From an uncultured Candidatus Woesearchaeota archaeon (GTDB lineage Archaea; Nanobdellota; Nanobdellia; UBA10117): a stretch of 64,000 nucleotides of DNA. Within the stretch, counting starts at the first letter, position 1. The number at the start of each line of letters is the position of its first letter. The notes under the pieces were generated by a model. That model searched no databases. It had not been told where the DNA came from and was given only the letters and a program-made list of their open reading frames with translations. Location of the stretch: positions 3,968-67,967 of the forward strand of contig CAIPHS010000005.1 of the NCBI GenBank assembly GCA_903864915.1, read 5' to 3'. Positions 1 through 64,000 of this stretch are shown here, one piece after another. Position numbers and translations under genes: made by a program.

Positions 1-109
1 GAGACTGCTTGCTAAGACTTCGTGGACCGTCCCAATTAGGATCATTTGCTATGTACTTATCCTGTGCAGCCCGCAATTCATCCATTATCTTTTTTGGTAC
101 AGGTTTCAT
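1..109 (-). CDS. hypothetical protein, 5' end only (gene runs off the window start)
   Basis: ATG at 109-107 on the minus strand, with AGGAGG 5 nt upstream. The frame MKPVPKKIMDELRAAQDKYIANDPNWDGPRSLSKQS... stays open to position 1. It starts directly after the stop of the 119..790 gene. Confidence 0.35.
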   Translation of the reverse strand, partial: MKPVPKKIMDELRAAQDKYIANDPNWDGPRSLSKQS

Positions 110-118
110 TTTTTCCTC

Positions 119-790
119 CTAAGATTTCTTATAATTTACTTTTATGTCACCTGCGGTGGCCTTCAATATCAACTTACCTTTTGGTTTTGCATCCATTGGA
201 ACATAAGAATTGCCGATGCAGTGCATATTTTGAATTATTACATCGCCGCAAACAGTTGAAGCGATTACTTCTAAAGGCTTATACAATTCCACAACAATAT
301 CGCCAGAAGTGGTTTCGATATGTCCAGAGCTACCTATGGCACCGGTGACATCGCCGCTAACCGCAACAAAATCTATCAGTGTCTTAGGTGATACGCCTAG
401 ATCTCCTTTCAACTGGCTAAGTCTTAGTTGCTTGCCCTCCAAACGTCTTTCCAAGACGTCGCCGCACACCTGAATCCCATTATTGTATTTTCGAACTTGT
501 ATATCTTCACTTAGATTTTTTACATACACCGAACTCGCTTGGCGCGGTGTATAAGTTTCATTGAGAACTTCAGGCACTTTGTCAGCCACGTGGCCCTTTA
601 CGACTTTGCCGTCTATGATTACGATATTGCCTTCACCATTACCCGATATCTGAGAATTACGAATAACTGATTCAAACGGTTCTGATCTGTCTATTTGTAT
701 TTCTTCATTGCCATCTTTGATTGTTAGGATGTTACCATCTATGGTTATTTCCTCATCACCATCTTTTATGTGTAATTTTTTGAATTTCAT
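119..790 (-). CDS. hypothetical protein with internal beta-strand-like repeats
   Basis: 223-aa ORF with repeated ITIDGN/IKDGNEEIQID and SGD(I/V) motifs. GGAGA precedes the ATG. The antisense ORF 46..348 is judged spurious. Confidence 0.6.
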   Translation of the reverse strand: MKFKKLHIKDGDEEITIDGNILTIKDGNEEIQIDRSEPFESVIRNSQISGNGEGNIVIIDGKVVKGHVADKVPEVLNETYTPRQASSVYVKNLSEDIQVRKYNNGIQVCGDVLERRLEGKQLRLSQLKGDLGVSPKTLIDFVAVSGDVTGAIGSSGHIETTSGDIVVELYKPLEVIASTVCGDVIIQNMHCIGNSYVPMDAKPKGKLILKATAGDIKVNYKKS

Positions 791-791
791 T

Positions 792-944
792 TTATTCTCC
801 CAGTGCTGGCAGGGCCTTGTCTAGGGCCTGCGACAGCATCTTTTTAGCATCCATTCCTGAGATAGCCACTCCAATAAGGTCTATAGCAAAGGCCACCATT
901 GTCAACATCGGTGTCGAAACTAACATATTCTTTAAGTTCATCAT
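792..944 (-). CDS. small single-TM protein (50 aa; below the ORF-track cutoff)
   Basis: Hand translation gives MMNLKNMLVSTPMLTMVAFAIDLIGVAISGMDAKKMLSQALDKALPALGE. GAGGTG lies 5 nt upstream of the start. The stop is 1 nt before the start of the 119..790 gene. Confidence 0.35.
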   Translation of the reverse strand: MMNLKNMLVSTPMLTMVAFAIDLIGVAISGMDAKKMLSQALDKALPALGE

Positions 945-1045
945 CTTTGCACCTCTTTTTGATACCATATAGACAATTTGAGGGTATATAAGCTTTACTA
1001 TATAGCAGTCATATACTCTTTATAAAGACCTTGTTTAAAAGCCTC

Positions 1046-1501
1046 TTAAGCGATATCGTATGGCTTGGAAACCCCTTCTTTCTTTAACATAGCATTAACT
1101 TCTGCGCCAAGCCTTTGAACAGTATTGTAATCGTCATAGACACGAAGGAAATAACCTAACTTGTCCTTTTTGCTTAAGTCCGTACGGGCAAGTTGGTTAA
1201 GGCATTCCTGGGCATCCCAATACTTGAAATGCAACTCGTTAGCGATATCTGGCCTTGCATCCTTTATGCCGCTACAAACTGCGTCTATCGCATCTGGCAT
1301 TGGGAAGTTAGAATATTCATTTAATATCATCACCCGCATAAGGCCTTCAAAGGAGAATTTTATTTTGGGATCATTACTCAGCAAGTTTTCAAGGTGTATT
1401 TTATGCTGCCGGAAAATCTTCCCGACTTCTTTTGCTTCGGGAGCTTTTATGCTGGTGATGTATTTCTTGATCAGGCCATCAGCCGTAGTTTTCAGTTTCA
1501 T
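1046..1501 (-). CDS. hypothetical protein
   Basis: 151-aa ORF with no motif I recognise. The antisense ORF 1161..1529 is low-complexity and looks spurious. Confidence 0.6.
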   Translation of the reverse strand: MKLKTTADGLIKKYITSIKAPEAKEVGKIFRQHKIHLENLLSNDPKIKFSFEGLMRVMILNEYSNFPMPDAIDAVCSGIKDARPDIANELHFKYWDAQECLNQLARTDLSKKDKLGYFLRVYDDYNTVQRLGAEVNAMLKKEGVSKPYDIA

Positions 1502-1562
1502 TTCACTATTTCCGCAAGAGAAGCTTTAGAAAGGTTTTGTACGCCGGAACGCAATAACTAAT

Positions 1563-1796
1563 TTACATACCTAGGAACTTTAGCGCACCGTATACCAGAT
1601 AAGCTGGCCAGACAAGGGATTTCAGGAATCCCGCAAACCCCATCCAGAGGCTTGTTGCAGTGGAAAGGTAATAGACTAGCGAACCAAGAAACCCAAGGCC
1701 GTAAAAAGCACCACCAGATTTGTGAACGTGCCAGCACATGAACTTATTTTTCATATTCCAACAAGCAATTTCTTTAGATTTTCGTTTTGGGGCCAT
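1563..1796 (-). CDS. small membrane protein
   Basis: 77-aa ORF with two hydrophobic helices (GLGFLGSLVYYL, GFAGFLKSLVWPAYLVYGAL). It lies 41 nt downstream of tRNA-Thr on the same strand. Confidence 0.5.
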   Translation of the reverse strand: MAPKRKSKEIACWNMKNKFMCWHVHKSGGAFYGLGFLGSLVYYLSTATSLWMGFAGFLKSLVWPAYLVYGALKFLGM

Positions 1797-1837
1797 GATA
1801 GAATAAACAAGTTGTTTCTTTTAAGCTTTGTTTAAAA

Positions 1838-1947
1838 TGCCCCCGATGAGATTTGAACTCACGACCTCTCCCTTATTGTCGCAGACAATCCCACAAAGGG
1901 ACTTTCGTGCGTACCAAGGAAGCGCTCTGCCGCTGAGCTACGGAGGC
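1838..1947 (-). tRNA. tRNA-Thr (anticodon GGU) with an intron of about 38 nt after position 37
   Basis: Hand-folded cloverleaf. Acceptor GCCTCCG/CGGGGGC, D arm GCTC-AGCGGCA-GAGC, anticodon stem CTTCC/GGGAG, loop TTGGTA[intron]A, T arm GTGAG-TTCAAAT-CTCAT. Confidence 0.85.
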
Positions 1948-3243
1948 TTAGCTAACTGTGTAAGCTTTTGTAACGATATTAAAAACCCTTTCTAAATCCT
2001 TTCCTTCCACTAAAGAGCGCAATTCCATCCTTGCAGACGCCTTTGCAAGCCTTGTTATGCCGATGACAGTCCTTGGCGTGACTTCAAACAGCAATTCAGA
2101 TTCCCTGCTTTTCAGATTTGTGGCAAACTCTGTTATCTTGTCTGCCATCTCGTGCGGAATTTCCGCATCTAACGTTGATGCAAATTTCAAATACCTGCGC
2201 AGGAACAAGACATCATTCAGCTTTACTTTTACCTTGTCATCTGAAACAATCTTCTCTGCAATCTGTGCGAATTCTGTCAGGGTAGCTTTCTTGACGATGA
2301 AAGTCAGGTGAAATCTTGTCAGCAATGCAGAGTCAAAAGGCATCTGCTCTTTCAGTCCCGCCAAATCATAAGTCTTGAACGAATCGCCCTGCGGATTCGC
2401 TGTTGACAGGACTTTGATTAAAGCTTCAAATCTGTAGTGATGGCCCCCTTTATCGTAGGTTATGAATCCTTTCTCCATCGCGTTATACATGGCTGCGTAA
2501 TCTTCCTTCTTCATCAGGTTTAATTCGTCAATGCAGCACAGGCCTTTGTGCGCTTTTGGCAATAATCCTGGCAAGACTTTTTTGCCTTGCACTGTTACAG
2601 CCAGGCCTGCGCCAGAAGTTCCTGAGCCAAGGCCGAACGCAGATATTGGAGAAAGTTCCGCGGCAGACCTTAGAATGTCTGTCTTGCCCGTGCCGGGGTC
2701 CCCTAACAATAATATGTGTGCTGGCTCAGTACAGAATAATTGCAGGGCAGCTGCTTCCTTTGCGTGCTGCAACCCAATGATATTCGGGGCTATGAATTGC
2801 GGCACTGTTAGCCATGCCCTCTCGGCAAATTCCCTAAATCGCATCTCGAAAAATTTGCCTTTTATTTTTTTGTCAAGCTCTTCAACCCATAACTGCTGCT
2901 TTACTTCAACATCCATATCTGGGTTGAATTTCCTTTTTTCAGGCATCACAAAAAATAATCTTGGGAAAATATCCTTTCCAGAAATCAGGAATGACCATCC
3001 ATATCTCATCAATTTGACTTGTGCCTTTCCCTGTTTCAGCAAGGGCATAAGTTTTGCTTTTTCCTCAGGTTTGATGTATTCTTCCAGCATGGCCAGCTTG
3101 CGCTGCTCCTTCCTGTCGAGCGGCCTTGTCAGCAGTACGGAATCACGGAATAATTTTGCAGTCTTTCTTGAAAGCCATTTTGTTCCCGCCCATGCTTTCT
3201 TACCAAGTTCGGATTTCTTTTTTTCAGGCTTGTGATTATTCAT
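1948..3243 (-). CDS. MCM-family AAA+ ATPase lacking the canonical N-terminal OB/Zn domain
   Basis: Walker A GDPGTGKT; Walker B CCIDELNLM; MCM-like segment DYAAMYNAMEKGFITYDKGG; sensor 1 VLSTANP; Arg-finger-like SALLTRF; IIGLQHAKEAAALQLF precedes the P-loop. Only about 170 aa lie before the ATPase core. Confidence 0.75.
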   Translation of the reverse strand: MNNHKPEKKKSELGKKAWAGTKWLSRKTAKLFRDSVLLTRPLDRKEQRKLAMLEEYIKPEEKAKLMPLLKQGKAQVKLMRYGWSFLISGKDIFPRLFFVMPEKRKFNPDMDVEVKQQLWVEELDKKIKGKFFEMRFREFAERAWLTVPQFIAPNIIGLQHAKEAAALQLFCTEPAHILLLGDPGTGKTDILRSAAELSPISAFGLGSGTSGAGLAVTVQGKKVLPGLLPKAHKGLCCIDELNLMKKEDYAAMYNAMEKGFITYDKGGHHYRFEALIKVLSTANPQGDSFKTYDLAGLKEQMPFDSALLTRFHLTFIVKKATLTEFAQIAEKIVSDDKVKVKLNDVLFLRRYLKFASTLDAEIPHEMADKITEFATNLKSRESELLFEVTPRTVIGITRLAKASARMELRSLVEGKDLERVFNIVTKAYTVS

Positions 3244-3315
3244 GCAATTTTGTTACTAATAATAATTAAAACTCTTTGCAGTCTCGAGTAAATGGAATGG
3301 CGAGGGCTGAACGCA

Positions 3316-4863
3316 CTACTGAATTGGAATAGGCCTTAGAAGCCAAATAAGAATTGCGGTTAAAACCAACACAGATGCTATTATCACTAAAGATTTTCTT
3401 CGATTATATTGAGACAAAAACCAAGAATTGTATAACGCAAATAGAAAGGTAAAGATAAGGAATGGGATTATTGTAACCAAAAACCAAAAACCCATACCAA
3501 AGTCAGGGAACAATATAATAATCGGCGCGATTAGGCCAAGAAGAATTATATTCCTGCAAAATTTGCTATCTCTATTAAAGGCGATACCTAAAAGGAATGC
3601 GGAAAGCAACGGCAAAAATAATATCGGGCTTGTGGACAGCAGCATATTTTCTAAGGAGTTTATAGCACCCAATTGACCTGGAAATATAGATGGCAGGGCC
3701 ACACCTGGGAACATTTCAAATGAAAGAGTTGTTACAAGAACTAATAGGGGTATCAAATACCACATTTTAGAAATATTTTTTGTTTTATCTTTCAATTCAT
3801 CGCTATGAGCTTTGATGAGAAGAATTATGCCGGAAAACAACAAAATGGTTGGAAGGTACACGTTAAAAAACGATATCCAGAACGGCTCAGGTACCATCCC
3901 AATAGTCCCTGGCGAATTATAGACATGTGCAAAGATAATGTCCCATCCCCAGGCCTCAAATGTGAAATATAAGAAAAAGGCTGACATGAAAAGTAAAATT
4001 GCGGCTGTATCAGTTAATCGCAATTTTTTGAATCGAGAAATTGCCAGTATAATCAATACCATTATTATGAATGGGATAAAAAATATTGCAAGTCCTGGAG
4101 GTTGTGGCGACCCGGGCGGTTCAGAGCATGGTGTGTAAGAAAGGACATTCCCATTCGTTGCATCTATATCAACAAAACAATAGTAGGATGATACGACCCA
4201 GACTGCTTTTCCAGGAGAATTCCCATACCCTCCAAAGTTCAAAGAGACAGATATCCAATCCTTTGTGCCATTTCTGAACGTGTATTTCTGTAATCCTTGC
4301 GATTCTGCTATACTCATCGCTTCTGAACGGTTTATCACGATAGGTGTCTGATTAAGCCACATACTTATTCTTGTGATTTGACCGGTACAACCGTCAAATA
4401 CTATGCCTTGAGCATCAAAGACCTCTCCAAAATCAGCAGTATAATTGAAATCTACAAAGACGCTGTTCCTGTTTATTGAGGATATGGAAATGCCGCTCAG
4501 GTTGTAGTGATTTTTGAAGAATTTTTCACCCACAACTGTTATCGCATACTGCTCGGCTTTTGATTCGAAATAACTATTGGAAAGATTAGTGGCGACCCTT
4601 ACGTTTCCCTCGCATTCCAGGCCGCGCCCATAGTCCTTACAATCTGAAACGCATGTGCAGTAAGGTCCTAAACTAACGAACCGCTGGCTGCACATTGATT
4701 GGCAATCTGCTGATGTCTTACATGGAACAGGTGCGGGTAATACTGCATGAGACAAAGTCGGTGAGACAACAATAAAGAGTATTCCAAGTAGTAAAAGAGC
4801 TAACCAATACCTCTGGGCCATACCAAAACTAAGTAAATAGTTTCTTTTAAGCATTACTTCCAA
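3316..4863 (-). CDS. polytopic membrane protein with an N-terminal Cys-rich extracellular domain
   Basis: 515-aa ORF. It has a signal/anchor helix, then 7 Cys within about 40 aa (PCKTSADCQSMCSQRF..YCTCVSDCKDYGRGLEC), an ectodomain of about 200 aa, and roughly 9 hydrophobic helices. Confidence 0.7.
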   Translation of the reverse strand: MEVMLKRNYLLSFGMAQRYWLALLLLGILFIVVSPTLSHAVLPAPVPCKTSADCQSMCSQRFVSLGPYCTCVSDCKDYGRGLECEGNVRVATNLSNSYFESKAEQYAITVVGEKFFKNHYNLSGISISSINRNSVFVDFNYTADFGEVFDAQGIVFDGCTGQITRISMWLNQTPIVINRSEAMSIAESQGLQKYTFRNGTKDWISVSLNFGGYGNSPGKAVWVVSSYYCFVDIDATNGNVLSYTPCSEPPGSPQPPGLAIFFIPFIIMVLIILAISRFKKLRLTDTAAILLFMSAFFLYFTFEAWGWDIIFAHVYNSPGTIGMVPEPFWISFFNVYLPTILLFSGIILLIKAHSDELKDKTKNISKMWYLIPLLVLVTTLSFEMFPGVALPSIFPGQLGAINSLENMLLSTSPILFLPLLSAFLLGIAFNRDSKFCRNIILLGLIAPIIILFPDFGMGFWFLVTIIPFLIFTFLFALYNSWFLSQYNRRKSLVIIASVLVLTAILIWLLRPIPIQ

Positions 4864-4877
4864 GTTCTATTGAAAAA

Positions 4878-4985
4878 TGGCGAGGGCCGGATTTGAACCG
4901 GCGACATCCGCCTGTCTCAGACAACTGCCTAACGGCAGTGCCGCGTTTATGAGAGCGGCGTTCAACCAGGCTAAACTACCTCGCC
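4878..4985 (-). tRNA. tRNA-Met or tRNA-Ile2 (anticodon CAU) with an intron of about 34 nt
   Basis: Acceptor GGCGAGG/CCTCGCC, anticodon stem CCGCT/GGCGG, loop CTCATA[intron]A, T arm GCCGG-TTCAAAT-CCGGC. The acceptor is elongator-type (G1-C72). Confidence 0.8.
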
Positions 4986-4987
4986 AA

Positions 4988-5059
4988 TGGACCGGCCGGG
5001 AATCGAACCCGGAGCCTTACGCATGCCATGCGTACGTCATGCCGTTAGACCACCGGCCC
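4988..5059 (-). tRNA. tRNA-Ala (anticodon GGC)
   Basis: Acceptor GGGCCGG/CCGGTCC with the G3:U70 identity pair. Anticodon arm TACGC-ATGGCAT-GCGTA, T arm CCGGG-TTCGATT-CCCGG. It is 2 nt from tRNA-Met, so the two are likely co-transcribed from a TTTTAAAA box at 5083-5090. Confidence 0.9.
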
Positions 5060-5108
5060 ATAATGATTAAAGAAAAAAGTTCTTTTAAAAACATGTCGCA
5101 GTTCGCGA

Positions 5109-5363
5109 CTACTTCTTTTTGTATTCCGGGACTGCCTCAGGCCTGAAACGCGTCTTCCTTACCTCGTCTTCCAGCCTTACCAGCCTTTCAACAAGCTCAT
5201 CTGTCTTCTTTGCCAAATCTGCCTGCAGCTCAAGTGTTTTTGTGACCCAGTTCGCAACTTCTCCAGGGGTCGTCCCTGCATTCCTGTTCGTTTTTATTGT
5301 CTTGTAAACTTCATCTTTCAAGCTCTTTGACTCATCAGCAATTTCATGCAAATCTTTTACCAT
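5109..5363 (-). CDS. small coiled-coil protein, function unknown
   Basis: 84-aa charged, heptad-like ORF. The antisense ORF 5119..5307 is Ser-rich and looks spurious. Confidence 0.5.
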   Translation of the reverse strand: MVKDLHEIADESKSLKDEVYKTIKTNRNAGTTPGEVANWVTKTLELQADLAKKTDELVERLVRLEDEVRKTRFRPEAVPEYKKK

Positions 5364-5406
5364 AGTGGCCTCATGATAAAATAAGAACTCTGCTATTTTA
5401 AGGTTT

Positions 5407-6117
5407 CTATACCTTGATTTTTCCGCTTTTCAAATCATCAGAGAACCGCGCATGCTCTTCCTTCGTGTTAACAGGATACCATTTGTCAACGAAGAATGCA
5501 TTGATCTGGCCTTGTTTAGCTAAATCTGGATATATGGTATATTCCGGCTGTGATGGTATAACTGCCTTCTCGAACAATTTCAGGTTTTTGAAAACAGACA
5601 TTCCTGTATTTATGCCCTGGTTTGCCGAAACTGAAAAGCTGGCCTTTTCTGTAAAGCCAGTTATTTTATTTCCGGCAACTTCTGCAACACCGAACGGGTT
5701 GACAAAAGACCTCGACAGGACAACAGTTGCTGTGCAACCGGATTTTTCATGGCTCGCAACCAGCTGCCTGACATCAATTGGAATTATGTCGTCGCAGTGC
5801 GTTATGATTATCGGCTTGTTGGGGTCCAGAACGCCCTGTTCTATTCCCAACCTTATCGCGCCTGCTCTGCCAGATAATTCTTTCTCCTGAATGAACTTAA
5901 CATCAATGTTTTGCTTCTTGAAAAATTCATACATCATCTCTGCCTTGTAAGAAGCAGACATTACAAATTTGTTGAAACCCTGTTTGAGAAAAGGCGACAT
6001 CGCATAAAGAATTAGCTGCTTTCCAGCTACTTCAACCAAGGCTTTTGGCAAGTCTTTCGCCAGCGATTGAAGGCGCGTGCCAGCACCACCAGCATGAATT
6101 ATAATTTGGTATTCCAT
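5407..6117 (-). CDS. sugar-phosphate nucleotidyltransferase (NTP_transferase family)
   Basis: N-terminal IIIHAGGAGTRLQSLAKDLPKALVEV (GGxGTRL motif). The start is moved to MEYQ at 6117 because the longer ORF runs into tRNA-Lys. Confidence 0.8.
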   Translation of the reverse strand: MEYQIIIHAGGAGTRLQSLAKDLPKALVEVAGKQLILYAMSPFLKQGFNKFVMSASYKAEMMYEFFKKQNIDVKFIQEKELSGRAGAIRLGIEQGVLDPNKPIIITHCDDIIPIDVRQLVASHEKSGCTATVVLSRSFVNPFGVAEVAGNKITGFTEKASFSVSANQGINTGMSVFKNLKLFEKAVIPSQPEYTIYPDLAKQGQINAFFVDKWYPVNTKEEHARFSDDLKSGKIKV

Positions 6118-6125
6118 ATATGGAG

Positions 6126-6237
6126 CGGGCCCGAAGGGATTTGAACCCTCGACGTCCAACTTACTGACGCAGTCAGTTCCGCAAAGGAACTTTTGCGATA
6201 AGAGGTTGGCGCTCTAACCGGACTGAGCTACGGACCC
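6126..6237 (-). tRNA. tRNA-Lys (anticodon CUU) with an intron of about 38 nt
   Basis: Acceptor GGGTCCG/CGGGCCC, D arm GCTC-AGTCCGGTTA-GAGC, anticodon stem CCAAC/GTTGG, loop CTCTTA[intron], T arm GAGGG-TTCAAAT-CCCTT. Confidence 0.85.
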
Positions 6238-6341
6238 ATGCAATGCGCCATTGCATAACAGCGCATATTTAGACTGTTTTTAGGCTATTTAAAAAGGTAA
6301 TCTTTATATAAAAAAAAGCATAGTCCTACAAGGAGGCCACA

Positions 6342-6614
6342 ATGTTATCACAAATACCGCAAGATTTTAGCAAGGTAAAGAAAGAAGACTTGGAAAAGGA
6401 AATTCTCAGGGTTGGCATGATTGCCGAGCTTGATGCAGTTTCCCTATATGAGCAGATGGCTGCAATTACAAAAGATGCAAAAATCAGGGAAATTCTTCTG
6501 GATATCGCCAAGGAAGAGAAAACGCATATGGGTGAATTCCAGGCATTGTTGTTGAGGCATGACAAGCAGCAGGAAAAGGAATTGCAAGCTGGCAAGAAGG
6601 AAGTAAATAACTAA
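6342..6614 (+). CDS. half-ferritin / EncFtn-like (rubrerythrin-type two-helix) protein
   Basis: 90 aa. The pattern IAELDAVSLYEQM...LLDIAKEEKTHMGEFQALL matches the ExxA..Y.Q ... EEKxH di-iron half-site. A strong AGGAGG lies 7 nt upstream. Confidence 0.7.
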   Translation: MLSQIPQDFSKVKKEDLEKEILRVGMIAELDAVSLYEQMAAITKDAKIREILLDIAKEEKTHMGEFQALLLRHDKQQEKELQAGKKEVNN

Positions 6615-6709
6615 AAATAAAACCTGCTTATGCAAACATTGCCAGAGCTAGCAAGCCAATCATAATTACAAAGATTGTTATCGTATCCAGATCCGATGCC
6701 ATTTTGCCT

Positions 6710-6862
6710 CTACATCAACTGCGTCGCAATCAGGAATCCGATTATAAAGCCGACAAGCAATCCCTGTAGGAATTCTTTCAGGCCGTATTCGATTTCTACT
6801 TCCCTTTCTGTAGCGACTTCGCGTCGGATATTTCTCAATAAGCTTTGAGTTCGTTTAGCCAT
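6710..6862 (-). CDS. small tail-anchored membrane protein (50 aa; below the ORF-track cutoff)
   Basis: Hand translation gives MAKRTQSLLRNIRREVATEREVEIEYGLKEFLQGLLVGFIIGFLIATQLM. It starts 6 nt after the stop of the 6868..7143 gene. Confidence 0.3.
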   Translation of the reverse strand: MAKRTQSLLRNIRREVATEREVEIEYGLKEFLQGLLVGFIIGFLIATQLM

Positions 6863-6867
6863 GAGTT

Positions 6868-7143
6868 TTAGCTCCTCCTGACGTGCACATAGTGCGCAGG
6901 ATGATTTTTTCCTGGCAAAGCTTCTGCTAATTCAATTCTGCCAAGAGTCATGAGAACTGCACCGAGTCCGTAGAAAAGCGGCATCATCATCATTTCCTTG
7001 CCCGCCAGCAACGGAACATTTGCCAGCAGCAATCTGTTTGCCGCCAAGAGCGTCCCGTACAGGCCGAAGCCCAACCAGGTCGCACCCATGAAAATCAGGA
7101 CTAGACCTACAAATTCATGTTGTTTCAGATTAGTTTTAACCAT
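6868..7143 (-). CDS. small membrane protein
   Basis: 91-aa ORF with three hydrophobic helices. Confidence 0.5.
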   Translation of the reverse strand: MVKTNLKQHEFVGLVLIFMGATWLGFGLYGTLLAANRLLLANVPLLAGKEMMMMPLFYGLGAVLMTLGRIELAEALPGKNHPAHYVHVRRS

Positions 7144-7195
7144 AACCCTTCTTAGAAATGTGAGTTTAAATAATTCGTTAATTAGGCTTGAGTGA

Positions 7196-7777
7196 CTACA
7201 CTTTTGCCAGCTCTAAAACCGCCTTCAGGGCACTCGGCAACTCAAAACATTTGTCCATATCACCTGTAAAATGCCCTTTAGTTTCAACGATTATCTTTCT
7301 GCAAAATTTAGCATACCTTTTCTTGTTCTCTTCAAAAGGAACATGAGGGTCATTATCTGAAAAAATTGCTATCATATTTTTTGTCTTCTGTAAAATTTTT
7401 TTGAAATCAATGGGTTTTTCAACCCATGACTTTGCAATTGCTATCGACGCTTCGTCAGGAGTGGCTTCTGGCGTTAATGTAAACCAGCCCGCTACAAACA
7501 AAACCCCCCCAATTTTCGCATCTTCAGGCAGACTTTCAAGATAGTGAAGAATTGTCAAACAGCCAATGCTATGGCCAACAAGATATGTGTTTTCATCAGG
7601 TTTTCCTATTAAATTCTTTAATGCATTTAGCCAACTTTTAACTTCTGGAGCATCAGGATTTGGCATAGCAAGCACATAAGCTTCAAAACCTTTTTTTTCT
7701 AGTTCTTTTTTTAGCCACAGGTACCAGCCATGTTCAGGTCTTCCTTCCCATCCATGGATTATAAAAACTCTTTTCAT
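7196..7777 (-). CDS. alpha/beta serine hydrolase (YdeN/RBBP9-like)
   Basis: VFIIHGWEGRPEHGWYLWL at the N-terminus, nucleophile elbow GHSIG, and length of about 190 aa. Confidence 0.8.
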   Translation of the reverse strand: MKRVFIIHGWEGRPEHGWYLWLKKELEKKGFEAYVLAMPNPDAPEVKSWLNALKNLIGKPDENTYLVGHSIGCLTILHYLESLPEDAKIGGVLFVAGWFTLTPEATPDEASIAIAKSWVEKPIDFKKILQKTKNMIAIFSDNDPHVPFEENKKRYAKFCRKIIVETKGHFTGDMDKCFELPSALKAVLELAKV

Positions 7778-7838
7778 TTTTTCACAATGGGGCAGCGCTC
7801 AAATGCCTTGCATTTGGCTGGTCCCATTTCTGCTGAAA

Positions 7839-7912
7839 TGGGGCTGCCAGGATTTGAACCTGGATCGTCGGTGCCCAAGACCGAAGTCCTAACCAAGTTA
7901 GACTACAGCCCC
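7839..7912 (-). tRNA. tRNA-Pro (anticodon UGG)
   Basis: Acceptor GGGGCTG/CAGCCCC, anticodon arm TCGGT-CTTGGGC-ACCGA, T loop TTCAAAT. A TTAAAAA box lies 24-32 nt upstream (7936-7944). Confidence 0.9.
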
Positions 7913-7983
7913 ATAAAAAGAAAAGAAAAATGGGGGTTTTTAAGGATGTCTGGCCCCCTTACTTCTTCTTGTAAGCTTTCTAC

Positions 7984-8020
7984 GCGCTGGTAGTTTAGTG
8001 GCAGGACTTACGCTTGGCAA
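7984..8020 (+). pseudogene. tRNA 5'-half-like fragment (acceptor, D arm and anticodon stem-loop only)
   Basis: GCGCTGG-TA-GTTT-AGTGGCA-GGAC-T-TACGC-TTGGCAA folds as positions 1-38 of a tRNA. It is about 73% identical to the 5' half of tRNA-Gly at 18949..19048. No 3' anticodon stem strand, T arm or acceptor 3' strand follows. Confidence 0.3.
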
Positions 8021-8028
8021 TTCAAGCA

Positions 8029-8655
8029 CTAGGTTGTCAAATATTTGCGGAAGTCAGAAATTATCTTTGCGTAATCATCTTTCTCAACAATTTGCCAAGC
8101 TCGGTAATAACTCTCCGATTTAAAAGTCTTAGACCGTTCGATTTCTTTCTTAAGGGTTTTTTCGTCAAAATATTTCAAAATAATGTGTTTGAGCAAAGCG
8201 TGCAACAATATGTGATTTTTAGCATATATTTTTTCATAAGGGTATTTTTTTGCAATCTCGTTAAATGCTGCCGCAAAGTTATTTTTGAAATCAGATTGCT
8301 GTGTAAATAATTGGTGAACTAACTCGTGAATAAGCGTTTGAATAAAAATACTAACGGATTTTGGGTATTGCGCCTGATTAAGAATACTTATTGTTAGAGG
8401 GTCTGCAAATGACGAATATAAACTCATAGTTGTTACGTAGCATTTTATTTTACGTTCAGACCACTTCAAACCTGAGACTATTGACAATTCAGATAAAACT
8501 TTCTTCTCTATTTTTCCCCATACTGGTTCAAGCACTTCTATATATTTAGAAACTCTTTCCGAACATTTTTCCTGGTCGTAATGCCTGATCCAAAATTTCT
8601 CCACTATTGTCTTATCATAAATAAATGAGTAAACAAATTTAACTTCAGGTATCAT
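8029..8655 (-). CDS. putative zinc metallopeptidase (HExxH); paralog of 57375..58007
   Basis: LIHELVHQL motif. It aligns along its whole length with the protein at 57375..58007 (MIPEVKFVYSFIYDK / MIPKVEFVYSMIYDK ... YRAWQIVEK / YEAWQIVEK). Confidence 0.7.
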   Translation of the reverse strand: MIPEVKFVYSFIYDKTIVEKFWIRHYDQEKCSERVSKYIEVLEPVWGKIEKKVLSELSIVSGLKWSERKIKCYVTTMSLYSSFADPLTISILNQAQYPKSVSIFIQTLIHELVHQLFTQQSDFKNNFAAAFNEIAKKYPYEKIYAKNHILLHALLKHIILKYFDEKTLKKEIERSKTFKSESYYRAWQIVEKDDYAKIISDFRKYLTT

Positions 8656-8718
8656 ACTTTACTATCATCATTGGTATTGTTAGGCTTTTTGGTACAATCA
8701 AAAAGTAAAAAATAACAA

Positions 8719-9183
8719 TTATGCGCAAGTATTTGTTGGCTTATGAAGTAATTCTATTAATTTTTCATAATACTCAGCTTCGTTAGAGTAATAGATGTAT
8801 TCAACATTAGCTACTTTCTTTAAGCCTATTACTAGGTTACTGTAGCCGTTGCTTTTTTCCAACAACAATATAATCCTCTTGCCTAATGCGGAAGCCCAGC
8901 CCAACTCAATGTGAACTCCACCAGAAGGATATTTACCAGGAAATGCGATTAAAATATCCGCTTTGGAAATCTCATCATAGTCTATCTTGGTACAGACGTC
9001 TGGGTGCATCCACTCTTCGCCCCATTTCTCTCTCAGATGTGCGTTGTGCACCTCGCATCCGTTTTTTTCCAAAAACTGGATTAGTCTGCTTAGGCTAGTT
9101 ACATCTTCATTGTTCATTTTCTTTTCAGCAGAGTTCATTACATTTTGAAACGGCGCTGCTAAGAAAACTTTAGTTTTTCTCAT
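8719..9183 (-). CDS. nucleoside 2-deoxyribosyltransferase-fold protein (NDT/Rcl/BlsM-like)
   Basis: N-terminal KVFLAAPF and catalytic-Glu segment SGGVHIELGWASALGKRIILL. It overlaps the upstream radical SAM gene by 14 nt. Confidence 0.75.
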   Translation of the reverse strand: MRKTKVFLAAPFQNVMNSAEKKMNNEDVTSLSRLIQFLEKNGCEVHNAHLREKWGEEWMHPDVCTKIDYDEISKADILIAFPGKYPSGGVHIELGWASALGKRIILLLEKSNGYSNLVIGLKKVANVEYIYYSNEAEYYEKLIELLHKPTNTCA

Positions 9184-10168
9184 TTTTCACCACACCATAA
9201 TTTTTAATGGAGTCTTCTAATCTTTGTTTAAATGACCACAAACAACCCTTGCAGTTGTCAGTAATTGTTTTGTTTTCTTCTATGAATTCCACATACTTTT
9301 TTGTTGTTAAATCGAAAATGCTTTTGTCAGATATTATTCCATTTGGACAAATAACCAACTTGCCATCATTATTAACTGACAAATCATACACGCCGCCATT
9401 ACAATTATAATTAAATTCTCCTTTGAAATACTGACTTAATCTTGATAGCGTGAAATCTCCATCCATTAACAAAGCTCCTTCGTTTTTCATCATTAGCAAC
9501 TTCTTCACGATAACTTCAATTTCTGCGCTGTTCTTTTCAAGCGAGAGTGCTTTTGTATTATTTTTATTAATATGATTTTGCATCATAATCATTAATTTTG
9601 TAGGAATTTTTAGTGAAGAAAAGTAACTTACTATTTCTGGCAGCTCCATCAAATTATGTCTTGTCACAACAGTAGAAACTGTGGTATCAAATCCGTAATT
9701 GGATTTGCTGATATGTTCTAATGTTTGAGCTAATTTATCAGTTAGCGGTTTTCCCCAAGCACTATTCTTATTAAGCGTGTCTACAGAAATGCAGAGAAAA
9801 TCTAATTTCGCGTCGCTAAGGTCTGCAAGATATTTTTTATCGAGTAACAAACCATTTGTAGCGATAGAAACGAACGCGTCTCTTGATGATGCGTGGCGGA
9901 CTATATCTACCAAATCGGATCTAAGTAGCGGTTCACCACCAGTAAACACTATATCGCGGTTCCCTAATTTATAAATAACATCGACCGCATTTTTCCAGTC
10001 ATTCTGCTTTAAATCTTTACCAGTATTAACATATAATTCAGAACAATAAGCACATCTTAAGTTACATTTTCTAGTAAGCCTGACGCATGCAAGAACCGGG
10101 TGAATAATACCATTATTTGCATTTTTTAAGCTGTGATTATAAGCTTCTTGTTTAAAGGGCCTAACCAT
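9170..10168 (-). CDS. radical SAM enzyme with a SPASM-like C-terminal Cys-rich domain (rSAM-C)
   Basis: CNLRCAYC cluster motif and FTGGEPLL. C-terminal Cys residues lie in NCNGGVYDLSVNNDGKLVICPNG...CKGCLW. Start set at ATG 10168, which has AGGTGA 5 nt upstream; the ORF-track GTG at 10177 lies inside that SD. Confidence 0.85.
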   Translation of the reverse strand: MVRPFKQEAYNHSLKNANNGIIHPVLACVRLTRKCNLRCAYCSELYVNTGKDLKQNDWKNAVDVIYKLGNRDIVFTGGEPLLRSDLVDIVRHASSRDAFVSIATNGLLLDKKYLADLSDAKLDFLCISVDTLNKNSAWGKPLTDKLAQTLEHISKSNYGFDTTVSTVVTRHNLMELPEIVSYFSSLKIPTKLMIMMQNHINKNNTKALSLEKNSAEIEVIVKKLLMMKNEGALLMDGDFTLSRLSQYFKGEFNYNCNGGVYDLSVNNDGKLVICPNGIISDKSIFDLTTKKYVEFIEENKTITDNCKGCLWSFKQRLEDSIKNYGVVKNEKN

Positions 10169-10253
10169 GCAATTCACCTTCTTTTGTAAATTGTGCGACG
10201 CTTCCCATTTTGTTTTGGAACGGAGCTGTAAGGAAAATTTTATCTGTTTTCAT
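10161..10253 (-). CDS. 30-codon mini-ORF, a copy of the 5' end of the NDT-fold gene (relic or small peptide)
   Basis: Hand translation gives MKTDKIFLTAPFQNKMGSVAQFTKEGELHG. Its ATG overlaps the M20 gene stop (ATGA) and its stop overlaps the rSAM-C start by 8 nt. The first 18 residues share 11 identities with MRKTKVFLAAPFQNVMNS of 8719..9183. Confidence 0.3.
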   Translation of the reverse strand: MKTDKIFLTAPFQNKMGSVAQFTKEGELHG

Positions 10254-11425
10254 TCCTTCACCTGCCCTAGTCCCTTCACAATTAATGCATAGATTTGCAC
10301 TGCTCTTCCAAGTTCTCGAATATCAACTTTTTCGAAAGGTGTATGTGCATATTCTACAGAACCGGGCCCCGCTATTATTGCGTCTATGCCTGCTGCTCTA
10401 AAAATCGCACCTTCAGTCCAGCCTGGGTGCTGCATAGGTCTAGAATTTGTCCCAGAAATCTTGTTATAAACTTCAATGCAGAGATTTGTAAAATTTTTGT
10501 TTTTGGGGGTTAGCATCGGACTTCTTTCCGGACCAAAATCAACAGTTTTTTTTATTTTTATATCTGCGTTGCTATTACATGATTTATAAAAATTCTCAAG
10601 CAACGCATTTATGGCATTTATATCGCGCTTTGCAGATTCGCCAGCGAGCACCCTTCTATTAATGAGCATTTCAGCATAGTCAGGTATACCTTCCGAACCA
10701 CCTTTTATCGAGCACGTAACGAAAAGTGAATTTTGATTTGAACGTTTAGTGACATTGTCGATATAATTGTTCTTTATGTAATCGTAGGCTCCCAAAAGAT
10801 TATCGATTGCGTTATTTCCAAATGATGGTGCAGATAAGTGTGCTGATTTTCCATATGATTCCAATTTCAAAAAGTAAATGCCTTTGCAAGAGTCATATAT
10901 CTTAAGTTCCGTAGGTTCTGAAACAATACAGTAGTTAGCATCAAGTTTTTTTGCTAATTTAATTGCACCAGGCGAACCACCTCCTTCTTCACCATCAGTC
11001 ACTGCAAACGCAAGATTTATGCCTGGATTTTGTCGTGTTTTTTTAATGTACTTGAATAAGTACATAACCGCAGCCAGACCTCCCTTCATGTCGGCGGCGC
11101 CTCTTCCGTAAAGAAAGTTGCCTTTAATTTCTCCAGAAAATGGGTTTTTCATAAAATCAACATTTGTCGTGTCAGAATGACCGTTAAACAACAGAGTTTT
11201 GTCTGCCCCATAATCTAAATAAGCCACAGGAAGCGGGATTTTTCCAGAGTACTCAACTTCACAAGGTATGTTATTTTGCTCGAACCAGTTCATTATAAAT
11301 TCATTAACTACAGTTTCCTTAGTCTCGACTTTGGAATGGCTTGGTATCCTAACTAGCTTCGAAGCAAGGTCTGCAACTTGTCTATTGTTAGTTTTGTATA
11401 CATCATTAAATAACATGTTCATCAT
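10250..11425 (-). CDS. M20-family metallohydrolase (ArgE/DapE/acetylornithine deacetylase-like)
   Basis: FNGHSDTT, GRGAADMKGG and AVTDGEEGGG metal-ligand motifs. Start moved to MMNM at 11425; the longer ORF overlaps the upstream gene by 86 nt. Confidence 0.85.
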   Translation of the reverse strand: MMNMLFNDVYKTNNRQVADLASKLVRIPSHSKVETKETVVNEFIMNWFEQNNIPCEVEYSGKIPLPVAYLDYGADKTLLFNGHSDTTNVDFMKNPFSGEIKGNFLYGRGAADMKGGLAAVMYLFKYIKKTRQNPGINLAFAVTDGEEGGGSPGAIKLAKKLDANYCIVSEPTELKIYDSCKGIYFLKLESYGKSAHLSAPSFGNNAIDNLLGAYDYIKNNYIDNVTKRSNQNSLFVTCSIKGGSEGIPDYAEMLINRRVLAGESAKRDINAINALLENFYKSCNSNADIKIKKTVDFGPERSPMLTPKNKNFTNLCIEVYNKISGTNSRPMQHPGWTEGAIFRAAGIDAIIAGPGSVEYAHTPFEKVDIRELGRAVQIYALIVKGLGQVKE

Positions 11426-12752
11426 TCCATAGTCCTGCTCCCAATACAGAAAGCATCCACAAACCCCACCAGAACGAATCAAATAAAACATAATAAATAA
11501 TTCCCGGCAGCATCAAGCCCATTGCCATTTGCTGTTTGCCTGAAACTGTCGATCCGGCACAGCCTATTGAAAGGCAAGCACCTACTCTTACTAACTCATC
11601 GCTATCATTTATGTCTCTTTTTAAATCGGTTAAATTTGCCTTTTTTTGTCCAACCGATGCAAAACCTGCACCTAAGTTTGCACCCCATCGCACATAGCTA
11701 CTTTTATCTCCCAATAGCGGACCGAAATGTTGTTCCGCACCTTCTTTTCCGGAAAAAGCAAGGCCCAAGCCCAAACTTGCGCCCCAACGAACAGAACTAT
11801 CCACGTCTTTGAATAATCCACCTAAAGCACTAAGAGAATTTTCGCCTTTCCCCATAAAACAAAGACCCAAACTTAAACCCACGCCGCTTCTAACTATTGA
11901 AGATTCATCCTTCAACAAATCCAAAACTTGTGCAATCTTTTGACCACTGCTCAGACAAGATACTCCAACAGCGAATGAAGAACTTTCCCTAACATAAGGA
12001 TGAGTATCTTTAAGGCAACCAAATAAGGCATCAAGCAATTCACTATCGCGCTTGCCCATATTTGCAAAACCAATACCGAGGCACGCCATATCTCGCAGGA
12101 GCGGGTTCTTGCTATGCATAATCCTTGCATATTCTTCCAGTGACTTCTTGCCCTGGAAGGCATATGCTGTGCTTATGAACCATCCAGTACAAAGGTTTAC
12201 GTATGGATTTTTTTCTTCAGCTATTAGCGCTAGCACTTTGTCAAAGAGTTTTTCTCCGTGTCCCATGCATCCAAAGCTTAATGATAGCCCTGCCACTGCG
12301 CGAATTCTCCAATTAGGATCTTTCAACAGAGGGAATATTATCCGAATGAAATCTTCGCTTCCTGCACCGAGATTTACTAAGCCTAATCCCAAAATCGCAC
12401 TTTTGCGCACATCAACGCTAATCTCTTCCTTAATAATGCAGCTCAAAATCTCTACAACAGTTTCGTTGCAAGTCCCTAAAAAACCAAATCCTAATGAAAG
12501 GCATGCGCTGCTTTTCACAAAATCATCGTCAAAAAAAAGCAAAGGTCTTAGCAAATTTATGCAATTAATGTCACCCTTACCAAAATATTTTATGCCAACA
12601 GCCAGGCAACCACCAATTCTAACATCAATCGGTTTATCGTCTCTCAAGAACTCTTCAACTATAATATTAACTTCTTTCTGGTTTCCTATATATTTCAGAC
12701 TATCTCCAAAATATTTCCCGAACTGGACGTAAAAATTTGGATCGGATTTCAT
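11406..12752 (-). CDS. PC-repeat (Rpn1/Rpn2/APC1-type, HEAT-like) solenoid protein with a C-terminal membrane anchor
   Basis: 11 repeats of about 36 aa with the pattern xxVRxGAxLGLGLxxxGxG (e.g. DSSVRWGASLGLGLAFSGKEG, SSYVRWGANLGAGFASVGQKK). The hydrophobic C-terminus reads GLMLPGIIYYVLFDSFWWGLWMLSVLGAGLW. Confidence 0.75.
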   Translation of the reverse strand: MKSDPNFYVQFGKYFGDSLKYIGNQKEVNIIVEEFLRDDKPIDVRIGGCLAVGIKYFGKGDINCINLLRPLLFFDDDFVKSSACLSLGFGFLGTCNETVVEILSCIIKEEISVDVRKSAILGLGLVNLGAGSEDFIRIIFPLLKDPNWRIRAVAGLSLSFGCMGHGEKLFDKVLALIAEEKNPYVNLCTGWFISTAYAFQGKKSLEEYARIMHSKNPLLRDMACLGIGFANMGKRDSELLDALFGCLKDTHPYVRESSSFAVGVSCLSSGQKIAQVLDLLKDESSIVRSGVGLSLGLCFMGKGENSLSALGGLFKDVDSSVRWGASLGLGLAFSGKEGAEQHFGPLLGDKSSYVRWGANLGAGFASVGQKKANLTDLKRDINDSDELVRVGACLSIGCAGSTVSGKQQMAMGLMLPGIIYYVLFDSFWWGLWMLSVLGAGLWNDEHVI

Positions 12753-13738
12753 AGTTCGCCCCCATTGTACCCAAGCAATTTAAGGAATCTTTGATTTTCA
12801 ACGTGCGTGCTAATTGAAACCCTCACGTAGCTTTCTGGCAAATATTTGAAAAACTCGCTGGAGACAACAACGCGCTTTTCAGCAAGATTCTTTAATTTTT
12901 CAGGAGGTAATTTCAGAAGATAGCAAATAGTCTCAGTCTTATTCACTGTTGAATCCTTAAGATACTTTGACAAATAATCTTTTTCTCGCTTAAAATGGTC
13001 TATAGATTTGTCTACAAAATCCGCATCCTTAAGAGATTCCAGCGCAGCTATCTGGGATAAAAATGCTGTTTTGAAAGGTGAGGAATATTCCTCTAATGCC
13101 TTGATTATTTTTTCACTCGACAAAACATACCCAACTCTCATACCAGCCAAGCCATATAATTTCGAAAATGACCTTGTTATAATCAAATTGTCGTAGTTTT
13201 TTAACAAATCTTCATTTCCATGTTTGTTGTATAGCAATGCTTCATCCAAAACAACCAGATTAAAATTACTGAGCGCATCTTTCAAGAAAGATTGTGAAAC
13301 TGACAGACCAGTGGGATTACTTGGTGTGCTTAACAGCAACACATCACCTTTTTCCGAAAGAACTTTTGATTCATCGAGCTCGAAATCATTTATTGGTGGG
13401 ACATATTTAATATTACCTCTGCCAATGTTACTATAATACTCATATCTTGGGAAGCAGGGTGCAGGCGTCACTATATTTTTCTTATCAAATAACGCCAAAC
13501 TTGCCAAAGTCAATCCGCCATCCGCGCCATCAGACAGTAGAATATTTCCCAAGTTTGAATTCGTTAATATTGATATAAGTTCTACGAGCTCTTCATTAGA
13601 ATGATAATACTTGTTAAGCAAACTTGAATTTTTAATCAATGCTTGCGTAGCCTGCTGGCTTGCGCCGAGAGGATTTTCTATCATAGACAAATCTAAATGG
13701 CCATTCCTCCTGTAGTCCGCATAATCCTTATACGACAT
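12749..13738 (-). CDS. class I/II PLP-dependent aminotransferase (HisC/CobD-like)
   Basis: LLLSTPSNPTG and the PLP-lysine motif RSFSKLYGLAGMRVGY. At 329 aa, it is short like CobD-type decarboxylases. Confidence 0.85.
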   Translation of the reverse strand: MSYKDYADYRRNGHLDLSMIENPLGASQQATQALIKNSSLLNKYYHSNEELVELISILTNSNLGNILLSDGADGGLTLASLALFDKKNIVTPAPCFPRYEYYSNIGRGNIKYVPPINDFELDESKVLSEKGDVLLLSTPSNPTGLSVSQSFLKDALSNFNLVVLDEALLYNKHGNEDLLKNYDNLIITRSFSKLYGLAGMRVGYVLSSEKIIKALEEYSSPFKTAFLSQIAALESLKDADFVDKSIDHFKREKDYLSKYLKDSTVNKTETICYLLKLPPEKLKNLAEKRVVVSSEFFKYLPESYVRVSISTHVENQRFLKLLGYNGGEL

Positions 13739-14657
13739 TTTTATTGTGTCCTAATGCATTTGGCATTATGATTTCTGCACCGAGCTTGTCACTAACATAC
13801 AGCGGGCATATTGGCACATAATCAGAATCGCATCTTGGGTCGTGGCCGTATTCTTTATTGTATACCGGGCAACCCCCACCACAACTTTTGCAGTTCTGAG
13901 GTGAAACCTTTACGGGTTTTATGCCATCACATCCCGGAAAAGAATTTACTGAAAGGCAGCAAGGGTAGCTTTTACCATCAGTGTCAACAAAGATATTTTT
14001 TCCAGACGGGCAGATCAGCTGCTCTATATTTGGGGTATTTTTTTCCGCGAAAGCTGGTTCAAAATATATTTTCTGAGGACAATTCTTGCTTTTTTCCATT
14101 AAAGTATCTAACATACCATACCATTCCTCAGCGCAAATTACCTTCAGGTTCGAATCGCCAAGCGAAGTCGGATACAGAAACAAATTTTTGTTCAAAATAG
14201 ATAAGTCACTCAAAAACTTGTCAACTTTATTTTCGAGTGTTTCTTTTGTAAGAATAGTCTGTGTAGTGATGTTCAAACCTTCTCTTACAGCGGCACGTAT
14301 ATTGTCAAGAACTTTTGGATCACCATTATAGCTGACATAAACTGCCACATCGAATTTTTTCAATTGCTTAGCTACGTCTGTTGTTAGTAAATCCCCATTC
14401 GACAGCAGATTAACATCATACCCTAAATTTCTGGCAGTTTGAATTATGTCAAAAATATCTGCCCTGATCAGTGGCTCACCACCAGTTAACGTAAGTATGC
14501 CTGCATTCGTTAAATTTAAAATATCTATTACTTTCTCGTAGGGCAGCTCGCCATTTTTGTTTTCCAGATAGCAAAATCCGCAATCACGGTTGCATCTTCT
14601 TGTTATATTCATAGCTAAGTCAAAATCAGAATGCCGTTCAATGTTCTTAGTGACCAT
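13728..14657 (-). CDS. radical SAM enzyme with a SPASM-like C-terminal domain (rSAM-B)
   Basis: CNRDCGFC and LTGGEPLI. C-terminal Cys residues lie in CPSGKNIFVDTDGKSYPCC...CKSCGGGCPVY...CPLY. Start chosen at ATG 14657, 1 nt after the upstream stop. The ORF-track start at 14741 would overlap the upstream gene by 83 nt. Confidence 0.8.
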   Translation of the reverse strand: MVTKNIERHSDFDLAMNITRRCNRDCGFCYLENKNGELPYEKVIDILNLTNAGILTLTGGEPLIRADIFDIIQTARNLGYDVNLLSNGDLLTTDVAKQLKKFDVAVYVSYNGDPKVLDNIRAAVREGLNITTQTILTKETLENKVDKFLSDLSILNKNLFLYPTSLGDSNLKVICAEEWYGMLDTLMEKSKNCPQKIYFEPAFAEKNTPNIEQLICPSGKNIFVDTDGKSYPCCLSVNSFPGCDGIKPVKVSPQNCKSCGGGCPVYNKEYGHDPRCDSDYVPICPLYVSDKLGAEIIMPNALGHNKNVV

Positions 14658-14658
14658 G

Positions 14659-15675
14659 TTACTTTTGTATCTTGTATACCTCATCTTCTTCGAATCGCCA
14701 GCAAGAGGGGTCTGGAGCACGCATATCTTTGAAAACAGCATAAGCTACGCCTCTGCAGCCGTAGCATTTAGAATTGGACTCGCATGTCCCGCAAGTGCCC
14801 TTAAGTTCTTTTATCGCCTGTCTGCAGTCCTTAGCATTATCAGACTCCCAAATATCTTTTAGGTTCTGCTCATTTAAGTTTCCAATTCTCAACTCGACAC
14901 CAGAACAAGGTTGTACGTATCCTTCTACATTTACATGTACGCCGGTTTTAATTCGGTCGCATAGTTCAGAATCGCAAGATAATACTGGAGATTCTCCGCT
15001 GAGCTCTTTCAAGTCGACCATTATTTTTCTAAGTTCTTGCCCTAAAACAGCGTCATTTATTCCGCACTTTTGAGAAGGTATGGCGTGATTCAAAACAGGT
15101 TTTATGCCTTTTGACAGCGCCCATTTCCAAGTGTCTAGTATGGTATACTTATTCTTCTGCATTGCAGTTAAGATTATGTTCAAATCTTTGTCTTTGGTAT
15201 AGCCAACATCTATTAGCATATCTATCGCATCTAATTTGCGCTTCAGTGTACCTGGAACGTCAGTTAGACTATCTTCTATATCTTCAACTATCGACTCTAG
15301 GCTTACTCCTATATTTACGTCAAGATCGTGCAGTTTTTTCGCAATCTCTGGCGTTATGTTTGTGCTATTTGTTACTAACAGAACTTCAACATCTTTATCA
15401 CGCAAATATTTTATGACATCAAACAACTTCTCGTACAAAAGAGGCTCCCCGCCGGACAGCTGTATTCTCTTTAAGCCGTACGATATCGCATCATCCAAAA
15501 TATGATATAATTTGGGCAATTCCATTGTCTTTGGCTTTGAACCGCCAACGTAACAAAAAGTGCACTTCAGATTACAAACCTGCGTAAGCGCCAAAGACAT
15601 GTATGAAAATTTTTCTTCTTTCGCATCTAGGAAATTCCAGTTATCTTCAAGACACTTGGAATCAGGGTCTGCCAT
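14659..15675 (-). CDS. radical SAM enzyme with a SPASM-like C-terminal domain (rSAM-A)
   Basis: CNLKCTFC and LSGGEPLL. C-terminal Cys residues lie in VQPCSGVELRIGNL...GTCGTCESNSKCYGCRGVAYA...DPSC. Confidence 0.85.
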   Translation of the reverse strand: MADPDSKCLEDNWNFLDAKEEKFSYMSLALTQVCNLKCTFCYVGGSKPKTMELPKLYHILDDAISYGLKRIQLSGGEPLLYEKLFDVIKYLRDKDVEVLLVTNSTNITPEIAKKLHDLDVNIGVSLESIVEDIEDSLTDVPGTLKRKLDAIDMLIDVGYTKDKDLNIILTAMQKNKYTILDTWKWALSKGIKPVLNHAIPSQKCGINDAVLGQELRKIMVDLKELSGESPVLSCDSELCDRIKTGVHVNVEGYVQPCSGVELRIGNLNEQNLKDIWESDNAKDCRQAIKELKGTCGTCESNSKCYGCRGVAYAVFKDMRAPDPSCWRFEEDEVYKIQK

Positions 15676-15795
15676 ATACCCCTAACGCCACCCTTGTTTA
15701 AAAGTTTTATTTATTAGATTAAATTCAGTATTTATCTAATTTTTTGAACCAAACAAGGAGAAAGCTTTAAAAAATAAGATAACTTATGATATTTT

Positions 15796-16779
15796 ATGGA
15801 CATGGACAGTAAGTCGGAAGCTATTCTTAATAGGCTTAGCAAGGACAGCCGTGCGAGCCTTTCTAGCATAGCACGAGAGATAGGTGTTTCTCCTGTTACT
15901 GTAAAGAAAAAGCTAGATATGCTTGAAAAGAAATTAGACATAAAGTATTTGCTCAGGTTCAATGAGAAGAAACTGGGCTTTCTGTTCAATTACTTCATAA
16001 CGATAAAATTCAAAAAAATACCATCAGAGCACATACTAAAAGAAATACTATTAAGACATCCAGCGCCTCAATTCGCAGCCATATGCAAAGGTGATTTTAA
16101 TTTCATAGCGTATATTTCCTTCAAAAGTGCAGAAGAGTATTTTGCGTGGACGTCATGGTTCAGGCACAAATTACAGCAATACATTGAAAGTTGGAATACT
16201 TTCAGCCTAATAGATATGCATTTCGGATTTTTCCCCCTGCGCGAAGAATTGATTTCAGACATAGATTTAAAGCAATCACTGAAAGATATCTTGCACTACT
16301 TGCATGAAAACTCAAGGATAGCACTAAATGATCTTGCACGTCTTGTAAATTTGTCACCGCCAACGGTAAAATATCATCTAACGAGAATATTACACTCAAA
16401 TTACATCACTATGAATGCTATGAGTGTAGAAAAAACTGATTTGCCAATTCAGTTTGTGGAGCTAAGCATTTTGAAATATCCCAAAGACTACATTCAAAAA
16501 AACAAAGAGGTTAGGTACAGAAAGATCAGAACACCAAAAAAGACACTCATAGCAGCTACAATCTCGGGTACGGCAGACTTTCTATCCATCTACTCTTTTA
16601 AAAATACAGAAGATTGCTATAAATTTCAAAATGAGTTTAAAAAAATAGTCAGTAGCATATCATCACCACATAGCTCTGCGCTAATTCTCAAAGTAATACT
16701 TGGAAAAATACCTTATAACTACCTAACTGTGGAAGAAGCTTATTCACCACCCAACTATTACTTATATCTTGGTCGATAA
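15796..16779 (+). CDS. tandem (double) Lrp/AsnC-type protein: regulator or AhbA/B-NirDL-like
   Basis: Two HTH_AsnC-like modules (ILNRLSKDSRASLSSIAREIGVSPVTVKKKLDMLE and ILHYLHENSRIALNDLARLVNLSPPTVKYHLTRI), each followed by an RAM-like segment. It is divergent from the rSAM operon. A TTTAAAAA box lies about 27 nt upstream of the ATG, so the mRNA is probably leaderless. Confidence 0.8.
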   Translation: MDMDSKSEAILNRLSKDSRASLSSIAREIGVSPVTVKKKLDMLEKKLDIKYLLRFNEKKLGFLFNYFITIKFKKIPSEHILKEILLRHPAPQFAAICKGDFNFIAYISFKSAEEYFAWTSWFRHKLQQYIESWNTFSLIDMHFGFFPLREELISDIDLKQSLKDILHYLHENSRIALNDLARLVNLSPPTVKYHLTRILHSNYITMNAMSVEKTDLPIQFVELSILKYPKDYIQKNKEVRYRKIRTPKKTLIAATISGTADFLSIYSFKNTEDCYKFQNEFKKIVSSISSPHSSALILKVILGKIPYNYLTVEEAYSPPNYYLYLGR

Positions 16780-16789
16780 TTTCCAGAAT

Positions 16790-17233
16790 TTACCCTTCAA
16801 GTATGTTCGTACACTTAAGTTCTATGCCTTTTGCTGCGAAAAACCTGTCCAAATCTAAGTAAAGCGTATTGGTTATGTTTTCTGCAAAAACTTTCTCATC
16901 TGTGTAAACTACGCTAAACCTTTCATTTTCCCTAAACAAACAACAACCACGTATAGCAACTTCTGATATATTATGACTATCCACAGCCTCAAGTATGTTT
17001 TTAGCCACTTCGGCTACATCCCATTTCACGAACTTAAGTAAAGAGAATTTAGGTTTGACCACTATTTTTTTGTCTGAAACCTCAACATCGGGATTTTTCT
17101 TTATTTTTTGTACATCATCTACACTCAATTTATTGTTAAGATTGAACGTAATCTCATTTATGACTGTCTTTCCTCTCAGTACATCTATCAGTGTTATGAT
17201 GTTCTTTTGCGCCAAACTTTTTTGCTTTTCCAT
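16790..17233 (-). CDS. hypothetical protein
   Basis: 147-aa ORF with no motif I recognise. Confidence 0.55.
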   Translation of the reverse strand: MEKQKSLAQKNIITLIDVLRGKTVINEITFNLNNKLSVDDVQKIKKNPDVEVSDKKIVVKPKFSLLKFVKWDVAEVAKNILEAVDSHNISEVAIRGCCLFRENERFSVVYTDEKVFAENITNTLYLDLDRFFAAKGIELKCTNILEG

Positions 17234-17271
17234 TTATTTACTCATCTAAACAGTAGAGTTATTAAGATTTT

Positions 17272-18897
17272 CTAACTTTTGGAATCTTGCTCAAACATAG
17301 TGTGGTGTTTGAATTTAGAGTAATTTCCTGGGAATGTTATGACATGCTTATCCGCCAGATACCACGTGCTCGAACAAAGCTGATCTATAAAATATCTATC
17401 GTGGCTTACTAACAAGACAGTACCTTTGTATTCCTTTAGCGTGTCTAGAAAGATATCAGTTGATACTATATCCAAATTATTTGTTGGCTCGTCAAATATT
17501 AAGAAGTTTGGATTTGATAACATTAGTTTTGTAAGAAGTAATCTTGCTTTTTCGCCATTGCTCAAACAGGCTATTTTCTTAAACACGTCATCTTTCCTGA
17601 ACAATACGTTACCTAATGAACGTCTCAAAGCGCCTTCATTAATTGCAGGATAAGTAATTTGTAATTCTTCAAGCAAAGTCCTGCTCTCATCATCAAATTT
17701 TTGTTGTTGGTCGTAATAGCCCAAAACTACGCTTGGATTCAGATAAGAAATGCCACTCGTTGGTTCCACCTTTCGAGTTATAATATCTAGAAGTGTCGTC
17801 TTGCCATGGCCATTCGGTCCAATTAGAGCTATTTTATCACATCTCTCGATATTTAGATTAAGTCCATTAAACAATACTCGATGTTCGTACTCTTTTGTCA
17901 GATTTTCGCAAAAATATATAGACTTCTCACTTCTCTCCGATTCAAATTTTATTTTCATCTTTTCAGTTTTATCTTTCGGTTCTGCAATCGCAACCTTTTC
18001 CAATCTTTCAGCACGCTTCTCCATACTGTGACCGGTTCTTGCTAACTGGTGTGAGCCACCTCTCCTCGCCCATACCAACTTTATGTATGCTGACTCCTTC
18101 AGTCTCGCTATTTCTTTCTGCTCCTGCGAATGCCGAGCAACATCTAATTCGAATTGCTTAGTCTTAGCCTCTAAATAAGCAGTATAATTTCCATTGTATT
18201 TTGTCAGTGTTGCATCTTCAATCTCGAAAATCTTGTTAACAATTGTATCAAGGAAATATCTATCGTGCGACACTAAAAGCAAAGGCTTGTCAAGATCGCA
18301 TAAGTAATCTTCAAGCCATTCTCTCGCATCTATATCTAAATGATTCGTTGGTTCATCAAGAATTAAAACATCAGATACAGTTGCTAGCACTTTTGCAATA
18401 CCTACTTTTGTCATCTGGCCGCAGCTCAAATCCTTGAGGCGCAACTCCAAGTCTTCATCTTGAAAATTCAGATCCTTTAAGATTGTATAGAATTTACGCT
18501 CGTTAAATTTAAGTTTTGCAGCTTTCAGCAAGTTTTCATAATTTAACAACAGCTCATTAAATTTTTCTTGGTTATCGTAATACTCCGGCTGGCCCATTTT
18601 TTTCTCAATTTCGCTGATAGAAGGGCTAATGGAATTCAACAAGTCTGCAATCGTACACTCTTCATTATTTGTTCCAAAAACTTGCGGCAAATATAGCACT
18701 CTCAAGTTCTTTCTTTTGTCAACTACGCCCTCGTAAGTTTCTTCACCTACTAAAATTTTCAAGAGTGTAGATTTACCCTTACCATTTTGGCCAATTAGAC
18801 CTATTTTATCTTCGCTATTTATTGAGAATGAAATATTATCTAAAATTGTCCTTCCATAACTTTTACTTAGCTGTTCCACATGTACTAATTCCATCAC
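17272..18897 (-). CDS. ABC-F type ATPase (two fused ABC domains, no TM domain)
   Basis: Walker A GQNGKGKST and GPNGHGKTT; signatures LSCGQMTK and LSNGEKAR; LDEPTNHLD and FDEPTNNLD; SHDRYFLD and SHDRYFID; a charged inter-domain linker. Confidence 0.9.
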   Translation of the reverse strand: MMELVHVEQLSKSYGRTILDNISFSINSEDKIGLIGQNGKGKSTLLKILVGEETYEGVVDKRKNLRVLYLPQVFGTNNEECTIADLLNSISPSISEIEKKMGQPEYYDNQEKFNELLLNYENLLKAAKLKFNERKFYTILKDLNFQDEDLELRLKDLSCGQMTKVGIAKVLATVSDVLILDEPTNHLDIDAREWLEDYLCDLDKPLLLVSHDRYFLDTIVNKIFEIEDATLTKYNGNYTAYLEAKTKQFELDVARHSQEQKEIARLKESAYIKLVWARRGGSHQLARTGHSMEKRAERLEKVAIAEPKDKTEKMKIKFESERSEKSIYFCENLTKEYEHRVLFNGLNLNIERCDKIALIGPNGHGKTTLLDIITRKVEPTSGISYLNPSVVLGYYDQQQKFDDESRTLLEELQITYPAINEGALRRSLGNVLFRKDDVFKKIACLSNGEKARLLLTKLMLSNPNFLIFDEPTNNLDIVSTDIFLDTLKEYKGTVLLVSHDRYFIDQLCSSTWYLADKHVITFPGNYSKFKHHTMFEQDSKS

Positions 18898-18948
18898 AAA
18901 TAATAGCCATATAGTTATTTAAGCCTATACCTTACTTAGTAAGAATAA

Positions 18949-19048
18949 TGCGCCAGCCGAGATTCGGACTCGGGTTTTAACCTTTTCGCAACCGCTGATT
19001 AACTTCGCGATGTGGCAAGGTTATGTCCTACCACTAGACTACTGGCGC
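18949..19048 (-). tRNA. tRNA-Gly (anticodon GCC) with an intron of about 27 nt
   Basis: Acceptor GCGCCAG/CTGGCGC, anticodon stem TAACC/GGTTA, loop TTGCCA[intron]. A TTTTTAAA box lies 24-31 nt upstream (19072-19079). Confidence 0.85.
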
Positions 19049-19102
19049 GTAAAATAAAGGTTGGAATTTAGTTTAAAAACATATCTGAGATGCGATTTAT
19101 GA

Positions 19103-21109
19103 TTATCGGATTTGACCTTCCTTTACCTTGTCAACCTTTACCTTTTCCTTGTAAGTCTGCAGCATCTTGTCCTTGTAATAGACGCTGCCTGCCTTTGATG
19201 TCAGCGTGATTTTTATGAAATCTTCCAGGTCCAGATTCTCAACTGGCTTCTTGTCTATGCCCACTATGAAGACATCTGCACCAGCTTCTGTCTCATCTAC
19301 CGTAAGAATGCCAACATTTTTTGATTTGTCTTCTGCTGCAAGGAGCATTCCTTGCGACATTACGCCCCGCAGTTTTGCGGGCTTCAGGTTTGCGACTATA
19401 ATTATTTTCTTGCCTTTCAGCTCGCCGGGCTTGTAGTGCTGCTTTATTCCTGCAACGATTTCCCGGTACCCTAATTTACCCAGGCTTAATTTTAACTTGT
19501 ACAATTTCTCAGCTTCTGGAATTTCCTCAACAGCTTTTATTTCTGCAACCCTCAAGTCAAGCTTTTCAAAAGGCTCCACTACGCCAATCTTTTCCGCATC
19601 TATCTTTTCAAAAAGAATATCGCCTTTCTTTATTTCCGTTCCTACTTTCAGCTGGCCCCAATTCCATTTCTTTAATTGTGGAACTTTTGCCAACCCTAAT
19701 TGCTGGGAAATCTTTTCCGCAGTTTCTGGCATGAACGGCCAGATTAAGGTGGCGGTCAGGCGCAAAGCCTCCGCAAGATTGTACAAAACCGTATTCAGGT
19801 GTGGGGAATTCTGCTTGGCAAGCTCCCATGGCTTCTCGTCTGCAACATACTTATTTGCCAAATGGATGTAAGCGAAGATTTTCTCGAGAGCCTTGTGGAA
19901 CTCCAGCTTCTCCATGTGCTCTCCAGCATGCCTTATGGTATCGTCAAACTGCGAAATTATCTCAATATCCTCATTGTCGCGCTTTCCCTTCTTTGCCTTG
20001 GGTATTTTCCCGTTTGAGAATTTTTCAATCAGTGTCAATACCCTTGCAACAAGATTACCAAGCTCATCAGCAAGTTCAGAGTTGTATCTCTGCACCAAGT
20101 CTAATTCCTTGAAATCCAAATCTTCGCCGTATGGGGCTGCGCGCAAGAAGTAATATCTGACTGCATCAGTTCCGTATTTTCCAACTAAGTCCTTTGGGTC
20201 TATGACATTTCCCAATGACTTTGATATCTTCTGGCCTTCAACAGTTATCCAGCCGTTTACGAAAACCAGTTTTGGCGGTTTTATGCCTGCAGACATCAAC
20301 ATCGCTGGCCATATCACTGTGTGGAACCAGAGGTTGTCTTTGCCTAAATGGTGCGTGTCACAAGGCCACCACTTGTTGAACTTCTTTTTTGGCCAACCCA
20401 CTCCAGTCAGATAATTTAGCAGAGCATCAAACCAAACGTAAGTTATGTGTTTCTTATCAAGCGAAAATGGTATGCCCCACTTGAATTTTGTCCTTGTTAT
20501 TGACAAATCCTTCAGGCCTTCTGTCAGAACCCTATTACGGACTTCTTCCAACCTTCCCGCAGGCTTAACGAAATCAGGATTTTTCTTGTAAAACTCCAAT
20601 AATGGTGCGGCATACTTTGACATCTTGAAGAAATATGTTTCTTCCTCCACCAATTCAACCGGCTTCTGGTGTATTTTGCACTTGCCTTCCACTATGTCAT
20701 CGTCCGACAAGAAGACTTCGCAACCGACACAATAGTGGCCTTTGTATACTCCCTTGTAAATATCATCCTTGATCTTTTTGGTAAACCGCTGCACGACTTT
20801 GGCGTGGTCTGCGTCTGTTGTCCTGATGAACCTGTCAAAACCTATGTTAAGCATCTCCCACGTTTTCTTAAACTGTTCAGAAAGCTCGTCAACGAATTCT
20901 TTCGGTGACTTACCTGCATTCTCCGCAGCTCTTTGTATCTTCAGGCCATGCTCATCAGTGCCAGTTAGGAAGAAAACCTTTTCACCAAGTGACTTGTGCC
21001 ATCTTGCTTGCGTGTCTGCAGCAATCTTTTGGTATGCATGCCCGATATGCGGCACGCTATTGGTATAATCAATTGCTGTTGCAATGTAAAATTTGGATTT
21101 CTTGGCCAC
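19103..21109 (-). CDS. metG: methionyl-tRNA synthetase with a C-terminal EMAP/Trbp111-type tRNA-binding domain
   Basis: HIGH motif (PHIGHAY), KMSKS motif (KISKSLGN) and a CxxC knuckle. C-terminal LDLRVAEIKAVEEIPEAEKLYKLKLSLG. Start set at GTG 21109, with AGGTGA 4 nt upstream. ATG alternatives are at 21142 and 21175. Confidence 0.9.
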   Translation of the reverse strand: MAKKSKFYIATAIDYTNSVPHIGHAYQKIAADTQARWHKSLGEKVFFLTGTDEHGLKIQRAAENAGKSPKEFVDELSEQFKKTWEMLNIGFDRFIRTTDADHAKVVQRFTKKIKDDIYKGVYKGHYCVGCEVFLSDDDIVEGKCKIHQKPVELVEEETYFFKMSKYAAPLLEFYKKNPDFVKPAGRLEEVRNRVLTEGLKDLSITRTKFKWGIPFSLDKKHITYVWFDALLNYLTGVGWPKKKFNKWWPCDTHHLGKDNLWFHTVIWPAMLMSAGIKPPKLVFVNGWITVEGQKISKSLGNVIDPKDLVGKYGTDAVRYYFLRAAPYGEDLDFKELDLVQRYNSELADELGNLVARVLTLIEKFSNGKIPKAKKGKRDNEDIEIISQFDDTIRHAGEHMEKLEFHKALEKIFAYIHLANKYVADEKPWELAKQNSPHLNTVLYNLAEALRLTATLIWPFMPETAEKISQQLGLAKVPQLKKWNWGQLKVGTEIKKGDILFEKIDAEKIGVVEPFEKLDLRVAEIKAVEEIPEAEKLYKLKLSLGKLGYREIVAGIKQHYKPGELKGKKIIIVANLKPAKLRGVMSQGMLLAAEDKSKNVGILTVDETEAGADVFIVGIDKKPVENLDLEDFIKITLTSKAGSVYYKDKMLQTYKEKVKVDKVKEGQIR

Positions 21110-21193
21110 GGACTCACCTAGAGTTAGGCAAAACTGGGGCATAAAAGTCTTTCTTTGCGTAGGATTTAAATACAATTCAAACCTCTTACTGCC

Positions 21194-21610
21194 ATGGACA
21201 AGAAACTGGTCTATCCAATCATTGGATTTGTTATAGTAATTGCTATAATTGCCATCTTATTTTTACAGGCAGGCTCAACAAATACGACGACACAGGGGGG
21301 CCTGCAAATTTCGAACTTCCAGTTCTCCGAAGTAACATCAGGGCCTGAGAAATTGCACATAATAACTGTTGAAAAAAGCATAACGTTTGAAGGGCCTGTA
21401 ACCAAGCCAACGCCCTGCCACACCCTTGAAGCAGCATATAAGACAGAGGGCAGCAACGTCATAGTTAACATAACTGCAAAAGGCGGCTCTGGCTTCTGCA
21501 TTCAAGTGATAAAAGACACATTTTACAAAGGCAGTTTTGATTATACTGGCAATCTTACAAGTGTTACCATAAACTACGGCAGCCAAGAGCTGGCATCGGC
21601 AAAACTGTAG
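21194..21610 (+). CDS. small membrane-anchored/secreted protein
   Basis: 138 aa with an N-terminal TM helix (LVYPIIGFVIVIAIIAILFL) followed by a beta-rich domain containing 2 Cys. Confidence 0.6.
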   Translation: MDKKLVYPIIGFVIVIAIIAILFLQAGSTNTTTQGGLQISNFQFSEVTSGPEKLHIITVEKSITFEGPVTKPTPCHTLEAAYKTEGSNVIVNITAKGGSGFCIQVIKDTFYKGSFDYTGNLTSVTINYGSQELASAKL

Positions 21611-21640
21611 TTTTTTATCTCTATTCTGCGTTAAAAATAC

Positions 21641-22735
21641 ATGGAGTCTGTTGAGGACATTGCTGCAAGGCTGAAAGATATTGAGCAGAAAAGGGAACTC
21701 CTTGCAAAATGCTTCAAAGAAACGGATTCTGCCAAAATAACTAAATTCAAGTTTCCAATCTCGCCGGTTAATCTTAACGGTATAAAAATCTGCGGGGTTG
21801 ATGGTGGCTTCCTGAAAAAAGAATATCACGGTGCAGGCCTCATACTAAGAAGAGCTGTTGCTGTCTGCTTTGAATACATTGATGGCAGGCTGGCCAATGC
21901 CAAATACCATCCAAGCAAGAAACCTTTCCCGGAGCCAATCGTTACCGGTCCTGAATTTTCAGATTATGATTTCAACATACTTGCAAATTTATCAAGGGAA
22001 GAAGTTGAACTGAAGACATGCCTAGAAGCGATTGAGCAGTTCTCCCCAAATGTTCTTGTACGAGACGGTTCTATAGTTTTGCATCCTTCCAGCATGCCGG
22101 AACAATCTTCCAAAGCCTATGGGAAATACAAGGAAATTATTTCTCTTATGAAAGAACTTTACAGGAAATGTGAGGAAAAACACATACTTCTGGTTGGAGC
22201 TGTTGAGGACTCCAAAGGGAAAAGATACTGCAATATCCTGATGCAGGAAGCCATTCCTGCCTTGTTGAAAGCAAACATAACTGTTGAGACTTTGAAAAGA
22301 ATCAATGATTGCAAGGATGTTCTGGAAAATACCACAGACACTTTGTTTTTGTATAATTTATTGAATGTTGGCGAGCGGACAGCAGTTTCAGATTATTCCA
22401 AGACTTCAGAACTACCAATCCTGAAAGACATGGAAGAATATTCGAGGAAACTTTTTGTCCTTTACATGAAAGCTGCAGAATTTGACAGGCCCCTCCGCAT
22501 TGACTTCCTTGCAGACTTTGAGAAGCTCGATGAAACCGCGGAAAAAGCAGCCACAATAATTTTCGAAATTTCAAAACAAAACAGGATGTATTCCTATCCA
22601 TCAGTCTTGATAGAAGCTGACGCCAGAGCCAAATTGATGGAGGATGATATCTTCCACTTTAAGGCAGCATTGGCAGAAAAATTAGGCAGAAATCCCATGT
22701 TGTTTGACTTGAGACGGGATTTGAGGCCGTTCTAA
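21641..22735 (+). CDS. nurA: NurA-type 5'-3' nuclease
   Basis: ICGVDGGFL and LVRDGSIVLHP motifs typical of the NurA domain. Length is about 360 aa, and HerA is nearby. Confidence 0.8.
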   Translation: MESVEDIAARLKDIEQKRELLAKCFKETDSAKITKFKFPISPVNLNGIKICGVDGGFLKKEYHGAGLILRRAVAVCFEYIDGRLANAKYHPSKKPFPEPIVTGPEFSDYDFNILANLSREEVELKTCLEAIEQFSPNVLVRDGSIVLHPSSMPEQSSKAYGKYKEIISLMKELYRKCEEKHILLVGAVEDSKGKRYCNILMQEAIPALLKANITVETLKRINDCKDVLENTTDTLFLYNLLNVGERTAVSDYSKTSELPILKDMEEYSRKLFVLYMKAAEFDRPLRIDFLADFEKLDETAEKAATIIFEISKQNRMYSYPSVLIEADARAKLMEDDIFHFKAALAEKLGRNPMLFDLRRDLRPF

Positions 22736-23898
22736 TCCTTAAGGGCATTAACAACAACCAGCTTGTGGCCTATTTTATTTGGCAGGATTTTGTTTGCTTC
22801 ATCTCTTAACTCTACAGCAAGCCTTCTGGCGAGCGAATAAGGCGTAGCGCCTCCATTAAATTTAACAACGATTTCATTAGTCAATCCGCGTTTTTGAATT
22901 ATTACTTGCATATCCTTCTTCTCCAAAATTCCTTTGAGTGTGTTACAAAGGTAATTTGATATAACACCTTCTGCGTCCGAACCGCTTGGAACATATATTG
23001 AAAATTCATTTGCGTTTTTGGGCACAATTGCGCACGGAAGCACTTGTTCGCGTTCTTGTGTGCTCTTAATTAACTTAGAATACGCTTCCGCCAATACGTG
23101 AAGCCCTTTGAGCTTTTTCAAGTCTGATTTTTCTTCATCATTAACTAGCTTTGACGGGTCGATAAACGAATTACAGGCTTTAAGTGAGTACATTGCCACA
23201 GCAAGGTCTTTGCCACCCTCTTTCATAACGAATTTTTCAAAACCCATATCTGCAATTTCCAATAACTTATCAAGGTTTACTTCAGGATGTAATTTACTTA
23301 TCGGTTTGAAGTTTTCATCTAACACTCCAAGGTTTTGGGAGTATGTAGATACTAGTTCAACTACTGCTTTGTATGAATTAACTATCAGACATTCATCTTT
23401 CCTTACTGCCTGAAAGGTTGGGGCTTTATCTTTAAGTTTGAGAAGTTTTAGCTCGCCCTTGTATTCATCAGATACTTTCCGTATTTCTGCAGCGTTGCGT
23501 TGTAGCTCATCGTACCCAGTTTTCAGATCATGCATTTCTGCATCTTTGCCCGATAAGAGCTGCTCTAAGTTCAGATTATCTTGTTCCAATACGCGAATTA
23601 TTTCTTCCTCAGAAAGTTGCTTTTCTTCGATCACATATGTAAACGACTGGCCATGCTCTATAGAAGTCCTTTGAGATTTTTTTAGTACCAGTTCTAACTT
23701 ATTGCGAGGTACGTTATAAAAAACAAGGCAGGTTCCATCAATAAGAATTTTAGGTGGTGCTGACTCCTTTCGCAATTCACCAGAAACATTATTTCTTATG
23801 TCCCTTACAGTGCTGATTCTATCGTAGCGCGTGCTAAGAACATCTATGTTGACTACCAGCGCCTTACGCTTGTAATTATTCACCATTTGTTTACTCAA
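22732..23898 (-). CDS. hypothetical coiled-coil protein
   Basis: 388-aa ORF with a central charged coiled-coil segment. It lies between nurA and herA on the opposite strand. Confidence 0.65.
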   Translation of the reverse strand: MSKQMVNNYKRKALVVNIDVLSTRYDRISTVRDIRNNVSGELRKESAPPKILIDGTCLVFYNVPRNKLELVLKKSQRTSIEHGQSFTYVIEEKQLSEEEIIRVLEQDNLNLEQLLSGKDAEMHDLKTGYDELQRNAAEIRKVSDEYKGELKLLKLKDKAPTFQAVRKDECLIVNSYKAVVELVSTYSQNLGVLDENFKPISKLHPEVNLDKLLEIADMGFEKFVMKEGGKDLAVAMYSLKACNSFIDPSKLVNDEEKSDLKKLKGLHVLAEAYSKLIKSTQEREQVLPCAIVPKNANEFSIYVPSGSDAEGVISNYLCNTLKGILEKKDMQVIIQKRGLTNEIVVKFNGGATPYSLARRLAVELRDEANKILPNKIGHKLVVVNALKD

Positions 23899-24041
23899 GT
23901 AAACAAAATACTTAGCTTTTTAAAACTACTTAATAGTCTCCTCAAGCCAATACGCGAGAAAAATTTTATTTTTCTGCGCCAGGCTAAACTTGTTTAGTTT
24001 AGCCTCGGAATTCTTATAAATTCGCTTCATCGATTTTAGAC

Positions 24042-25541
24042 ATGGAGACTGCCAAGCTTGGAACGGTCATTACAACGCAGGATTCTCCTTCTGTCAGCTC
24101 TTTTGCCTTTGTAATAGATGAGAAGAATCCTGTCAAGAGAGGGCAATTCATCTCTGTCCTGACAGAAGAAGGCACACTAATTGCAAATGTCATGAATATC
24201 TTCAAGACAAACCGCTATTTCGAGTCAGCTGGCTCTGTAAAGGAATACTCAAAGGCTAATGATTTGCAGCATTCTTTTCCCATAAAGGAATGGGAATACA
24301 CAATTGCAGAGGCGAAACTGCTGGGTGTTTATGCAGCGGATGGCTCATTGAACAGGCCATCATTTCCGCCAAGCCCTGGCAATTCCGTGCTTGAAGTAGA
24401 GCCTGATTTGCTGAACAAATTCCTTGGCTTTGACCAGGAAAACGGCTTGCATCTCGGAGATGTCCAGCAACACAATCTTAAAGCAAAATTCAATCTCACT
24501 AAACTTTTGCAGAAACATCTTGCAGTACTTGCAATGTCTGGCGCTGGAAAAAGTTATGCTGTATCTGTCTTGATTGAAGAGCTTCTCAGCAGGAAAAGCG
24601 GCAAAATTGCAGTATTAATAATTGACAATCACGGCGAATACGTCAGCCTGTCAAAAGAAAAGGAACTTGCAGACAAAATAAAAATTATTGACGCAACTGA
24701 AGTCAAGATTGCACTGCAGCATTTCTCCGCGCAGATGATTGCAAAGCTGTTCCCTTCAATGTCCGCAGTACAGACAAGGGAACTTGGAAAGACCCTGGAT
24801 TCGCTAAGAAAAGCAGGCAAGCCGTTTGAAGTCTCTGATGTTATTTCCGCAGTAGAGCAGAGTGAAAGCCTGACTGAAGCGTCATCCGGGGCATTGCTGG
24901 CCTGGCTTTCAGAGCTTGATTCTCTTGGTATTTTCGGCAAGGCGGACTGGCCGAATTTCGATGCTGTGCTGGAACCTGGCAAAGCTGTTATCCTGAATTT
25001 CCGCGAGATGTTAGACTTACGAAGAAAACAGCTGATTGTAGACTATGTTTCAAAGAGAATTTTTGGATTAAGACGTAAGGAAATGGTTCCGCCATACCTT
25101 GAAATCATCGAGGAAGCACACAATTTCTGCCCTGAAAAAATGAAATCAGAAAATGCGCTAAGCAAGGGCATAATCGAAACGCTTGCAAGGGAAGGGCGAA
25201 AGTTCTATGCTAATCTATGCCTGATTTCCCAAAGGCCGGTACAGCTGTCAACAACAGCATTGTCACAGTGCAACACGCACATCATTCTTCGTGTAACAAA
25301 CCCATATGACTTGGACCACATTAAGAAATCTGCAGAGTCAATCTCACAATCAACATTAGACGTAATCAGCAGCCTCAAGGTGGGCGAAGCCCTGGTTTTG
25401 GGAGAAGCTGTAAATTACCCGGTTTTCGTTAAAATAAGGCAAAGGAAATCAAAGGAAAGCCATGGCACCAAGCTGGAAGAATATGCAGTCCAATGGGAAG
25501 GCGCCAAAGGCAAGCTGGCAAAAGGTTCTGATTTCCTTTGA
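24042..25541 (+). CDS. herA: HerA-type (FtsK/HerA superfamily) DNA helicase/translocase ATPase
   Basis: N-terminal HAS-barrel-like segment (GTVITTQDSPSVSSFAFVIDE...), Walker A LAMSGAGKSYAV, Walker B LEIIEEAHNF. Confidence 0.85.
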   Translation: METAKLGTVITTQDSPSVSSFAFVIDEKNPVKRGQFISVLTEEGTLIANVMNIFKTNRYFESAGSVKEYSKANDLQHSFPIKEWEYTIAEAKLLGVYAADGSLNRPSFPPSPGNSVLEVEPDLLNKFLGFDQENGLHLGDVQQHNLKAKFNLTKLLQKHLAVLAMSGAGKSYAVSVLIEELLSRKSGKIAVLIIDNHGEYVSLSKEKELADKIKIIDATEVKIALQHFSAQMIAKLFPSMSAVQTRELGKTLDSLRKAGKPFEVSDVISAVEQSESLTEASSGALLAWLSELDSLGIFGKADWPNFDAVLEPGKAVILNFREMLDLRRKQLIVDYVSKRIFGLRRKEMVPPYLEIIEEAHNFCPEKMKSENALSKGIIETLAREGRKFYANLCLISQRPVQLSTTALSQCNTHIILRVTNPYDLDHIKKSAESISQSTLDVISSLKVGEALVLGEAVNYPVFVKIRQRKSKESHGTKLEEYAVQWEGAKGKLAKGSDFL

Positions 25542-25598
25542 ACGACTTTAAGTTCCATATGGCAAATATTTATAAACTATGTAACTCTTCCAATAATC

Positions 25599-26810
25599 AT
25601 GACAAAATCGTACAAACTGGCAGAAAGCATAACTTCCTTCCGGCAAGACAAAACTCTAGCAGATATAGTCCAAAAAGTCGATGACGAAGCTTTCCAAGAC
25701 TATCCTTTTCTGAAAGCATTAGTTGATAAAAGCAATTATCTTAATCAAAATAATTGGCAGCAAAACATGGAATTTATTACTGACATGCTTCCCCTTTTCG
25801 GAAAATTATCTACTCTAGAATGCTTTGTTGGATTGCCGCACTATTTCGCAGATACTTACCAAGCAATTAAGAATTGGCAAGCCAATAAACCAAAGCCGAT
25901 TCGTGTGCCTTGGTTTAACCCTCCACAACAGCACGCTGACAAAGTACAAAAACTGTATAATGTTACGTTTGATTTAGAAACCTCTATTAAAAATTGCAGG
26001 ATATTTGGCAATGCTATTTCTGAAGGCAGAGGGCTGTACGCTTTTATCGGACCTAAAATCGAAAAATGGAAAAGAGACGAATACGGAAAACTCATACTAC
26101 AAAACAACGCTCCTGTTCTGAATCTAAATGATCAGATTAAAGTTCTCTCTGCTCTGTGCGCACCATGGTCAACTATCGAAGATGGCAAAACCATAACTTA
26201 CGATTTGCGATTTATTTCCGATAGCGAAGCTCTGGTAAAGGAGGGCAAAACAGTTGTTTATGGTTTAAACCGGGCCGAATTAGAAAAAATAAGGACAAAA
26301 TTAAAACCTGGGGATGACGAAGCAGTATTTTATATCACGGCAAGGCCTGAAAATGCCCAAGTAACCGCACAATTATTGGCTGGCCAGTATAATAACATAT
26401 TAATTAATGGAAGCGGTTTTGTCAATCAAACCATAGATCTTTTGCAAGAAAATACAACTATAAACTACAAACAACTTGCCGGGATATTGCGCTATCTTTC
26501 TCAGCAAACGCATGACAAAATTCCCCACTCACTTATCGGTTCTTTTATCAAAAATTTTGGTACGGAATTACTTATCCAAGCCGTAGAACAAATAGAAGAG
26601 GCCCAAAGGGGAGCACTTAATGTGAAAGCGCTTCGTAGCTGGCCGGGCGGTAATCCTGACACCCTGAAAGAAGCCCTAGATTACAGCAAAGGCATTATTT
26701 CAGCTGCGCGTGAGTATGCCTCTAAGAATCCAGAAATAATGGCTAATGTAGCTGCTGCGAAACTTGAAGGCAAAAACCATTATTTAATTCAAGCTAGACT
26801 TGAAAATTAG
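25599..26810 (+). CDS. hypothetical protein downstream of herA
   Basis: 403-aa ORF, 57 nt after the herA stop, with no motif I recognise. Confidence 0.65.
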   Translation: MTKSYKLAESITSFRQDKTLADIVQKVDDEAFQDYPFLKALVDKSNYLNQNNWQQNMEFITDMLPLFGKLSTLECFVGLPHYFADTYQAIKNWQANKPKPIRVPWFNPPQQHADKVQKLYNVTFDLETSIKNCRIFGNAISEGRGLYAFIGPKIEKWKRDEYGKLILQNNAPVLNLNDQIKVLSALCAPWSTIEDGKTITYDLRFISDSEALVKEGKTVVYGLNRAELEKIRTKLKPGDDEAVFYITARPENAQVTAQLLAGQYNNILINGSGFVNQTIDLLQENTTINYKQLAGILRYLSQQTHDKIPHSLIGSFIKNFGTELLIQAVEQIEEAQRGALNVKALRSWPGGNPDTLKEALDYSKGIISAAREYASKNPEIMANVAAAKLEGKNHYLIQARLEN

Positions 26811-27255
26811 CTGAATCTTTGAAACATTTAGTTGATATTATGCCCATACCCCGCACCTCAAAACACTTTGCAACTTCTTTTGCAACTTCGTAATATTCGT
26901 CTTTGTCCTTGACACGCACTTTGACAAAGTAATCCCACTCACCAGCTATGCTATAAACTTCCTGAACTTGAGGTAACTTCATCAGGCATTCTGCACCCTT
27001 CTCAAACTGCATTTCTTTTCCCAGTTTCGCCTGACCTAAAATAAAAGCTACAAAACCTTTTTCGAGCTTTTCTGCATCCAAATTAATAGTGTAGCCTCGA
27101 ATAAAATTTTCTTTCTGTAAGGTCTTTAGTCTTTCATGCACTGTAGACGTTGGGAGCTTCATCAAATGTGCCAGTCTTGTAACTCTTGGCACGCAGAGGT
27201 CTCCTCTTTGCAACAAATTTAGCATTTGCTTATCTGTGTCTTTGATTTTAGCCAT
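26794..27255 (-). CDS. Lrp/AsnC family transcriptional regulator
   Basis: DKQMLNLLQRGDLCVPRVTRLAHLMKLPTSTVHERLKTLQKENFI forms the HTH, followed by an RAM domain. Start set at MAKIK (27255). Confidence 0.85.
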   Translation of the reverse strand: MAKIKDTDKQMLNLLQRGDLCVPRVTRLAHLMKLPTSTVHERLKTLQKENFIRGYTINLDAEKLEKGFVAFILGQAKLGKEMQFEKGAECLMKLPQVQEVYSIAGEWDYFVKVRVKDKDEYYEVAKEVAKCFEVRGMGIISTKCFKDSANFQV

Positions 27256-27365
27256 TTCCGTATAACTTACAGTAATTGTTAGCGTATTTAAATAGTTTAC
27301 GGTTTTTAGATGATAAAATTTATCTAAACCGTATAATATACAGACAATACAAAAGGACAAATAAA

Positions 27366-27902
27366 ATGGTAAACGATTTGGAAAGTGCTGTTCAAGAAAC
27401 CAAACCTAAAAAAGAGAATCTTAAGCAAGCCATTTACGTATACTTACAGGCATACTGCCAGCCTCCTGGAGAAGCGCCAATAGCACGACTGGAAGTTACC
27501 CAGGAAGGAATTACTCAGGCACTATACGGCATAAGTGAGCAGAGAGCTATGGGGGGTGTATGTAGAGCCCTTAACAAATTAGTAAACAAAGGCTTAGTCA
27601 AAAGACGCAAAACTGGAATTCCTGGCAAAAAGGCCCTGGTTTTCATATATTGGCTCGTTCGAGACAATAAGGAAATTTTAGAAACGCAACAAAGCTTCAA
27701 AACCCAAGAACTTCCAATCACAGAAGCGCGAAATCTTGCGGATAAACTTCTAGACATGGGATATAGTTTAGAATTAAAAGAACAATACCGGAGCGCCATG
27801 TCATTTTACAAGGCCGCTTTAGAATTATTTCCTGCTTCCCTTAGTGATGCAGATATTGCAAAGCATTATAGAAATGTCCTTGAAAAGATTTTGAGAAGGT
27901 GA
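27366..27902 (+). CDS. winged-helix DNA-binding protein (putative)
   Basis: GISEQRAMGGVCRALNKLVNKGLVKRRKTG looks like a wHTH recognition helix plus wing. Start set at MVNDL (27366). It is divergent from the Lrp gene. Confidence 0.6.
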   Translation: MVNDLESAVQETKPKKENLKQAIYVYLQAYCQPPGEAPIARLEVTQEGITQALYGISEQRAMGGVCRALNKLVNKGLVKRRKTGIPGKKALVFIYWLVRDNKEILETQQSFKTQELPITEARNLADKLLDMGYSLELKEQYRSAMSFYKAALELFPASLSDADIAKHYRNVLEKILRR

Positions 27903-27908
27903 TTAAAA

Positions 27909-28397
27909 ATGAAAAAACAAAATACTAAAGATCTGGAAACTAAACTCAAAGAGTGGGTACCTGGAGAAAAGACCAAATTAATCCACACAATTTTTGGTGA
28001 TGACTTACCCGATTATGCATGGTATGTATTTGAAGCTGGCGGCAAAGAAGAAGACTTTGATGCCAAAGACGCTGACGGCACAATCAAAAAAGAAATTAAT
28101 GCGCAGGTTGAAACTCCTGGTGATTGCGGCAGCATAGAAATTTATGAAGATACATATGCATTGGATAAAAAAGAAGCTGAAAAATATCAAAACCCACACA
28201 CATTAAGAATTCGTGATGCGAAGCAAATACCTGAAGAATTGAACTTTACTGGTTTTCATGCCAAACTATACTTAGTTAACTGCAGCGACCAGCAGCCTTA
28301 CGGAACTTCTCTAAATTTCTTTAGAAATACTGCATACTTTTCAAATTGGCCTCGAAAACGGGCTAGAGAGGCTGGCATGAAGGTGAAAATTCGCTGA
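27909..28397 (+). CDS. hypothetical protein
   Basis: 162-aa ORF starting 7 nt after the upstream stop, with no motif I recognise. Confidence 0.55.
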   Translation: MKKQNTKDLETKLKEWVPGEKTKLIHTIFGDDLPDYAWYVFEAGGKEEDFDAKDADGTIKKEINAQVETPGDCGSIEIYEDTYALDKKEAEKYQNPHTLRIRDAKQIPEELNFTGFHAKLYLVNCSDQQPYGTSLNFFRNTAYFSNWPRKRAREAGMKVKIR

Positions 28398-28410
28398 CGG
28401 TAGGGAATTT

Positions 28411-28731
28411 CTATAATTTGCGGACTATTCCGTTTGTTGCATCAACTTCCACCAAATCGCCGTCTTTGAGAACTTTCGTTGCGTCTTTTGTCCTGACAAT
28501 ACAAGGCGTGCGGAACTCCCTGGCAATTATTGCGGCATGACATAGCATTCCACCCGTGTCAGTAACTATGGCTGCTGCTTTGGACATGGCGACAACAAAA
28601 TCAGGCCGTGTTTGAGGCGAAACTAATATGTCTCCACAATCCATCTTTGAAATATCCTTATCTTCTTTTATTATTTTGACTTTTCCCCTAACTAAACCCG
28701 GAAAAGCTACCAAACCCCTTAACTCAATCAT
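28411..28731 (-). CDS. stand-alone PEP-utilizing-enzyme mobile (phosphohistidine swivel) domain protein
   Basis: 106 aa. G(D)ILVSPQTRPDFVVAMSKAAAIVTDTGGMLCHAAIIAREFRTPCIV matches the swivel-domain TDxGGxxxHAAIxAREfgiP motif, including the catalytic His. Confidence 0.8.
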   Translation of the reverse strand: MIELRGLVAFPGLVRGKVKIIKEDKDISKMDCGDILVSPQTRPDFVVAMSKAAAIVTDTGGMLCHAAIIAREFRTPCIVRTKDATKVLKDGDLVEVDATNGIVRKL

Positions 28732-29713
28732 TTAGACCTCCAACGAACCTAAAGCCTTTTTCATCTCTCACACAAGTGTAACCTTTGTTCATTCTGAAAT
28801 CTATAGCTTTGTTTAGTTTCGATAAACTCAACTCTCCACTAAAAACTGCTTCTATTTCTTCAGGAAGAAGCCAGTTTATCTTGTTTTGGACATAACTTAA
28901 GTCATCGTTTTTTAGTTTTATCTGCTTCGAAATGAATTTATACAGAGTAGTTAGATTAAATTCAGCTTGCATTGTGGTAGCATCATTCCAATTTATCCAA
29001 TAAATTATTTTTCTCATCAAATCAACTTTTGATTTGCACTTGGTGTCTACCTTCTCCATAATTTTATGCTGTAATTTCCTATTTAACTCTGCAGCACTCT
29101 CCATCTTCGAACAAATGTTCTTTATGTGCTCCACAGGTTCGCTTAGCATTTGCTTAAGGCCTGGCAACCAGCCAAACTTTTCAAGAGCTTCCTGCTTTCT
29201 ATTTTGGAGAATTAAATGTAGCGCTTCATGGAGGGATTCACCTGGCTCACTATCAACCGGCATTGTTAGCAAGTCAAAATCTGATTCGCCTATTTGCTTC
29301 AGATTTTCCTTCAAATAAGCCAATAAAGTGTCACTAATGTCAAACAAAATATAGCAATAACGGGTGTTTGAAATTGCTTTCCTGTATTTTTTTAAGAGTT
29401 TTATAAAATTTTTAGAGGTGGGCTTTGTTTTTTTGATTTCTTGGCTAACTTTAAGCAAGGAATCCCATGCAGAATAAGCATCGCCAACAATTTTCACTAA
29501 AAACTGTTCATCTTTAATAATCAGCTCTTTCAACCTTTTAGAGATTAATTTCGCGTGATCTGCAGACTCGAATATTTTGAACGTAGTGACTTTGATAAAA
29601 TAATCTTTGCTGGCGGCTTTTATGGACCGTAGCGTATTTACCGCTCCTTGTACCCGATAATAACCAAAAACTAGCGGAAGGGTACCGCTCACTGCAAATT
29701 TCCACTTAACCAT
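28724..29713 (-). CDS. hypothetical helical protein, translationally coupled to the swivel-domain gene
   Basis: 329-aa ORF that overlaps the downstream swivel-domain gene by 8 nt. I see no ATP-grasp motifs. Confidence 0.65.
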   Translation of the reverse strand: MVKWKFAVSGTLPLVFGYYRVQGAVNTLRSIKAASKDYFIKVTTFKIFESADHAKLISKRLKELIIKDEQFLVKIVGDAYSAWDSLLKVSQEIKKTKPTSKNFIKLLKKYRKAISNTRYCYILFDISDTLLAYLKENLKQIGESDFDLLTMPVDSEPGESLHEALHLILQNRKQEALEKFGWLPGLKQMLSEPVEHIKNICSKMESAAELNRKLQHKIMEKVDTKCKSKVDLMRKIIYWINWNDATTMQAEFNLTTLYKFISKQIKLKNDDLSYVQNKINWLLPEEIEAVFSGELSLSKLNKAIDFRMNKGYTCVRDEKGFRFVGGLND

Positions 29714-29872
29714 ACAAAAAATAAGCTGCGACCAATATTAAATCTAACTAATTGTTTCTTATAGTTAGAAAAGACTTATAAAATACTGATTTTGTTTTGG
29801 GCTAGCGAAATGCACCTGGAACCTGAACCCGAATGAGTTCGCTGAGTTCTGGAAGTTCGCAACAAAGGAGAA

Positions 29873-30118
29873 ATGAACAAAATGGCAAGAGTTGAATACG
29901 ATACCCTAAAAGCGGAAGAAGTGAAATTTGGAAGGAACTCCTTCATAGAAATTGCCCGAAAGGTCGCAAAGACTGAGGAAGGCGAAAACGAGTTTGTTGC
30001 TATCTCAAAAGGCTTCTACATGCCTGAGGGGACCGGCAAGAGATTCAGGCAATCTATAGCATTGCCAAAAGAACCTGAAACATTAAAGCAAATTGCTAAG
30101 ATACTTGAGGGCATTTAA
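29873..30118 (+). CDS. small PC4/YdbC-like ssDNA-binding-fold protein (tentative)
   Basis: 81 aa. KFGRNSFIEIARKV...FVAISKGFYMPEGTGKRFRQSIALPKEPETLKQIAKIL resembles the PC4 pattern (G..IDIREY...GE.KPGRKGISL..EQW..L). An alternative start at 29882 (MARVEY) has better SD spacing. Confidence 0.45.
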   Translation: MNKMARVEYDTLKAEEVKFGRNSFIEIARKVAKTEEGENEFVAISKGFYMPEGTGKRFRQSIALPKEPETLKQIAKILEGI

Positions 30119-30225
30119 GCCCTTTTTATTTTCTTTATATAACTATCATTATTTATGATACATACTATCACAGAACTATCTCAATTCGTAAGCCTTTTAA
30201 AACAACAATTTGAGTTGATTTTGAA

Positions 30226-30672
30226 ATGGCAGACTTCAAAAGCAGACATCAGGAAATTGCTGGGCTACAAGAGAGCTCCGAAAGCTTCAACCTTGCTATT
30301 GCGGGTTCAGAACAAAGCATAATCGACGATGCAAAAGAACTCACTGATGTTCTCTTTTCAGAAGGTGAGCAATTCTGCTTCCCTGAGCTGGTCAGAACCA
30401 CACAGGATGTTCACGAAGACCTAGACATTGGAAATTCCAAGGATGCATTGACAAAGCTAAAATCTTACTTCACAAAAGGCATGCTGGCTGGGGCACAAAC
30501 CGAGGCCGACGTCTATGATTTGCTGGGTGACCAGCCCTCTGGCGCCTATGAAATCAACATGGAAGACGTTGCCGAAAAGCACGTCGCGCTCTTCAAAATC
30601 TTTCAGAGCTTAAACAAGCTGGATAAGAAGGGAAAAACTGCAACTGGCTACACCAGAATGTACGAGCGATAA
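30226..30672 (+). CDS. hypothetical acidic protein
   Basis: 148-aa ORF. A TTTTAAAA box lies about 25 nt upstream of the ATG, so the mRNA may be leaderless. Confidence 0.55.
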   Translation: MADFKSRHQEIAGLQESSESFNLAIAGSEQSIIDDAKELTDVLFSEGEQFCFPELVRTTQDVHEDLDIGNSKDALTKLKSYFTKGMLAGAQTEADVYDLLGDQPSGAYEINMEDVAEKHVALFKIFQSLNKLDKKGKTATGYTRMYER

Positions 30673-30673
30673 A

Positions 30674-30994
30674 ATGTGCACATTAAATGATTATGCGGCA
30701 ATGAAAACAGCAATGAGCGCTGCAAAGGATGTCGACCAGTATGATGCAATGTTACAAAGATTGCAGGATGGCGAAAGCATAACATTACCTACTACAAAAT
30801 ACTTTGGAGTCCAGACGCCGAAAGGAAAGGAATCTGGCGCTTACATGACATCAGATGATCCAAACCCTCTACCAGACCAAACAGACAAGGTAGGCTTAAT
30901 AGCAGACATGGCTAACGCTAATATGGATGTGTGTGAACCGAAAGTTGCACTAAAAGAAGCCCTGAAAATTCAAACCCTGGACGACAAATTCTGA
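30674..30994 (+). CDS. hypothetical protein
   Basis: 106-aa ORF starting 2 nt after the upstream stop. Confidence 0.5.
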   Translation: MCTLNDYAAMKTAMSAAKDVDQYDAMLQRLQDGESITLPTTKYFGVQTPKGKESGAYMTSDDPNPLPDQTDKVGLIADMANANMDVCEPKVALKEALKIQTLDDKF

Positions 30995-31084
30995 AAACAT
31001 GTTTTTCTATAATATTCTATTAATGTTTTGGCAAAGCTTCGACACTATCAAAGGTGCGATGGGCTTTAGAGTTGCCATTGTCGC

Positions 31085-33361
31085 TTAATTTAGTCTAATT
31101 ATATTATTCCCGACTTCTGCCAGCTTTTCTTCATGCGTTACAATAAACAACTGCTCCAGGAATTCCGGCAGGTGTTCCTGCAGCGCCATCATAAAAGAAC
31201 TAATGGCTGCATCATCAAGGTTATGGGTTGGCTCATCAAGGATCAAGATGTTGAATTCTGGCGCCAGCACTTTTGCAAACGCCAGTCTTAATACTAACGC
31301 GGCAAGCATCCTTTCCCCGCCTGAAGCAAAGCCTGCGACATTTACCCATATCCCTTCTGAAGTCCTTAATTGCAACGTATAATCTATATCAGAAGCCTCA
31401 AGATGTATTGAAGTCCACTTTTCGTAAGGATACAGCTTGCTCCAGAGTGAAGACATGACTTCATTGACAGCAGTTATCAGCTCTTTTCTCAATAATTCCT
31501 GCGCTACCAGCAAGGCACTCCTGAACTGCTGCAAAAACTCAACTTTTTTCTGCAGCTGCGCCATGTCAAGCAGCAATTGTTCGGACTGATTCTGCTTCTT
31601 TATCAGTTCAGACAAGTGCTTATGCTTTTCATCAAGCACATAATCAAGCGATTTCTGCCGTTCATTAAGTGCCATGAACTGCTCGAACTTCTTCCGGAAG
31701 TTTGAATCGGCGGTTTCCAAAACATTGTTGTCTGGTCTTGTGGATAATTTTGCCTGCACTTCTGTCAATTGCGATTCAAATTGCTGCAGCTGTTCCTTTA
31801 ATTCAGCCAAGTGCAATTGTTCCCGCAGTTCAGAGTCTTCTTTCCTCAAGTCCCGCAGTGCGCGCTCAGCACTCTCCAATTCAGACTTGCTTTTCTCAAT
31901 TTCCTGTGTTGAACTTTCAATCTTGCCTTTTGTAGATTCGAATATGGCTTGGTAAGTAGAATGCTGCTTCACCCAATCGGGCTCTTTTTTGAGTTCAGAA
32001 AGCAATTCATCTCGCTGTTCGATAAAATCATCTAATTTGTCTTTTCTGGCAGCAAGTTCTTTTCTCCGGATTGCTGCGCTTTCAATCTTGCCTGCCAATA
32101 CTGATATTGACGATTCCCTTTCGGCAACCAATTTCTCCTTTGTACCTTCTTCCAGCGCCCGCGAGCAGATTGGGCAGGCATTTTTTGCAGATTTCAACTC
32201 TTCCAGATGCTTTTTCAAAAACCTGGTTTCACTTTCTGCAGAAGAGATATCCTTTTCCTGTTCCTTTATCTCCGATTCCACCATTTCCAGTTCGCTCTTT
32301 GCATCTTCTGCACCAAATCTCTGCGTCAACTGCTCAAGCTCCAGTTTATATGCTGAAATTTTTTCCAGTTGTATCTTTGCATCTGATAATTTGCTCTCGG
32401 CAACACTTGATTCCCTTCCAGAAATCATCAAGCTCTTGTTCAAGCTATCGAGGGCTTTGTTAAGCTCGAATCTTGTGGTTTCAAAAGAAGCTAATTTGCT
32501 CTTCAACCCATCTAGTTGGACAATTATCTCCGCCTGCGGCCTGATGGGCTCTTTCAACCTGAGCTTTATCTCGTTAATTTGTGCAATGTAAAACTTCTGT
32601 CTTTCCTCAATTCTTGTAAAAGCAGCAAATTTTACTTTCAATTCTTTTAATTCCGATTCTGCATCAAGCTTTTCCCTCTGCGCAGACGCAATCTTGTTAG
32701 ATATTGCATCTTTCTCTTCAGATATCAGAGAAATCTCATTCTGAAGAGAATCAATCTGCGTTTTGAGTTTGTCAACCTCGAAATTTTTAAGCAAATTCTC
32801 TTTCTCGTCCTTTCTGGATGCAATTTTATTCGCTAATGATACGCAGCTTCTCCTTGCAGCCTCGAATTTATGCACGCCCATCAGTTCATCCAATCTTGTT
32901 TTTCTCTCCTGCGGGTTCAATTGCAGGAACAAATCAATCTCATTCTGCTTTGCGTACACTGTTCTGAGAAAAGTATCTTCATCCAGTTTCAAAATATTCT
33001 TCAGGAAAGCTGTCACCTGTGTTGAATTTGTGCCTGCAAGCATGACACCGTCAGCATCCCGGACTGTGGCTTCAGTGCCCTTGCTGTTGATGATGCGCTG
33101 AATCTGGAAAACCTTGTCTGCTGCATCCAGTTTAAGTTCTATGGATGCCTGCGTACCGGAGTTCCTCTTAACAAGCTCAGAGACCTTAACGTCCCTTCTT
33201 TTCACCTCTGGAACACTTCCAAATAACGCGAAACAGATGGCCTGCAGCACGGATGATTTGCCAGAGCCCATTGGCCCTACTAGGACATTAATGCCTGGCT
33301 TGAAGTCCAGCTCTGTCTCTGTGTGTGACTTCCAGTTCTGCAGCTTGATTTTACTAATCAT
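31085..33361 (-). CDS. rad50: Rad50 ATPase (SMC-like DSB repair)
   Basis: Walker A GPMGSGKSS, long coiled coils, zinc hook CPICSRAL, signature SGGERMLAAL, Walker B ILILDEPT. It overlaps mre11 by 4 nt. Confidence 0.9.
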   Translation of the reverse strand: MISKIKLQNWKSHTETELDFKPGINVLVGPMGSGKSSVLQAICFALFGSVPEVKRRDVKVSELVKRNSGTQASIELKLDAADKVFQIQRIINSKGTEATVRDADGVMLAGTNSTQVTAFLKNILKLDEDTFLRTVYAKQNEIDLFLQLNPQERKTRLDELMGVHKFEAARRSCVSLANKIASRKDEKENLLKNFEVDKLKTQIDSLQNEISLISEEKDAISNKIASAQREKLDAESELKELKVKFAAFTRIEERQKFYIAQINEIKLRLKEPIRPQAEIIVQLDGLKSKLASFETTRFELNKALDSLNKSLMISGRESSVAESKLSDAKIQLEKISAYKLELEQLTQRFGAEDAKSELEMVESEIKEQEKDISSAESETRFLKKHLEELKSAKNACPICSRALEEGTKEKLVAERESSISVLAGKIESAAIRRKELAARKDKLDDFIEQRDELLSELKKEPDWVKQHSTYQAIFESTKGKIESSTQEIEKSKSELESAERALRDLRKEDSELREQLHLAELKEQLQQFESQLTEVQAKLSTRPDNNVLETADSNFRKKFEQFMALNERQKSLDYVLDEKHKHLSELIKKQNQSEQLLLDMAQLQKKVEFLQQFRSALLVAQELLRKELITAVNEVMSSLWSKLYPYEKWTSIHLEASDIDYTLQLRTSEGIWVNVAGFASGGERMLAALVLRLAFAKVLAPEFNILILDEPTHNLDDAAISSFMMALQEHLPEFLEQLFIVTHEEKLAEVGNNIIRLN

Positions 33362-34581
33362 AGTAATTCTTCCGCTTTCTCCAGCTCATTTTCTGCCAGG
33401 CAATTGAACAGCTGCTCAAGCTTTTGCATGTCGACAGGCACTGGCAGGTTATCTTTGATCAATTTCAGGCCCATCTGGTCTGCTGAAATCTTCTTTTCCT
33501 TCAAATCCTGCAGGAGAGTGGTCTTTGCTGCTGCCTCGACAGTTGTAAGGTCAGACTTGTCAATGTCCAGGATTGCTTTTCCTGCAAAATCCTTGTAAAT
33601 CTGCGACAAATTAATATCTGCTGTGCTGAAACCAGGTGCAATCGTCCCCTTGACTTTGACTCTAATCATCGGCTTCTGGCTTTGCACTAATGAAACTGCT
33701 TTTGCAACAGCCTGATGGATTGTAAACTGGATTTCTGCAGGCTTCTTTTCCCTAACTTCAACCAGACAGTAATGTGCGGGCCTTATACGTATGGGTTTGA
33801 ATGAAATGTCGCGCAGTTTTTTCTCAGGCGGCAAATCTATTATGAAAAATCCCTTCTCAGCTGTAGATTCTTTCTGGTTCAGCTGCGTTATGACTGTGGA
33901 GCCAGGTATGAGGATTGGTGCTTTTGTCTTTGGATGCTGTTCCTCAACGCGCCAATGATAATGGCCTGCGAGATAGAAGTCAAACTTTTCCGGCAAGTCT
34001 GCGAATTTTATCGCATTTGTATCAACAGGCATTAACTCTGCCAGATTCTGGTGCAGCATCAAGAAATTGTGCGCATTTTCAAACGGCTCGGGCTTCCAGC
34101 TTAACAATGCATCCCGCGCATAATCTTCCGGCACTCCTGATAAACCGTGAATGCCTATCTTCTCATATCCTATTTCGAGCAGAATAGATTCTGCATGCAG
34201 TAAAGTAATGAGGCCTGCCTTTTCTAAAATCTGTGCAGGATTAGTGCTGTTGGTGTGTCTTCGTTCGTGCGTGCCCCATATGCCAACAACTGCTGGAATA
34301 AGCTCCTTTTTTTCAATAACCTGCTTGTCTTTTGTGACTCTTTTAACGACGCTGACTTTTTTCAGCTTCTTGCTCAGGTAATCAAAAAGCTCGATTGCCC
34401 TTCCAAGTATCTCCTGCCTGGGCAGCTTTTCATGGAAGATATCACCCGCAAGCAAAAATAAATCTGGCTTTTCCTTCAGGGCCAGATCAAAGGCCTGCCT
34501 GGCATTTTCAAAGCTCTCCTCCTGTCTCTCAGTGCCATAAGCAAAGCCGAGATGTAAGTCTGAGAGGAAAGCTATTTTCAT
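33358..34581 (-). CDS. mre11: Mre11 nuclease (calcineurin-like phosphoesterase)
   Basis: Phosphoesterase motifs SDLHLG, AGDIFH, GTHE and GHYH. Confidence 0.9.
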   Translation of the reverse strand: MKIAFLSDLHLGFAYGTERQEESFENARQAFDLALKEKPDLFLLAGDIFHEKLPRQEILGRAIELFDYLSKKLKKVSVVKRVTKDKQVIEKKELIPAVVGIWGTHERRHTNSTNPAQILEKAGLITLLHAESILLEIGYEKIGIHGLSGVPEDYARDALLSWKPEPFENAHNFLMLHQNLAELMPVDTNAIKFADLPEKFDFYLAGHYHWRVEEQHPKTKAPILIPGSTVITQLNQKESTAEKGFFIIDLPPEKKLRDISFKPIRIRPAHYCLVEVREKKPAEIQFTIHQAVAKAVSLVQSQKPMIRVKVKGTIAPGFSTADINLSQIYKDFAGKAILDIDKSDLTTVEAAAKTTLLQDLKEKKISADQMGLKLIKDNLPVPVDMQKLEQLFNCLAENELEKAEELL

Positions 34582-34684
34582 GTCACTTTATATGAGCAAA
34601 ATAACTTATATGTATTTATTTGGAACAGCATACATCCGGATTTTTTTCCAAAATGTTTTTTAAGCTATAGATTCAAGGACTAAT

Positions 34685-35365
34685 ATGGAACACACATCTA
34701 ATCTAGACATAAAATTTGATGTTCCGAACACCTATTTCGGAGTTTGTGTGATAAATGGCCCAAAGATTAAAAGTTCTGACCATTCTTTAAATGATCTTGA
34801 ACAAGTGGTCTTTCAGGAAGTAAAACTTCGCTTTCCTCTAAACGAACTGGCGAACAACCCAGTAATAAGAAATTTCAGGGATCTTTATAGTTCATATGGG
34901 ATGGATCCCACTAAAGACAGAATAGCTTCTGAAGCGTTGATACGCAGAATACATTCCGGGCAGAATTTATGGCGAGTTAACAACGTAATAGATGCCATGA
35001 ATCTGGCTTCGGCACTCTACGGCTTGCCAATAGGCGTTATGGATTACCACAAGATTAACTTTCCGATAACGGTTCGAAAAGCCAATGTAGGAGAACCATT
35101 CGTTAAAATTGGAGGAAAGACTGTAAATTGCAGCGGAAAGGAAATAGTTGTTGCAGATAACGAAAAAATTCTGGATTTTGGTTTTGCCACGGCAGATACA
35201 GATCTTGCCAAAGTTACAGACAAAACAAAAGACTTGCTTATCGTAGTTTATGCCACTGATTCCATTGAAAAGACATATGTCAACAAAGCGTTAGATGATG
35301 TTATAAGTTTCATAACTCGTTTTGCAGGCGGAGAGGTTGCCTTGCGATATTTGACTAAAAAGTAA
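34685..35365 (+). CDS. stand-alone B3/B4 (PheRS-beta-like tRNA-binding) domain protein
   Basis: EALIRRI...LWRVNNVIDAMNLASALYGLPIGVMDYHKINFPITVRKANVGEPFVKIGG...IVVADNEKILDFG follows the B3_4 domain pattern. Confidence 0.7.
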   Translation: MEHTSNLDIKFDVPNTYFGVCVINGPKIKSSDHSLNDLEQVVFQEVKLRFPLNELANNPVIRNFRDLYSSYGMDPTKDRIASEALIRRIHSGQNLWRVNNVIDAMNLASALYGLPIGVMDYHKINFPITVRKANVGEPFVKIGGKTVNCSGKEIVVADNEKILDFGFATADTDLAKVTDKTKDLLIVVYATDSIEKTYVNKALDDVISFITRFAGGEVALRYLTKK

Positions 35366-35449
35366 AAACAAAGCGGTTTTTAATCTCAAGCTCCCATGTC
35401 AGTTTCGTCTTTTTGACGAAAAAAAGCGATAAACTCTTTTAAAGTTTTT

Positions 35450-37288
35450 TTGCAATATACTGTATTAAGAATGGACATCCTTGAGAACAGAGTAATATTG
35501 AAGCCAGACTCAAATAGAAAGAAAATTAGCTGTGAAATTGAGCAAAATTCTCTAAACCCCTCAAAATACAGAGCAAACGACAAAAATGTGTTATTAGTGG
35601 TGCCTGCTTATACGCGAATCGAGAGACCTTTAGAACTTATCCGAGAAAATTTGCGAAAAGAAAGCGAAATCAGGCCAGCATACCGTACTTCCGGAAGTCT
35701 TGATGCTGACGAAAAACTAATAGATGTATTAGAAAAGAATGGAGTAACTCGCTTGAAAGAGATGAAAAGGGCTGGCCTTCCTATGGGTCTTTTAAGAGTT
35801 GGGACTGCCGCAAAAAGGGAAGGATATAATGTGCAAATCATTGATGCTGTTTTTGAGGGTTGGAACAATGATAAATTTTATTTCAAAGCTTCAAACGGCA
35901 GCGAAATATACCATTATGGTCTCGATGATGCTGATTTAGAACGTAAAATCCGTGAAGCTAATCCTGCAGTCATTGGAATTTCCATTGACTACACACATCA
36001 ATGGGGAAATGCGCGAAGGGTTGCAGATATTGCCAAATCTGTTGATTCAGGCGTACCGGTTATAATGGGTGGAGCGCATGCAACAGGATTACCTGCAGAC
36101 ATATTGTTAGATTCGCCAACCGATTATGTAGTTTTAAGACAAGGCGACATCACATTCACCAAACTTTTAGATGTACTCACAGGCAAATCAACTAAAAAAT
36201 TGGAAGATTTGGAAGGCATAGCTTTCAAAAAAGACGGCCAGGTAATCAAAACCAAAGATAGGAAGTTCATAAAAGATATCGAACTGATAGGCACCCCAGA
36301 CTACTCTTTCCTGAATCTACCGACATACAGCGGACCTTATCATTCTGGTGGAGAAAGAAAGGTTAAGGATGGGAACATAGTCTATGGATTTACAACGCTC
36401 GGATGCAACACTCGATGCACTTTCTGCACAATTCCTCGCGTCCAAGGCCCATGGATACGCATGAATAATGACTTGTTAGAAAAACACCTTCAAAATATAA
36501 CTTCACTAGGGGTTAAAGAATACATTGTAGAAGATGATCATCTACTTCACGATCCTGCATGGGCGATGGAAGTATTTGATTTACTCAAAAAATACAAATT
36601 GCCTTGGTTTGAAGAAGGTGGCATTGGCCTTTACAGTCTAATTGCTTTGTTAGAGAACGTTGATGAAAAAACGCTCTCAGACAATAGACACAATAAAATC
36701 ATTTATGAGCACGTGCTTAAAGCAAAACAAAACGGTCTAACAACCAAACAACTAATTAGAAGCATGGCTCAAAGCGGATGCTATAGTGTTTATCTTGCCG
36801 TAGAAAGTGCCAACGCTGATTCGCTAAGTACCGCAAATAAACCAAAAGTAAACGCTATGCAATCCCACACTCAGGAAGTCGTGGGATTATTCGATAAAAA
36901 CAACATAAACGCGACTGTTGGACTAATGCTGGGCTTTGTTAACCCTATCGGCGATGGCGAATTTATAGAAACACGAAGTCAAATAAACAATTCGATCAAA
37001 TACGGCCAGTTTCTAAAAGGCTCTGGCGCAGCATTTGTGAATCCATTCATCTTCACACCTTTGCCAGGAGCGCCACATTTTAGCAGATTAGAAAAATACG
37101 CCACGAAAAATACTGATGAGGGCTATTCACACGAATTCTGTACAGTAAATATGAGAAATAACGAATGGTCTATGGACGAAATGAACTTATTGAGAGTAAG
37201 AGCACTAGTTGAAGGCAATGGTCTCTCAAACTACATGGAAACTTTAAGAACTGGAACATGGGCAGTTCGTAACAAAATTAACCAATAA
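35450..37288 (+). CDS. cobalamin-binding (class B) radical SAM enzyme
   Basis: B12-binding-like Rossmann segment (AVIGISIDYT...VPVIMGGAHATG) upstream of the radical SAM cluster GCNTRCTFCTIP. An alternative start is at 35471. Confidence 0.85.
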   Translation: MQYTVLRMDILENRVILKPDSNRKKISCEIEQNSLNPSKYRANDKNVLLVVPAYTRIERPLELIRENLRKESEIRPAYRTSGSLDADEKLIDVLEKNGVTRLKEMKRAGLPMGLLRVGTAAKREGYNVQIIDAVFEGWNNDKFYFKASNGSEIYHYGLDDADLERKIREANPAVIGISIDYTHQWGNARRVADIAKSVDSGVPVIMGGAHATGLPADILLDSPTDYVVLRQGDITFTKLLDVLTGKSTKKLEDLEGIAFKKDGQVIKTKDRKFIKDIELIGTPDYSFLNLPTYSGPYHSGGERKVKDGNIVYGFTTLGCNTRCTFCTIPRVQGPWIRMNNDLLEKHLQNITSLGVKEYIVEDDHLLHDPAWAMEVFDLLKKYKLPWFEEGGIGLYSLIALLENVDEKTLSDNRHNKIIYEHVLKAKQNGLTTKQLIRSMAQSGCYSVYLAVESANADSLSTANKPKVNAMQSHTQEVVGLFDKNNINATVGLMLGFVNPIGDGEFIETRSQINNSIKYGQFLKGSGAAFVNPFIFTPLPGAPHFSRLEKYATKNTDEGYSHEFCTVNMRNNEWSMDEMNLLRVRALVEGNGLSNYMETLRTGTWAVRNKINQ

Positions 37289-37340
37289 CACTTACCTAAA
37301 ATTTTAAAAGGGGTTTTAGTATTATAATGAAGGAATTAAT

Positions 37341-38792
37341 ATGGCTCTTAAGAATAAGAAAGAGAAAAACTTCTCTGAGTGGTACACCGAGCTGGTTTCT
37401 GAAGCAGGTGCTAACCTCGCTGACATCAGATACGGCATACAGGGCGCCATTGTAGAAACACCTTGGGCAGTCAAGATAATGCGGGCCTATGAGGCCATGC
37501 TTGAGAAGGAAGTTGAAGCAGATGGGCATGAGCCAATGTTATTTCCAACTATTGTTCCTGAAGCCTACATAAAGAAAGAAAAAGAACACGTCAAGGGCTT
37601 TGCTCCCGAACTTTACTGGGTAACTGAAGGTGGCGGCAAAAAGCTAGATGAGAAGATGTACCTCAGGCCAACAGGCGAATCACAAATATTCCCAATGTAT
37701 TCCATCTGGATAAGAAGTTGGAATCAGCTCCCGTTCAAGCGCTACCAATCAAGAATATCTGTATTCAGGTTTGAATCGACCACCAGGCCTTTCTTAAGAG
37801 GAAGAGAATTCAATTTCTTCGAATGTCATGACGTTTTCGCCACACACGAAGAGGCTCTAAAGCAAATTGAAAGAGACATGATTTACACTGAGAACGTTGC
37901 ACACAAGAAACTCGGTTTGCCATTCATGTTCGTTAGGCGACCACAATGGGATAAATTTGCGGGCGGTGTTGATACTTATGGTGCTGAGACGATTGTTGAT
38001 GGAAAGGTAAACACCATTGCGTCAACACATGATTTTGGACAGAATTTCGCAAAGGCATACGATATAATTTTTACAGACCAGCATGAAAAGAAGCAATTTG
38101 GCTGGCAAACTACACTTGGCCCGGGACTCATAAGAATCATGGCTGGCCTAATAGGCATACATGGCGACAACTATGGCCTTGTTTTGCCATTTGAAATCGC
38201 ACCAGTTCAAATTGTCATAATTCCAATTATTTTTGAGAAAAAATCTGCTGACGTTGACAAAAAATGTAAGCAACTGGAAAAAGAACTGAAAGAACAGGGC
38301 TACAGAGTAAAATATGACGATTCAGACAACACTGCGGGCTGGAAATACAACGAATGGGAAATGAAAGGTGTCCCGATAAGGATTGAAGTCGGCCCGAGGG
38401 AAGTCAAAGAAAATAAACTGACGTTGGTAAGAAGGGATGTAAAACAAAAGGAAATAATTTCCGAAAAGGATTTGGACAAGAAGATTGAGGAACATGCTGA
38501 CGCTTTGCTGAAAAACATAACCAAAAAAGCAGAGACTGAACTGAAAAATTCCATAAATGAAGCAAAAACTTTTGCTGATGCAAAGAAAATCCTTGAAACC
38601 AAGAGAGGAATAGTAAGGGCTCCTTGGTGTTCAATCGACTTTGACGGGCAAAAATGCGCCGACAAGCTGCAGGAAGAGGCTTCTGCAAAGGTCCGCGGCA
38701 CCCTGTTTGGCAAGGAAGAGAAGGCATCCGGCAAGTGCATTATGTGCGGCAAGCCAGCCAAACATGTTGTTTACATAGCAAAATCATACTAG
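37341..38792 (+). CDS. proS: prolyl-tRNA synthetase (archaeal/eukaryotic type)
   Basis: N-terminal FSEWYTELV...A.L.D.RY.I.G, class II motifs (RPTGES, FRFE..TRPFLRGREF) and the C-terminal Zn-binding tail CIMCGK...YIAKSY. Confidence 0.9.
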   Translation: MALKNKKEKNFSEWYTELVSEAGANLADIRYGIQGAIVETPWAVKIMRAYEAMLEKEVEADGHEPMLFPTIVPEAYIKKEKEHVKGFAPELYWVTEGGGKKLDEKMYLRPTGESQIFPMYSIWIRSWNQLPFKRYQSRISVFRFESTTRPFLRGREFNFFECHDVFATHEEALKQIERDMIYTENVAHKKLGLPFMFVRRPQWDKFAGGVDTYGAETIVDGKVNTIASTHDFGQNFAKAYDIIFTDQHEKKQFGWQTTLGPGLIRIMAGLIGIHGDNYGLVLPFEIAPVQIVIIPIIFEKKSADVDKKCKQLEKELKEQGYRVKYDDSDNTAGWKYNEWEMKGVPIRIEVGPREVKENKLTLVRRDVKQKEIISEKDLDKKIEEHADALLKNITKKAETELKNSINEAKTFADAKKILETKRGIVRAPWCSIDFDGQKCADKLQEEASAKVRGTLFGKEEKASGKCIMCGKPAKHVVYIAKSY

Positions 38793-38853
38793 CTTCCAAC
38801 AAAAAGGTTTAAGAATATGTTTAATCATCCAACTGATGTTTTGGTGCATGTAA

Positions 38854-39492
38854 ATGGCAACTGTAGAATCTAAACACGGAACAACAACAGTAAGCATTGT
38901 TTGTAAAGATGCAATAATCATTGCTGCAGACAAAAGAGCCAGCATGGGCTATCTGATTGCAAACAAAGAAACTGACAAGATCTTCAAAATCTCAGACCAG
39001 ATTGCTATGACCATTGCAGGCAGTGCCGGTGACGGCCAGATGCTTGCAAAATACCTGAAAGCAGAGGTGGACCTCTACAGGTTAAACATAAACATGGAGC
39101 CAAGCCTCGATGTGGCTTCAAACCTTATGCAGAATATTCTTTTCCAGCAGGGAAAAAGCTGGGCACCTTATTTAGTGCAGTTAATTATTGCAGGACTTGA
39201 TGACAAGGGCAACTACGCAATCTACACCCTGGATCCTATGGGAAGCAGCATCAAAGAAACCAGATACTATACAACAGGCTCAGGAAGCCCAATGGTTTTC
39301 GGCCTCCTGGAAGACAGCTACAGAGAGAACATGTCTGAAGAAGAAGCCGTACAGCTGGCTGTAAGGGGAATAACCTCTGCGGTCAGGCGCGATATGGGCT
39401 CCGGCGAAGGAATCGACGTCATTATAATAAACAAGAAAGGCTTCAGACGATTGGACAAGATACCGATTGACACTGTGGTAAAAAAGAAGTAA
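38854..39492 (+). CDS. psmB: proteasome beta subunit
   Basis: Short propeptide followed by GTTTVSIVCKDAIIIAADKRAS (active-site Thr). Length is 212 aa. Confidence 0.9.
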   Translation: MATVESKHGTTTVSIVCKDAIIIAADKRASMGYLIANKETDKIFKISDQIAMTIAGSAGDGQMLAKYLKAEVDLYRLNINMEPSLDVASNLMQNILFQQGKSWAPYLVQLIIAGLDDKGNYAIYTLDPMGSSIKETRYYTTGSGSPMVFGLLEDSYRENMSEEEAVQLAVRGITSAVRRDMGSGEGIDVIIINKKGFRRLDKIPIDTVVKKK

Positions 39493-39596
39493 TCAAACTC
39501 ATACTCTAAAACCACTTAGGGATTTAATATGAATGTATTAGCCCAAATCTTAGAAACAGAGCAAATCCTACGGATTTGCGAGTTTGGAGAATTACA

Positions 39597-41468
39597 ATGA
39601 GTGTGCTAGATTCAATTCTCGAGAAATTACCGCGTGACGCAGGCATAACAAGCTCGTGCTATGAAGGCGCAAACATAGTCCTCTATACAAAAAACAAGAC
39701 TTTTTTCCTGCACGGCGGGGACATCATAAGACAGATGGTTTCAGAAATAAAAAAAAGAATAGACTTGCGCGCAGATGATTCCCTAAGGAAAGACGAGGAA
39801 AAGGCAGAGAAGTTCATCCGCGATGCAGTCTCGAAAGATGCAGACATAACGCAGATACTCTTTGAGTCTGCACGTTCCATAATAACTATTGAGGCGAAGA
39901 AGCCCGGGCTTGCAATAGGCAAGGATGGCGAGCTCCTGAAGAAAATAAAAGAGGAGACATTTTGGACACCAATAGTAAGGCGAGAATCCGCAATTCCTTC
40001 AAAAATTACCACAAGCATCAGAAATGTCCTGTTTACAGAATCTGATTACAGAAGAAAATTCCTGCACAGTGTCGGCCAGCGCATATACGAAATCAAGAAA
40101 TCCACGCTAGATGACATGTGGGCTAGAATTTCAATCCTTGGTGCTGGCAGGGAAGTTGGAAGGTCTTGTTTCTTGCTGCAGACTCCTGAATCCAAAGTCC
40201 TGTTGGATTGCGGGCTCAACATCGCGGCAACAGGCAAGTATGCATATCCCTACCTGAGTGTGCCTGAGTTCCACATTGACGATTTGGATGCAGTTATAAT
40301 CTCGCACTCGCATCTGGACCATTGCGGCTTTTTGCCATACCTGTTCAAGATGGGCTACAAAGGCCCAGTCTATCTTACAGAGCCGACAAGGGATATTTTT
40401 GCACTTCTCGCTCTGGATTACATCGAGCTTTCGCATTCCGGAAAGCCACTGTACACATCAGCGGATGTCAAGGAAACGATAAAACACACAATCTCCCTCG
40501 AATACGGTGAAGTCACAGACATTACTCCTGATATAAGACTGACATTCTATAACGCAGGCCATATACTTGGAAGCGCCCTTGTGCATCTGCACATCGGAGA
40601 GGGCTGGCACAACCTGCTGTACACTGGTGACTTGAAAGCCAAACGCTCTTTGATGCTGAACCCAGCACAAATAACCTTTCCCCGTGTCGAGACATTGATG
40701 ATTGAGAGCACATATGGTGCGCCAGAAGACATCATGCCTTCAAGGGAAGAATGCGAAGACTCGCAAATGAAGATAATCAAGGAAACGATTGCAAGGAAAG
40801 GCAAAATCCTCATACCATCGCTTGGAGTCGGCAGGTCCCAGGAGATAATGCTGACTCTGGAGAAAGCTGCAAGGGAAGAGGGCTTCAAAGTCCCAGTTTA
40901 TGTTGATGGCATGATTTGGGATGTGACTGCAGTATATGCCTCATATCCAAGATTCATGGCAACTGATGTCCGAGAGAAAGTTTTCTACGAGGAGCAAAAC
41001 CCATTGCTAAACCCTATGTTCAAGCGCGTCGGCTCCGGAAAGGAGAGGCAGGAAGTAATTGACGGCCCACCATGTGTCATAATTGCGACATCCGGCATGC
41101 TGACAGGCGGTCCTTCTGTTGAATACTTCAAGAAACTGGCTGACAACCCTAAAAATTCCATACTTTTTGTAAACTACCAGGCTGAAGGCTCACCAGGTTA
41201 TTACGTGCAGAGAGGAGACACCGAAATGAAGTTCGATGCTGAAAGTATCAAAGTTAACCTGGAAAGACACGCTATCACGGGATTCTCAGGGCACGCCGAC
41301 AAGCTGGAGCTTGAACAATATATTCAGAAGATAAAGCCGAGGCCGAAGAAAATAATAGTTGTGCACGGCGAGACTTCAAAAACGCTAAGCCTTGCAAGCA
41401 ACATACATAAGATGTTCAGGGTTGAAACAATTGCACCAAAGAACCTGGAAGTAATAAGGCTTCGCTGA
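39597..41468 (+). CDS. aCPSF1-type KH + metallo-beta-lactamase/beta-CASP ribonuclease
   Basis: N-terminal KH-like segments, the HSHLDHCG motif and beta-CASP motifs downstream. Start set at MSVLD (39597), with GGAGA 6 nt upstream. Confidence 0.9.
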   Translation: MSVLDSILEKLPRDAGITSSCYEGANIVLYTKNKTFFLHGGDIIRQMVSEIKKRIDLRADDSLRKDEEKAEKFIRDAVSKDADITQILFESARSIITIEAKKPGLAIGKDGELLKKIKEETFWTPIVRRESAIPSKITTSIRNVLFTESDYRRKFLHSVGQRIYEIKKSTLDDMWARISILGAGREVGRSCFLLQTPESKVLLDCGLNIAATGKYAYPYLSVPEFHIDDLDAVIISHSHLDHCGFLPYLFKMGYKGPVYLTEPTRDIFALLALDYIELSHSGKPLYTSADVKETIKHTISLEYGEVTDITPDIRLTFYNAGHILGSALVHLHIGEGWHNLLYTGDLKAKRSLMLNPAQITFPRVETLMIESTYGAPEDIMPSREECEDSQMKIIKETIARKGKILIPSLGVGRSQEIMLTLEKAAREEGFKVPVYVDGMIWDVTAVYASYPRFMATDVREKVFYEEQNPLLNPMFKRVGSGKERQEVIDGPPCVIIATSGMLTGGPSVEYFKKLADNPKNSILFVNYQAEGSPGYYVQRGDTEMKFDAESIKVNLERHAITGFSGHADKLELEQYIQKIKPRPKKIIVVHGETSKTLSLASNIHKMFRVETIAPKNLEVIRLR

Positions 41469-41471
41469 TTT

Positions 41472-42041
41472 TTACGCAAGGAAGAACTTGTAAACAAATA
41501 TCTTGTCGACAGGGTGCACTGGGTTAAGGTGCTTCTTCAAATCCATTGAAATCTTATCCAGCACAGAAGGGTCAAAAACTTTCACGCTGTCGTATTCTTT
41601 AATCGCTGACTCTGTGAACGTTTTGGTTTGTCTAAGCAATTCGCCTCTTACTGACCTGTGCAGCTTCTTGACATTGAAGAAAAACCATTTTATGCAGACC
41701 TGCTTGTCATCTTTTGTCTTGGCACGCATAACATAAATTGCCCTTTCCTTGTATTTTCTGGCTGACCTCTGCATGAAACTCTCTGTCAGGTAATATTCTG
41801 ATGGTGCTGTGCCAACTTTCTCGCCTTTTGCTTCTACGATTTTAAGCAAGTATTTACGATTGCCATCTTTTGGCAGTCCTGTGAGCATCTGTCCGCTGAC
41901 TTCGACTGATCTTCCCTGCAGCTCTTCAGGTGAATACGCTGTGATATCTGCAAGTTCCCTTGAATTGAAAAGCGCAGGTGCAACTACGGTGAACCATTTC
42001 TTCTTACCCCTGGGTTGTTTGCCTGCAGCCATTTTAACCAA
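41472..42041 (-). CDS. rps3ae: 30S ribosomal protein S3Ae (eS1)
   Basis: KKKWFTVVAPALFNSRELADI...GRSVEVS pattern typical of S3Ae/S1e. Confidence 0.9.
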   Translation of the reverse strand: MVKMAAGKQPRGKKKWFTVVAPALFNSRELADITAYSPEELQGRSVEVSGQMLTGLPKDGNRKYLLKIVEAKGEKVGTAPSEYYLTESFMQRSARKYKERAIYVMRAKTKDDKQVCIKWFFFNVKKLHRSVRGELLRQTKTFTESAIKEYDSVKVFDPSVLDKISMDLKKHLNPVHPVDKIFVYKFFLA

Positions 42042-42477
42042 CTAGTTTGTATGTCCAGTTTTCTGGAAGCACACCTTCGGATTTGTAGTATTTAGACAGC
42101 CTGCGTATCTTTGATTCTATCAAGTGCAGGCCTCTTTTCGTGACCATATCTTTCTTGTTTTGGTCCAGGTGCTTCTTTGCCTGGATTGCCCTTCTTAACA
42201 GGGCTTGTATATCCTCAGGAGCCTGTGGTGCGAGCTTGTTTTTTACCAAAATCGCTGTTATTTTCTTGCCCGTGATTTTTCGAACATCTGGGATGCCATA
42301 AGAATCGCGCAAAACCATGCCTATCTTGGCTGCGTTATAATCCTGCTTTGCCAATTTGACAACAAGAGCCTCAATCTCTTCGGGCTTGTATTGTATCCAT
42401 GCTGGAGCGGGGGCTAGCAACGGCTTCTTGGACGCCGAAGACCCTTTTCTTCCAGAATGTAGCCTTGACATGTTCAA
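42034..42477 (-). CDS. rps15: 30S ribosomal protein S15 (uS15, S13e type)
   Basis: MSRLHSGRKGSSASKKP... N-terminus and C-terminal GLHLIESKIRRLSKYYK. It overlaps rps3ae by 8 nt. Confidence 0.9.
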   Translation of the reverse strand: MNMSRLHSGRKGSSASKKPLLAPAPAWIQYKPEEIEALVVKLAKQDYNAAKIGMVLRDSYGIPDVRKITGKKITAILVKNKLAPQAPEDIQALLRRAIQAKKHLDQNKKDMVTKRGLHLIESKIRRLSKYYKSEGVLPENWTYKLVG

Positions 42478-42522
42478 TCTGTTTTAAAGAGCCTTTAAAA
42501 GACTTTTCGTAAACAGTGTCGT

Positions 42523-42912
42523 ATGCCTATCCACATAGGTATGGAATATACTTCTAGCGAAAAAAAGAAACTTACCATCGAATATAGCCGCCTCAGGATT
42601 TTAAATTATACATCTCCGGCAGATTTCGGCAAGTTCTTGGAAGCCATAAAGAGCGAGGCCATCGCGGTAACATATCTCGGCTATGGCGATCATAGCGTAT
42701 CAACCGAAGAGAAATCACCCGAATACGGCAAACTCGAGTCTTTTTTTAGAAACAGAACAACCGAATTTTTTAAAGTACAAGGCATAATCAAAATCGGGGG
42801 AAATCCTGCAGATTTTTACATGGAATCAGAAGTTGCAAAAAACAATCGACACAACCTTAGGATTTATTCAGAGCGTGCTGTTGCAGATGCGCTTGAAGAC
42901 CTTCTCAAATAG
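42523..42912 (+). CDS. hypothetical protein
   Basis: 129-aa ORF with no motif I recognise. Confidence 0.5.
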   Translation: MPIHIGMEYTSSEKKKLTIEYSRLRILNYTSPADFGKFLEAIKSEAIAVTYLGYGDHSVSTEEKSPEYGKLESFFRNRTTEFFKVQGIIKIGGNPADFYMESEVAKNNRHNLRIYSERAVADALEDLLK

Positions 42913-43504
42913 GCGCTTTCTCTTTGTATCGTCCTCTGCGTTCCACAACTTTCAATCTGTTGATAACTTCCTTAACACTATAATTTTTCTCGAAAACTTT
43001 CCAAGCCTGCTCCCAGATTTCAAAGTGTTTTGATTTTAGGCATTCCTTCAGCAAATGCAGGTCAACTGCCTTGTCTTCAACCCTGTCTGAATGGCCAGAA
43101 AGCCCAAAGTCTATCAAGAATATATTGTTTTTGAAAAGAATCATATTGCTTGTAGTCAAGTCGCCATGCACGATGCCTGCTGCGTGCATCAATTCAACTT
43201 GCTTTGCAATCTGCTTGAAAATTTTAGCATCTTTTGACTTCAGCAAATAGTCTCTTACTTTCTCGCCTTTAATCTCCTCAATTTCCAGAGTTGTCTTTGC
43301 TTCATCAACCTTCAGGACCCTAGGAACATTAACCCTGACCCTTGCGAGCTTCTCCAAAATCCTCGCTTCCATCTTCGTCCTTTCCTTCCTTAATTTAGTA
43401 TCAATTTCCTTAATCCGATAAGACTTTGAGATTCGCTCCTTGATGATTTTATCTCCGTCTTTGTACAAAATAGCCTCTGCACCCTGCGCAATCTTTTGTT
43501 TCAT
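42905..43504 (-). CDS. bud32: Bud32/Kae1-associated atypical protein kinase (KEOPS subunit)
   Basis: GAEAILYK...IIKERISKSYR, catalytic VHGDLTTSNMIL and IDFGLS. Start set at MKQK (43504). Confidence 0.85.
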   Translation of the reverse strand: MKQKIAQGAEAILYKDGDKIIKERISKSYRIKEIDTKLRKERTKMEARILEKLARVRVNVPRVLKVDEAKTTLEIEEIKGEKVRDYLLKSKDAKIFKQIAKQVELMHAAGIVHGDLTTSNMILFKNNIFLIDFGLSGHSDRVEDKAVDLHLLKECLKSKHFEIWEQAWKVFEKNYSVKEVINRLKVVERRGRYKEKAPI

Positions 43505-43604
43505 CCGTTTTCTCCAGCAAACAGTGTTCAAAACATTTATATACTCTCATATTTTAATACTTTTATGGCAACCGAGTTGGTGCGCCGGAATTGTTAGGAC
43601 CCTG

Positions 43605-43624
43605 TTTATAGATAGATTTATAGA
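43605..43624 (+). promoter_or_regulatory. tandem TTTATAGA TATA-like boxes upstream of tRNA-Asn
   Basis: TTTATAGATAGATTTATAGA. The proximal box starts 33 nt upstream of tRNA position 1. Confidence 0.4.
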
Positions 43625-43649
43625 GCATTCTTCTGGAATTTATCATGAT

Positions 43650-43736
43650 GCCCGATTAGCTCAGCGGTTAGAGCGATCGCCTGTTATCTATAAGATAGAG
43701 AGCGATAGGCCCGAGGTTCGAATCCTCGATCGGGCG
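43650..43736 (+). tRNA. tRNA-Asn (anticodon GUU) with an intron of about 14 nt
   Basis: Acceptor GCCCGAT/ATCGGGC, anticodon stem ATCGC/GCGAT, loop CTGTTA[intron]A, T arm CGAGG-TTCGAAT-CCTCG. Confidence 0.85.
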
Positions 43737-43758
43737 CTCAGATTTATGGAGGTACAAC

Positions 43759-45033
43759 ATGGCTGCTGAATTCAGTTCGATAGAATCAGTTTTAGATGAC
43801 AAGCAAGCTGGCAAGCTAGTCCATATCAGAGGCTGGGTTCATAGAAAGAGGGACCAGAAGGAGCTGATTTTCCTAGTAATAAGAGATTCCACAGACCTTA
43901 TTCAGGCAGTTATCAAAAAAGACTCGAAGGCCTGGAAAGACGCTGAAAAAATCACAATAGAAAGCTCTTGCGAATTAAGCGGCAAGATAAAGAAAGAAGA
44001 AAGGGCGCCAACCGGCTATGAACTTCAAGTGGATGATTTGAAGATAATCGGCTTGGCTGAAAGGTTCCCAATAACAAAAGACTTGTCTGAAGAATTTTTA
44101 AGAGATGTTAGGCACTTATGGCTTAGAAGCAGGAAATTAACGCAAGTTCTAAGAGTAAGAAGTGAGGTTTTCAGGGCAATCCACGATTTCTACCACAAGG
44201 AAGGCTTTACCGAATACCAATCTCCAATATTCACAACGCAGGCATGTGAAGGTGGTTCAACTTTATTTGAAGTCAAGGGCTTTGACAGAAAAGTTTACCT
44301 GTCACAGAGCTGGCAGCTGCATGCAGAAGCTGGAATATTTGCTCTTGAAAAAATTTACACTGTTGCACCAATGTTCAGGGCTGAAAAATCCAGAACAACA
44401 AGACATCTTGCTGAGGCGTGGCTGGCTGAATCTGAAGCTGCATGGCTGGACTTTGATGGCTTGTTGAAGCAGGAAGAAGAATTGATAATTTATGTCGTAC
44501 AGCATGTTCTCAAAACTTGCAAAAAAGAATTTAAAGAACTTAGCAGGGATACGAAAGATTTGGAATCACTAAAAGCGCCGTTTGCAAGATTAAAATACGC
44601 TGATGCACTAAAGAAATTAGGCAAAAAATGGGGTTATGATTTAACAGACAAGGATGAACGAGAGCTTGTCGCACAGCTTGGAAAACCCATATTCCTGACT
44701 CACTTCCCAAGAGACATGAAAGCATTCTACATGAAGCCAGACCCAAAAGAACCCAAGACAGTTTTAGGTGCGGATTTGCTTGCACCAGGCATAGGCGAGA
44801 TAAGCGGTGGAAGCGAAAGAATTGTTGATGAAAAAGAGCTTCAGAAATCTTTGAAAATATTCAAGCTGAAAGAGGAAGATTATGGCTGGTACATGGATTT
44901 AAGAAAATTCGGCAGTGTGCCGCATTCGGGCATGGGCTTGGGCATAGAAAGGCTCGTGATGTGGCTGACAGGCATGCCACATATAATGGATGTGGTATCA
45001 TTCCCAAGAACGCTGTACAGACTTTCACCTTAG
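43759..45033 (+). CDS. asnS: asparaginyl-tRNA synthetase
   Basis: N-terminal OB domain, YLSQSWQLHAE, FRAEKSRTTRHLAEAWLAESE (AsnRS-type motif 2 region), GSERI, and GLGIERLVMW...PR at the C-terminus. Confidence 0.9.
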   Translation: MAAEFSSIESVLDDKQAGKLVHIRGWVHRKRDQKELIFLVIRDSTDLIQAVIKKDSKAWKDAEKITIESSCELSGKIKKEERAPTGYELQVDDLKIIGLAERFPITKDLSEEFLRDVRHLWLRSRKLTQVLRVRSEVFRAIHDFYHKEGFTEYQSPIFTTQACEGGSTLFEVKGFDRKVYLSQSWQLHAEAGIFALEKIYTVAPMFRAEKSRTTRHLAEAWLAESEAAWLDFDGLLKQEEELIIYVVQHVLKTCKKEFKELSRDTKDLESLKAPFARLKYADALKKLGKKWGYDLTDKDERELVAQLGKPIFLTHFPRDMKAFYMKPDPKEPKTVLGADLLAPGIGEISGGSERIVDEKELQKSLKIFKLKEEDYGWYMDLRKFGSVPHSGMGLGIERLVMWLTGMPHIMDVVSFPRTLYRLSP

Positions 45034-45845
45034 AATTTTTCTATTATTCTTTTCATTGCTAGTGCATCTTGCTCCAGCAATGGTGTTTCGCAGATTAAGG
45101 TTATGTCTGACTTTCTTTTTACAAGCTCTTTTGCCAGCTCTGCGAAATCTGGTGTCTTTTGTGCAATCGGAACATGGATATCTACAAAACTCTTTGAAGT
45201 TGTGCTGTATTTCACGCAATTGAAGTGTGAATTGATGTGTTTGATTCCCAAATCTTTCAACTCATCAAGGATTTTTGCAAAGTCTTCCTTTCCATCTGGG
45301 CAATAAAGATGCCCCCAGTCCAGATAGGGCACAAAATGCTTCTTGAATTTCTTGTAAATGTCGATAATTTCGCTGAGTCTGCCCCATTGCGAAGCCTTTC
45401 CCATAGTTTCATAGCCAAGCTTCGTATTCTTGATGCCAAGCTTTTCCATTTTTTCCACAATTTGTGTGGTGACGTCAATCATTTGCTTCTGGGCTTCTTC
45501 TTTGGAAAGTTTGCCATAATAGGACGCATGGGCAGCAATTGCGTCTGCACCCATTCTTTCAGCCCGGTCTAGAGAATCAATAATTCTTTGTATTGATGCT
45601 TGAACTATGGCTTTCTTGTCTGAAAGCAGGTTTATGTAGTAAGGCGCATGCACGCTCAGCCTCACGCCAAGCTCTTTTGCAACTTTTCCGACTTCTGTGG
45701 CCAATTCCGGAGACATATTAACGCCACGAACAAACTCAACTTCTAAGGCATTAAGGCCGAGGCGGGCACATTCCTTTATCCCGCCTATCGTAGAACGTTC
45801 CTTAGAACTAGTCGGCACGCCCCCAGAGCCGATGAAAATAGCCAT
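45030..45845 (-). CDS. nfo: endonuclease IV-like AP endonuclease (xylose isomerase-like TIM barrel)
   Basis: GLNALEVEF and LSVHAPYYINL segments. Length is about 270 aa. Confidence 0.75.
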   Translation of the reverse strand: MAIFIGSGGVPTSSKERSTIGGIKECARLGLNALEVEFVRGVNMSPELATEVGKVAKELGVRLSVHAPYYINLLSDKKAIVQASIQRIIDSLDRAERMGADAIAAHASYYGKLSKEEAQKQMIDVTTQIVEKMEKLGIKNTKLGYETMGKASQWGRLSEIIDIYKKFKKHFVPYLDWGHLYCPDGKEDFAKILDELKDLGIKHINSHFNCVKYSTTSKSFVDIHVPIAQKTPDFAELAKELVKRKSDITLICETPLLEQDALAMKRIIEKF

Positions 45846-45853
45846 AACAAGTC

Positions 45854-45860
45854 TTTAAAA
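45854..45860 (+). promoter_or_regulatory. TATA-like box (TTTAAAA) for tRNA-Arg
   Basis: Located 24-30 nt upstream of tRNA position 1. Confidence 0.45.
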
Positions 45861-45883
45861 TTCACAAATTAAAGCTTTTGTGT

Positions 45884-45957
45884 GGGCCTGTAGCATAGCC
45901 TGGACAGTGCGCCCGGCTTCGGACCGGGGGACGGGTGTTCAAATCATCCCAGGCCCG
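45884..45957 (+). tRNA. tRNA-Arg (anticodon UCG)
   Basis: Acceptor GGGCCTG/CAGGCCC, anticodon arm CCCGG-CTTCGGA-CCGGG, T loop TTCAAAT. Confidence 0.9.
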
Positions 45958-45992
45958 CTTAAACTTAAAAACCTTCTATTTTCTAGCAACAC

Positions 45993-46526
45993 ATGTTAGA
46001 AGTCCGAATCGAGAGAGCAGCGCTTGCAACAATGTTAGCAAGCACAAGAGAAGTTTTCTCCAACGAGACTTATGGCCTGCTTTTGGGCAAAAAGAGCCAA
46101 AAAGTTGCAGAAGTGCTGCACGCAGTTCCATGTCAAGTTGCAGACCGGAAACGCTATGAAGTCAGTTGCAATGGCAAAACCAGAAAATTGGAAGAGGTTT
46201 TGAGAAGTTTTGAAGGCAGAGATTTCCAAGTTCTGGGAGATTTTCATTCTCATCCTGTTTTGAGGAATCAGTCTTTCTCAGAATATTCCGAAATTAGTGA
46301 TTCCGATCACGACGATATAGAAAAAGATGAAATCTATGCACTAATCACCGCAAGATTAGTAGATTCCAAAAAGTATGATATTCGATATGCACAAATAACA
46401 CCAGGAATCGCTGGCCGGTGGAGCGACCTTTATTTCAATCTGAAGGTTTACGCCTGGCGTAATGAATGTGAATGTTTCTCGCCAGCCCCAGTAAAGTGCA
46501 GAGGAATAAAAATTAAAAGGAAGTAA
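45993..46526 (+). CDS. JAMM/MPN+ metalloprotease-like protein
   Basis: An upstream Glu (SNETYGLLLG) and GDFHSHP...SDSD. The spacing between HxH and SxxD is longer than canonical. Confidence 0.7.
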   Translation: MLEVRIERAALATMLASTREVFSNETYGLLLGKKSQKVAEVLHAVPCQVADRKRYEVSCNGKTRKLEEVLRSFEGRDFQVLGDFHSHPVLRNQSFSEYSEISDSDHDDIEKDEIYALITARLVDSKKYDIRYAQITPGIAGRWSDLYFNLKVYAWRNECECFSPAPVKCRGIKIKRK

Positions 46527-46549
46527 TCGAATAATCCTCGCAGGCCACT

Positions 46550-47077
46550 TCAAAGGATAGCTTCTATCTTTTTCAGCACAACTATCATGCGTTCAATTGC
46601 ATATTTTGTTGGGTTTTCTTGAGGGTTATAGGGATCAAGTAAAAAGAAATAGCCAGAAGAAGCCCGCAAACCAGGCCAATATTTTTCTTGCGAAAACCAG
46701 CCAAGCAAGTCCATAAGCGACACAAGTTCATTAACCTCTTTTATTACTTGCTCAGCTTCTTTTTTGAGCGCGTCAGGCAGTTTATTTAATATTTTTTTAA
46801 GAGGGTTTGTTAGGCGTTCACGTATTTGCTTGATATAAAGTTGTGAGTTTCTACTCCAAGCAAAAATATGGGGTGCAGGATAGCCGTGATCGCCTAGTTT
46901 GCCCTTGCCCTTCTGAAGTTTATCCTCGAAATCGGCAATAGAAGTTTTAGATATGTTTTTCCAAAGCTCTGGATCTTTATCTAAAAGAAAACGTTCTTCT
47001 TGAGATAACAACTCTTTTGGAATTTTTTCCCGTAAGTCTTTAACCCTGTCGTATAAACCTCGCCTGAGTAAAGCCAT
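46550..47077 (-). CDS. hypothetical protein
   Basis: 175-aa ORF with no motif I recognise. Confidence 0.55.
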   Translation of the reverse strand: MALLRRGLYDRVKDLREKIPKELLSQEERFLLDKDPELWKNISKTSIADFEDKLQKGKGKLGDHGYPAPHIFAWSRNSQLYIKQIRERLTNPLKKILNKLPDALKKEAEQVIKEVNELVSLMDLLGWFSQEKYWPGLRASSGYFFLLDPYNPQENPTKYAIERMIVVLKKIEAIL

Positions 47078-47138
47078 AGATTAAGTTTAACTTGCCGTAA
47101 TATTTAAGATTTTATACGTGGTTGTAGGCCCGCTAATC

Positions 47139-47146
47139 TTTTAAAA
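47139..47146 (+). promoter_or_regulatory. TATA-like box (TTTTAAAA) for tRNA-Glu
   Basis: Located 24-31 nt upstream of tRNA position 1. Confidence 0.45.
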
Positions 47147-47169
47147 GACGAAAATCGCACTTAATCTAC

Positions 47170-47284
47170 GCTCCCGTAGTCTAGCCCGGTTAAGGATAAG
47201 GGATTCTCGCAGCGCGAAGGCCTAGCTTTGCTGGGTTTCCGCCGGAAACATCCCTGGACACGAGTTCAAATCTCGTCGGGAGCA
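47170..47284 (+). tRNA. tRNA-Glu (anticodon CUC) with an intron of about 41 nt
   Basis: Acceptor GCTCCCG/CGGGAGC, anticodon stem AGGGA/TCCCT, loop TTCTCG[intron], T arm ACGAG-TTCAAAT-CTCGT. Confidence 0.8.
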
Positions 47285-47285
47285 C

Positions 47286-47837
47286 TTATACATCTGCATA
47301 GAATGTTTCTGGCTGTAAAACAATTTTTCCTATGTATTTTTCGTATTCCGGATTCATTCGTGCAACAAAAGGTGTAATGGTACAAGCTGCGGTATTTCTC
47401 AGCATAACTGGCAGCTCAGAATCCCAGTCAATATTGTTCCAAAGGTATTCTATGCATTCTGCATACTTATCATTAAATTTAAGGTCCTCTGGTGCATAAT
47501 TAGGAAGATTTACTCGCCAGGGCTCAGATGCAAGTGGCTTCCAGAAAGTGACTTCGCGCTCTTCCACTAACTGCAATATTTCTGAGAGGACCTTTTGTGG
47601 AACAACAGCAAGCCCTCGTGCACAAAGTTCGCCCTTTTTATAAATCTCTATACTTTTATCAGGATTAAGGAAAATTGGCACAACGTTATTTCTGTGAATC
47701 TCATAATATTTTTGTTTAACTTTATTTTCAGCCGGGCCCGCGGGTGATATAATCGCGATATCTTTTCTTGAAATGTATATTTGCCCTATCTCCTTTGGAT
47801 GTAAGCATAATAAGCAAGATTCTAAAGTGGCATGCAT
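47286..47837 (-). CDS. hypothetical protein
   Basis: 183-aa ORF. Its stop codon lies 1 nt from the 3' end of the convergent tRNA-Glu. I recognise no motif. Confidence 0.6.
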   Translation of the reverse strand: MHATLESCLLCLHPKEIGQIYISRKDIAIISPAGPAENKVKQKYYEIHRNNVVPIFLNPDKSIEIYKKGELCARGLAVVPQKVLSEILQLVEEREVTFWKPLASEPWRVNLPNYAPEDLKFNDKYAECIEYLWNNIDWDSELPVMLRNTAACTITPFVARMNPEYEKYIGKIVLQPETFYADV

Positions 47838-47893
47838 GTATTTGCCTTAAATAAGGCAAGCCAATTTAAATTTTTGTTTAAATTACTATACAA

Positions 47894-49120
47894 TCATTTT
47901 GCTTTTGTTGGATTTAGATTATAGTTTTCGGGCAAGCAGGCGTAGTGCTGAAATAGCTCTGCTGGTGTTATGTTTATTTGCCGCAAAAGTTTGCAGAAGC
48001 GCCAGCAGTTATAATCTGCGAAGCAGTCACTGCACCCGTCCTTTTTAAGAGGCTCATTTACTTTACGGGTTTCTAGCCAACTTGCAGGATTTTGCAAAAG
48101 AAGTTTCTGCCTTTCTATGGACTGATCGATGCGATTTTCCAGATCTATTATGTGAGGATTCTCTAGTGAGTATTCGAACTCGCAGATATCAAACACTGTT
48201 TCGCGATAGCTTGGGAGTATTGCTTTGTAATCCGGCGGGGTATAAGGCGGGCGTTCGATTATTGTCAGTATGCTTTCGGGCTTAATTTTAAGGGTTTGAC
48301 AAACGCCCAAGCCATAAAATAAAAGCTGGTCTTTTTGCGTAGTCGACTGAGTTCGCTTTCTGTCCAAAACTGCAATATGCTTTGTGCTTCCCCACTCTTT
48401 TATACAGGCCAGCCCGTCAAATTTGCCCTGAAGTCGCCACCCGTCTCTAGTCTGATAATAAACGCGCTTTTCAGCAAATTCCTCTCTTGACATGCCTGCT
48501 TGATTGTGCAAGAATGGTCTTTGCCTATCTTCTGGTTGCTGATTGTAAATTAGGTGTGCTAATGTGCCTAGCAGGCCTAAAGGATTGTCTTTCGGCCTGA
48601 AGCCATCATCTAACATTTGCGGCATAATTTCTAAATTGGCTAAAATACGGTAAACTTCACACCAATGATTAACGGGAGAGATGCGCATATCGTATTCGCG
48701 GAATGGCTGGCTTTCAAAAGGCAAGAATTCAAATTGGCCTTCGCCTCTAATTTCGCGCAAGAATTTTTTGCCATTTCCTTTTATACCAAAAAATTCGACC
48801 TCTTGGTTCATAGAATTCAATCTATCTTTAGATGACTCTATGCTATTACACATGTAATTGCGCTTATAGGTGTCCTCAACCAACAGCTTGACATGATCGC
48901 CAATAACTTCTTTTTTGTCAATTAAATCTTGCAGAAACGTTGCTGTGCAGGATTGTTTTTCTGAATTTAGGCTTGGGTTATCACAAAGCCTATTCTTACA
49001 TCCGCACTTGAAGAAAGCCAGGCTAACTTCTTCGTTATTCAATAACCTTGCGACTTGGGGGCATGATTTTAACATAGCCGGTGTTGCACTATTTGTTTTC
49101 GCTTTGGAAACCAAGCACAC
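47894..49120 (-). CDS. Cas4/RecB-like PD-(D/E)xK nuclease with Fe-S cysteines and an N-terminal Cys-rich extension
   Basis: Motifs appear in the canonical order: WCEVYR (N-terminal Cys), GTLAHLIY, LQGKFDGL, IAVLDRKRT (DxK), QLLFYGLG (QxxxY) and C-terminal CSDCFADYNCWRFC. The extra N-terminal ~150 aa contains CGCKNRLC. An alternative start is at 49075. Confidence 0.75.
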   Translation of the reverse strand: MCLVSKAKTNSATPAMLKSCPQVARLLNNEEVSLAFFKCGCKNRLCDNPSLNSEKQSCTATFLQDLIDKKEVIGDHVKLLVEDTYKRNYMCNSIESSKDRLNSMNQEVEFFGIKGNGKKFLREIRGEGQFEFLPFESQPFREYDMRISPVNHWCEVYRILANLEIMPQMLDDGFRPKDNPLGLLGTLAHLIYNQQPEDRQRPFLHNQAGMSREEFAEKRVYYQTRDGWRLQGKFDGLACIKEWGSTKHIAVLDRKRTQSTTQKDQLLFYGLGVCQTLKIKPESILTIIERPPYTPPDYKAILPSYRETVFDICEFEYSLENPHIIDLENRIDQSIERQKLLLQNPASWLETRKVNEPLKKDGCSDCFADYNCWRFCKLLRQINITPAELFQHYACLPENYNLNPTKAK

Positions 49121-50145
49121 TTGAAGTTATTTTTCAAAATCTTAATTGCGCTTGGGCTAATCTCTCGCTGCCTGCTTTTTTTTGCGTCGTCACGTCTCAT
49201 TAGCTCAGATTCTGTGATTTTGAAATTAGATGCATAAGGAGATTTTATAACTGCTTGATAAATTTCAGAACCTTTTATTGCATAGATATTTATTTTATTT
49301 AATCCTAGCCTAGACCACAAACCTTTTTCTGGACTTGTATAAGCTGCGCTAAACAAAAATGCGCAAATGTATTTAGTTGCATCTATATCGCGAATTTGTT
49401 TGCGCCTGTCTTCACCTATAATTCCATCGTGTAACAGTAAACTTTTTGCCAGTTCTGAAGAAAGGACCGAAGTATGGAAATCTGAATTGGGCTGCTGTAC
49501 AAGCGGCTCTTTTGTAATTTCCTTTTCTAGACTTCCAAATCCTTTTTTATTTCGTGCTCGCATTTCTTGGTTCACCTGTTCGAAAACATCCTTGAAATAA
49601 TAGCACACAACAGATTTAGGGTAAAGATATGGAATTTTAACAAATTCCATAAAGTCTGTCATGAACATAAACAAATCAGCTTTGTACGCGTCTAAAGGTT
49701 TTGAAGTTTCTTTTTGGAAATCTTCGTCTAGCTCTTTAATTGCTGAAACCAAGATATTGCTCAGCTCGAAGTCTTGTGCAATGGGGTCGTGACCTACAAG
49801 TCTTTTCCTGCCTTCGCTCTGGTTTGGCGACTCCCCAGTAAACCACCATATTCTTTTGTCCTTTATACTGTCCAAATTTTTGGCTACAAGCGCATTGTGC
49901 CTGTATATAATTTCTTGTGCCGCAACATATTTCCACTTTTTAGAACCCACTTCCAGCGCGTCTTCAACCAAACATATCTCTTCTTCCAAAATATTCCGCA
50001 AATAGCCTTGCTCAAATCTGCTTCGCGGCAGGTCTTCCAAGAGCTCACTTTTAGACGGAAGAAAGGGCAGCAGCCGGTAATATAAATAATATATTGCTTT
50101 GCGGGGGTCTGAGCGAACACTTACTGGGGATGTCCAGCCTGGCAT
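49069..50145 (-). CDS. hypothetical protein (first gene of the Cas4-like operon)
   Basis: 358-aa ORF that overlaps the downstream nuclease gene. It is divergent from the PolB-like gene across a 50-nt gap. I recognise no motif. Confidence 0.6.
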   Translation of the reverse strand: MPGWTSPVSVRSDPRKAIYYLYYRLLPFLPSKSELLEDLPRSRFEQGYLRNILEEEICLVEDALEVGSKKWKYVAAQEIIYRHNALVAKNLDSIKDKRIWWFTGESPNQSEGRKRLVGHDPIAQDFELSNILVSAIKELDEDFQKETSKPLDAYKADLFMFMTDFMEFVKIPYLYPKSVVCYYFKDVFEQVNQEMRARNKKGFGSLEKEITKEPLVQQPNSDFHTSVLSSELAKSLLLHDGIIGEDRRKQIRDIDATKYICAFLFSAAYTSPEKGLWSRLGLNKINIYAIKGSEIYQAVIKSPYASNFKITESELMRRDDAKKSRQREISPSAIKILKNNFKCAWFPKRKQIVQHRLC

Positions 50146-50195
50146 GGCATGAAACTTAAAGTTACTCTTAAAAGACTTCTGTAAAAATTGCTTCT

Positions 50196-53009
50196 ATGCC
50201 TTCGATAGTTTGGGATATATTGCCTGCTGCTGGAAAGGGCGGCACAGAATGCTGGGTCTATTTGCGAAAAAACGACAAAACCGTTAAAATTCAAAAAGAT
50301 TTGTGTCAAATATTCCTATCAAGATGGAATTCTAAGCAAAATATCGAAAAGCTTAGATCGAGTTATGAGCTAAACTCTCCAAATATTAAAACTGAAATAC
50401 ATGATGCGGGGGAAGGCCGTTGGTTTTTAGAGATACAAGGCCCCCGCAGCCTCGATGAGATATTGGATAAAAGTTCTTTTAGAAATTCTCCATCAATTTA
50501 CGAATCATTCGCACTACAGACAAAGCCTTTTTCTTTAATTGACGACGCTGGCGATGCTAGTGAGCAAGCCTCTGTTGAGGACATTTGCAACCAGACGGTT
50601 GCCGTACTCGATATAGAAAAGCAAGATTGGGAGCCTAACTCCGGCAGGACGCCCAAGATTTGTGCAGCATCTATCGGAATTTCAAAGCCCGATGGTGCAC
50701 AAAAGTATTACACAACTGCAATCTGGCCAATACACAAAGAAGGGATAGATTCTGAGCATCTCCCTGTTCGAAATCCTCTTGAGCTAGCACTTTTGACATC
50801 TTACATTCTACGAAAAGAAGACCCAGGATTCGTCGCTGGCCAAAACATACAGAAATATGATTTTGAAGAGCTAAAGATGAATTACAGAGGACTTTTCACA
50901 GCAGGTGGAAGGAAAGAATTTTTTGAGAGATTAAAGAATAGCAGGGAAGGAAAAGATAAGGATCTAAATCTTGAAGATATCAGCAAATCTCTTTCAGAGT
51001 TAGAACACGCAATTGAGCATTGGTACGAAACTGGCGAGATTAAATTTGAAAACAGACTTGGCTTTAGAGTGTTTGATGAATTTACTGCATTGCTTTCTTA
51101 TATCAGCCAAATGACTCAAGAATGGGCTGCAACAGGTGTGCGGCCTTTTTATCTTCAAGATAGACCGGATAAGGAAAACATACACACAACGCTGCTAAAA
51201 TTAATTAGGCAATTTGAGCTTCCAGAGCAGTTGAAAGATTGGCTTGCTGAAAAATACAGCAAAGGCACGAAGGCTAACCTGAAACGTGCTGTGGAAAGTG
51301 GAGAAGAATTGCCGGAATGGCTGCAAATGCGCCTTCGCACGGATTTTAGCAATGACTTGGAAAAAATTTGCCGCCATAATTTAGCAAAATTAGTCAAGGA
51401 GGGGGTTTTCCTTCTTGGTATTGACAAAGAAGAACCGGGCTTCAAGTCGGTCTCATATATGCGGAAGCAGCATTGCGCTGGCTTGCAAATAATAGACACT
51501 TACACCTTTTCGCATAACCATCTGGATTTGCCGAATGACAAGCTTCCAACAATAATAGCTCACTTTGATGACTGCTATGTCAAAGCTCTAAAACATGGAG
51601 AAATAACACCAACAGCTAGAGCTGCTGAGGCTGGCGATAAGATTTCTGGAACTAAATTAGTAAAGTATAATTTAGAGGACGTCAAAGCCACTTTAAAGCT
51701 CACACGCACGATAATGCCAACCGAAGCAGAGCTCGCCAGATTATACGAAACAGATTTTGCAACTGTTAGTACAACTTCAATTGGCACTGTACAAGATATA
51801 CTTTTCAAGAAGCAAAACTATGGGAAAAAGAGATTCTGGCGCATATTTTATGATGCAGAAAAAGACATATTGGAAGAAAAGTTTAGACCTGCTCAACCCG
51901 GAAATAGGCGCGAGGAGCCAGGGCTAGGTTTTGACTTTAAGGCAGAGAAAGGTAATTTTGAGCAGCTAACTGCAATTTACCCCACACATATTTTCAGGGC
52001 TTTAGAAGCGCTGGTGCGAAGCAACCCTTGCGGCGAACATCTTTTGAAACTTTTTGGAGCTGAAACTCGCCCAACTTTCAAAATAATTTATGCCCAGCAT
52101 CTTGACAAGCTCTGCACGAGGCTCCTTTATGATACGGAATCAATGCGGGATGTCTTTGCTTTAGAAGAGCAAACATCGCAAAACCTTAAGGAAAAAGTAA
52201 TAACTGCTGCAGAAGAGCTAAAGGACTTTTTAAGCAAACACAGCTCAAATGTTGTAAATGCGTCTAAGAGGCTGGCTTTTCTTAAAGGCCCACCTAATTT
52301 GGAAAGTGAGCTGCGAGCAAATCCAAATCTGTATTTTGCAGGCATTGCTGAAAAAGTTTCGTCTAAAACAAAAGGCAGAATAGCTGCTGGCTTGAATGGT
52401 AAAATCTATAGCTCTGGAATTACTTTAGACAGACGGAGCAGAAAAGGTGACTTGTCTTACATTGATAAAATAATAAGAGAAGAGACCTTCAGTATACATT
52501 TTTCCAAGCTTAGCACAAGCGAGAAAGTCTCTGCGCTACAAAACTTGTTTTCAAGCTTAGAAGGTCAAATAATAGAGCATTATTTCTTTGAAGACAAGCC
52601 TAGCAGGCCCCTGTCCGATTATTCTATATCTTACACTAATACGAGGCGGTATCAAAGGATGGAATTAGCAGAAGCAAAAAGTGGTGAGCTTGTCCTTGGT
52701 GCGTACATTTTGAACAAAGGTTTTGTGCCACATTGGGCAATTGAAGAGAATGATAAGCCAGACTTAGAAGTTTATAGAACTAAGCTATTTGGGCCCCTTA
52801 AAAAAGACAAAAGCAAAGGCAGAAATCTCACAGGAGGTGTGGTTGGTGATTGGTTGTTGTCTATGTTCAATGCCAAAGGGAAATATGATGTTTATAGCGC
52901 TTTAAGCAGGCTTTGTGAATGCAGGGCACACGGAGCAGATTTGCAATTATTGGCAAAATCATACGATTTAAACGTACCTGTGCAGCAAGCAACCCTATCT
53001 TCATTTTAG
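50196..53009 (+). CDS. family B DNA polymerase homolog: exonuclease motifs intact, polymerase catalytic motifs lost
   Basis: Exo I VAVLDIE (aa 139-141), Exo II GQNIQKYDF (aa 216-223) and Exo III YNLEDVKATLKL (aa 491-495) are present. The motif A region reads EKGNFEQLTAIYPTHI (YP kept, Asp-bearing strand missing). The motif C position reads NASKRLAFL (no DTD). The KxY region reads KTKGRIAAG...GITLDRRSRKGD. Confidence 0.8.
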   Translation: MPSIVWDILPAAGKGGTECWVYLRKNDKTVKIQKDLCQIFLSRWNSKQNIEKLRSSYELNSPNIKTEIHDAGEGRWFLEIQGPRSLDEILDKSSFRNSPSIYESFALQTKPFSLIDDAGDASEQASVEDICNQTVAVLDIEKQDWEPNSGRTPKICAASIGISKPDGAQKYYTTAIWPIHKEGIDSEHLPVRNPLELALLTSYILRKEDPGFVAGQNIQKYDFEELKMNYRGLFTAGGRKEFFERLKNSREGKDKDLNLEDISKSLSELEHAIEHWYETGEIKFENRLGFRVFDEFTALLSYISQMTQEWAATGVRPFYLQDRPDKENIHTTLLKLIRQFELPEQLKDWLAEKYSKGTKANLKRAVESGEELPEWLQMRLRTDFSNDLEKICRHNLAKLVKEGVFLLGIDKEEPGFKSVSYMRKQHCAGLQIIDTYTFSHNHLDLPNDKLPTIIAHFDDCYVKALKHGEITPTARAAEAGDKISGTKLVKYNLEDVKATLKLTRTIMPTEAELARLYETDFATVSTTSIGTVQDILFKKQNYGKKRFWRIFYDAEKDILEEKFRPAQPGNRREEPGLGFDFKAEKGNFEQLTAIYPTHIFRALEALVRSNPCGEHLLKLFGAETRPTFKIIYAQHLDKLCTRLLYDTESMRDVFALEEQTSQNLKEKVITAAEELKDFLSKHSSNVVNASKRLAFLKGPPNLESELRANPNLYFAGIAEKVSSKTKGRIAAGLNGKIYSSGITLDRRSRKGDLSYIDKIIREETFSIHFSKLSTSEKVSALQNLFSSLEGQIIEHYFFEDKPSRPLSDYSISYTNTRRYQRMELAEAKSGELVLGAYILNKGFVPHWAIEENDKPDLEVYRTKLFGPLKKDKSKGRNLTGGVVGDWLLSMFNAKGKYDVYSALSRLCECRAHGADLQLLAKSYDLNVPVQQATLSSF

Positions 53010-53015
53010 TAAAGG

Positions 53016-53023
53016 TTTAAAAG
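53016..53023 (+). promoter_or_regulatory. TATA-like box (TTTAAAAG) for tRNA-Leu
   Basis: Located 24-31 nt upstream of tRNA position 1. Confidence 0.45.
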
Positions 53024-53046
53024 TAAAAATTTTGGAATCTTATTGC

Positions 53047-53130
53047 GCGAGGGTACCCAAGCGGTCAAAGGGGATGGACTTAAGATCCATTGGCTCAGTG
53101 CCTTCAGAGGTTCAAATCCTCTCCCTCGCA
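53047..53130 (+). tRNA. tRNA-Leu (anticodon UAA), long variable arm
   Basis: Acceptor GCGAGGG/CCCTCGC, anticodon arm ATGGA-CTTAAGA-TCCAT, variable arm TGGCTCAGTGCCTTC, T arm AGAGG-TTCAAAT-CCTCT. Confidence 0.9.
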
Positions 53131-53174
53131 TTTAATTAAAAATTTATTTAAACCCTAACCATGCTAAAATTGGT

Positions 53175-54152
53175 ATGCTTATTGAAATCAAGAGTCTGAC
53201 TAAGAAATACAATTCTTTTGTTGCTGCAGACCATATTAATCTTTCAATAAAATCTGGAGAAATTTTTGGCCTGCTCGGCCCTAATGGTGCTGGGAAGACA
53301 ACAACACTAATGATGCTTTCGACCTTGCTAAAGCCAACAACAGGCACTGCAATAGTCAACGGTTTTGACATAATAAAAGAACCTTCACAAGTAAGAAAAT
53401 CAATAGGTATGGTTTTCCAGGAGCCAAGCTCGGACGAATTGCTAACCGGCTATGAGAATCTGAAGCTACATACAATGATGTTTGGCGTACCCGCAAATTT
53501 GCGCGAGCAGCGCATAAAGGAGGGTTTGGAGCTTGTTGGCCTGACTGCTGAGAAAAACCAGCTGGTCAAGAAATATTCTGGTGGAATGCGCAGGCGCCTT
53601 GAATTAGCCCGCGGTTTATCGCACCATCCAAAGATAATATTCCTCGATGAGCCAACCCTTGGTCTAGACCCCAACGCAAGGGAACAGATATGGGCATACA
53701 TAAAGAAACTCGTGAAAAAAGAGAATGTCACAATCATAATAACCACACACTACATGGATGAAGCTGACAGGCTTTGCGATAGGATTGCAATAATCGACCG
53801 GGGCAAAATTGTTGCAATAGATTCACCGGAAAATCTAAAGAGAAAAATCGGCGGCGACATCATACAATTGAAATTCAAAGGAGAACGAAACTTAAATTCT
53901 CTTAAAAAATTAAAGTTTGTCAAGAAAATCGACAAGTTTGAGAATGGCGCGGCGCTGACGGTCTCTGATGCTTCAAAGCATCTTCAGGAAATCTTGAAAG
54001 TGATAGGTACTGTAGAGTCTGTTGAGATGCGCACGCCAACGCTCAATGATGTATTCTTGCATTACACTGGAAAAGAATACCACCAGAATGGCGAGTCACC
54101 CGAAGGTGGATTCTTCGAGAAGGCTATGACTTACAGGGCGAGGTCAAAATGA
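53175..54152 (+). CDS. ABC transporter ATP-binding protein (ABC-2/DrrA-like exporter)
   Basis: Walker A GPNGAGKTT, signature YSGGMRRRLELA, Walker B IIFLDEPTLGLD. Confidence 0.9.
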   Translation: MLIEIKSLTKKYNSFVAADHINLSIKSGEIFGLLGPNGAGKTTTLMMLSTLLKPTTGTAIVNGFDIIKEPSQVRKSIGMVFQEPSSDELLTGYENLKLHTMMFGVPANLREQRIKEGLELVGLTAEKNQLVKKYSGGMRRRLELARGLSHHPKIIFLDEPTLGLDPNAREQIWAYIKKLVKKENVTIIITTHYMDEADRLCDRIAIIDRGKIVAIDSPENLKRKIGGDIIQLKFKGERNLNSLKKLKFVKKIDKFENGAALTVSDASKHLQEILKVIGTVESVEMRTPTLNDVFLHYTGKEYHQNGESPEGGFFEKAMTYRARSK

Positions 54153-54895
54153 GCGAGCTTAGTGGCCTTCTTGCGATATGGGAACGCGAGTTCAGAGTAT
54201 TCCTTAGAGAAAAGTCAAGGATTTTTGCATCATTGCTTTCACCACTGATGTGGCTTTTTATTTTCGGCGGGGGTGTTGGCTCTGCCCTGTCAACAAGCAG
54301 CTTTAATTATCAAACATTCATATATCCAGGTATTATAGTAATGTCCTGTCTTTTCACATCGATTTTCTATGGTGCGTATGTCATATGGGACAAGCGTTTG
54401 GACTTCTTGAAGGAAGTTATCGTCAGCCCGCTAAGCAGAACAACAATCTTTTTTGGCAAGGCTCTTGGCGGCGTCACTGATGCAATAATACAGGCGTCAG
54501 TACTTGTATTATTGGGACCCATATTTGGAGTTCATTATGGTTGGTTCCTTATTCCGCTATACGCTGTACTGTTCATCATGATAACTGGGCTTGTCAGCAT
54601 AGGCCTAATCATAGGCAGCCTAATGGAATCTCCAGAAGGCTTCGGCCTTATAACGAGCCTGATTAACTTTCCACTGTTTTTCCTTTCAGGCGCACTTTTC
54701 CCTCTCGATAATCTGCCTTCATGGCTCAAAGGAATAACCTTGATGAATCCTGTGACTTACGGCGTCGATGCTGTACGAAGCCTTATGCTAGGAACAAGCA
54801 CATTTGGTCTGTTCAAAGACGTGCTAGTTTTAATTGCCTTTGCAGTTATCATAGTGGTTATTGGAGCTTGGACTTTTAGCAAGATGAAAGTCTGA
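54149..54895 (+). CDS. ABC-2 type transporter permease
   Basis: 248 aa with about 6 TM helices. It overlaps the ATPase gene by 4 nt (ATGA). Confidence 0.85.
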   Translation: MSELSGLLAIWEREFRVFLREKSRIFASLLSPLMWLFIFGGGVGSALSTSSFNYQTFIYPGIIVMSCLFTSIFYGAYVIWDKRLDFLKEVIVSPLSRTTIFFGKALGGVTDAIIQASVLVLLGPIFGVHYGWFLIPLYAVLFIMITGLVSIGLIIGSLMESPEGFGLITSLINFPLFFLSGALFPLDNLPSWLKGITLMNPVTYGVDAVRSLMLGTSTFGLFKDVLVLIAFAVIIVVIGAWTFSKMKV

Positions 54896-54957
54896 TTTGC
54901 CAAACCTTAAAAATACATTTTAAATCTCTTATTTGTGGGCCTTAGCGGTCTGCTAAA

Positions 54958-55041
54958 GCGGGAGTACCCAAGCGGTCTAAGGGGCTGGATTCAGAATCCA
55001 GTGGCTTAGTGCCTTCGGAGGTTCGAATCCTCCCTTCCGCA
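54958..55041 (+). tRNA. tRNA-Leu (anticodon CAG), long variable arm
   Basis: Acceptor GCGGGAG/CTTCCGC, anticodon arm CTGGA-TTCAGAA-TCCAG, variable arm TGGCTTAGTGCCTTC, T arm GGAGG-TTCGAAT-CCTCC. Confidence 0.9.
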
Positions 55042-55058
55042 TTAATTTTTAAAAAAAA

Positions 55059-56036
55059 TTAGCCGGTCTGTTGCCAGACCGCGCTTTGGGATTCGCCAGT
55101 TGATGCTGTTCCAGCTGCAAATGCTTGTTCCATTGTTTCTTTAACATTGTCAGGAACAACTCCGACAGGATTCAGCGCATCATCCATAGCCGGAACGCCC
55201 TTATGTGCATTCAAGCAGTATGTCTTGAGCTCAAACACCCTAGACTGGCCTGCAGGGATATAAGCCGTTACGGGCTCGCCAGCCCCAAGATCCTGATTTG
55301 ACCCGCCAACATTGGCGAATTTCGTTCCAAGCTGGATGTTTAAGGCCAAATTATGGGCACCGCTGTTAAACGCATCAATAGTCATGCTAGTGTACCCATG
55401 TGGCGTGTATCTAAGGCTCAACCTACTCTCGAATACAGTAGTACGGACGCCAGCTATGCATTTAGAAAATGGCTGTGTTTCGCACTTATCAATAAAAGGC
55501 AACTTCCCTTGTATTGCTACCCATTCAATTTCAGTTCTGCCGTATGCCTTTAACCACACTATATGCAGTGCTTCATAGTCAACGCCCAAATAAGCCCAGA
55601 TCTTGAATTGCTTATCAATTAAATCCCTCTGGCTGTTACCTGGCGACTTGATGATGTGCATTATTAGGTCATCAACCTGGCCAACTACATGGTAATAGGC
55701 GCTAGGCGGATATTCAATCGGAGCACCAACATACGGATTAGAGTACGAATCAACTAAGGGTTCTTCGTTAACTTTCACTTGCCCAACAGGCTTTACGTTA
55801 AAGTCCAGATACAATGCCCATCGCGAGTCTATCGCAACATAAGCCACACCATAAATACTGTAAACGATATCGCCTGGTTGCGCATCATACACACCTAAAG
55901 TGTGCAAATCAATAGGCACGGGTTCAAAATTACCCCATACTGGTTGCACAGGATTATCCAGAGGAACTGCACTCACACTTATAATAAATATGAGCACGAT
56001 TGCTGCCAAAACCGCAACTATCTCATTTTGTTTCAT
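55059..56036 (-). CDS. secreted/membrane-anchored protein, function unknown
   Basis: 325 aa with an N-terminal anchor helix (IVAVLAAIVLIFIISVSA) followed by a beta-rich domain. Confidence 0.6.
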   Translation of the reverse strand: MKQNEIVAVLAAIVLIFIISVSAVPLDNPVQPVWGNFEPVPIDLHTLGVYDAQPGDIVYSIYGVAYVAIDSRWALYLDFNVKPVGQVKVNEEPLVDSYSNPYVGAPIEYPPSAYYHVVGQVDDLIMHIIKSPGNSQRDLIDKQFKIWAYLGVDYEALHIVWLKAYGRTEIEWVAIQGKLPFIDKCETQPFSKCIAGVRTTVFESRLSLRYTPHGYTSMTIDAFNSGAHNLALNIQLGTKFANVGGSNQDLGAGEPVTAYIPAGQSRVFELKTYCLNAHKGVPAMDDALNPVGVVPDNVKETMEQAFAAGTASTGESQSAVWQQTG

Positions 56037-56314
56037 TTTTTGCCACTCTTTATTTTGGATACGATTAGATGGCTTGCTATGAAAGCAATCGCTAACACTG
56101 GCAAGAGAAATATCTTAGCAGCCTCGCTTGCCCGTTGTGCAACATCAGCAAGTGTATAACAAAAATCCACAAACATGCCTTCCGGTATAGGCCCGCAATG
56201 CGCAAACCTTAAATAATCCATAAATGTCAGGCAGTATATTACGCTCTCTGTAACCGCTGCTATTAGCAGGGTTAAACCTATTTTCTTTTTGATAGTATCT
56301 TTCATTTTTATCAC
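56033..56314 (-). CDS. small membrane protein
   Basis: 93 aa with 3 hydrophobic helices. It overlaps the downstream gene by 4 nt. Confidence 0.5.
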   Translation of the reverse strand: MIKMKDTIKKKIGLTLLIAAVTESVIYCLTFMDYLRFAHCGPIPEGMFVDFCYTLADVAQRASEAAKIFLLPVLAIAFIASHLIVSKIKSGKK

Positions 56315-56405
56315 CTGTATGCTATAGAAAACAAGTCGTATATATACCCAGAAGTAAGTTTCAATCTAAATTGAAGTTATTAAAAAATTACAAATTTTTA
56401 AATTC

Positions 56406-56430
56406 CTCAAGCTCGCATCGCGAGTTTGAG
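56406..56430 (-). terminator. hairpin just after the stop of the ArsR-like gene (putative terminator)
   Basis: CTCAAGCTCGC-ATC-GCGAGTTTGAG forms an 11-bp stem with one G:U pair. On the minus strand a T-rich tract follows it. Confidence 0.4.
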
Positions 56431-56436
56431 TTATGC

Positions 56437-57012
56437 TTATTTCCTAGATTTGTAAGCAAGATAAATTCCTGCCAAGATTCCAAAAACCAGTGCTGCTATT
56501 AAAATAACAACACCTAAATCAAAGCTTGCGGAAGGGCCTACTTCTAACAACGATAAAGTTTTTGCGCCCTCCATTGCTGGCGCGCCTGCAAATTCGGTAG
56601 CAGTTGTTTGTGTAATTTTTTGAAATCCGAATAGCAAACCTGTTGCTATTGAAATAATTGTGATTATTGGAAGTATAACTTTATCGCCAAGCATTTCGAT
56701 TATACCTTGCTTTGCAGTTTCCGGAGCCAGTATGATAGCCTTTTTAGCAGGTTCGTAATATTTTATTTCCCTGCCTTTTTTACTATACCTTTTAGCTGTT
56801 GCTTTGATCAAGCCAGCAGCTCTCAACAAGTCTAAATTAAATTGAACAGTAGACATGGGAAAACTCAGTTCTTTTGATATTTCTGAAGGAGTTCTGCGGC
56901 CTTCAGCAAGCAAATCTAGTATGGCTTTTGCCTTTTTGCTTTGTATAACCCTTGCTATTTCCCTAGCCTTCTCTTCTTTCATTGAAAATACAACAAATTT
57001 CTCGTCAACCAT
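56437..57012 (-). CDS. ArsR-type wHTH protein with C-terminal TM helices
   Basis: KAKAILDLLAEGRRTPSEISKELSFPMSTVQFNLDLLRAAGLIKA forms the HTH, followed by two hydrophobic helices. Confidence 0.75.
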   Translation of the reverse strand: MVDEKFVVFSMKEEKAREIARVIQSKKAKAILDLLAEGRRTPSEISKELSFPMSTVQFNLDLLRAAGLIKATAKRYSKKGREIKYYEPAKKAIILAPETAKQGIIEMLGDKVILPIITIISIATGLLFGFQKITQTTATEFAGAPAMEGAKTLSLLEVGPSASFDLGVVILIAALVFGILAGIYLAYKSRK

Positions 57013-57060
57013 TATAGTCTGGAGTAAACAATAGACTTTAAAAACCCTACTATAATTTCA

Positions 57061-57378
57061 ATGCACATGGTATTGAGAAAACCTACTGCAAACGATAAGC
57101 TGGCATACTTCACACGCAGAGCTTTAGGCGAGAAAGGTAAGGTTATGCTATGGCGCTTTGCTGATGAAGACCTAACGAACGTAGAATACATTTGCCAGCA
57201 TTGCGGCAAGCCTGGTGAGAAGCAAGTCATGTTTGAAAGGACAAAAACTTCTATTAAGAAACCCAATGGCAAGCGAAAATCTGTACAGGCATTCATACTG
57301 AAATGCGACTCCTGCAGCCAGGATATGGTTCTGGAGCAATGGGTAAAGAAAGGCAAAGGCAAGAAAAAGGCAGCATGA
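57061..57378 (+). CDS. small zinc-ribbon protein
   Basis: CQHCGKPG ... CDSCSQ (CxxC ... CxxC) and a basic C-terminus. Its stop overlaps the downstream start (ATGA). The antisense ORF 57012..57362 is rejected. Confidence 0.6.
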   Translation: MHMVLRKPTANDKLAYFTRRALGEKGKVMLWRFADEDLTNVEYICQHCGKPGEKQVMFERTKTSIKKPNGKRKSVQAFILKCDSCSQDMVLEQWVKKGKGKKKAA

Positions 57379-58007
57379 TTCCTAAGGTAGAATTTGTGTA
57401 CTCTATGATTTATGACAAGGTCATCATAGAAAGATACTACAAAAAAGAATACAATTTTGAAAAGTTTTCTAAACGTGTCCGAAAATTCATAAAGCTTATC
57501 GAACCTAAATGGAAAAAAGTTGAAAAGAAAATTTTATCAAAATTAGCTAACATTTCTGGCCTAAAATGGTCTGATCCCAAAATTAAATGCTATGTTACAA
57601 CACATCATTTTTGGGTTCCATTCTCTGATCCTTTGACAATGGGCGTTTTTTACGGCAAAAAAGCAGAGCACCAAGTAAGATCTGAATATTTTATTCACAT
57701 GCTTACTCACGAATTAATTCATCAATTGTTTATACAACAAGGCTGGAGCAAAAGATTTTCGAAAGCGTTTTCAAAAATCAGAGACAAGTATAAGAAAGAA
57801 ATCTGGAACACAAAAAATCATGTTTTGCTCCTCGCATTGCACAAAGATATACTATTAAAATATTTCGGCCAAAAAGCTCTAAAGAAACAAATTGAAGAAA
57901 CAAAATATTACAGAACCGCGGGTTATTATGAAGCGTGGCAAATAGTCGAAAAGGAAGGCTACCAAAACATTATTTCCGAGTTCCGAAGTCTTTTAAAAGC
58001 AAGATAA
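57375..58007 (+). CDS. putative zinc metallopeptidase (HExxH); paralog of 8029..8655
   Basis: LTHELIHQL motif. Start set at MIPKVEF (57375), which aligns with the start of the paralog. Confidence 0.7.
   Translation: MIPKVEFVYSMIYDKVIIERYYKKEYNFEKFSKRVRKFIKLIEPKWKKVEKKILSKLANISGLKWSDPKIKCYVTTHHFWVPFSDPLTMGVFYGKKAEHQVRSEYFIHMLTHELIHQLFIQQGWSKRFSKAFSKIRDKYKKEIWNTKNHVLLLALHKDILLKYFGQKALKKQIEETKYYRTAGYYEAWQIVEKEGYQNIISEFRSLLKAR
57991..57998 (+). promoter_or_regulatory. TATA-like box (TTTTAAAA) for tRNA-Thr, embedded in the 3' end of the upstream CDS
   Basis: Located 24-31 nt upstream of tRNA position 1. Confidence 0.45.
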
Positions 58008-58021
58008 TTCTGCTATTTCAT

Positions 58022-58095
58022 GCCTCCGTGGCTCAGTCCGGTAGAGCGGCCGTTTTGTAAACGGCAGGCCACCGGTTCAAATCCGGTCGGAGGCA
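58022..58095 (+). tRNA. tRNA-Thr (anticodon UGU)
   Basis: Acceptor GCCTCCG/CGGAGGC, anticodon arm GCCGT-TTTGTAA-ACGGC, T arm ACCGG-TTCAAAT-CCGGT. Confidence 0.9.
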
Positions 58096-58104
58096 TATAA
58101 CCAC

Positions 58105-58623
58105 ATGGCAACTAAAATCAAATATGGATGGAATTCGTTTACATTTGCTGCAACGATTTTCCTTATTGCCGCAGCAGCTTGTATATATCTGAATTATTTT
58201 GATATCCTTGCTCCTGAATTTGTCAATGGCAGTTTCAGGCAGTCTGTTGGCAAGTATTTCATAGTCCCAGTAATCATGTTGATTACGGCGCAGCTTGCAA
58301 TCGGAACAACTTTCGCGTACCTTGCCATTAATCTCCTAAAGCAATCAGCTAATGATGCTTTGAAGGCTGCAGCTGTATCAGCATTCGCAATGTTTTTGTT
58401 CTCGTTCACTTATTTTATCTTTCCATTTTATGGCCCATATTATTACATAGTCTCCTGGGCAGCACAAGGCCCGCACAATGCATTGCTTATTGAGGTGCTT
58501 TGGACGGCATTATCGATATTTTCTATAACTATGGCTTTCAGAAAGAGCTTCAAAATAGATTGGAAAGCATGCCTTGTTCTTGCAATATTTCTTCTAAGCA
58601 TGTTTATGGGATTGGCGTCTTAA
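58105..58623 (+). CDS. integral membrane protein, function unknown
   Basis: 172 aa with about 5 TM helices. Confidence 0.6.
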   Translation: MATKIKYGWNSFTFAATIFLIAAAACIYLNYFDILAPEFVNGSFRQSVGKYFIVPVIMLITAQLAIGTTFAYLAINLLKQSANDALKAAAVSAFAMFLFSFTYFIFPFYGPYYYIVSWAAQGPHNALLIEVLWTALSIFSITMAFRKSFKIDWKACLVLAIFLLSMFMGLAS

Positions 58624-58659
58624 CGTTAAAGTTATAAAGCTAAATTTTAGGTCTGAAAT

Positions 58660-58998
58660 ATGACAACCAAAGCATACGAAGTCCCCGCAGACAAGCTGAA
58701 ATTTGTCAAGGGCGTACTTGAAGCATCTGACAAGAAAGACCCACAGACTGGCAAATGGATTGCCAATGAATGGGCTTTGAGGGGCTACAAGCTAAATGAC
58801 GCCAAAGGCTTAGGCTTGGAAGGCACAAACTATTACATTTACGTCAAGGCAGATGATGATTTCTTCAAGAGGAACGAAAAATCAATTGTTGATGTAGGCG
58901 CAAAGCTGCTTAGCAGCGAGCATGCTTCCAAAGTCATAAAGAAGGTAGAGGAAGCTGAGGAATCAGCGGAAGCAGGCATAGGCGCTATTTTCGGCTAG
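58660..58998 (+). CDS. hypothetical protein with a ribosomal-stalk (aP1)-like acidic C-terminal tail
   Basis: 112 aa. The C-terminus ...KKVEEAEESAEAGIGAIFG resembles the conserved aP1/L12 tail (acidic run plus GLxxLFG). The N-terminal ~90 aa do not resemble P1. Confidence 0.6.
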   Translation: MTTKAYEVPADKLKFVKGVLEASDKKDPQTGKWIANEWALRGYKLNDAKGLGLEGTNYYIYVKADDDFFKRNEKSIVDVGAKLLSSEHASKVIKKVEEAEESAEAGIGAIFG

Positions 58999-59498
58999 GT
59001 CTTCTTGAGAACCCTTATTCCTGGCGCCACGATTATTTCGATATTTGCTTCACGGATTAGCCTTTCTGCAAGCTCGAAATTATAGGGCTGATTTCGCAGA
59101 TAGGACGCCAATTCATGCGTATCTTTATTGGAATAAACCTGGTCGGGAGTCACAACTTTCGCTATCCCTGCAGCTATTATTGACTTCGCACAATCTGCGC
59201 AGGGAAACCATTCATTCAAGTGTATGACGCTATCAAGAGTTTTTATTCCATCTCTTGCAGCGTAAGATATTGCTCTTCTTTCAGCGTGAGTTGTAGGACA
59301 GAGTTCCATTCCCATCCCGGAAGCATAACCTTTCCTCAAGCATTCGTGATTCTCATCAGGAATCGGTGGCCCATTCCAGCCAAGAATGTATTCGCCCGAG
59401 CAGGTTTCTATTACCGCAGCCACTGGATGCTTTTTGCAGCAAGGTTTGGATAATGCTTCTAGGAGCAATTCACGTATCTTTGCCTCATCAAAAGCCAT
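58995..59498 (-). CDS. dCMP/cytidine deaminase family zinc enzyme
   Basis: THAERRAI (HAE) and PCADCAKSI (PCxxC) zinc motifs. Confidence 0.85.
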   Translation of the reverse strand: MAFDEAKIRELLLEALSKPCCKKHPVAAVIETCSGEYILGWNGPPIPDENHECLRKGYASGMGMELCPTTHAERRAISYAARDGIKTLDSVIHLNEWFPCADCAKSIIAAGIAKVVTPDQVYSNKDTHELASYLRNQPYNFELAERLIREANIEIIVAPGIRVLKKT

Positions 59499-59554
59499 GT
59501 GCTATTTTACCACAACCCAAAATTTATTAAGCGTTTTTACAAGCTGATTATTGC

Positions 59555-59639
59555 GGGCCCTTGGTCTAGCGGTATGACGTCGCCCTTACATCAATCAGAA
59601 GAAAGGCGGAGGTCGCAGGTTCGAATCCTGCAGGGCCCA
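59555..59639 (+). tRNA. tRNA-Val (anticodon UAC) with an intron of about 13 nt
   Basis: Acceptor GGGCCCT/AGGGCCC, anticodon stem TCGCC/GGCGG, loop CTTACA[intron]A, T arm GCAGG-TTCGAAT-CCTGC. A TTTATTAA box lies 25-32 nt upstream. Confidence 0.85.
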
Positions 59640-59692
59640 TTTATTTGCTGGATTGAACAAAGGCTTTTATCACTAAATGTTATTATTGTCAT

Positions 59693-60163
59693 ATGACTTA
59701 TGGTAGTTTCCAGGCTCCAGGAACACAATATCGCGATTTAGATTCATATATTTCTGAGGCTTTAGCTCCCGGTTTCGTAAATTCCCTTGACAGCAGAGGT
59801 ATAACGCCAAAACCCCAAGATGTCAAAAGGTACAAAAATTTTCTTAAAAGCTGCGTAAGATGCCGGAATATCTCAAAGACCTTTAACGAAAAGGCTGTGC
59901 CTGCAAGCCTGGATCTTACACTGAAAATAAGCATTGATGGCGAAGATGTGCACGCGATAGATATAAAGAAGAAAGGCGATTTTATAGACATAGAGTATTT
60001 TAGCACAACATACAGGCTACATCCCGGTCAGGTCGGGGATTGCGATATTTTTGAGAAGCCAGACAAGGAAGTTCTGGAAAACGGCAAGTGGGAACAGTAT
60101 ATGATTTTCAGAACCAAAGCGCCAGACAGGCTTGACGACTTGCTACAAAGACTAAAAGAATAA
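59693..60163 (+). CDS. hypothetical protein
   Basis: 156-aa ORF with no motif I recognise. Confidence 0.55.
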   Translation: MTYGSFQAPGTQYRDLDSYISEALAPGFVNSLDSRGITPKPQDVKRYKNFLKSCVRCRNISKTFNEKAVPASLDLTLKISIDGEDVHAIDIKKKGDFIDIEYFSTTYRLHPGQVGDCDIFEKPDKEVLENGKWEQYMIFRTKAPDRLDDLLQRLKE

Positions 60164-60811
60164 TCACTTCATCTCTTCTAAAGGCAAACTTCCGTGCTCT
60201 GACCAGAATACCATATCGAGCTCTGCCATAGAAATGTTTAGATTCTTGGCAAACTCTTTCATCAGCCTTTCAATGTGAAGATACTTGTTTTTGGGCAGCA
60301 CGAGCGGAATTTCAGTAATTACTTTGTGCTTGTACAATTCGGTCATTATGTGCCTGTCTAAGATTGCCAAATCACTTCCATGACCAATGTTTCTCAAGAA
60401 GTGCGTTGCTTCTTTCATACCCAAGCCTTCGACATTATCGGCCAGCCAGTTTCTCAAGCCCCAAAGGTCCTCTGTGTTTAACATCGACTTTATTTTTACT
60501 TTTCCATCGCGTGAGAAGCGCTGTCGCGCAGCTACAACGTACTTTGCCTTGTTGTTATGGAACCTAACTCCATTCTTATCCAAAACAAGGGCAATCTCCT
60601 CTGGTTTTCCGGAAAATAACAAGTTAGCTGTCTGGAGCGCGTTTATGGCTTTGTTTGCGGCAGAGGCTTTTGTCTGTGGCGTGCATAGGCAGAAACACAG
60701 CTCTGCAAAAATCCTTTCGTCAGGCTCGTACTTTATCCTGTCAAGCTCTTCCAGCCTTTTCTTGATATCTGCCTTCTTGGAAGCGTAAAGCAAAAGCAAA
60801 GATGATTCCAT
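60164..60811 (-). CDS. HhH-GPD N-glycosylase/AP lyase (archaeal Ogg2-type 8-oxoguanine glycosylase-like)
   Basis: VEGLGMKEATHFLRNIGHGSDLAILDRHI, a helix-hairpin-helix with the catalytic Lys context and Asp. Length is about 215 aa. Confidence 0.8.
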   Translation of the reverse strand: MESSLLLLYASKKADIKKRLEELDRIKYEPDERIFAELCFCLCTPQTKASAANKAINALQTANLLFSGKPEEIALVLDKNGVRFHNNKAKYVVAARQRFSRDGKVKIKSMLNTEDLWGLRNWLADNVEGLGMKEATHFLRNIGHGSDLAILDRHIMTELYKHKVITEIPLVLPKNKYLHIERLMKEFAKNLNISMAELDMVFWSEHGSLPLEEMK

Positions 60812-60889
60812 TAGTTAAAGAAGAAAAGAAGCGAATTTAAACCTTGCTTAGAGCGATAGATTTATTTAAGGCCCATACTTTTTGTAAGC

Positions 60890-61432
60890 ATGGTCACAAT
60901 TGCTTACACAGGCAAGGGCGATACTGGCGAGACTAATCTTTTTGGTGGCCTTAAGGCCAATAAATCTTCTCTTCGAATAGAGGCTTATGGCGCAATTGAC
61001 GAGTTAAACTCTTACATCGGAGTCTGCAGGGCTGTTTCAAGCAAGGAAACAACTAACATCCTTGAGAAAATCCAGAAGGATCTGTTCGTTCTGGGCGCGG
61101 ATCTGGCAAATGTTCGTGAAACCAAGGCTGGCGCACTAAGAATTTCCCAGAAAGAAACCAAAGACATGGAAGACGTCATTGACAGCATCAATGGAAAGCT
61201 GCCTGACCTCAAAAAATTCATTCTCCCGGCAGGCACAATTTCTGCAAGCCACCTTCATGTTGCAAGGTCAATCTGCAGAAGGGCTGAAAGAAGGGCAATC
61301 TTGCTGAAAGAAAGTGAAAACATCAACATTGCAATAGTCCCTTACCTCAACAGGCTGTCTTCTTTGCTATTTGTGCTGGCAAGATATGAAAATGTCAAGA
61401 AGAAAGTAAAGGAAGAAGAGTGGAGTTCTTAG
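60890..61432 (+). CDS. PduO-type ATP:cob(I)alamin adenosyltransferase
   Basis: YTGKGDTGETNLFGG...RIEAYGAIDELNSYIG and the C-terminal RAERR segment. Confidence 0.85.
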   Translation: MVTIAYTGKGDTGETNLFGGLKANKSSLRIEAYGAIDELNSYIGVCRAVSSKETTNILEKIQKDLFVLGADLANVRETKAGALRISQKETKDMEDVIDSINGKLPDLKKFILPAGTISASHLHVARSICRRAERRAILLKESENINIAIVPYLNRLSSLLFVLARYENVKKKVKEEEWSS

Positions 61433-61932
61433 AATTTATAGACTTCATACTTTGACAATTCCGCAGTTATGGTCTCGTTCCAGTCTGCAATTATACTTGA
61501 AAATCTTTTCCTGATTTCGTTTTTCAGCGAGGCAAGCTCCGCTGCAGATTTCGCAAGTATAACGAAGAAAAGATCATAATTACCAATAACTGAAAAGACA
61601 ATTATAATTCGATCGTGATTTTTCAAGTAAGTCAAAAATTGCTGCAGCTTTTCGTCAGTTATGTCCTTCAGCTTGACATAAACCTGGGCATCTACTGGCA
61701 ACCCAAAGAATGCAGGATTAGGGATTGCGCAAAGCCTCATTATTGCCCCGCATTCAAGCATCTTTTCAAGCCGGCCCTTTACACCATCAATTGACATGCC
61801 CACTTCTTTCGCCATATCTTTGAGGGTTGTACGGCTGTTTTTATTGAGCAAATTGAATATTTTCTTATCTTTCTCGTCTATTTTTACGTCTTTTATGCTT
61901 ATTTTCCCCGTTTTATTCTCAGCACTTTGCAT
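61429..61932 (-). CDS. Lrp/AsnC family transcriptional regulator
   Basis: DKKIFNLLNKNSRTTLKDMAKEVGMSIDGVKGRLEKM forms the HTH, followed by an RAM domain. Confidence 0.8.
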   Translation of the reverse strand: MQSAENKTGKISIKDVKIDEKDKKIFNLLNKNSRTTLKDMAKEVGMSIDGVKGRLEKMLECGAIMRLCAIPNPAFFGLPVDAQVYVKLKDITDEKLQQFLTYLKNHDRIIIVFSVIGNYDLFFVILAKSAAELASLKNEIRKRFSSIIADWNETITAELSKYEVYKF

Positions 61933-62049
61933 ACTATTACCTAATAAATAGCATTATTTATATACTTTTTCCTATTTTATCGGCTTTTTCTTCATAAAAG
62001 CTTATTAACACATACTTACTATATAGATATAAAATATGCTGTGAACAAA

Positions 62050-62613
62050 ATGGTAAAATTCAAAGAATTGTCATGGTGCTTAGGAGAAACGCCAAGTCTA
62101 GGAGTTACTAGCGTTGGCCTTAATGAGTACTACTTATTTGCGTCTTTGGACGGTAGGGGTGCTTGCTGGGGCGTTAACCACCCTAAAAGAATGCACCTTA
62201 ACGGATGGCGTTCTGCCTTTCAGGTTTATGACATTGACCTGGCCACGTTAATGGACGTCAATGTTACGCTAGAGGATATTAAGAAAAAGGACATCAAAGA
62301 CATTGACGTATTCGAAACCGCAGAACTCGCAAATGAGGCTGGAAGTTGGGTAAAAGATCCAAAACTTAGAGAAATGATACCATTATTTGATCCTATGAGA
62401 AAAGGGATGTACTTGCACTACAGAAAAGAGCCTAAACAAAGTTTAGCATATAACCTAAACCACTGCTTCATAAATAAAATAGAACCTATTGGCGAAGACA
62501 AGGATGAAATTGAATGGCTAAAGAGCTACCTGAACGCGCAAAAAATACCATTCGAAATCAAAAAGCAAACTTTTGAGGGCGCATCACACCTAGATAGAAT
62601 AAAGGTTGAATGA
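62050..62613 (+). CDS. hypothetical protein
   Basis: The ORF-track start at 62041 is a GTG. ATG 62050 lies about 25 nt downstream of a TATATAGATATAAAAT box, so the mRNA is probably leaderless. I recognise no motif. Confidence 0.55.
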   Translation: MVKFKELSWCLGETPSLGVTSVGLNEYYLFASLDGRGACWGVNHPKRMHLNGWRSAFQVYDIDLATLMDVNVTLEDIKKKDIKDIDVFETAELANEAGSWVKDPKLREMIPLFDPMRKGMYLHYRKEPKQSLAYNLNHCFINKIEPIGEDKDEIEWLKSYLNAQKIPFEIKKQTFEGASHLDRIKVE

Positions 62614-62634
62614 AAGGGCAAAGGGAAATAAAAA

Positions 62635-63228
62635 ATGGGAATAGACAAATACATCCAAAAGGCTAAAAAAACGCTGAGCACGAAAAACCCTTTCGTCATA
62701 GTGTCTTATATTGTTGCACCGTACATTAGCAAAAATCAAATTACGTTGGTTTCTGATGCTGCCAAAAATGCACTTAAAGAAGGCGACGTTTATGCGAAAG
62801 GCTTAATTGGAAAATTAAAAGACGAACTCGAAGCAGAGCTTTGCATTGACTCAAACGATGAAATTAAAGTAAATTATGATGGTCACCTTCACGGTCTCCC
62901 ATTTGAAGTAAGATCTAAATTTCCCCACGGAATTGCTTTTTTAGAAAAGGTATGCTTCAGGTACGAAAGGCTTGAAGGATTCCCAGAACTCAAACACATA
63001 ATTCCCACGGAAAGTGGTTATGCGCAGCTTATGAAAATCGCTCTTCATCGTGAAACCTACCTTTACAATACCGACATAATTACATTGGATTTTTTGACAA
63101 AAACAGCAGGAATCAAGCTGAAAGACGCCAGTATTACAAAAGCTTGGGAAACCGAACTCGGGAAGAGATGGTTTGAAGCTGCAAAGAAATTAGGATTTGA
63201 ACCCTCAGATAACTGGGCAGACTGTTGA
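62635..63228 (+). CDS. hypothetical protein
   Basis: 197-aa ORF with no motif I recognise. Confidence 0.55.
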   Translation: MGIDKYIQKAKKTLSTKNPFVIVSYIVAPYISKNQITLVSDAAKNALKEGDVYAKGLIGKLKDELEAELCIDSNDEIKVNYDGHLHGLPFEVRSKFPHGIAFLEKVCFRYERLEGFPELKHIIPTESGYAQLMKIALHRETYLYNTDIITLDFLTKTAGIKLKDASITKAWETELGKRWFEAAKKLGFEPSDNWADC

Positions 63229-64000
63229 ATGGCACCAGCCTGATGTCTCTGGCTTTGCTATTACAAACGGCTCTGCCTTTGGCCTTGTCTCTTCCATCTC
63301 GCCAATGTACAGGACCTGCTCTGGCTTGCTTCCATATCGGTAAATTGTTATCCCCTTGCATTTGGATTTGTATGCGAGCTCGTAAGCCTTCTTTACTTCC
63401 TCAACTTTAGCTTCCCGCGGGAAGTTAATAGTCTTTGAAACAGCATTATCGGTATATTTCTGGAACGCTGCCTGCATCTTGACGTGCCATTCCGGCTTTA
63501 TTTCGAGAGCTGTGATGAAAACCTTGCGTATTTCTTCAGGAATTTCCTTGAATTTTTGAATAGTGCCTGATTTTGCAATCTTTTTCATCAATTCTTCTGA
63601 GTAAAATCCTCTTTCATAGGCCATATGTTCGAAAACTGGGTTGACTTCTATCAAGCGCGTGCCTTCCAGCACATGCCTTACGAAAGATACTGCGAACAAA
63701 GGCTCGATGCCTGACGAGCAGCCAGCTATTATTGAAATAGTTCCTGTTGGGGCTATTGTTGTGCACGTTGCGTTGCGCATGTGCTTGTGACCTTTTTTCT
63801 GCCACGAGCTGCCTTTGAAGTTCAGGAAGTTTCCTCTAATCTTTCCCAGCTCCGAAGAGGCCCTGTGCGCCTCTTCGTTTATGAATCTCATCAGCTTTTC
63901 AGCAACTTCAATCGCTTTTTCTGAATCATAAACGATATTCATCATGCAAAGCATGTCTGCAAAGCCCATTATCCCAAGGCCAACTCTCCTGTTTGCTTTT
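63205..64000 (-). CDS. nrdJ: ribonucleotide reductase, probably class II (adenosylcobalamin-dependent); C-terminal part, gene runs off the window end
   Basis: NATCTTIAPTGTISIIAGCSSGIEPLF and a C-terminal Cys pair (WCHSTVC). The frame stays open to position 64000. Confidence 0.8.
   Translation of the reverse strand, partial: KANRRVGLGIMGFADMLCMMNIVYDSEKAIEVAEKLMRFINEEAHRASSELGKIRGNFLNFKGSSWQKKGHKHMRNATCTTIAPTGTISIIAGCSSGIEPLFAVSFVRHVLEGTRLIEVNPVFEHMAYERGFYSEELMKKIAKSGTIQKFKEIPEEIRKVFITALEIKPEWHVKMQAAFQKYTDNAVSKTINFPREAKVEEVKKAYELAYKSKCKGITIYRYGSKPEQVLYIGEMEETRPKAEPFVIAKPETSGWCHSTVCPVI

Follow-up and report, generated by a model that had tools for sequence, protein, structure and literature searches.

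The 30-codon open reading frame (ORF) between an M20-family gene and the radical SAM gene rSAM-C of this archaeal operon is probably (at roughly 80%) the leftover 5' end of a relocated CMP-N-glycosidase-like (NDT-fold) gene, located at the ancestral position of that gene in the operon. The stub, as it is called here, is an ordinary scar of a gene-order change and not a new peptide gene, and no new mechanism is required. For annotation it matters that the 81-nt "gap" between M20 and rSAM-C is best read as a pseudogene stub and holds no precursor-peptide gene; the cluster should not be classed as a RiPP system on account of the stub ORF.

The window, i.e., the whole stretch of 64,000 nt that was analyzed, belongs to a 650-kb, 13-contig genome assembly that is roughly 83% complete and carries intron-bearing tRNAs (tRNA matches of 100 to 112 nt), a sign of an archaeon with a small genome. 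Its minus-strand operon comprises genes for a SPASM radical SAM protein, a further radical SAM protein, an aminotransferase, a HEAT/PC-repeat protein and the M20 protein, followed by the stub, rSAM-C and NDT; a homolog of p140, the gene that opens related clusters, is located further upstream. The features around the junction have the following window coordinates:

10250..11425, minus strand: M20-family peptidase/deacylase gene; its TGA overlaps the stub ATG (ATGA)
10258..10262, minus strand: GGTGA Shine-Dalgarno-like motif within the last M20 codons, 4 nt 5' of the stub ATG, as read from the sequence
10161..10253, minus strand: stub, a probable NDT-fold / CMP-N-glycosidase-like 5' remnant (truncated) plus 12 codons of unknown origin
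10200..10253, minus strand: stub codons 1-18, homologous to NDT-family N-termini (beta-1 strand and FLxAPF-Q loop)
10161..10199, minus strand: stub codons 19-30 and TAG, including the rSAM-C ribosome-binding site GGTGA (10178..10174)
9170..10168, minus strand: radical SAM gene rSAM-C, whose 3' end overlaps the ribosome-binding site and start of NDT by 14 nt
8719..9183, minus strand: full-length NDT-fold gene, uniquely downstream of rSAM-C

The stub extends from ATG to TAG (10253..10161, minus strand) and translates as MKTDKIFLTAPFQNKMGSVAQFTKEGELHG. The M20 stop codon TGA (10252..10250) and the stub ATG form an ATGA overlap (10253..10250). At the other end, rSAM-C starts with the ATG at 10168, as shown by alignment with nine orthologs and their conserved MVRxYKQxAY start, and since it is fixed there, the stub TAG overlaps the rSAM-C start by 8 nt (ATGGTTAG). 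The ribosome-binding motif of rSAM-C precedes its ATG by 5 nt, and GGTGA is found before the stub, rSAM-C and NDT alike. The 30-codon ORF, its ATGA overlap with M20 and the 8-nt overlap with rSAM-C, all reported in a preliminary description of this DNA, are thus borne out by the sequence and the ORF list. The stub was annotated by no gene caller in four assemblies, each of which leaves an 81-nt gap there. In several freshwater-sediment samples, the M20/stub/rSAM-C junction recurs at 100% identity in independent assemblies and in Logan contigs, and the stub sequence is therefore no assembly artefact. A search of the M20/rSAM-C gap for structured RNA returned no Rfam family and a fold z-score of -1.3. 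The M20 and rSAM-C genes share one reading frame, with nothing but the M20 TGA and 27 open linker codons between them (window 10169-10252, minus strand), which looks coincidental because TGA is a normal stop in this genome. Read-through of this TGA, fusing M20 to rSAM-C, was considered and rejected: TGA ends 120 of the 436 long ORFs, and both genes are separate in relatives.

Homology to the NDT 5' end is the basis for the identification of the stub. Its residues 1-18 are identical to the start of the NDT-fold protein (9183..8719, MRKTKVFLAAPFQNVMNS) at 11 of 18 positions, exactly the likeness that had been described before, and the nucleotide alignment against shuffled controls, which had been proposed at the same time, places the similarity above chance: the local score was 41 versus 17.9 +/- 2.6 in 2,000 shuffles, none of which reached 41, i.e., about 9 SD above the shuffles on the basis of 18 codons only. 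When the entire 650-kb genome was scanned in six frames (1.3 million positions), 11/18 was the single best non-self match, followed by 9/18 (once) and 8/18 (three times), and a second NDT copy was found nowhere else in the genome. The stub contains the N-terminal beta-1 strand and the FLxAPF loop with the base-stacking Phe; the family motif reads KIFLTAPFQN in the stub, FLAAPFQN in the window NDT and in locus L034, FLAAPFH in L020 and L032, and VFLAAPFK in BcmB. The upstream similarity, which was said to extend into the Shine-Dalgarno sequence, holds for the shared GGTGAA but for nothing beyond this motif, the 30 nt 5' of the stub ATG and the 30 nt 5' of the NDT ATG being identical at 11/30 positions. 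Confined as it is to GGTGAA, this likeness is indistinguishable from two independent Shine-Dalgarno sites.

The full-length NDT-fold protein of the window is closely homologous to CMP / hydroxymethyl-CMP N-glycosidases, namely BcmB (4JEN, E = 7e-43), MilB and BlsM; on the basis of this homology, the operon probably serves to release or process a modified pyrimidine base. In MilB, Phe22-Arg23 are the base-stacking residue and the specificity/gate residue (PMC4081090), and F12-Q13 of the window NDT align with them. The position of MilB Arg23 is occupied by Gln in the window NDT, Lys in BcmB and Met in BlsM; across the cluster variants it is Q in the window and L034, H in L020 and L032, and A in L016, L019 and L035. 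The stub shares with MilB, BcmB and BlsM (NDT fold, PF05014) the beta-1/loop motif of the family including the base-stacking Phe and the specificity position, but it has Gln there and not Arg, Lys or Met, and it stops after 18 homologous residues. It lacks catalytic and substrate-binding residues, with no equivalents of MilB Glu62, Asp78, Ser97, Gly99 and Glu103, and it is a fragment and not an enzyme, because the ORF stops at codon 30 and codons 19-30 resemble no NDT part. Nowhere in NDT, nor among the C-termini of the NDT family, is there detectable similarity to this tail. A faint "KxxEL" likeness, by which the tail might have been the NDT C-terminus after an in-frame internal deletion, was no better than in nucleotide and protein shuffles, and this candidate was rejected.

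The comparison with related clusters determines which position of NDT is ancestral. Orthologs of rSAM-C with 52 to 61% identity were found in metagenomes and metagenome-assembled genomes (MAGs), and their contigs share a core of p140, SPASM-rSAM, rSAM, HEAT, NDT, zero to three genes (often a racemase) and rSAM-C, the latter usually followed by a methyltransferase. Loci L034 and L035 were found by searching with the M20 protein of the window. The gene orders are:

L014, L016, L019, L021: NDT 5' of rSAM-C, with other genes between
L020, L031: NDT directly 5' of rSAM-C
L034: HEAT-M20-NDT-rSAM-C
L035: HEAT-M20-NDT, with M20 and NDT joined by ATGA; the contig ends inside NDT
Window: HEAT-M20-[stub]-rSAM-C-NDT

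The six clusters in the first two lines all have the order p140-SPASM-rSAM-HEAT-NDT-(0-3 genes)-rSAM-C. NDT is located 5' of rSAM-C in 7/7 related clusters that show both genes and 3' of it in 0/7, and the window is the only version with NDT after rSAM-C; one further cluster has no NDT gene between HEAT and rSAM-C. L034 and L035 have M20 orthologs (43% and 40% identity), each flanked by HEAT on one side and a full NDT gene on the other, and the rSAM-C of L034 is 61% identical to that of the window. The L034 NDT has its true ATG at 5107, overlaps the M20 end by 11 nt and has the N-terminus MPNKKVFLAAPFQNYMDH, and the ATGA overlap between M20 and the full NDT of L035 is exactly like that between M20 and the stub in the window. 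The stub thus holds the syntenic position of NDT, which follows right after M20 in L034 and L035 and right before rSAM-C in L020, L031 and L034. It marks the ancestral NDT position, because relatives have a full NDT gene there with the same M20 junction and the same downstream neighbor, and since L034 has the order M20-NDT-rSAM-C, rSAM-C is ancestral as well and belongs downstream of NDT. The ancestral order is M20-NDT-rSAM-C. In the annotation of L034 (5107-5547), the gene caller chose an internal ATG for NDT (131 aa); the real start (MPNKKVFLAAPFQN) lies 45 nt upstream and overlaps the M20 stop.

The divergence between the two NDT 5' ends allows a rough relative dating of the truncation. Over 54 nt, the stub is identical to the window NDT at 35/54 positions (65%), to L032, the 5' end of an NDT ortholog on an unrelated contig from another organism, at 38/54 (70%), and to L034 at 32/54. 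The 19/54 nt that differ between the stub and the window NDT correspond to a dN/dS of about 0.45 (18 codons). Stub codons 5-14 (KIFLTAPFQN) contain seven differences, of which five are synonymous and two conservative (Ile/Val, Thr/Ala), and the FLxAPFQN core is spared. When 19 substitutions were introduced by simulated random mutation, at least 11 identities remained in 0.3% of the trials and an intact FLxAPF in 0.2%. Because the differences spare the core, the divergence probably arose for the most part while both sequences were functional genes, to judge from the pattern of substitutions, and we infer that the truncation of the stub is comparatively recent. Residues K2, D4, I6 and G17 of the stub are common to L032 and Q13, M16 and S18 to the window NDT, while T3, T9 and K15 occur in the stub only; about as many residues are unique to the functional NDT copy. 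The two sequences could be long-lived paralogs flanking rSAM-C or alleles from diverged cluster variants. That ORF, ATG and ribosome-binding site are intact in spite of 35% divergence may alternatively point to selection on the stub. Searches with the rSAM-C, NDT and M20 proteins, contig look-ups, genome and metagenome scans and sequencing runs returned copies that are either 100% identical or at most 61% identical, with nothing in between in any of the collections; every further copy of the locus is identical, and the stub thus shows no variation by which its decay or its conservation could be recognized.

Two alternative origins have to be weighed against a relocated NDT gene. The preliminary description had proposed that rSAM-C was inserted between M20 and NDT, duplicating in one event a junction of roughly 70 nt (ribosome-binding site plus 18 codons). 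The final map would agree with this proposal, since homologous NDT 5' ends flank rSAM-C in direct orientation with GGTGAA before each of them, and the same arrangement would result if rSAM-C, ancestrally the downstream neighbor of NDT, had moved locally to its other side and duplicated the NDT 5' end. It is nevertheless improbable: rSAM-C is a conserved member of the cluster and is located 3' of NDT in all seven clusters including the M20-bearing L034, the upstream similarity ends at the Shine-Dalgarno motif, and near-identical direct repeats flanking rSAM-C are absent (35/54 nt in the coding part, 11/30 upstream). A single recent junction duplication does not fit, because the copies are only 65% identical, with differences that avoid the conserved core, and the stub resembles a foreign ortholog at least as much. 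A 70-nt target duplication is also untypical of the known insertion mechanisms. No empty site, i.e., M20 directly followed by NDT without rSAM-C, came to light among the related clusters, given that L034 carries rSAM-C and the contig of L035 ends inside NDT. Hence, the stub is a "copy" of the NDT 5' end, as it was called, in the sense that it is homologous and the footprint of a local rearrangement, but not a recent copy of its neighbor. That the likeness between the stub and NDT is mere chance, a spurious short ORF set against a common N-terminal motif, is extremely unlikely. The similarity spans 18 residues only, the FLxAPF motif is short, and an open frame of 30 codons would occur by chance at roughly 15%, as estimated from the base composition; yet the match is the best non-self one among 1.3 million positions with an alignment z of about 9, it runs from ATG to ATG with a ribosome-binding site in front, and its place is precisely that of NDT in the relatives, down to the ATGA junction with M20 that is seen in L035.

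The other alternatives concern the function of the stub. Its 30-aa product might be a maintained peptide, either a substrate or leader of the radical SAM enzymes or a micro-protein acting on the NDT enzyme or on rSAM-C. The open ORF with a strong ribosome-binding site and an ATG, its position wedged translationally between two genes, the FLxAPFQN core kept despite 35% nucleotide divergence, and lineage-specific changes (T3, T9, K15) that are no more numerous than in the full-length gene would all be in line with such a role. The stub resembles precursor peptides of radical SAM/SPASM systems (PqqA, MftA, SCIFF, sactipeptides) as an ORF of about 30 aa right upstream of a radical SAM gene in an operon with several of them. 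It differs from them in that it is unconserved in orthologous clusters, has no Cys- or aromatic-rich core (it is free of Cys, Trp and Tyr) and carries the sequence of an enzyme N-terminus. A six-frame scan of 11 related loci matched only genuine NDT N-termini and none upstream of rSAM-C; a substrate peptide, as suggested in the preliminary description, is disfavored because no related cluster has a comparable mini-ORF. Nor did Pfam detect an RRE/PqqD partner among nine proteins of the operon region (E <= 0.01), a scan that divergent RREs can escape and outside of which the p140 homolog lies. Moreover, a preserved core is to be expected if an enzyme gene was truncated only recently, no catalytic or binding residue is present apart from the equivalents of MilB Phe22/Arg23 (PMC4081090), and the stub would end at the rSAM-C start in any frame. 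A functional peptide is thus very unlikely. It is also rather doubtful that the stub is kept by selection, be it as a relay ORF that passes ribosomes from M20 to rSAM-C and so sets the stoichiometry of the proteins of the operon, or as a 30-aa micro-protein with the base-stacking Phe-Gln loop, whose targets would be the radical SAM or glycosidase enzymes. Read in one of the two other frames, the remnant would either stop 5 nt before the rSAM-C ATG or fuse in frame to rSAM-C, and since any deletion here would give a bridging ORF, the bridging geometry is no evidence of selection.

A coupling function of the stub, which had been offered as a further possibility, is mechanistically plausible. The junctions of the operon, according to the gene calls on the identical contig, are +1, -11, -4, -20, [+81] and -14; counting the stub, the +81 gap is replaced by -4 and -8, and the whole operon becomes one chain of overlaps. 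The geometry of coupling is present with the ATGA at M20, the 8-nt overlap with rSAM-C and GGTGA located 4 nt and 5 nt before the two starts. In archaea and Escherichia coli, termination-reinitiation coupling is almost abolished once the gap reaches about 20 nt (PMC10666635), and because of this collapse the stub would relay ribosomes from M20 to rSAM-C. As ribosome-binding site, ATG and frame are intact, the stub is probably translated. In its ATGA, its 8-nt overlap and a Shine-Dalgarno motif before each start, the locus resembles described termination-reinitiation pairs (Huber et al. 2019, PMC6728339; 2023, PMC10666635), from which it differs in that the link is a non-functional gene fragment, at most a relay, with a geometry that would result in any frame.

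The relocation of NDT may be pictured as follows. The first 18 NDT codons with their ribosome-binding site and ATG would have remained after M20 (ATGA) and before rSAM-C, a full-length NDT copy would have come to lie downstream of rSAM-C in this lineage, and a deletion would have removed the body of the copy upstream, about 125 codons, bringing the NDT 5' end next to the stretch of roughly 35 nt in front of rSAM-C. NDT may have reached its downstream position through tandem duplication of NDT-rSAM-C with subsequent losses, or else diverged cluster variants may have recombined. A search for a second rSAM-C remnant downstream of NDT revealed nothing above noise, and the simple path of tandem duplication and random loss is therefore undocumented. 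With remnants of such duplication-loss events the locus has in common that two neighbors are swapped relative to all relatives and that a short fragment persists at the old site; it differs in having one remnant only, without an rSAM-C leftover, in the still intact and probably translated ORF of this remnant, and in the divergence of the copies, which suggests a long coexistence or diverged cluster variants. Ribosomes that end on M20 would probably reinitiate on the stub, translate 30 codons, stop 3 nt past the rSAM-C ATG and reinitiate there, and the stub would thus passively preserve the termination-reinitiation chain of the operon. Its peptide, one beta-strand and a loop, carries none of the catalytic residues; most likely it is a by-product that serves no purpose itself. 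The locus illustrates how a deletion in nature can leave behind a short ORF by which two translationally coupled genes stay connected, and it could serve as a test case for termination-reinitiation relays. The stub also dates the gene-order swap in a patchily distributed radical-SAM / CMP-glycosidase cluster.

With respect to this distribution, the MAGs with related clusters are labeled Daviesbacteria (CPR), Nanoarchaeota, Bacteroidota and Methanosarcinales, whereas 16 genomes of the same family contain no rSAM-C ortholog, their best matches being generic radical SAM proteins with about 30% identity. The patchy occurrence of the radical-SAM/HEAT/glycosidase cluster and its absence from same-family genomes suggest horizontal transfer. 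The cluster (window 8719-15675 and L014, L016, L019, L020, L021, L031, L034) often adjoins integrase, transposase or Bro-N genes. In the window it is without the racemase and methyltransferase of most relatives and has an aminotransferase and M20 instead. In L033 (8001-11441), an NDT-fold homolog (55% identical) is clustered with thymidylate-synthase-like, methyltransferase and thiaminase-like genes, which corresponds to the gene set of bacimethrin-type hydroxymethyl-pyrimidine pathways. The C-terminus of the window rSAM-C (…NYGVVKNEKN; 9170-9195, minus strand) is 3 to 5 residues longer than in most orthologs; its coding sequence here coincides with the Shine-Dalgarno motif and opening codons of the NDT gene that follows, so that the formation of the new rSAM-C/NDT junction reshaped the end of rSAM-C. 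The operon is followed by a gene for a 208-aa protein (window 8029-8655, minus strand) that has no Pfam match and no counterpart in related clusters; a 51%-identical paralog of this protein is encoded about 49 kb away on the same contig (about 57375-57995, plus strand).

Follow-up and report, generated by a model that had tools for sequence, protein, structure and literature searches.

Archaeal family-B DNA polymerases (PolB) in which catalytic residues have been substituted are already known. Members of the PolB2 group lack Exo III and do not conserve Exo I (PMC7544198), and a role in repair or replication control has been proposed for PolB2, whose operon partners are arCOG07300 and an inactivated RadA (PMC4104785). 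PolB2/Dpo2 was predicted to be dead and was later shown to be active (PMC8764526). A solo-Cas4 nuclease is encoded by most DPANN archaea, and its role was left open in an account that does not mention any polymerase (PMC5704561).

The DNA analysed here (referred to as the window) is a 64,000-nucleotide stretch of a contig from an uncultured Candidatus Woesearchaeota archaeon. The initial annotation described a PolB-like gene on the plus strand, three ORFs on the minus strand, and a 50-nt divergent gap between the two sides, and this layout agrees with the ORF coordinates, which are as follows.

47170..47284, plus strand: tRNA-Glu(CUC) with a 43-nt intron (Rfam, 48.2 bits), a flanking landmark only
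47286..47837, minus strand: lineage-specific gene of 183 aa, lying downstream of the nuclease gene
47894..49120, minus strand: Cas4/RecB-type PD-(D/E)XK nuclease, 408 aa (GTG start; the ATG at 49075 would give 393 aa)
49069..50145, minus strand: protein X, 358 aa, an ORF that overlaps the nuclease gene
50146..50195, no strand: divergent intergenic region, 50 nt, between the PolB-like and X start codons
50196..53009, plus strand: PolB-derived protein, 937 aa
53047..53130, plus strand: tRNA-Leu(UAA) (ARAGORN and Rfam), a flanking landmark only

Judging from the homologues that each of them has in other contigs, the PolB-like, X, and nuclease ORFs are real genes rather than chance ORFs.

The 937-aa protein has a recognisable thumb in addition to its N-terminal and 3'-5' exonuclease domains. 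It matched a Thermococcales PolB at E 2e-5 in a single-sequence phmmer search against the PDB, and a profile of its seven-member family reached Thermococcales PolB at E 7e-26, covering the exonuclease (chain residues ~70-376) and the thumb (~581-735); the HMM alignment to solved PolBs comprises these two parts only, with palm and fingers not aligned. No Pfam PolB model matched the protein at E<=1. Its exonuclease residues are D139/E141 in Exo I, N217..D222 in Exo II, and Y491..D495 in Exo III. In the alignment of seven PolB-like sequences, whose identity to the window protein is only 17-26%, D139, E141, and D495 are among just ten invariant columns, the Exo II pattern Nx2-3[FYS]D is found in all seven members, and the Exo III Tyr in six of them. 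In a five-sequence PolB-like alignment, D557 and E561 of an FDIxEEK motif are invariant.

The polymerase motifs are substituted. A motif-A-like segment at 586-597 (GNFEQ...IYPT) is without the Asp, the family form being G-x-F-x-[NQ]...IYPT, and six of the seven members have N or Q instead of this Asp, L091 being the one with Asp at that position. A motif-B-like segment, KIIYAQHLD, starts at 629, and at 686 a motif-C-like VVNASKR is found in place of DTD, with [VI][VI]N-x-[STG]-x-[RKH] as the family form and no acidic pair. Going by these motifs, the protein derives from a family-B polymerase; its DEDD(y) exonuclease motifs are intact, and motifs A and C have lost their carboxylates, a loss assigned, with some uncertainty, from local patterns and from where the segments lie with respect to the HMM-aligned KxY/thumb part. 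The profile match, the intact Exo I-III, and the substituted motifs A and C thus bear out the earlier description of a "dead-palm PolB", and we read the protein as a primer-terminus-binding 3'-5' exonuclease and not a polymerase.

A place in the replisome is another way to account for such a protein: it could be a scaffold, like the C-terminal half of Pol epsilon, or an active specialised polymerase, like PolB2/Dpo2, with the nuclease and X as accessory proteins. Similar to PolB2/Dpo2, it is a divergent PolB paralogue with substituted polymerase residues, located in a conserved operon-like setting with uncharacterised partners, and "inactivated" PolBs in conserved operons have a precedent in PolB2 with arCOG07300 and the inactivated RadA (PMC4104785). 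Dpo2 turned out to be active although predicted dead (PMC8764526). The thumb is retained, and a possible PIP-like tail is present at 930-937 (QQATLSSF), with Q-x-x-L-x-x-F at the C-terminus of some PolB-like members. Against a scaffold, the invariance of all four exonuclease carboxylates speaks for catalysis, and PolB2 and the Pol epsilon C-half have lost those residues (PMC7544198); the C-terminal module of eukaryotic Pol epsilon likewise keeps a family-B fold after the loss of polymerase catalysis, but has lost its exonuclease site and serves as a scaffold. Against an active polymerase, most members have Ser/Thr/Gly plus Arg/Lys/His where motif C would have its aspartates, and Asn/Gln in place of the motif A Asp. 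We consider a replisome role improbable. From PolB2/Dpo2 the locus differs further in its partners (X and a Cas4-like nuclease) and in its DPANN distribution, besides the intact Exo I-III. With those exonuclease motifs, and no small helical protein or RadA-like protein encoded nearby, the protein was placed outside the PolB2 (B2) group as that group is defined (PMC7544198; PMC4104785).

The 408-aa ORF encodes an Fe-S PD-(D/E)XK nuclease of the Cas4/RecB type, extended at the N-terminus by a Cys module. Its motifs are WCEVYR at 153, GTLAH at 185, GKFDG at 232, VLDRKR at 251, QLLFYG at 265, and CSDCFADYNC at 363. With the window nuclease as phmmer query, 1.84 billion representatives gave only 15 clusters (at 50% identity), and in the 15-member alignment C154, G185, H189, G232, D235, D253, K255, Q265, Y269, C363, C366, and C372 are invariant or nearly invariant columns. 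Among these, the catalytic set (H189, D235, D253-x-K255, and Q265xxxY269) is invariant in all 15 sequences, and the Fe-S-type cysteines (C154...C363-x2-C366-x5-C372), which are predicted to hold a cluster, are nearly invariant. Every motif quoted in the initial annotation is therefore present and lies on invariant or nearly invariant family columns. The extra Cys-rich N-terminus noted there is also real, being a four-Cys module (C20, C39, and C58 nearly invariant, C46 mostly conserved) followed by a helical winged-helix-like domain, together at roughly residues 17-135.

Pfam models, PF01930 and PF12705 included, did not match the window nuclease; PF12705 (PDDEXK_1) matched five of the 15 family members, at best E 7.7e-7, and PF01930 none of them. 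The AF2 model of the nuclease (pLDDT 80.8, pTM 0.85) was searched with Foldseek against the PDB, and matched AdnA, ACE1, Cas4 SSO0001, and type I-C Cas4 with probabilities of 0.84-0.98, where AdnA as the top match had a value of 9e-4, ACE1 3.5e-3, and SSO0001 5e-3 (TM 0.40-0.45 on the target). The same model against BFVD retrieved RecB-like and Cas4-like viral exonucleases, with scores down to 4e-5.

The nuclease resembles the DPANN solo-Cas4 in its PD-(D/E)XK core, the C...Cx2Cx5C cysteines, the lack of CRISPR association, and the small-genome archaeal host. It differs in the extra N-terminal domain of ~135 aa with the four-Cys module, in being coupled and sometimes fused to X, and in being paired with a PolB-derived gene. 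A CRISPR-associated Cas4 was considered and rejected, as the 36 window ORFs scanned include no cas match, the window has no array, and no relative's locus has a cas domain.

Protein X has an N-terminal SDPRK..YY..PFLP motif, followed by hIFxTGxS, GFGxLEK, and NxxFxxSLF, and a C-terminal MRN...SAxxIL; the family N-terminal motif favours the 358-aa start over a 333-aa call. X matched nothing in Pfam, PDB sequences, NCBIfam, PHROGs, or PADLOC, and its family profile found nothing in PDB sequences and Pfam. Its AF2 model, made from a thin alignment, was unusable (pLDDT 42). X homologues are encoded immediately upstream of the nuclease in L002, L006, L007, L090, and L091, and X-nuclease fusion proteins are present in P0028 and P0035 (BLASTP E 2e-4 and 4e-10, respectively). 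In relatives' loci without a fusion, the two genes overlap by 4-35 nt. Because their genes overlap or are fused, X and the nuclease very probably form a 1:1 unit. X is an uncharacterised family and, as predicted from these sequences, an obligatory partner of the nuclease.

The initial annotation proposed a four-gene module that also included the 183-aa gene, and this was not borne out: the conserved unit consists of PolB-like, X, and nuclease. The 183-aa protein has no family match (Pfam, NCBIfam, PHROGs, PADLOC), and a homologue is absent from every other trio locus examined. In the close relative L001 it is 81% identical, versus ~96% for PolB-like, nuclease, and X. We excluded it as a member of the module, as it is found only in species-level relatives of the window and is less conserved there, although it is probably co-transcribed with the nuclease.

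The gap between the PolB-like and X start codons contains a TATA-like element, CTTAAAAG, at 50167-50174, the centre of which is 25.5 nt from either start codon. Five relatives' PolB-like/X spacers are 54, 50, 51, 54, and 50 nt long, each with a midpoint palindrome of the CTTAAAAG or TTATTTAAATAA type, and the spacer of the P0035 contig is 51 nt. Overall, the two starts are 50-54 bp apart in seven of eight layouts, and a palindromic TATA-like element stands at the midpoint in all six layouts with readable DNA. We read the 50-nt spacer as a shared bidirectional promoter giving leaderless transcripts, a promoter function suggested by this geometry. Given two transcription units 50-54 bp apart around one TATA-like palindrome, all three proteins should be made together.

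The trio is present in an identical divergent layout in all eight informative contexts (L001, L002, L003-5, the P0035 contig, L006, L007, L090, and L091), with nucleases in relatives' loci that are 21-32% identical to that of the window. The pairing of PolB-like and nuclease genes reported in the initial annotation is therefore genuine, being conserved in every informative relative, and the neighbourhood conservation that it proposed to test holds for three genes and fails for the 183-aa gene, which is confined to species-level relatives of the window. No other neighbours are common to the loci, except for further ones in the related pair L008 and L090, and no fourth conserved small gene was found near the trio across the loci compared. 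Housekeeping genes flank the trio in every locus, among them operons for ribosomal proteins and RNA polymerase, EF-2, Sec61beta, and aminoacyl-tRNA synthetases, with HerA adjacent in L002. Some searches found little: a word-indexed protein search returned relatives of at least 96% identity only, even with the family profile, and neither a PolB-like scan of genome contigs nor a two-alignment scan of metagenome contigs yielded confirmed relatives.

Both tRNAs that bracket the module in the window are real. The tRNA-Leu(UAA) was called by both programs, and the tRNA-Glu(CUC), which was missed by ARAGORN and a whole-window Rfam search, was recovered in a later Rfam run at exactly the listed coordinates (48.2 bits, gathering score 29). 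The 43-nt insertion in its anticodon loop is an archaeal-type intron; the orthologous tRNA-Glu in L001 is 76 nt and without intron. In L001 a tRNA-Leu(CAG) directly follows the tRNA-Leu(UAA), and the ABC-transporter pair found between these two tRNA genes in the window is a window-specific insertion. The bracket itself is not a feature of the module, as six other loci have the trio without any flanking tRNA. We thus ruled out a tRNA-bracketed island, the bracket being confined to species-level relatives of the window. The trio is a conserved unit that is smaller than the proposed four-gene module and is not defined by tRNAs.

PolB and Cas4-like genes are found together in casposons and archaeal viruses. 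With a module that has a tRNA gene on either side, in a region rich in tRNAs and prone to indels, this raises the prospect of a casposon, provirus, or plasmid that integrated between the tRNA genes and was later domesticated, as the initial annotation also suggested. Similar to a casposon, the locus combines an archaeal family-B polymerase gene with nuclease genes. It differs in having a degenerate polymerase, a housekeeping context, native composition, no TIRs, and, within the scanned ORFs, no Cas1. The surroundings of the module yielded neither att-like direct repeats nor TIRs, the window showed no tandem or CRISPR-like arrays, and Pfam gave no cas or integrase family for the 36 window ORFs scanned, a subset of its ORFs; the corresponding statement of the initial annotation (no cas1/cas2, CRISPR array, integrase, or TIRs) holds within that coverage. 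Composition gave no foreign signal, the tetranucleotide correlation of the module being r 0.952 vs 0.950 (range 0.914-0.972) for other window stretches. IMG/VR, INPHARED, and PLSDB contained no phage, plasmid, or viral relatives. A sister strain keeps the module at ~95% nucleotide identity though its flanks carry three indels, and the DNA that differs between the strains falls outside the module. A catalytically degenerate polymerase, furthermore, does not suit a self-replicating element. With the tRNA bracket missing in the six other loci as well, a mobile-element origin is already largely refuted, and we regard a domesticated remnant as very improbable.

A role in anti-invader defence, in which the two nucleases degrade foreign DNA and X acts as a sensor or regulator, would agree with the fast evolution of the trio, since nucleases at the above 21-32% identity come from lineages whose FttA is ~50% identical. 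In some DPANN genomes solo-Cas4 genes adjoin restriction-modification genes, and a defence role was suggested for the solo-Cas4 (PMC5704561). One of the best structural matches of the nuclease is ACE1, a Cas4 associated with Argonaute, and ParE-like toxin genes occur near the module in the window and L006. The neighbours in the eight contexts, however, are translation, transcription, or repair genes and not defence islands, and the module is single-copy, of native composition, and kept in the sister strain despite differing flanking accessory genes. The only PADLOC match on the four proteins was a spurious homing-endonuclease, on the PolB exonuclease region. In addition, a proofreading domain of the DEDD kind, carried by a PolB scaffold, suggests primer-terminus specificity and not bulk degradation. 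Altogether we find a defence function unlikely.

None of the four genes matched PADLOC, PHROG, or NCBIfam models, and none matched Pfam above threshold, which agrees with the earlier remark that the locus fits no described system; the trio is also not described in searchable papers and family libraries. As their models miss PolB-like, X, and nuclease, these proteins are probably absent from archaeal polymerase and DPANN repair censuses.

Our best explanation, to which we give about an even chance, is that the trio is a chromosomal, vertically inherited set of Woesearchaeota/Pacearchaeota-type DPANN archaea, in which a PolB-derived exonuclease, X, and a Cas4-type nuclease would make up a complex processing DNA ends, gaps, or flaps in two polarities. 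The most likely function to be inferred is the processing of DNA ends or flaps in both polarities, with the proofreading-only PolB, the Cas4-like nuclease, and X probably trimming such ends or flaps. While the homologies, conserved motifs, synteny, gene fusion, and promoter geometry are observed, for complex formation, substrate polarity, and cellular pathway we infer the following. The three proteins would join in one complex acting on ends, gaps, or flaps. The PolB-derived subunit would grip the junction of the duplex and 3'-end, and take off 3' tails or 3' termini that are damaged. Characterised Cas4, AddB, Dna2, and Exo5 enzymes thread and cut 5' single strands, and the Cas4-like subunit would do the same. 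DNA may be bound or bridged by the Zn-ribbon/winged-helix N-domain of the nuclease and by X. Recombinational repair, replication restart, or lagging-strand maturation would be the likely setting.

Such a complex would resemble AddAB/AdnAB as a two-nuclease machine with one strand polarity for each nuclease, and the Fe-S RecB-type nuclease domain is common to both. It would differ in that the trio is without a helicase or ATPase, and a PolB DEDD domain, not a second RecB-type domain, would provide the 3'-5' activity. P-loop and helicase families gave no match in the three proteins or their relatives, which sets the trio apart from AddAB/AdnAB. As the conserved set contains no helicase or translocase, resection would depend on a motor from elsewhere.

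The canonical archaeal resection set of NurA, HerA, Mre11, and Rad50 is also encoded in the window, and these resident proteins count against our best explanation, as do the activity later shown for PolB2/Dpo2, the invariant acidic residues D557 and E561, the Asp of L091 at the motif A position, and the low number of nuclease clusters retrieved.

In a bolder form, which we put forward tentatively as possible but on balance doubtful, the trio would be a nuclease machine of three subunits, so far unrecognised and widespread among DPANN archaea, in which an ancient PolB paralogue became a dedicated 3'-5' exonuclease that is permanently bound to solo-Cas4 and X. If true, this would give the solo-Cas4 of CRISPR-less small-genome archaea its first concrete cellular role and set of partners. 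The X fusion, the promoter shared with the PolB-derived exonuclease, and the synteny, which persists at identities as low as about 22%, offer testable partners and a biochemical hypothesis for this nuclease. The compact 50-54-bp divergent promoter with its central TATA-like palindrome would further be a natural case for bidirectional archaeal initiation. For polymerase evolution, a new exonuclease-only class of PolB would be gained, and the PolB-like family would mirror the known inactivated PolBs, its exonuclease site being kept and its polymerase site lost.

The initial annotation had described a tRNA-bracketed module of four genes, in which a PolB-like gene with a dead palm accompanies a solo Cas4-like nuclease and two unknown proteins. 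All of its listed features (two tRNAs, four ORFs and the nuclease motifs, each of which was recovered at its place) are found in the sequence as follows:

47170-47284, tRNA-Glu(CUC)
47286-47837, minus strand, 183-aa ORF
47894-49120, minus strand, Cas4-type nuclease, 408 aa
49069-50145, minus strand, protein X, 358 aa
50196-53009, plus strand, PolB-like protein, 937 aa
53047-53130, tRNA-Leu(UAA)

The tRNA-Glu(CUC) was missed by ARAGORN and by the whole-window Rfam pass, and was recovered in a focused Rfam search (48.2 bits); its anticodon loop contains a 43-nt insertion, an archaeal intron.

In every relative with enough contig, the same layout is present, consisting of a large gene divergent from X and then the nuclease, or from a single gene in which the two are fused. 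The large genes (770-997 aa, without Pfam domains) are homologs of the 937-aa protein (BLASTP, e.g., E 1e-23 to 1e-6), and wherever X and the nuclease are encoded by separate genes, the two overlap by 4-35 nt.

Table. Gene layout at loci of relatives, listed as large divergent gene, then X and nuclease or their fusion.
L001 (close sister strain): trio layout
L002: 997, 381, 408 aa
L003, L004, L005: 810, 685 aa
L006: 816 aa, X split, 442 aa
L007: trio layout
L090: 770, 329, 388 aa
L091: 899, 332, 364 aa
Contig of fusion protein P0035: 815, 697 aa

The flanks vary by locus and are housekeeping (among them ribosomal-protein operons, RNA polymerase operon, EF-2, Sec61beta, AdoMet synthetase, RtcB/archease), and an all-against-all comparison of the loci found no further common gene near the trio, except for extra neighbors in the related pair L008/L090. 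The proposed four-gene neighborhood is conserved for the PolB-like, X and nuclease genes and not for the 183-aa gene, which has no homolog outside the window's own species cluster. The tRNA bracketing is likewise not retained, as no tRNA lies beside the trio in L002, L003, L006, L007, L090, or L091. The trio forms a conserved module whose three genes are co-oriented and partly fused, and its contexts are chromosomal, native, and housekeeping.

Some individual loci show additional features. In L002, a HerA-type ATPase gene (3680-5749, minus strand) follows the PolB-like gene in the same orientation, 61 bp downstream, and may be co-transcribed with it; it is the only indication that a motor protein might be linked to the trio. 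In L006, a Rifle-aquifer contig, X is annotated as a pair of overlapping ORFs (4057-4984; 99 and 222 aa) with ambiguous residues in the translation, which may reflect a frameshift or assembly problem instead of a true split.

The start codons of the PolB-like gene and X are 50 nt apart, in agreement with the divergent region annotated initially, and this spacer is similarly short in L002 (54 nt), L003 (50), L006 (51), L007 (54), L090 (50), and the P0035 contig (51), L091 being the only one with a longer spacer (128 nt). A palindromic A/T element, CTTAAAAG or TTATTTAAATAA-like, occupies the spacer midpoint in all six readable short spacers (the window and five relatives). Archaeal TATA boxes lie ~26 nt upstream of transcription starts. 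In the window, the element (50167-50174) is 25.5 nt from each start codon, a distance that fits a single shared TBP site serving two leaderless divergent transcripts, which is how we interpret the central palindrome.

The PolB-like protein was unmatched by Pfam, NCBIfam, and PHROG models, and its residues 401-545 align to the exonuclease domain of Thermococcales PolB (phmmer against PDB sequences, E 2e-5). Six homologs (17-26% identity to the window protein) were gathered from the neighborhoods of nuclease homologs, giving a seven-sequence alignment whose family profile matched the same Thermococcales polymerases at E 7e-26. The match falls into two parts, the first spanning the N-terminal domain and the exonuclease domain (PolB residues ~70-376) and the second the KxY/thumb region (~581-735). 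Only ten columns are invariant, three of which hold carboxylates of the exonuclease site, namely D139 and E141 of Exo I and D495 of Exo III. Exo II, Nx2-3[FYS]D, is present in 7/7 sequences (N217..D222 in the window) after correction of a MAFFT misplacement, and the Exo III Tyr in 6/7. For the palm, no HMM alignment to PolBs was obtained, and its motifs were assigned by our own reading of local patterns, based on position relative to the aligned thumb. By these patterns, a motif-A-like segment reads G-x-F-x-[NQ]-...-IYPT, and six of the seven sequences lack the Asp; the motif-B-like segment is K-I-I-x-A-Q-x-L-D; and a motif-C-like hairpin, [VI][VI]N-x-[STG]-x-[RKH] (VVNASKR at 686 in the window), stands in place of DTD. 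The intact Exo I-III and the polymerase motifs that are degenerate by local pattern support a "dead palm, live exonuclease" reading, i.e., a putative PolB derivative that is polymerase-dead and exonuclease-competent. As a caveat, PolB2/Dpo2 was likewise predicted to be inactive, yet was found to be active (PMC8764526). The possibility of a replisome scaffold or a cryptic polymerase is ranked lower than the DNA-trimming complex proposed below. Some members also carry a Q-x-x-L-x-x-F-like C-terminal tail (QQATLSSF in the window), a weak candidate that may be a PCNA-binding peptide.

The window nuclease had no direct family match and no PDB sequence match, and an exhaustive phmmer search of 1.84 billion representatives yielded 14 distant relatives. 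In the resulting 15-member alignment, S148, G185, H189, E217, G232, D235, D253, K255, Q265, and Y269 are invariant, and C154, C363, C366, and C372 nearly so. Judged by sequence, these residues correspond to the catalytic residues of RecB/Cas4 nucleases (His, Asp, DxK, QxxxY) and the Cas4/AddB Fe-S pattern C...Cx2Cx5C. PF12705 (PDDEXK_1) matched 5/15 members (best E 7.7e-7), and PF01930 matched none of the 15. An AlphaFold2 model built from the family alignment (mean pLDDT 80.8, pTM 0.85) retrieved AdnA, the Argonaute-associated Cas4 enzyme ACE1, Cas4 SSO0001, and type I-C Cas4 in a Foldseek search of the PDB (E 9e-4 to 4e-2, probabilities 0.84-0.98 for the AdnA, ACE1, and Cas4 structures), followed by lambda exonuclease and AddAB, and RecB-like and Cas4-like viral exonucleases in BFVD. 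In the model, the first ~135 residues form an extra module, in which the conserved C20, C39, C46, and C58 sit in beta-hairpins and are followed by three helices and a further beta-hairpin; we interpret this module as a putative Zn-ribbon plus a winged-helix-like domain.

Protein X had no library or PDB sequence match, either as a single protein or as a ten-member profile, and its AlphaFold2 model from a thin alignment was unusable (pLDDT 42). P0028 (685 aa) and P0035 (697 aa), both relatives of the nuclease, match X by BLASTP in their N-terminal halves (E 2e-4 and 4e-10, respectively), which identifies them by homology as natural X-nuclease fusions. The N-terminal motif SDPRK..YY..PFLP conserved in the family indicates that the 358-aa start is the right one, in preference to the 333-aa start called in JGI records.

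The initial annotation also raised the possibility of a domesticated mobile-element remnant, for which we found no evidence and which we rank lower than the proposed DNA-trimming complex. For GC, GC3, and codon usage, the values of the four genes lie inside the spread of other window genes, giving no sign of foreign origin, and the tetranucleotide correlation between the module and the remainder of the window is 0.952 (other equal-length stretches: mean 0.950, range 0.914-0.972). Neither TIRs nor att-like repeats surround the module, and searches of IMG/VR, INPHARED (phages), and PLSDB (plasmids) returned no trio relatives. Over 5.9 kb, the module shares 94.8% identity with that of L001, and the three window-specific insertions relative to this sister strain are all outside it:

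46541-47249, 175-aa gene, ParE-like in its C-terminal part
53132-54957, ABC-transporter ATPase and permease pair, between tRNA-Leu(UAA) and tRNA-Leu(CAG)
55055-57066, 325-aa gene without Pfam match and ArsR/TrmB-type HTH gene

All three insertions abut tRNA genes, and the tRNA cluster at 43.6-59.6 kb is an apparent hot spot for indels. The 175-aa ORF (46550-47077, minus strand), missing from the sister strain, resembles over residues 88-160 a ParE-toxin-like ORF beside the trio in L006 (BLASTP E 1.5e-5). The tRNA-Glu(CUC) is 115 nt in the window and 76 nt and intronless in L001 (1332-1407), with adjoining DNA about 95% identical, so its intron is a presence/absence polymorphism between close relatives. 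Between the two strains, the PolB-like protein, nuclease, and X are 96% identical and the 183-aa protein 81%, by which this orphan evolves much faster than its three neighbors.

The window is archaeal chromosomal DNA, containing many intron-bearing tRNAs, an MCM AAA+ gene (431 aa), NurA, HerA, Rad50-Mre11, FttA/aCPSF1, and several aminoacyl-tRNA synthetases. The FttA proteins of "Candidatus Woesearchaeota" and "Nanoarchaeia" MAGs share 81%, 80%, and 76% identity with that of the window, and those of a wide range of Woese-, Pace-, and Nanoarchaeota MAGs ~50-55%; therefore, the host is a DPANN archaeon of Woesearchaeota type. Four further long tRNA genes (100-112 nt; 1838-1947, 4878-4985, 6126-6237, 18949-19048), detected by Rfam only and missed by ARAGORN, are presumably intron-bearing, and ARAGORN gives no anticodon for the tRNA at 43650-43737. 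The window is rich in repair/replication genes, including the trio and a candidate AP endonuclease ORF suggested at first pass. The MCM homolog (1948-3243, minus strand) has AAA+ and lid domains only, and the adjacent upstream 515-aa ORF (3316-4863, minus strand; no Pfam match) could be the N-terminal part of MCM, diverged or split off. NurA and HerA (21641-25541) are split by an opposite-strand 388-aa ORF without Pfam match, and Rad50 and Mre11 form a separate operon (31085-34581) 6 kb away.

In agreement with the initial annotation, the window contains no tandem or CRISPR-like array, and no Cas protein or integrase was found among the 36 window ORFs (a part of the total) scanned with Pfam. 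A defense function for the trio is ranked lower than DNA-end processing. Solo-Cas4 of unknown function occurs in most DPANN, according to a Cas4 phylogenomics study that nowhere mentions a polymerase (PMC5704561). For Woese- and Pacearchaeota, a survey of the diversity of PolBs lists groups B7 and B9. The survey describes B2 PolBs as lacking Exo I and III; it describes no PolB that keeps the exonuclease and lacks the polymerase, and does not mention Cas4 (PMC7544198). A full-text literature search linking Cas4, PolB exonuclease, and DPANN turned up nothing but an unrelated preprint on a virus. The closest precedent in concept is PolB2 accompanied by arCOG07300 and an inactivated RadA (PMC4104785), from which the trio differs in exonuclease-site state, partners, and lineage.

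As predicted from sequence, the trio combines a PolB derivative, with its DEDD site intact and polymerase motifs degenerate, and a Cas4-type Fe-S nuclease with an extra, putatively metal-binding N-terminal domain. We propose that the products of the three genes may form one complex trimming DNA at ends, gaps, or flaps, in which 3' termini would be handled by the PolB-derived subunit and 5' single strands by its Cas4-like counterpart, and X would serve as an adaptor.

Follow-up and report, generated by a model that had tools for sequence, protein, structure and literature searches.

Among described systems, the archaeal B3 group of family B DNA polymerases (PolB3; Pfu, KOD, Tgo and P. abyssi) is the closest to the gene reported here, being its best match in both sequence and structure, with the same domain order, and it carries a C-terminal PCNA-binding peptide. 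A further likeness is to PolB2 (Dpo2), a PolB paralog with substituted polymerase motifs and dedicated partner proteins, which is implicated in repair. In PolB2, Exo I is not conserved and Exo III is missing, one motif C Asp is kept together with a His, a D(K/R) motif is found, and the operon partners are arCOG07300 and an inactivated RadA (PMC7544198, PMC4104785). PolB2 was once called inactive on the basis of its motifs but has since been shown to be an active polymerase in TLS (PMC7544198), so that motif loss alone is not a proof of inactivity. Other PolB derivatives, such as the C-terminal module of Pol epsilon, poxvirus F12 and the helicase-fused PolB remnants of Tlr1/PLV, have been exapted after loss of the polymerase; their exonuclease motifs are lost or lacking and they are thought to be structural. 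Indeed, in the literature that we searched, inactivated family B polymerases had either lost the exonuclease or never had it, and they are treated as scaffolds. A polymerase that gave up synthesis and kept its exonuclease has a precedent in a subset of PolX, prokaryotic enzymes with a dead polymerase site and an active PHP 3'-5' exonuclease (PMC12926913). Two kinds of nuclease also bear on this locus, the stand-alone RNase_H_2 proteins (PF13482, YprB-like), whose DEDD exonuclease domain is related to that of PolB, and the solo-Cas4 proteins of DPANN, which archaea with small genomes encode away from CRISPR loci (PMC5704561).

The window analysed here, a whole stretch of 64,000 nucleotides, contains a gene that the original prediction had described as a PolB homolog with an intact exonuclease and an inactivated polymerase site. 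The ORF and the peptides quoted from it were all found in place (Table 1), and the homology was borne out by sequence, profile and structure matches. A single-sequence phmmer search against the PDB matched Pfu Pol over residues 401-578 of the query (E=2e-5), a family profile reached a best E of 2e-42 with archaeal PolB3, and hhalign aligned canonical PolBs with the query at 99.5% probability (E=6.7e-23). The AlphaFold model of the 937-aa protein (pTM 0.77), confident outside an insertion described below, was matched over its full length by P. abyssi PolB in Foldseek (E=1.5e-20, TM 0.64). Because phmmer, profile, hhalign and model-based searches all gave such matches, the homology is not due to chance. 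Foldseek, hhalign and the profile recover an N-terminal domain, a DnaQ-like exonuclease and palm, fingers and thumb in the PolB order. By rank order of PDB matches in the family profile search, the closest PolB group is archaeal B3. Viral PolB structures match less well than cellular B3, and the window protein itself has no match in Pfam or NCBIfam. The gene is a descendant of a family B DNA polymerase that has kept the whole PolB architecture.

Table 1. Positions of the PolB-derived gene, its motifs and neighbouring features, counted from the first nucleotide of the window.
Feature	Position	Strand	Details
PolB-derived gene, 937 aa	50196..53009	+	ORF; N-terminal domain, DEDDy exonuclease, degenerate palm/fingers, thumb, PIP-like tail
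Exo I, D139-I-E141	50610..50618	+	aligned to canonical FDIE (hhalign); D and E invariant 32/32
Exo II, QNIQKYDF	50841..50864	+	D222 at 50859-50861; aligned to canonical GYNxxxFD; D222 32/32
Helical insertion, aa 231-399	50886..51392	+	hhalign gap; lineage-specific; inside the exonuclease domain, following Exo II
Exo III, Y491-N-L-E-D495	51666..51680	+	aligned to Pfu YSMED (phmmer) and canonical YSLGD (hhalign)
Degenerate motif A region, EKGNFEQLTAIYPTHI	51945..51992	+	lacks the catalytic Asp; family consensus RGxF..v.vvYP
Degenerate motif C region, VVNASKRLAFLKGPP	52251..52295	+	family consensus [IV][IV]N[YF]SxxFxFL; N688 at 52257-52259
PIP-like motif, Q931-A-T-L-S-S-F937 (QATLSSF)	52986..53006	+	directly precedes stop codon
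Divergent intergenic spacer, 50 nt	50146..50195		central TTAAAAG at 50168-50174
up1, partner gene, 358 aa	49069..50145	-	conserved N-terminus MPxVDxxKxLSxPxK
up2, Cas4/RecB-like PD-(D/E)xK nuclease	47894..49120	-	likely start M16 at 49075
Endonuclease IV-type AP endonuclease	45030..45845	-	Pfam AP_endonuc_2, E=1e-34
8-oxoguanine DNA glycosylase (Ogg)	60164..60811	-	Pfam Ogg-HhH, E=1e-54

All three exonuclease motifs are present and correctly aligned, as had been claimed. In hhalign, D139, E141, D222, Y491 and D495 are paired with the canonical DEDDy residues, and at the sequence level the protein follows the patterns DxE (Exo I), Nx2-3[FY]D (Exo II) and Yx3D (Exo III). The five catalytic residues, the Y and D of Exo III included, are unchanged in 32/32 full-length family members that share only about 22% identity. 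Such invariance at this divergence would be difficult to account for in a protein with no catalysis, and the PolB-derived protein is predicted to have exonuclease activity.

Compared with PolB3, the polymerase site has lost the motif A Asp by deletion, has N-x-S-x-x in place of the motif C DTD, has no motif B, and carries GR[IV] instead of KxY. Motif A had been described as about 5 residues short and without its Asp-bearing strand; hhalign shows a deletion of exactly 5 residues, into which the canonical DFRGM falls together with its catalytic Asp. In an alternative HMMER register the Asp position is occupied by T597, and columns 591-600 hold D or E in 0-2 of 32 members. At motif C, D-T-D is paired with S690-K691-R692, S690 and R692 standing opposite the two canonical Asp, and N688, invariant in 32/32 members, is paired with the Tyr of YxDTDS (family consensus N[YF]Sxx). 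Acidic residues were sought at the motif A and C positions by profile and HMM alignment and none was placed there; over 32 members, neither register contains a conserved acidic column at these positions. The acidic columns that are conserved in the polymerase-like half (D557, D637, D646, D745 and positions 757, 794 and 831) lie in the fingers helix and the thumb, away from the strands of motifs A and C. Motif B (KxxxNSxYG, dNTP binding), also thought to be degraded, has no counterpart in hhalign, and a family-specific LDxxxEExLxDL helix occupies the region instead. The thumb, which had been reported as recognizable along with KxY, is indeed retained, but KxY itself is not, being replaced by G-R-[IV]. 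Among 35 members scanned, none matched the Pfam polymerase domain (PF00136), and 7 matched the Pfam PolB exonuclease domain; even the family profile gave no alignment of the catalytic palm/fingers core with a PolB from the PDB. Taken together, hhalign and the 32-member alignment support retention of the exonuclease with loss of polymerase catalysis, both activities being judged from sequence.

This pattern is the reverse of that of PolB2. The gene has intact exonuclease motifs and a wholly lost polymerase site with no motif C Asp, and its neighbours, up1 and a Cas4-like nuclease, differ from the small helical or RadA-like proteins of the PolB2 type, all of which puts it outside that already described inactivated group. 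It likewise differs from the Pol epsilon module, F12 and the Tlr1/PLV remnants in keeping every exonuclease residue. The evolutionary logic is that of the PolX subset, with unrelated folds (a family X palm with a PHP nuclease there, family B with a DnaQ-like DEDDy nuclease here), and whereas RNase_H_2 nucleases are short and single-domain, this family retains a polymerase scaffold of about 700 aa that includes the thumb and the N-terminal domain.

Searches by word index brought up nothing beyond a 96%-identity ortholog or canonical PolBs, and the family surfaced only in an exhaustive HMMER scan, which gave 33 distant relatives at 20-30% identity, every named one of them from DPANN archaea. It is from this distribution that the window is assigned to DPANN. 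A locus search with a family sub-alignment yielded 6 genome loci and 2 metagenome loci; motif invariance was counted over 32 full-length members and the Pfam scan covered 35. The ortholog lies on an independent metagenome contig with its 937-codon frame intact, and the comparison gives a dN/dS of 0.126 across the gene and 0.16 in the polymerase-like half. Among the distant members, this half is conserved as much as the exonuclease half. All parts of the gene, the dead polymerase half included, are under purifying selection. No description of an exonuclease-only PolB family was found in the literature searched, and the DPANN family is apparently undescribed before.

Hhalign, the PDB alignment (query 401 corresponding to Pfu 225) and the structural model agree on an insertion of about 169 residues. 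The original prediction of some 165 extra, highly charged helical residues was right in presence and helicity, but the insertion is only moderately charged, with 34% charged residues vs 27% elsewhere in the protein. It is modelled as helical with pLDDT below 50, and its dN/dS against the 96% ortholog is 0.054. From the Exo II Asp to G429 the spacing is 207 residues here vs about 36-46 in most members, and the site is a hotspot for insertions across the family. At the other end of the protein, the C-terminal tail is a candidate PCNA-binding PIP-like motif, a predicted counterpart of the PCNA-binding peptide of PolB3. Qxx[LIMV]xx[FYW] or QxxLF occurs within about 10 residues of the C-terminus in approximately 21 of the 32 full-length members, for a background rate of 9e-4 per position, and the tail is unclear or absent in roughly one third of members. 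The PIP consensus is Qxx[LIM]xx[FYW][FYW], usually located at the extreme C-terminus (PMC4858679); QATLSSF lacks the second aromatic, and the tail is disordered in the AlphaFold model.

The genes next to the PolB-derived one are nearly constant in the family and are not found as neighbours of PolB3 (PMC4104785). Homologs of up1 lie directly upstream and divergent in 10 lineages, up1 and up2 form a two-gene operon divergently paired with the PolB-derived gene in 10/11 lineages, and the two are fused in lineages L015 and L011. One family member, L010, has neither up1/up2 neighbours nor a PIP-like tail. No match for up1 was found in Pfam, the PDB or PADLOC, and profile searches of up1 and up2 against the PDB were negative. 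We considered up1 as a degenerate Cas1, which was rejected with no Cas1 model match and no conserved catalytic residues, and as a Toprim domain or an N-terminal-Pro glycosylase, both dropped on inspection by eye since conserved catalytic residues were missing. In up2, D235, D253-x-K255 and Q265xxxY269 are invariant in 10 sequences, corresponding to the Cas4/RecB-like core (motif II D, motif III (D/E)xK and QxxxY); PADLOC Cas4 models match 4/10 members (best E=1.2e-6) and Pfam PDDEXK_1 matches 3/10 (best E=5.6e-5). The 4Fe-4S ligands of reference Cas4 are four Cys, one N-terminal and three in a C-terminal CxxCx5C. Four N-terminal Cys are nearly invariant in the up2 alignment, and the window up2 has a C-terminal CSDCFADYNC that is not kept in all members. 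The PD-(D/E)xK core with its D, DxK and QxxxY motifs is shared with the solo-Cas4 of DPANN, and Cys clusters and a location outside CRISPR loci are common to both; up2 differs in being highly divergent, with only 3-4 of 10 members reaching Cas4/PDDEXK models, and in its constant linkage to up1, sometimes as a fusion, and its pairing with the PolB-derived gene, an association not found in the text of the solo-Cas4 survey (PMC5704561).

The spacer between the divergent genes is 46-53 nt long in 9/9 lineages and contains a TTTAAG/TTAAAAG element at about position 21-29 in 8/9; in lineage L017, AAATAAATTT stands at that TATA-like position. From its position and conservation, the element is putatively a bidirectional TATA box shared by two leaderless transcripts. 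Further away, an AP endonuclease of the same family as that of the window is encoded at most a few kb from the module in lineages L004, L016 and L017, Ogg is near the module in L004 too, and Endo IV, Ogg, UDG, an HhH-GPD glycosylase and PolX are found near it in several lineages. This proximity of BER genes is not fully independent, the window and L004 sharing an ancestral arrangement, and gene proximity in compact DPANN genomes is weak evidence. Housekeeping genes (ribosomal protein operons, aminoacyl-tRNA synthetases, RNR) flank the module at every locus examined, defence-like genes lie a few kb from it in L002, and no canonical PolB, PolD or PCNA gene is present within the 64-kb window.

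We propose, with a probability of about 0.6, that the family is a PolB descendant turned into a dedicated DEDDy 3'-5' exonuclease, which would be tethered to PCNA and act in DNA repair or end processing with up1 and the Cas4-like nuclease. The dead polymerase half would still bind primer-template or a DNA end and feed the 3' strand into the exonuclease site, in a permanent 'editing mode', while the QxxLxxF/QxxLF tail would hold the protein on PCNA. In a complex or a single pathway, the PolB-derived protein, up1 and the Cas4-like nuclease may jointly trim or resect DNA ends in repair. They might clean up 3' ends that are mismatched or blocked once an AP site has been incised, act as trans-acting proofreaders for polymerases that have no exonuclease, or resect flaps or ends. 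The PIP-like tail, the adjacent Cas4-like nuclease and the BER genes close by add weight to the proofreading or end-processing role put forward in the original prediction. A fuller proposal, which we hold tentatively and at somewhat below even odds, is a vertically inherited DPANN machine of three proteins, namely the PCNA-tethered dead-PolB exonuclease, a Cas4-like nuclease with a possible Fe-S cluster, and a novel-fold protein, expressed from one bidirectional promoter.

Other readings of the locus were weighed against the dedicated exonuclease. A decaying pseudogene or a misassembled polymerase gene might be suspected from the large low-confidence insertion and the lack of any Pfam or NCBIfam match for the window protein; it is refuted by the intact frame of 937 codons, the 96% ortholog on an independent contig, the dN/dS of 0.13 and the same motif pattern in 33 distant members, and the model is confident outside the insertion. 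That the protein still polymerizes with a rebuilt active site, as do PolB2 and the primer-independent PolBs, using other acidic residues or an unusual mechanism, is suggested by the history of PolB2, predicted inactive and then shown to be active (PMC7544198), and by the several acidic columns conserved in the polymerase-like half. However, these columns sit on the fingers helix and thumb, off the motif A/C strands, PolB2 and piPolB still have two of the three catalytic Asp, that of motif A and one of motif C, while this family is without all three, the K, N and Y of motif B that bind the incoming dNTP are also missing, and the palm/fingers core is unalignable to PDB PolBs with the family profile included, which leaves the idea very improbable. 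A polymerase half that is dead but conserved would also fit a catalytically silent scaffold, similar to the Pol epsilon C-terminal half, which does not cut DNA but holds together a replisome or repair complex on PCNA; there are known cases of an inactivated PolB module with a structural role (the Pol epsilon C-terminal half and poxvirus F12), and the PIP-like tail and obligatory partners fit. We regard such a scaffold as improbable, since the 32/32 invariance of the five DEDDy residues at about 22% identity is hard to explain without catalysis and the known scaffold derivatives lost their exonuclease motifs too (PMC4104785, PMC7544198).

The three-gene module could also be a domesticated mobile element or antiviral defence system that degrades foreign DNA, for example a casposon- or virus-derived PolB with Cas4. 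Casposons and archaeal viruses do contain Cas4-family nucleases together with PolBs, a part in defence has been suspected for the solo-Cas4 of DPANN (PMC5704561), the proteins diverge rapidly, with 20-30% identity from one lineage to another, and the L002 defence-like genes are close by. Against this, tblastn searches of phage and plasmid collections gave no matches, viral PolB structures fit worse than cellular B3, no Cas1 or other defence model matched beyond the Cas4 domain, and the conserved promoter architecture suggests vertical descent. With no Cas1 among the neighbours, a PolB predicted inactive and housekeeping flanks at every locus, the module does not resemble a casposon, and a defence or mobile origin appears unlikely.

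If the three-protein proposal is true, the family would be the first example in cells of a replicative-type PolB turned into a dedicated exonuclease, and one class of solo-Cas4, enigmatic proteins of archaea with small genomes, would be given a function. An active protein would offer a natural 'editing-mode-only' PolB, informative on how DNA is partitioned between polymerase and exonuclease sites. DNA maintenance is little understood in reduced-genome DPANN, for which such an active protein would define a pathway of repair or end processing, and divergent solo-Cas4 nucleases would gain a testable partner and role. Set against the inactivated PolBs described in the literature searched, the family represents the opposite outcome, with the proofreading site frozen by selection and synthesis discarded across an archaeal superphylum. 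A PolB census demanding polymerase motifs would overlook these genes, which at present carry annotations such as 'hypothetical', 'RNase H-like' or '3'-5' exonuclease'; three members weakly match Pfam RNase_H_2 (PF13482), and one is named 'RNase H-like domain-containing protein' by NCBI.

The open reading frame of the PolB-derived gene is real, and every peptide quoted in the original prediction was found at its nucleotides. The protein has no match in Pfam or NCBIfam, which explains why genes of this family go unannotated. Among PDB sequences, phmmer picked up the Thermococcales PolB Pfu Pol with low but real similarity (E=2e-5), aligning query residues 401-578 with Pfu 225-396, a region that takes in Exo III and the first part of the palm. 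A family profile searched against PDB placed Thermococcales B3 enzymes on top (E=2e-42), followed by Pol delta, herpesvirus polymerases and E. coli Pol II. Alignment was confined to two stretches, Pfu 135-407 (exonuclease and N-terminal part of the palm) and Pfu 595-735 (thumb); the intervening catalytic palm/fingers core gave no alignment to PDB PolBs, even with this profile. An AlphaFold2 model of the window protein, built on the family alignment A1, was confident outside the insertion (mean pLDDT 76, pTM 0.77), the low-confidence zones being residues 231-399 and the last 11 residues. Foldseek of this model against PDB matched archaeal PolBs over the full length, the best being P. abyssi PolB in editing mode (E=1.5e-20, TM 0.64 on target) and the next Pol alpha, and viral PolB structures were poorer matches than archaeal ones.

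From the word-indexed database came a single ortholog, 96% identical and carried by a metagenome contig of 9 kb. Scanning 1.84 billion representatives exhaustively with HMMER brought in 33 more relatives at 20-30% identity (aligned in A1), the full-length ones being 646-1047 aa long. Where the source names a host, it is a DPANN archaeon (Nanoarchaeota, Aenigmatarchaeota, "DPANN group", Nanobdellati), and database labels read "hypothetical protein", "RNase H-like domain-containing protein" or "3'-5' exonuclease". The Pfam PolB exonuclease domain PF03104 was reached by 7 of the 35 aligned sequences, the polymerase domain PF00136 by none of them.

The original prediction described intact-looking exonuclease motifs beside degraded polymerase motifs. 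We aligned A1 by hhalign with three bona fide PolBs (P0035-P0037, carrying DFRGMYPS, KILSNSFYG and YSDTDS; probability 99.5%, E=6.7e-23) and counted residues over 32 full-length family members. Canonical FDIE, GYNxxxFD and YSLGD of Exo I, II and III paired with LDIE, GQNIQKYD and YNLED in the window protein, and the five catalytic residues, D139, E141, D222, Y491 and D495, pair with the canonical ones and are invariant (32/32). On the polymerase side, "DFRGM" of motif A, with its Asp, falls in a 5-residue deletion (LTAI-----YP); at motif C, the Tyr of YxDTDS is replaced by N688, again invariant (32/32), and the two Asp by S690 and R692; motif B has no counterpart in the window protein or the family, and KKY reads GRI. 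An alternative HMMER register puts T597 at the motif A Asp position. Acidic residues are found in 0-2 of 32 sequences at columns 591-600, in one at column 690 and in seven each at columns 691 and 692. The outcomes named in advance as refuting the prediction, acidic residues at motifs A and C or misaligned exonuclease residues, were thus not observed. The observation is confirmed, and its interpretation as a putative exonuclease-keeping, polymerase-dead PolB derivative is supported.

The classical "inactivated" archaeal PolB, PolB2, is without Exo I and Exo III and keeps one motif C Asp; it is a TLS polymerase whose linked genes are arCOG07300 and an inactivated RadA (PMC7544198, PMC4104785). 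The window family shows the reverse pattern, keeping the exonuclease and losing the polymerase site, and does not belong to that group. The Pol epsilon C-terminal module, poxvirus F12 and Tlr1-type remnants, unlike this family, have lost the exonuclease too. The nearest conceptual parallel, though in another polymerase family, is a PolX subset whose polymerase site is dead but which keeps its PHP exonuclease (PMC12926913). In the open-access literature, neither an exonuclease-only PolB group nor the gene triad formed with the divergent neighbours up1 and up2 is mentioned in the 2020 PolB diversity survey, the 2025 replisome survey, the 2026 bacterial polymerase census, the Cas4 phylogenomics paper or the survey of lineage-specific archaeal hypothetical proteins.

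Between the window gene and its 96% ortholog, dN/dS was 0.126 overall, 0.158 in the polymerase-like half and 0.054 in the insertion. Among distant members, palm/fingers and thumb are conserved to the same degree as the exonuclease segments (mean pairwise identity 0.21-0.23 and 0.22-0.27). The dead polymerase half has therefore a maintained function and is not decaying, DNA binding being the obvious candidate. The insertion, predicted to be highly charged and helical, is present and helical in the low-confidence model, but its charged fraction is only 34% versus 27% elsewhere in the protein. In the window protein, 207 residues separate the Exo II Asp from the conserved Gly that follows, against 36-46 in most members; three proteins (P0006, P0013, P0002) carry smaller insertions at the same site, and others carry insertions between Exo I and Exo II. 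The site is permissive, and the insertion it carries in the window protein is lineage-specific decoration rather than a feature of the family.

Coordinates of the features discussed; L numbers are related loci on other genomes or metagenome contigs
Locus	Feature	Coordinates	Strand	Remarks
window	PolB-derived gene	50196-53009	+	937 aa
window	TATA-like element	50168-50174		22-23 nt from each start codon
window	up1	49069-50145	-	directly upstream of PolB-derived gene; no Pfam match
window	up2	47894-49120	-	beyond up1; no Pfam match in this copy
window	third upstream ORF	47286-47837	-	183 aa; no Pfam match
L015	up1-up2 fusion	3691-5949	-	
L011	up1-up2 fusion	2926-5136	-	
L010	family member	4680-7130	+	
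L016	PolX	1202-2917	-	HHH_8, thumb and PHP domains; two genes past up2
L016	HhH-GPD glycosylase	8124-8723	-	directly downstream of PolB-derived gene
window	synteny with L004	60164-63969		
L004	synteny with window	1-4222		
window	NurA	21641-22735	+	
window	HerA	24042-25541	+	
window	Rad50	31085-33361	-	
window	Mre11	33358-34581	-	
window	MCM-like ORF	1948-3243	-	431 aa; MCM AAA+ and lid domains only, no MCM N-terminal or OB domain
window	ORF directly upstream of MCM-like ORF	3316-4863	-	515 aa; no Pfam match
window	four Rfam tRNA matches	1838-1947, 4878-4985, 6126-6237, 18949-19048	-	100-112 nt; uncalled by ARAGORN
window	ARAGORN tRNA	43650-43737		anticodon unresolved
window	radical-SAM cluster	9170-15675	-	

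The up1/up2 arrangement is present in all lineages with upstream DNA (window/L001, L002, L004, L006, L008, L015, L016, L017, L018, L011), and HMMs of the neighbours, made with five lineages, found them in the others at E values of 1e-19 to 1e-79. In two DPANN lineages, L015 and L011, a fused ORF of ~740-750 aa combines up1 and up2. This argues for physical interaction of the two, and the fusions are good targets for expression and structure work. The up2 proteins share an invariant D, D-x-K and QxxxY, plus Cys clusters; Cas4 models match 4 of 10 members (best E=1.2e-6) and PDDEXK_1 matches 3 of 10 (best E=5.6e-5), identifying up2 as a putative divergent Cas4/RecB-type nuclease. The up1 proteins have a conserved N-terminus, MPxVDxxKxLSxPxK, and a few invariant residues, with no match in PDB profile, Pfam and PADLOC model searches. 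The third upstream ORF, 81% identical to its L001 ortholog among neighbours at 96-97%, is not conserved beside the module in other lineages and is a fast-evolving, lineage-specific gene. The L010 protein is the only member that lacks the up1/up2 neighbours as well as the PIP-like tail. Its Exo motifs are intact, and its motif C region shows NIIN, as is typical of the family. The short contig carrying the gene was binned as "uncultured Methanosarcinales"; either this is DPANN DNA in the wrong bin or the protein is a divergent offshoot.

The ATG codons of up1 and the PolB-derived gene lie 46-53 nt apart in nine lineages, and in eight of them a roughly symmetric TTTAAG/TTAAAAG element occupies the spacer centre, L017 having AAATAAATTT in its place. 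The archaeal TATA box lies ~26 nt upstream of the transcription start, a spacing that would fit one shared TATA element with two leaderless divergent transcripts. The spacer thus looks like a bidirectional promoter, which would co-regulate the up1/up2 side and the PolB-derived gene.

The window protein ends in VQQATLSSF, and a Qxx[LI]xx[FYW] motif or a shorter QxxLF, located at the C-terminus or within ~10 residues of it, is present in approximately two thirds of the full-length members; the long pattern has a background of 9e-4 per position inside family proteins. The PIP-box consensus is Qxxhxxaa, usually at the very C-terminus, and the shortened forms AKTLF and QKSFF bind archaeal PCNA (PMC4858679). 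The tail is disordered in the model, as expected of a short linear motif, and may bind PCNA. Most likely, the PolB scaffold is locked into an editing-only role, in which thumb and dead palm would bind a DNA end or primer terminus, the tail would hold the protein on PCNA and the exonuclease would remove nucleotides from the 3' end. In this reading it would serve DNA repair or end processing jointly with up1 and the Cas4-like nuclease.

The window is an archaeal chromosome segment, with aminoacyl-tRNA synthetases, FttA, HerA/NurA, Mre11/Rad50, MCM and intron-containing tRNAs. By tblastn, phage and plasmid collections yielded no relative. Several genes of base-excision repair turn up repeatedly at most a few kb from the module, namely Endo IV (window, L004, L016, L017), Ogg (window, L004), UDG (L006) and an HhH-GPD glycosylase with PolX (L016); the remaining flanking genes are housekeeping, e.g. 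ribosomal protein operons. The L016 locus, with Endo IV also nearby, is a compact repair island. Between the window and L004, synteny is extensive (RNR, Ogg, module, Endo IV, AspRS, FttA) despite ~23% identity of their module proteins, suggesting a long-standing chromosomal neighbourhood; with this shared ancestral arrangement, the base-excision-repair observations are not all independent.

Elsewhere in the window, the end-resection genes form two clusters, NurA with HerA and Rad50 with Mre11, instead of the usual single operon, and a 388-aa unannotated ORF lies between NurA and HerA. The MCM-like ORF and the ORF upstream of it, on the same strand, may represent a split or highly divergent MCM. 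The four Rfam tRNA matches probably represent tRNAs with introns, in keeping with an archaeal genome. The radical-SAM cluster comprises three radical-SAM genes (one with a SPASM domain) along with genes for an aminotransferase, an M20 peptidase and a HEAT/PC-repeat protein, and may serve in the maturation of a peptide or cofactor.
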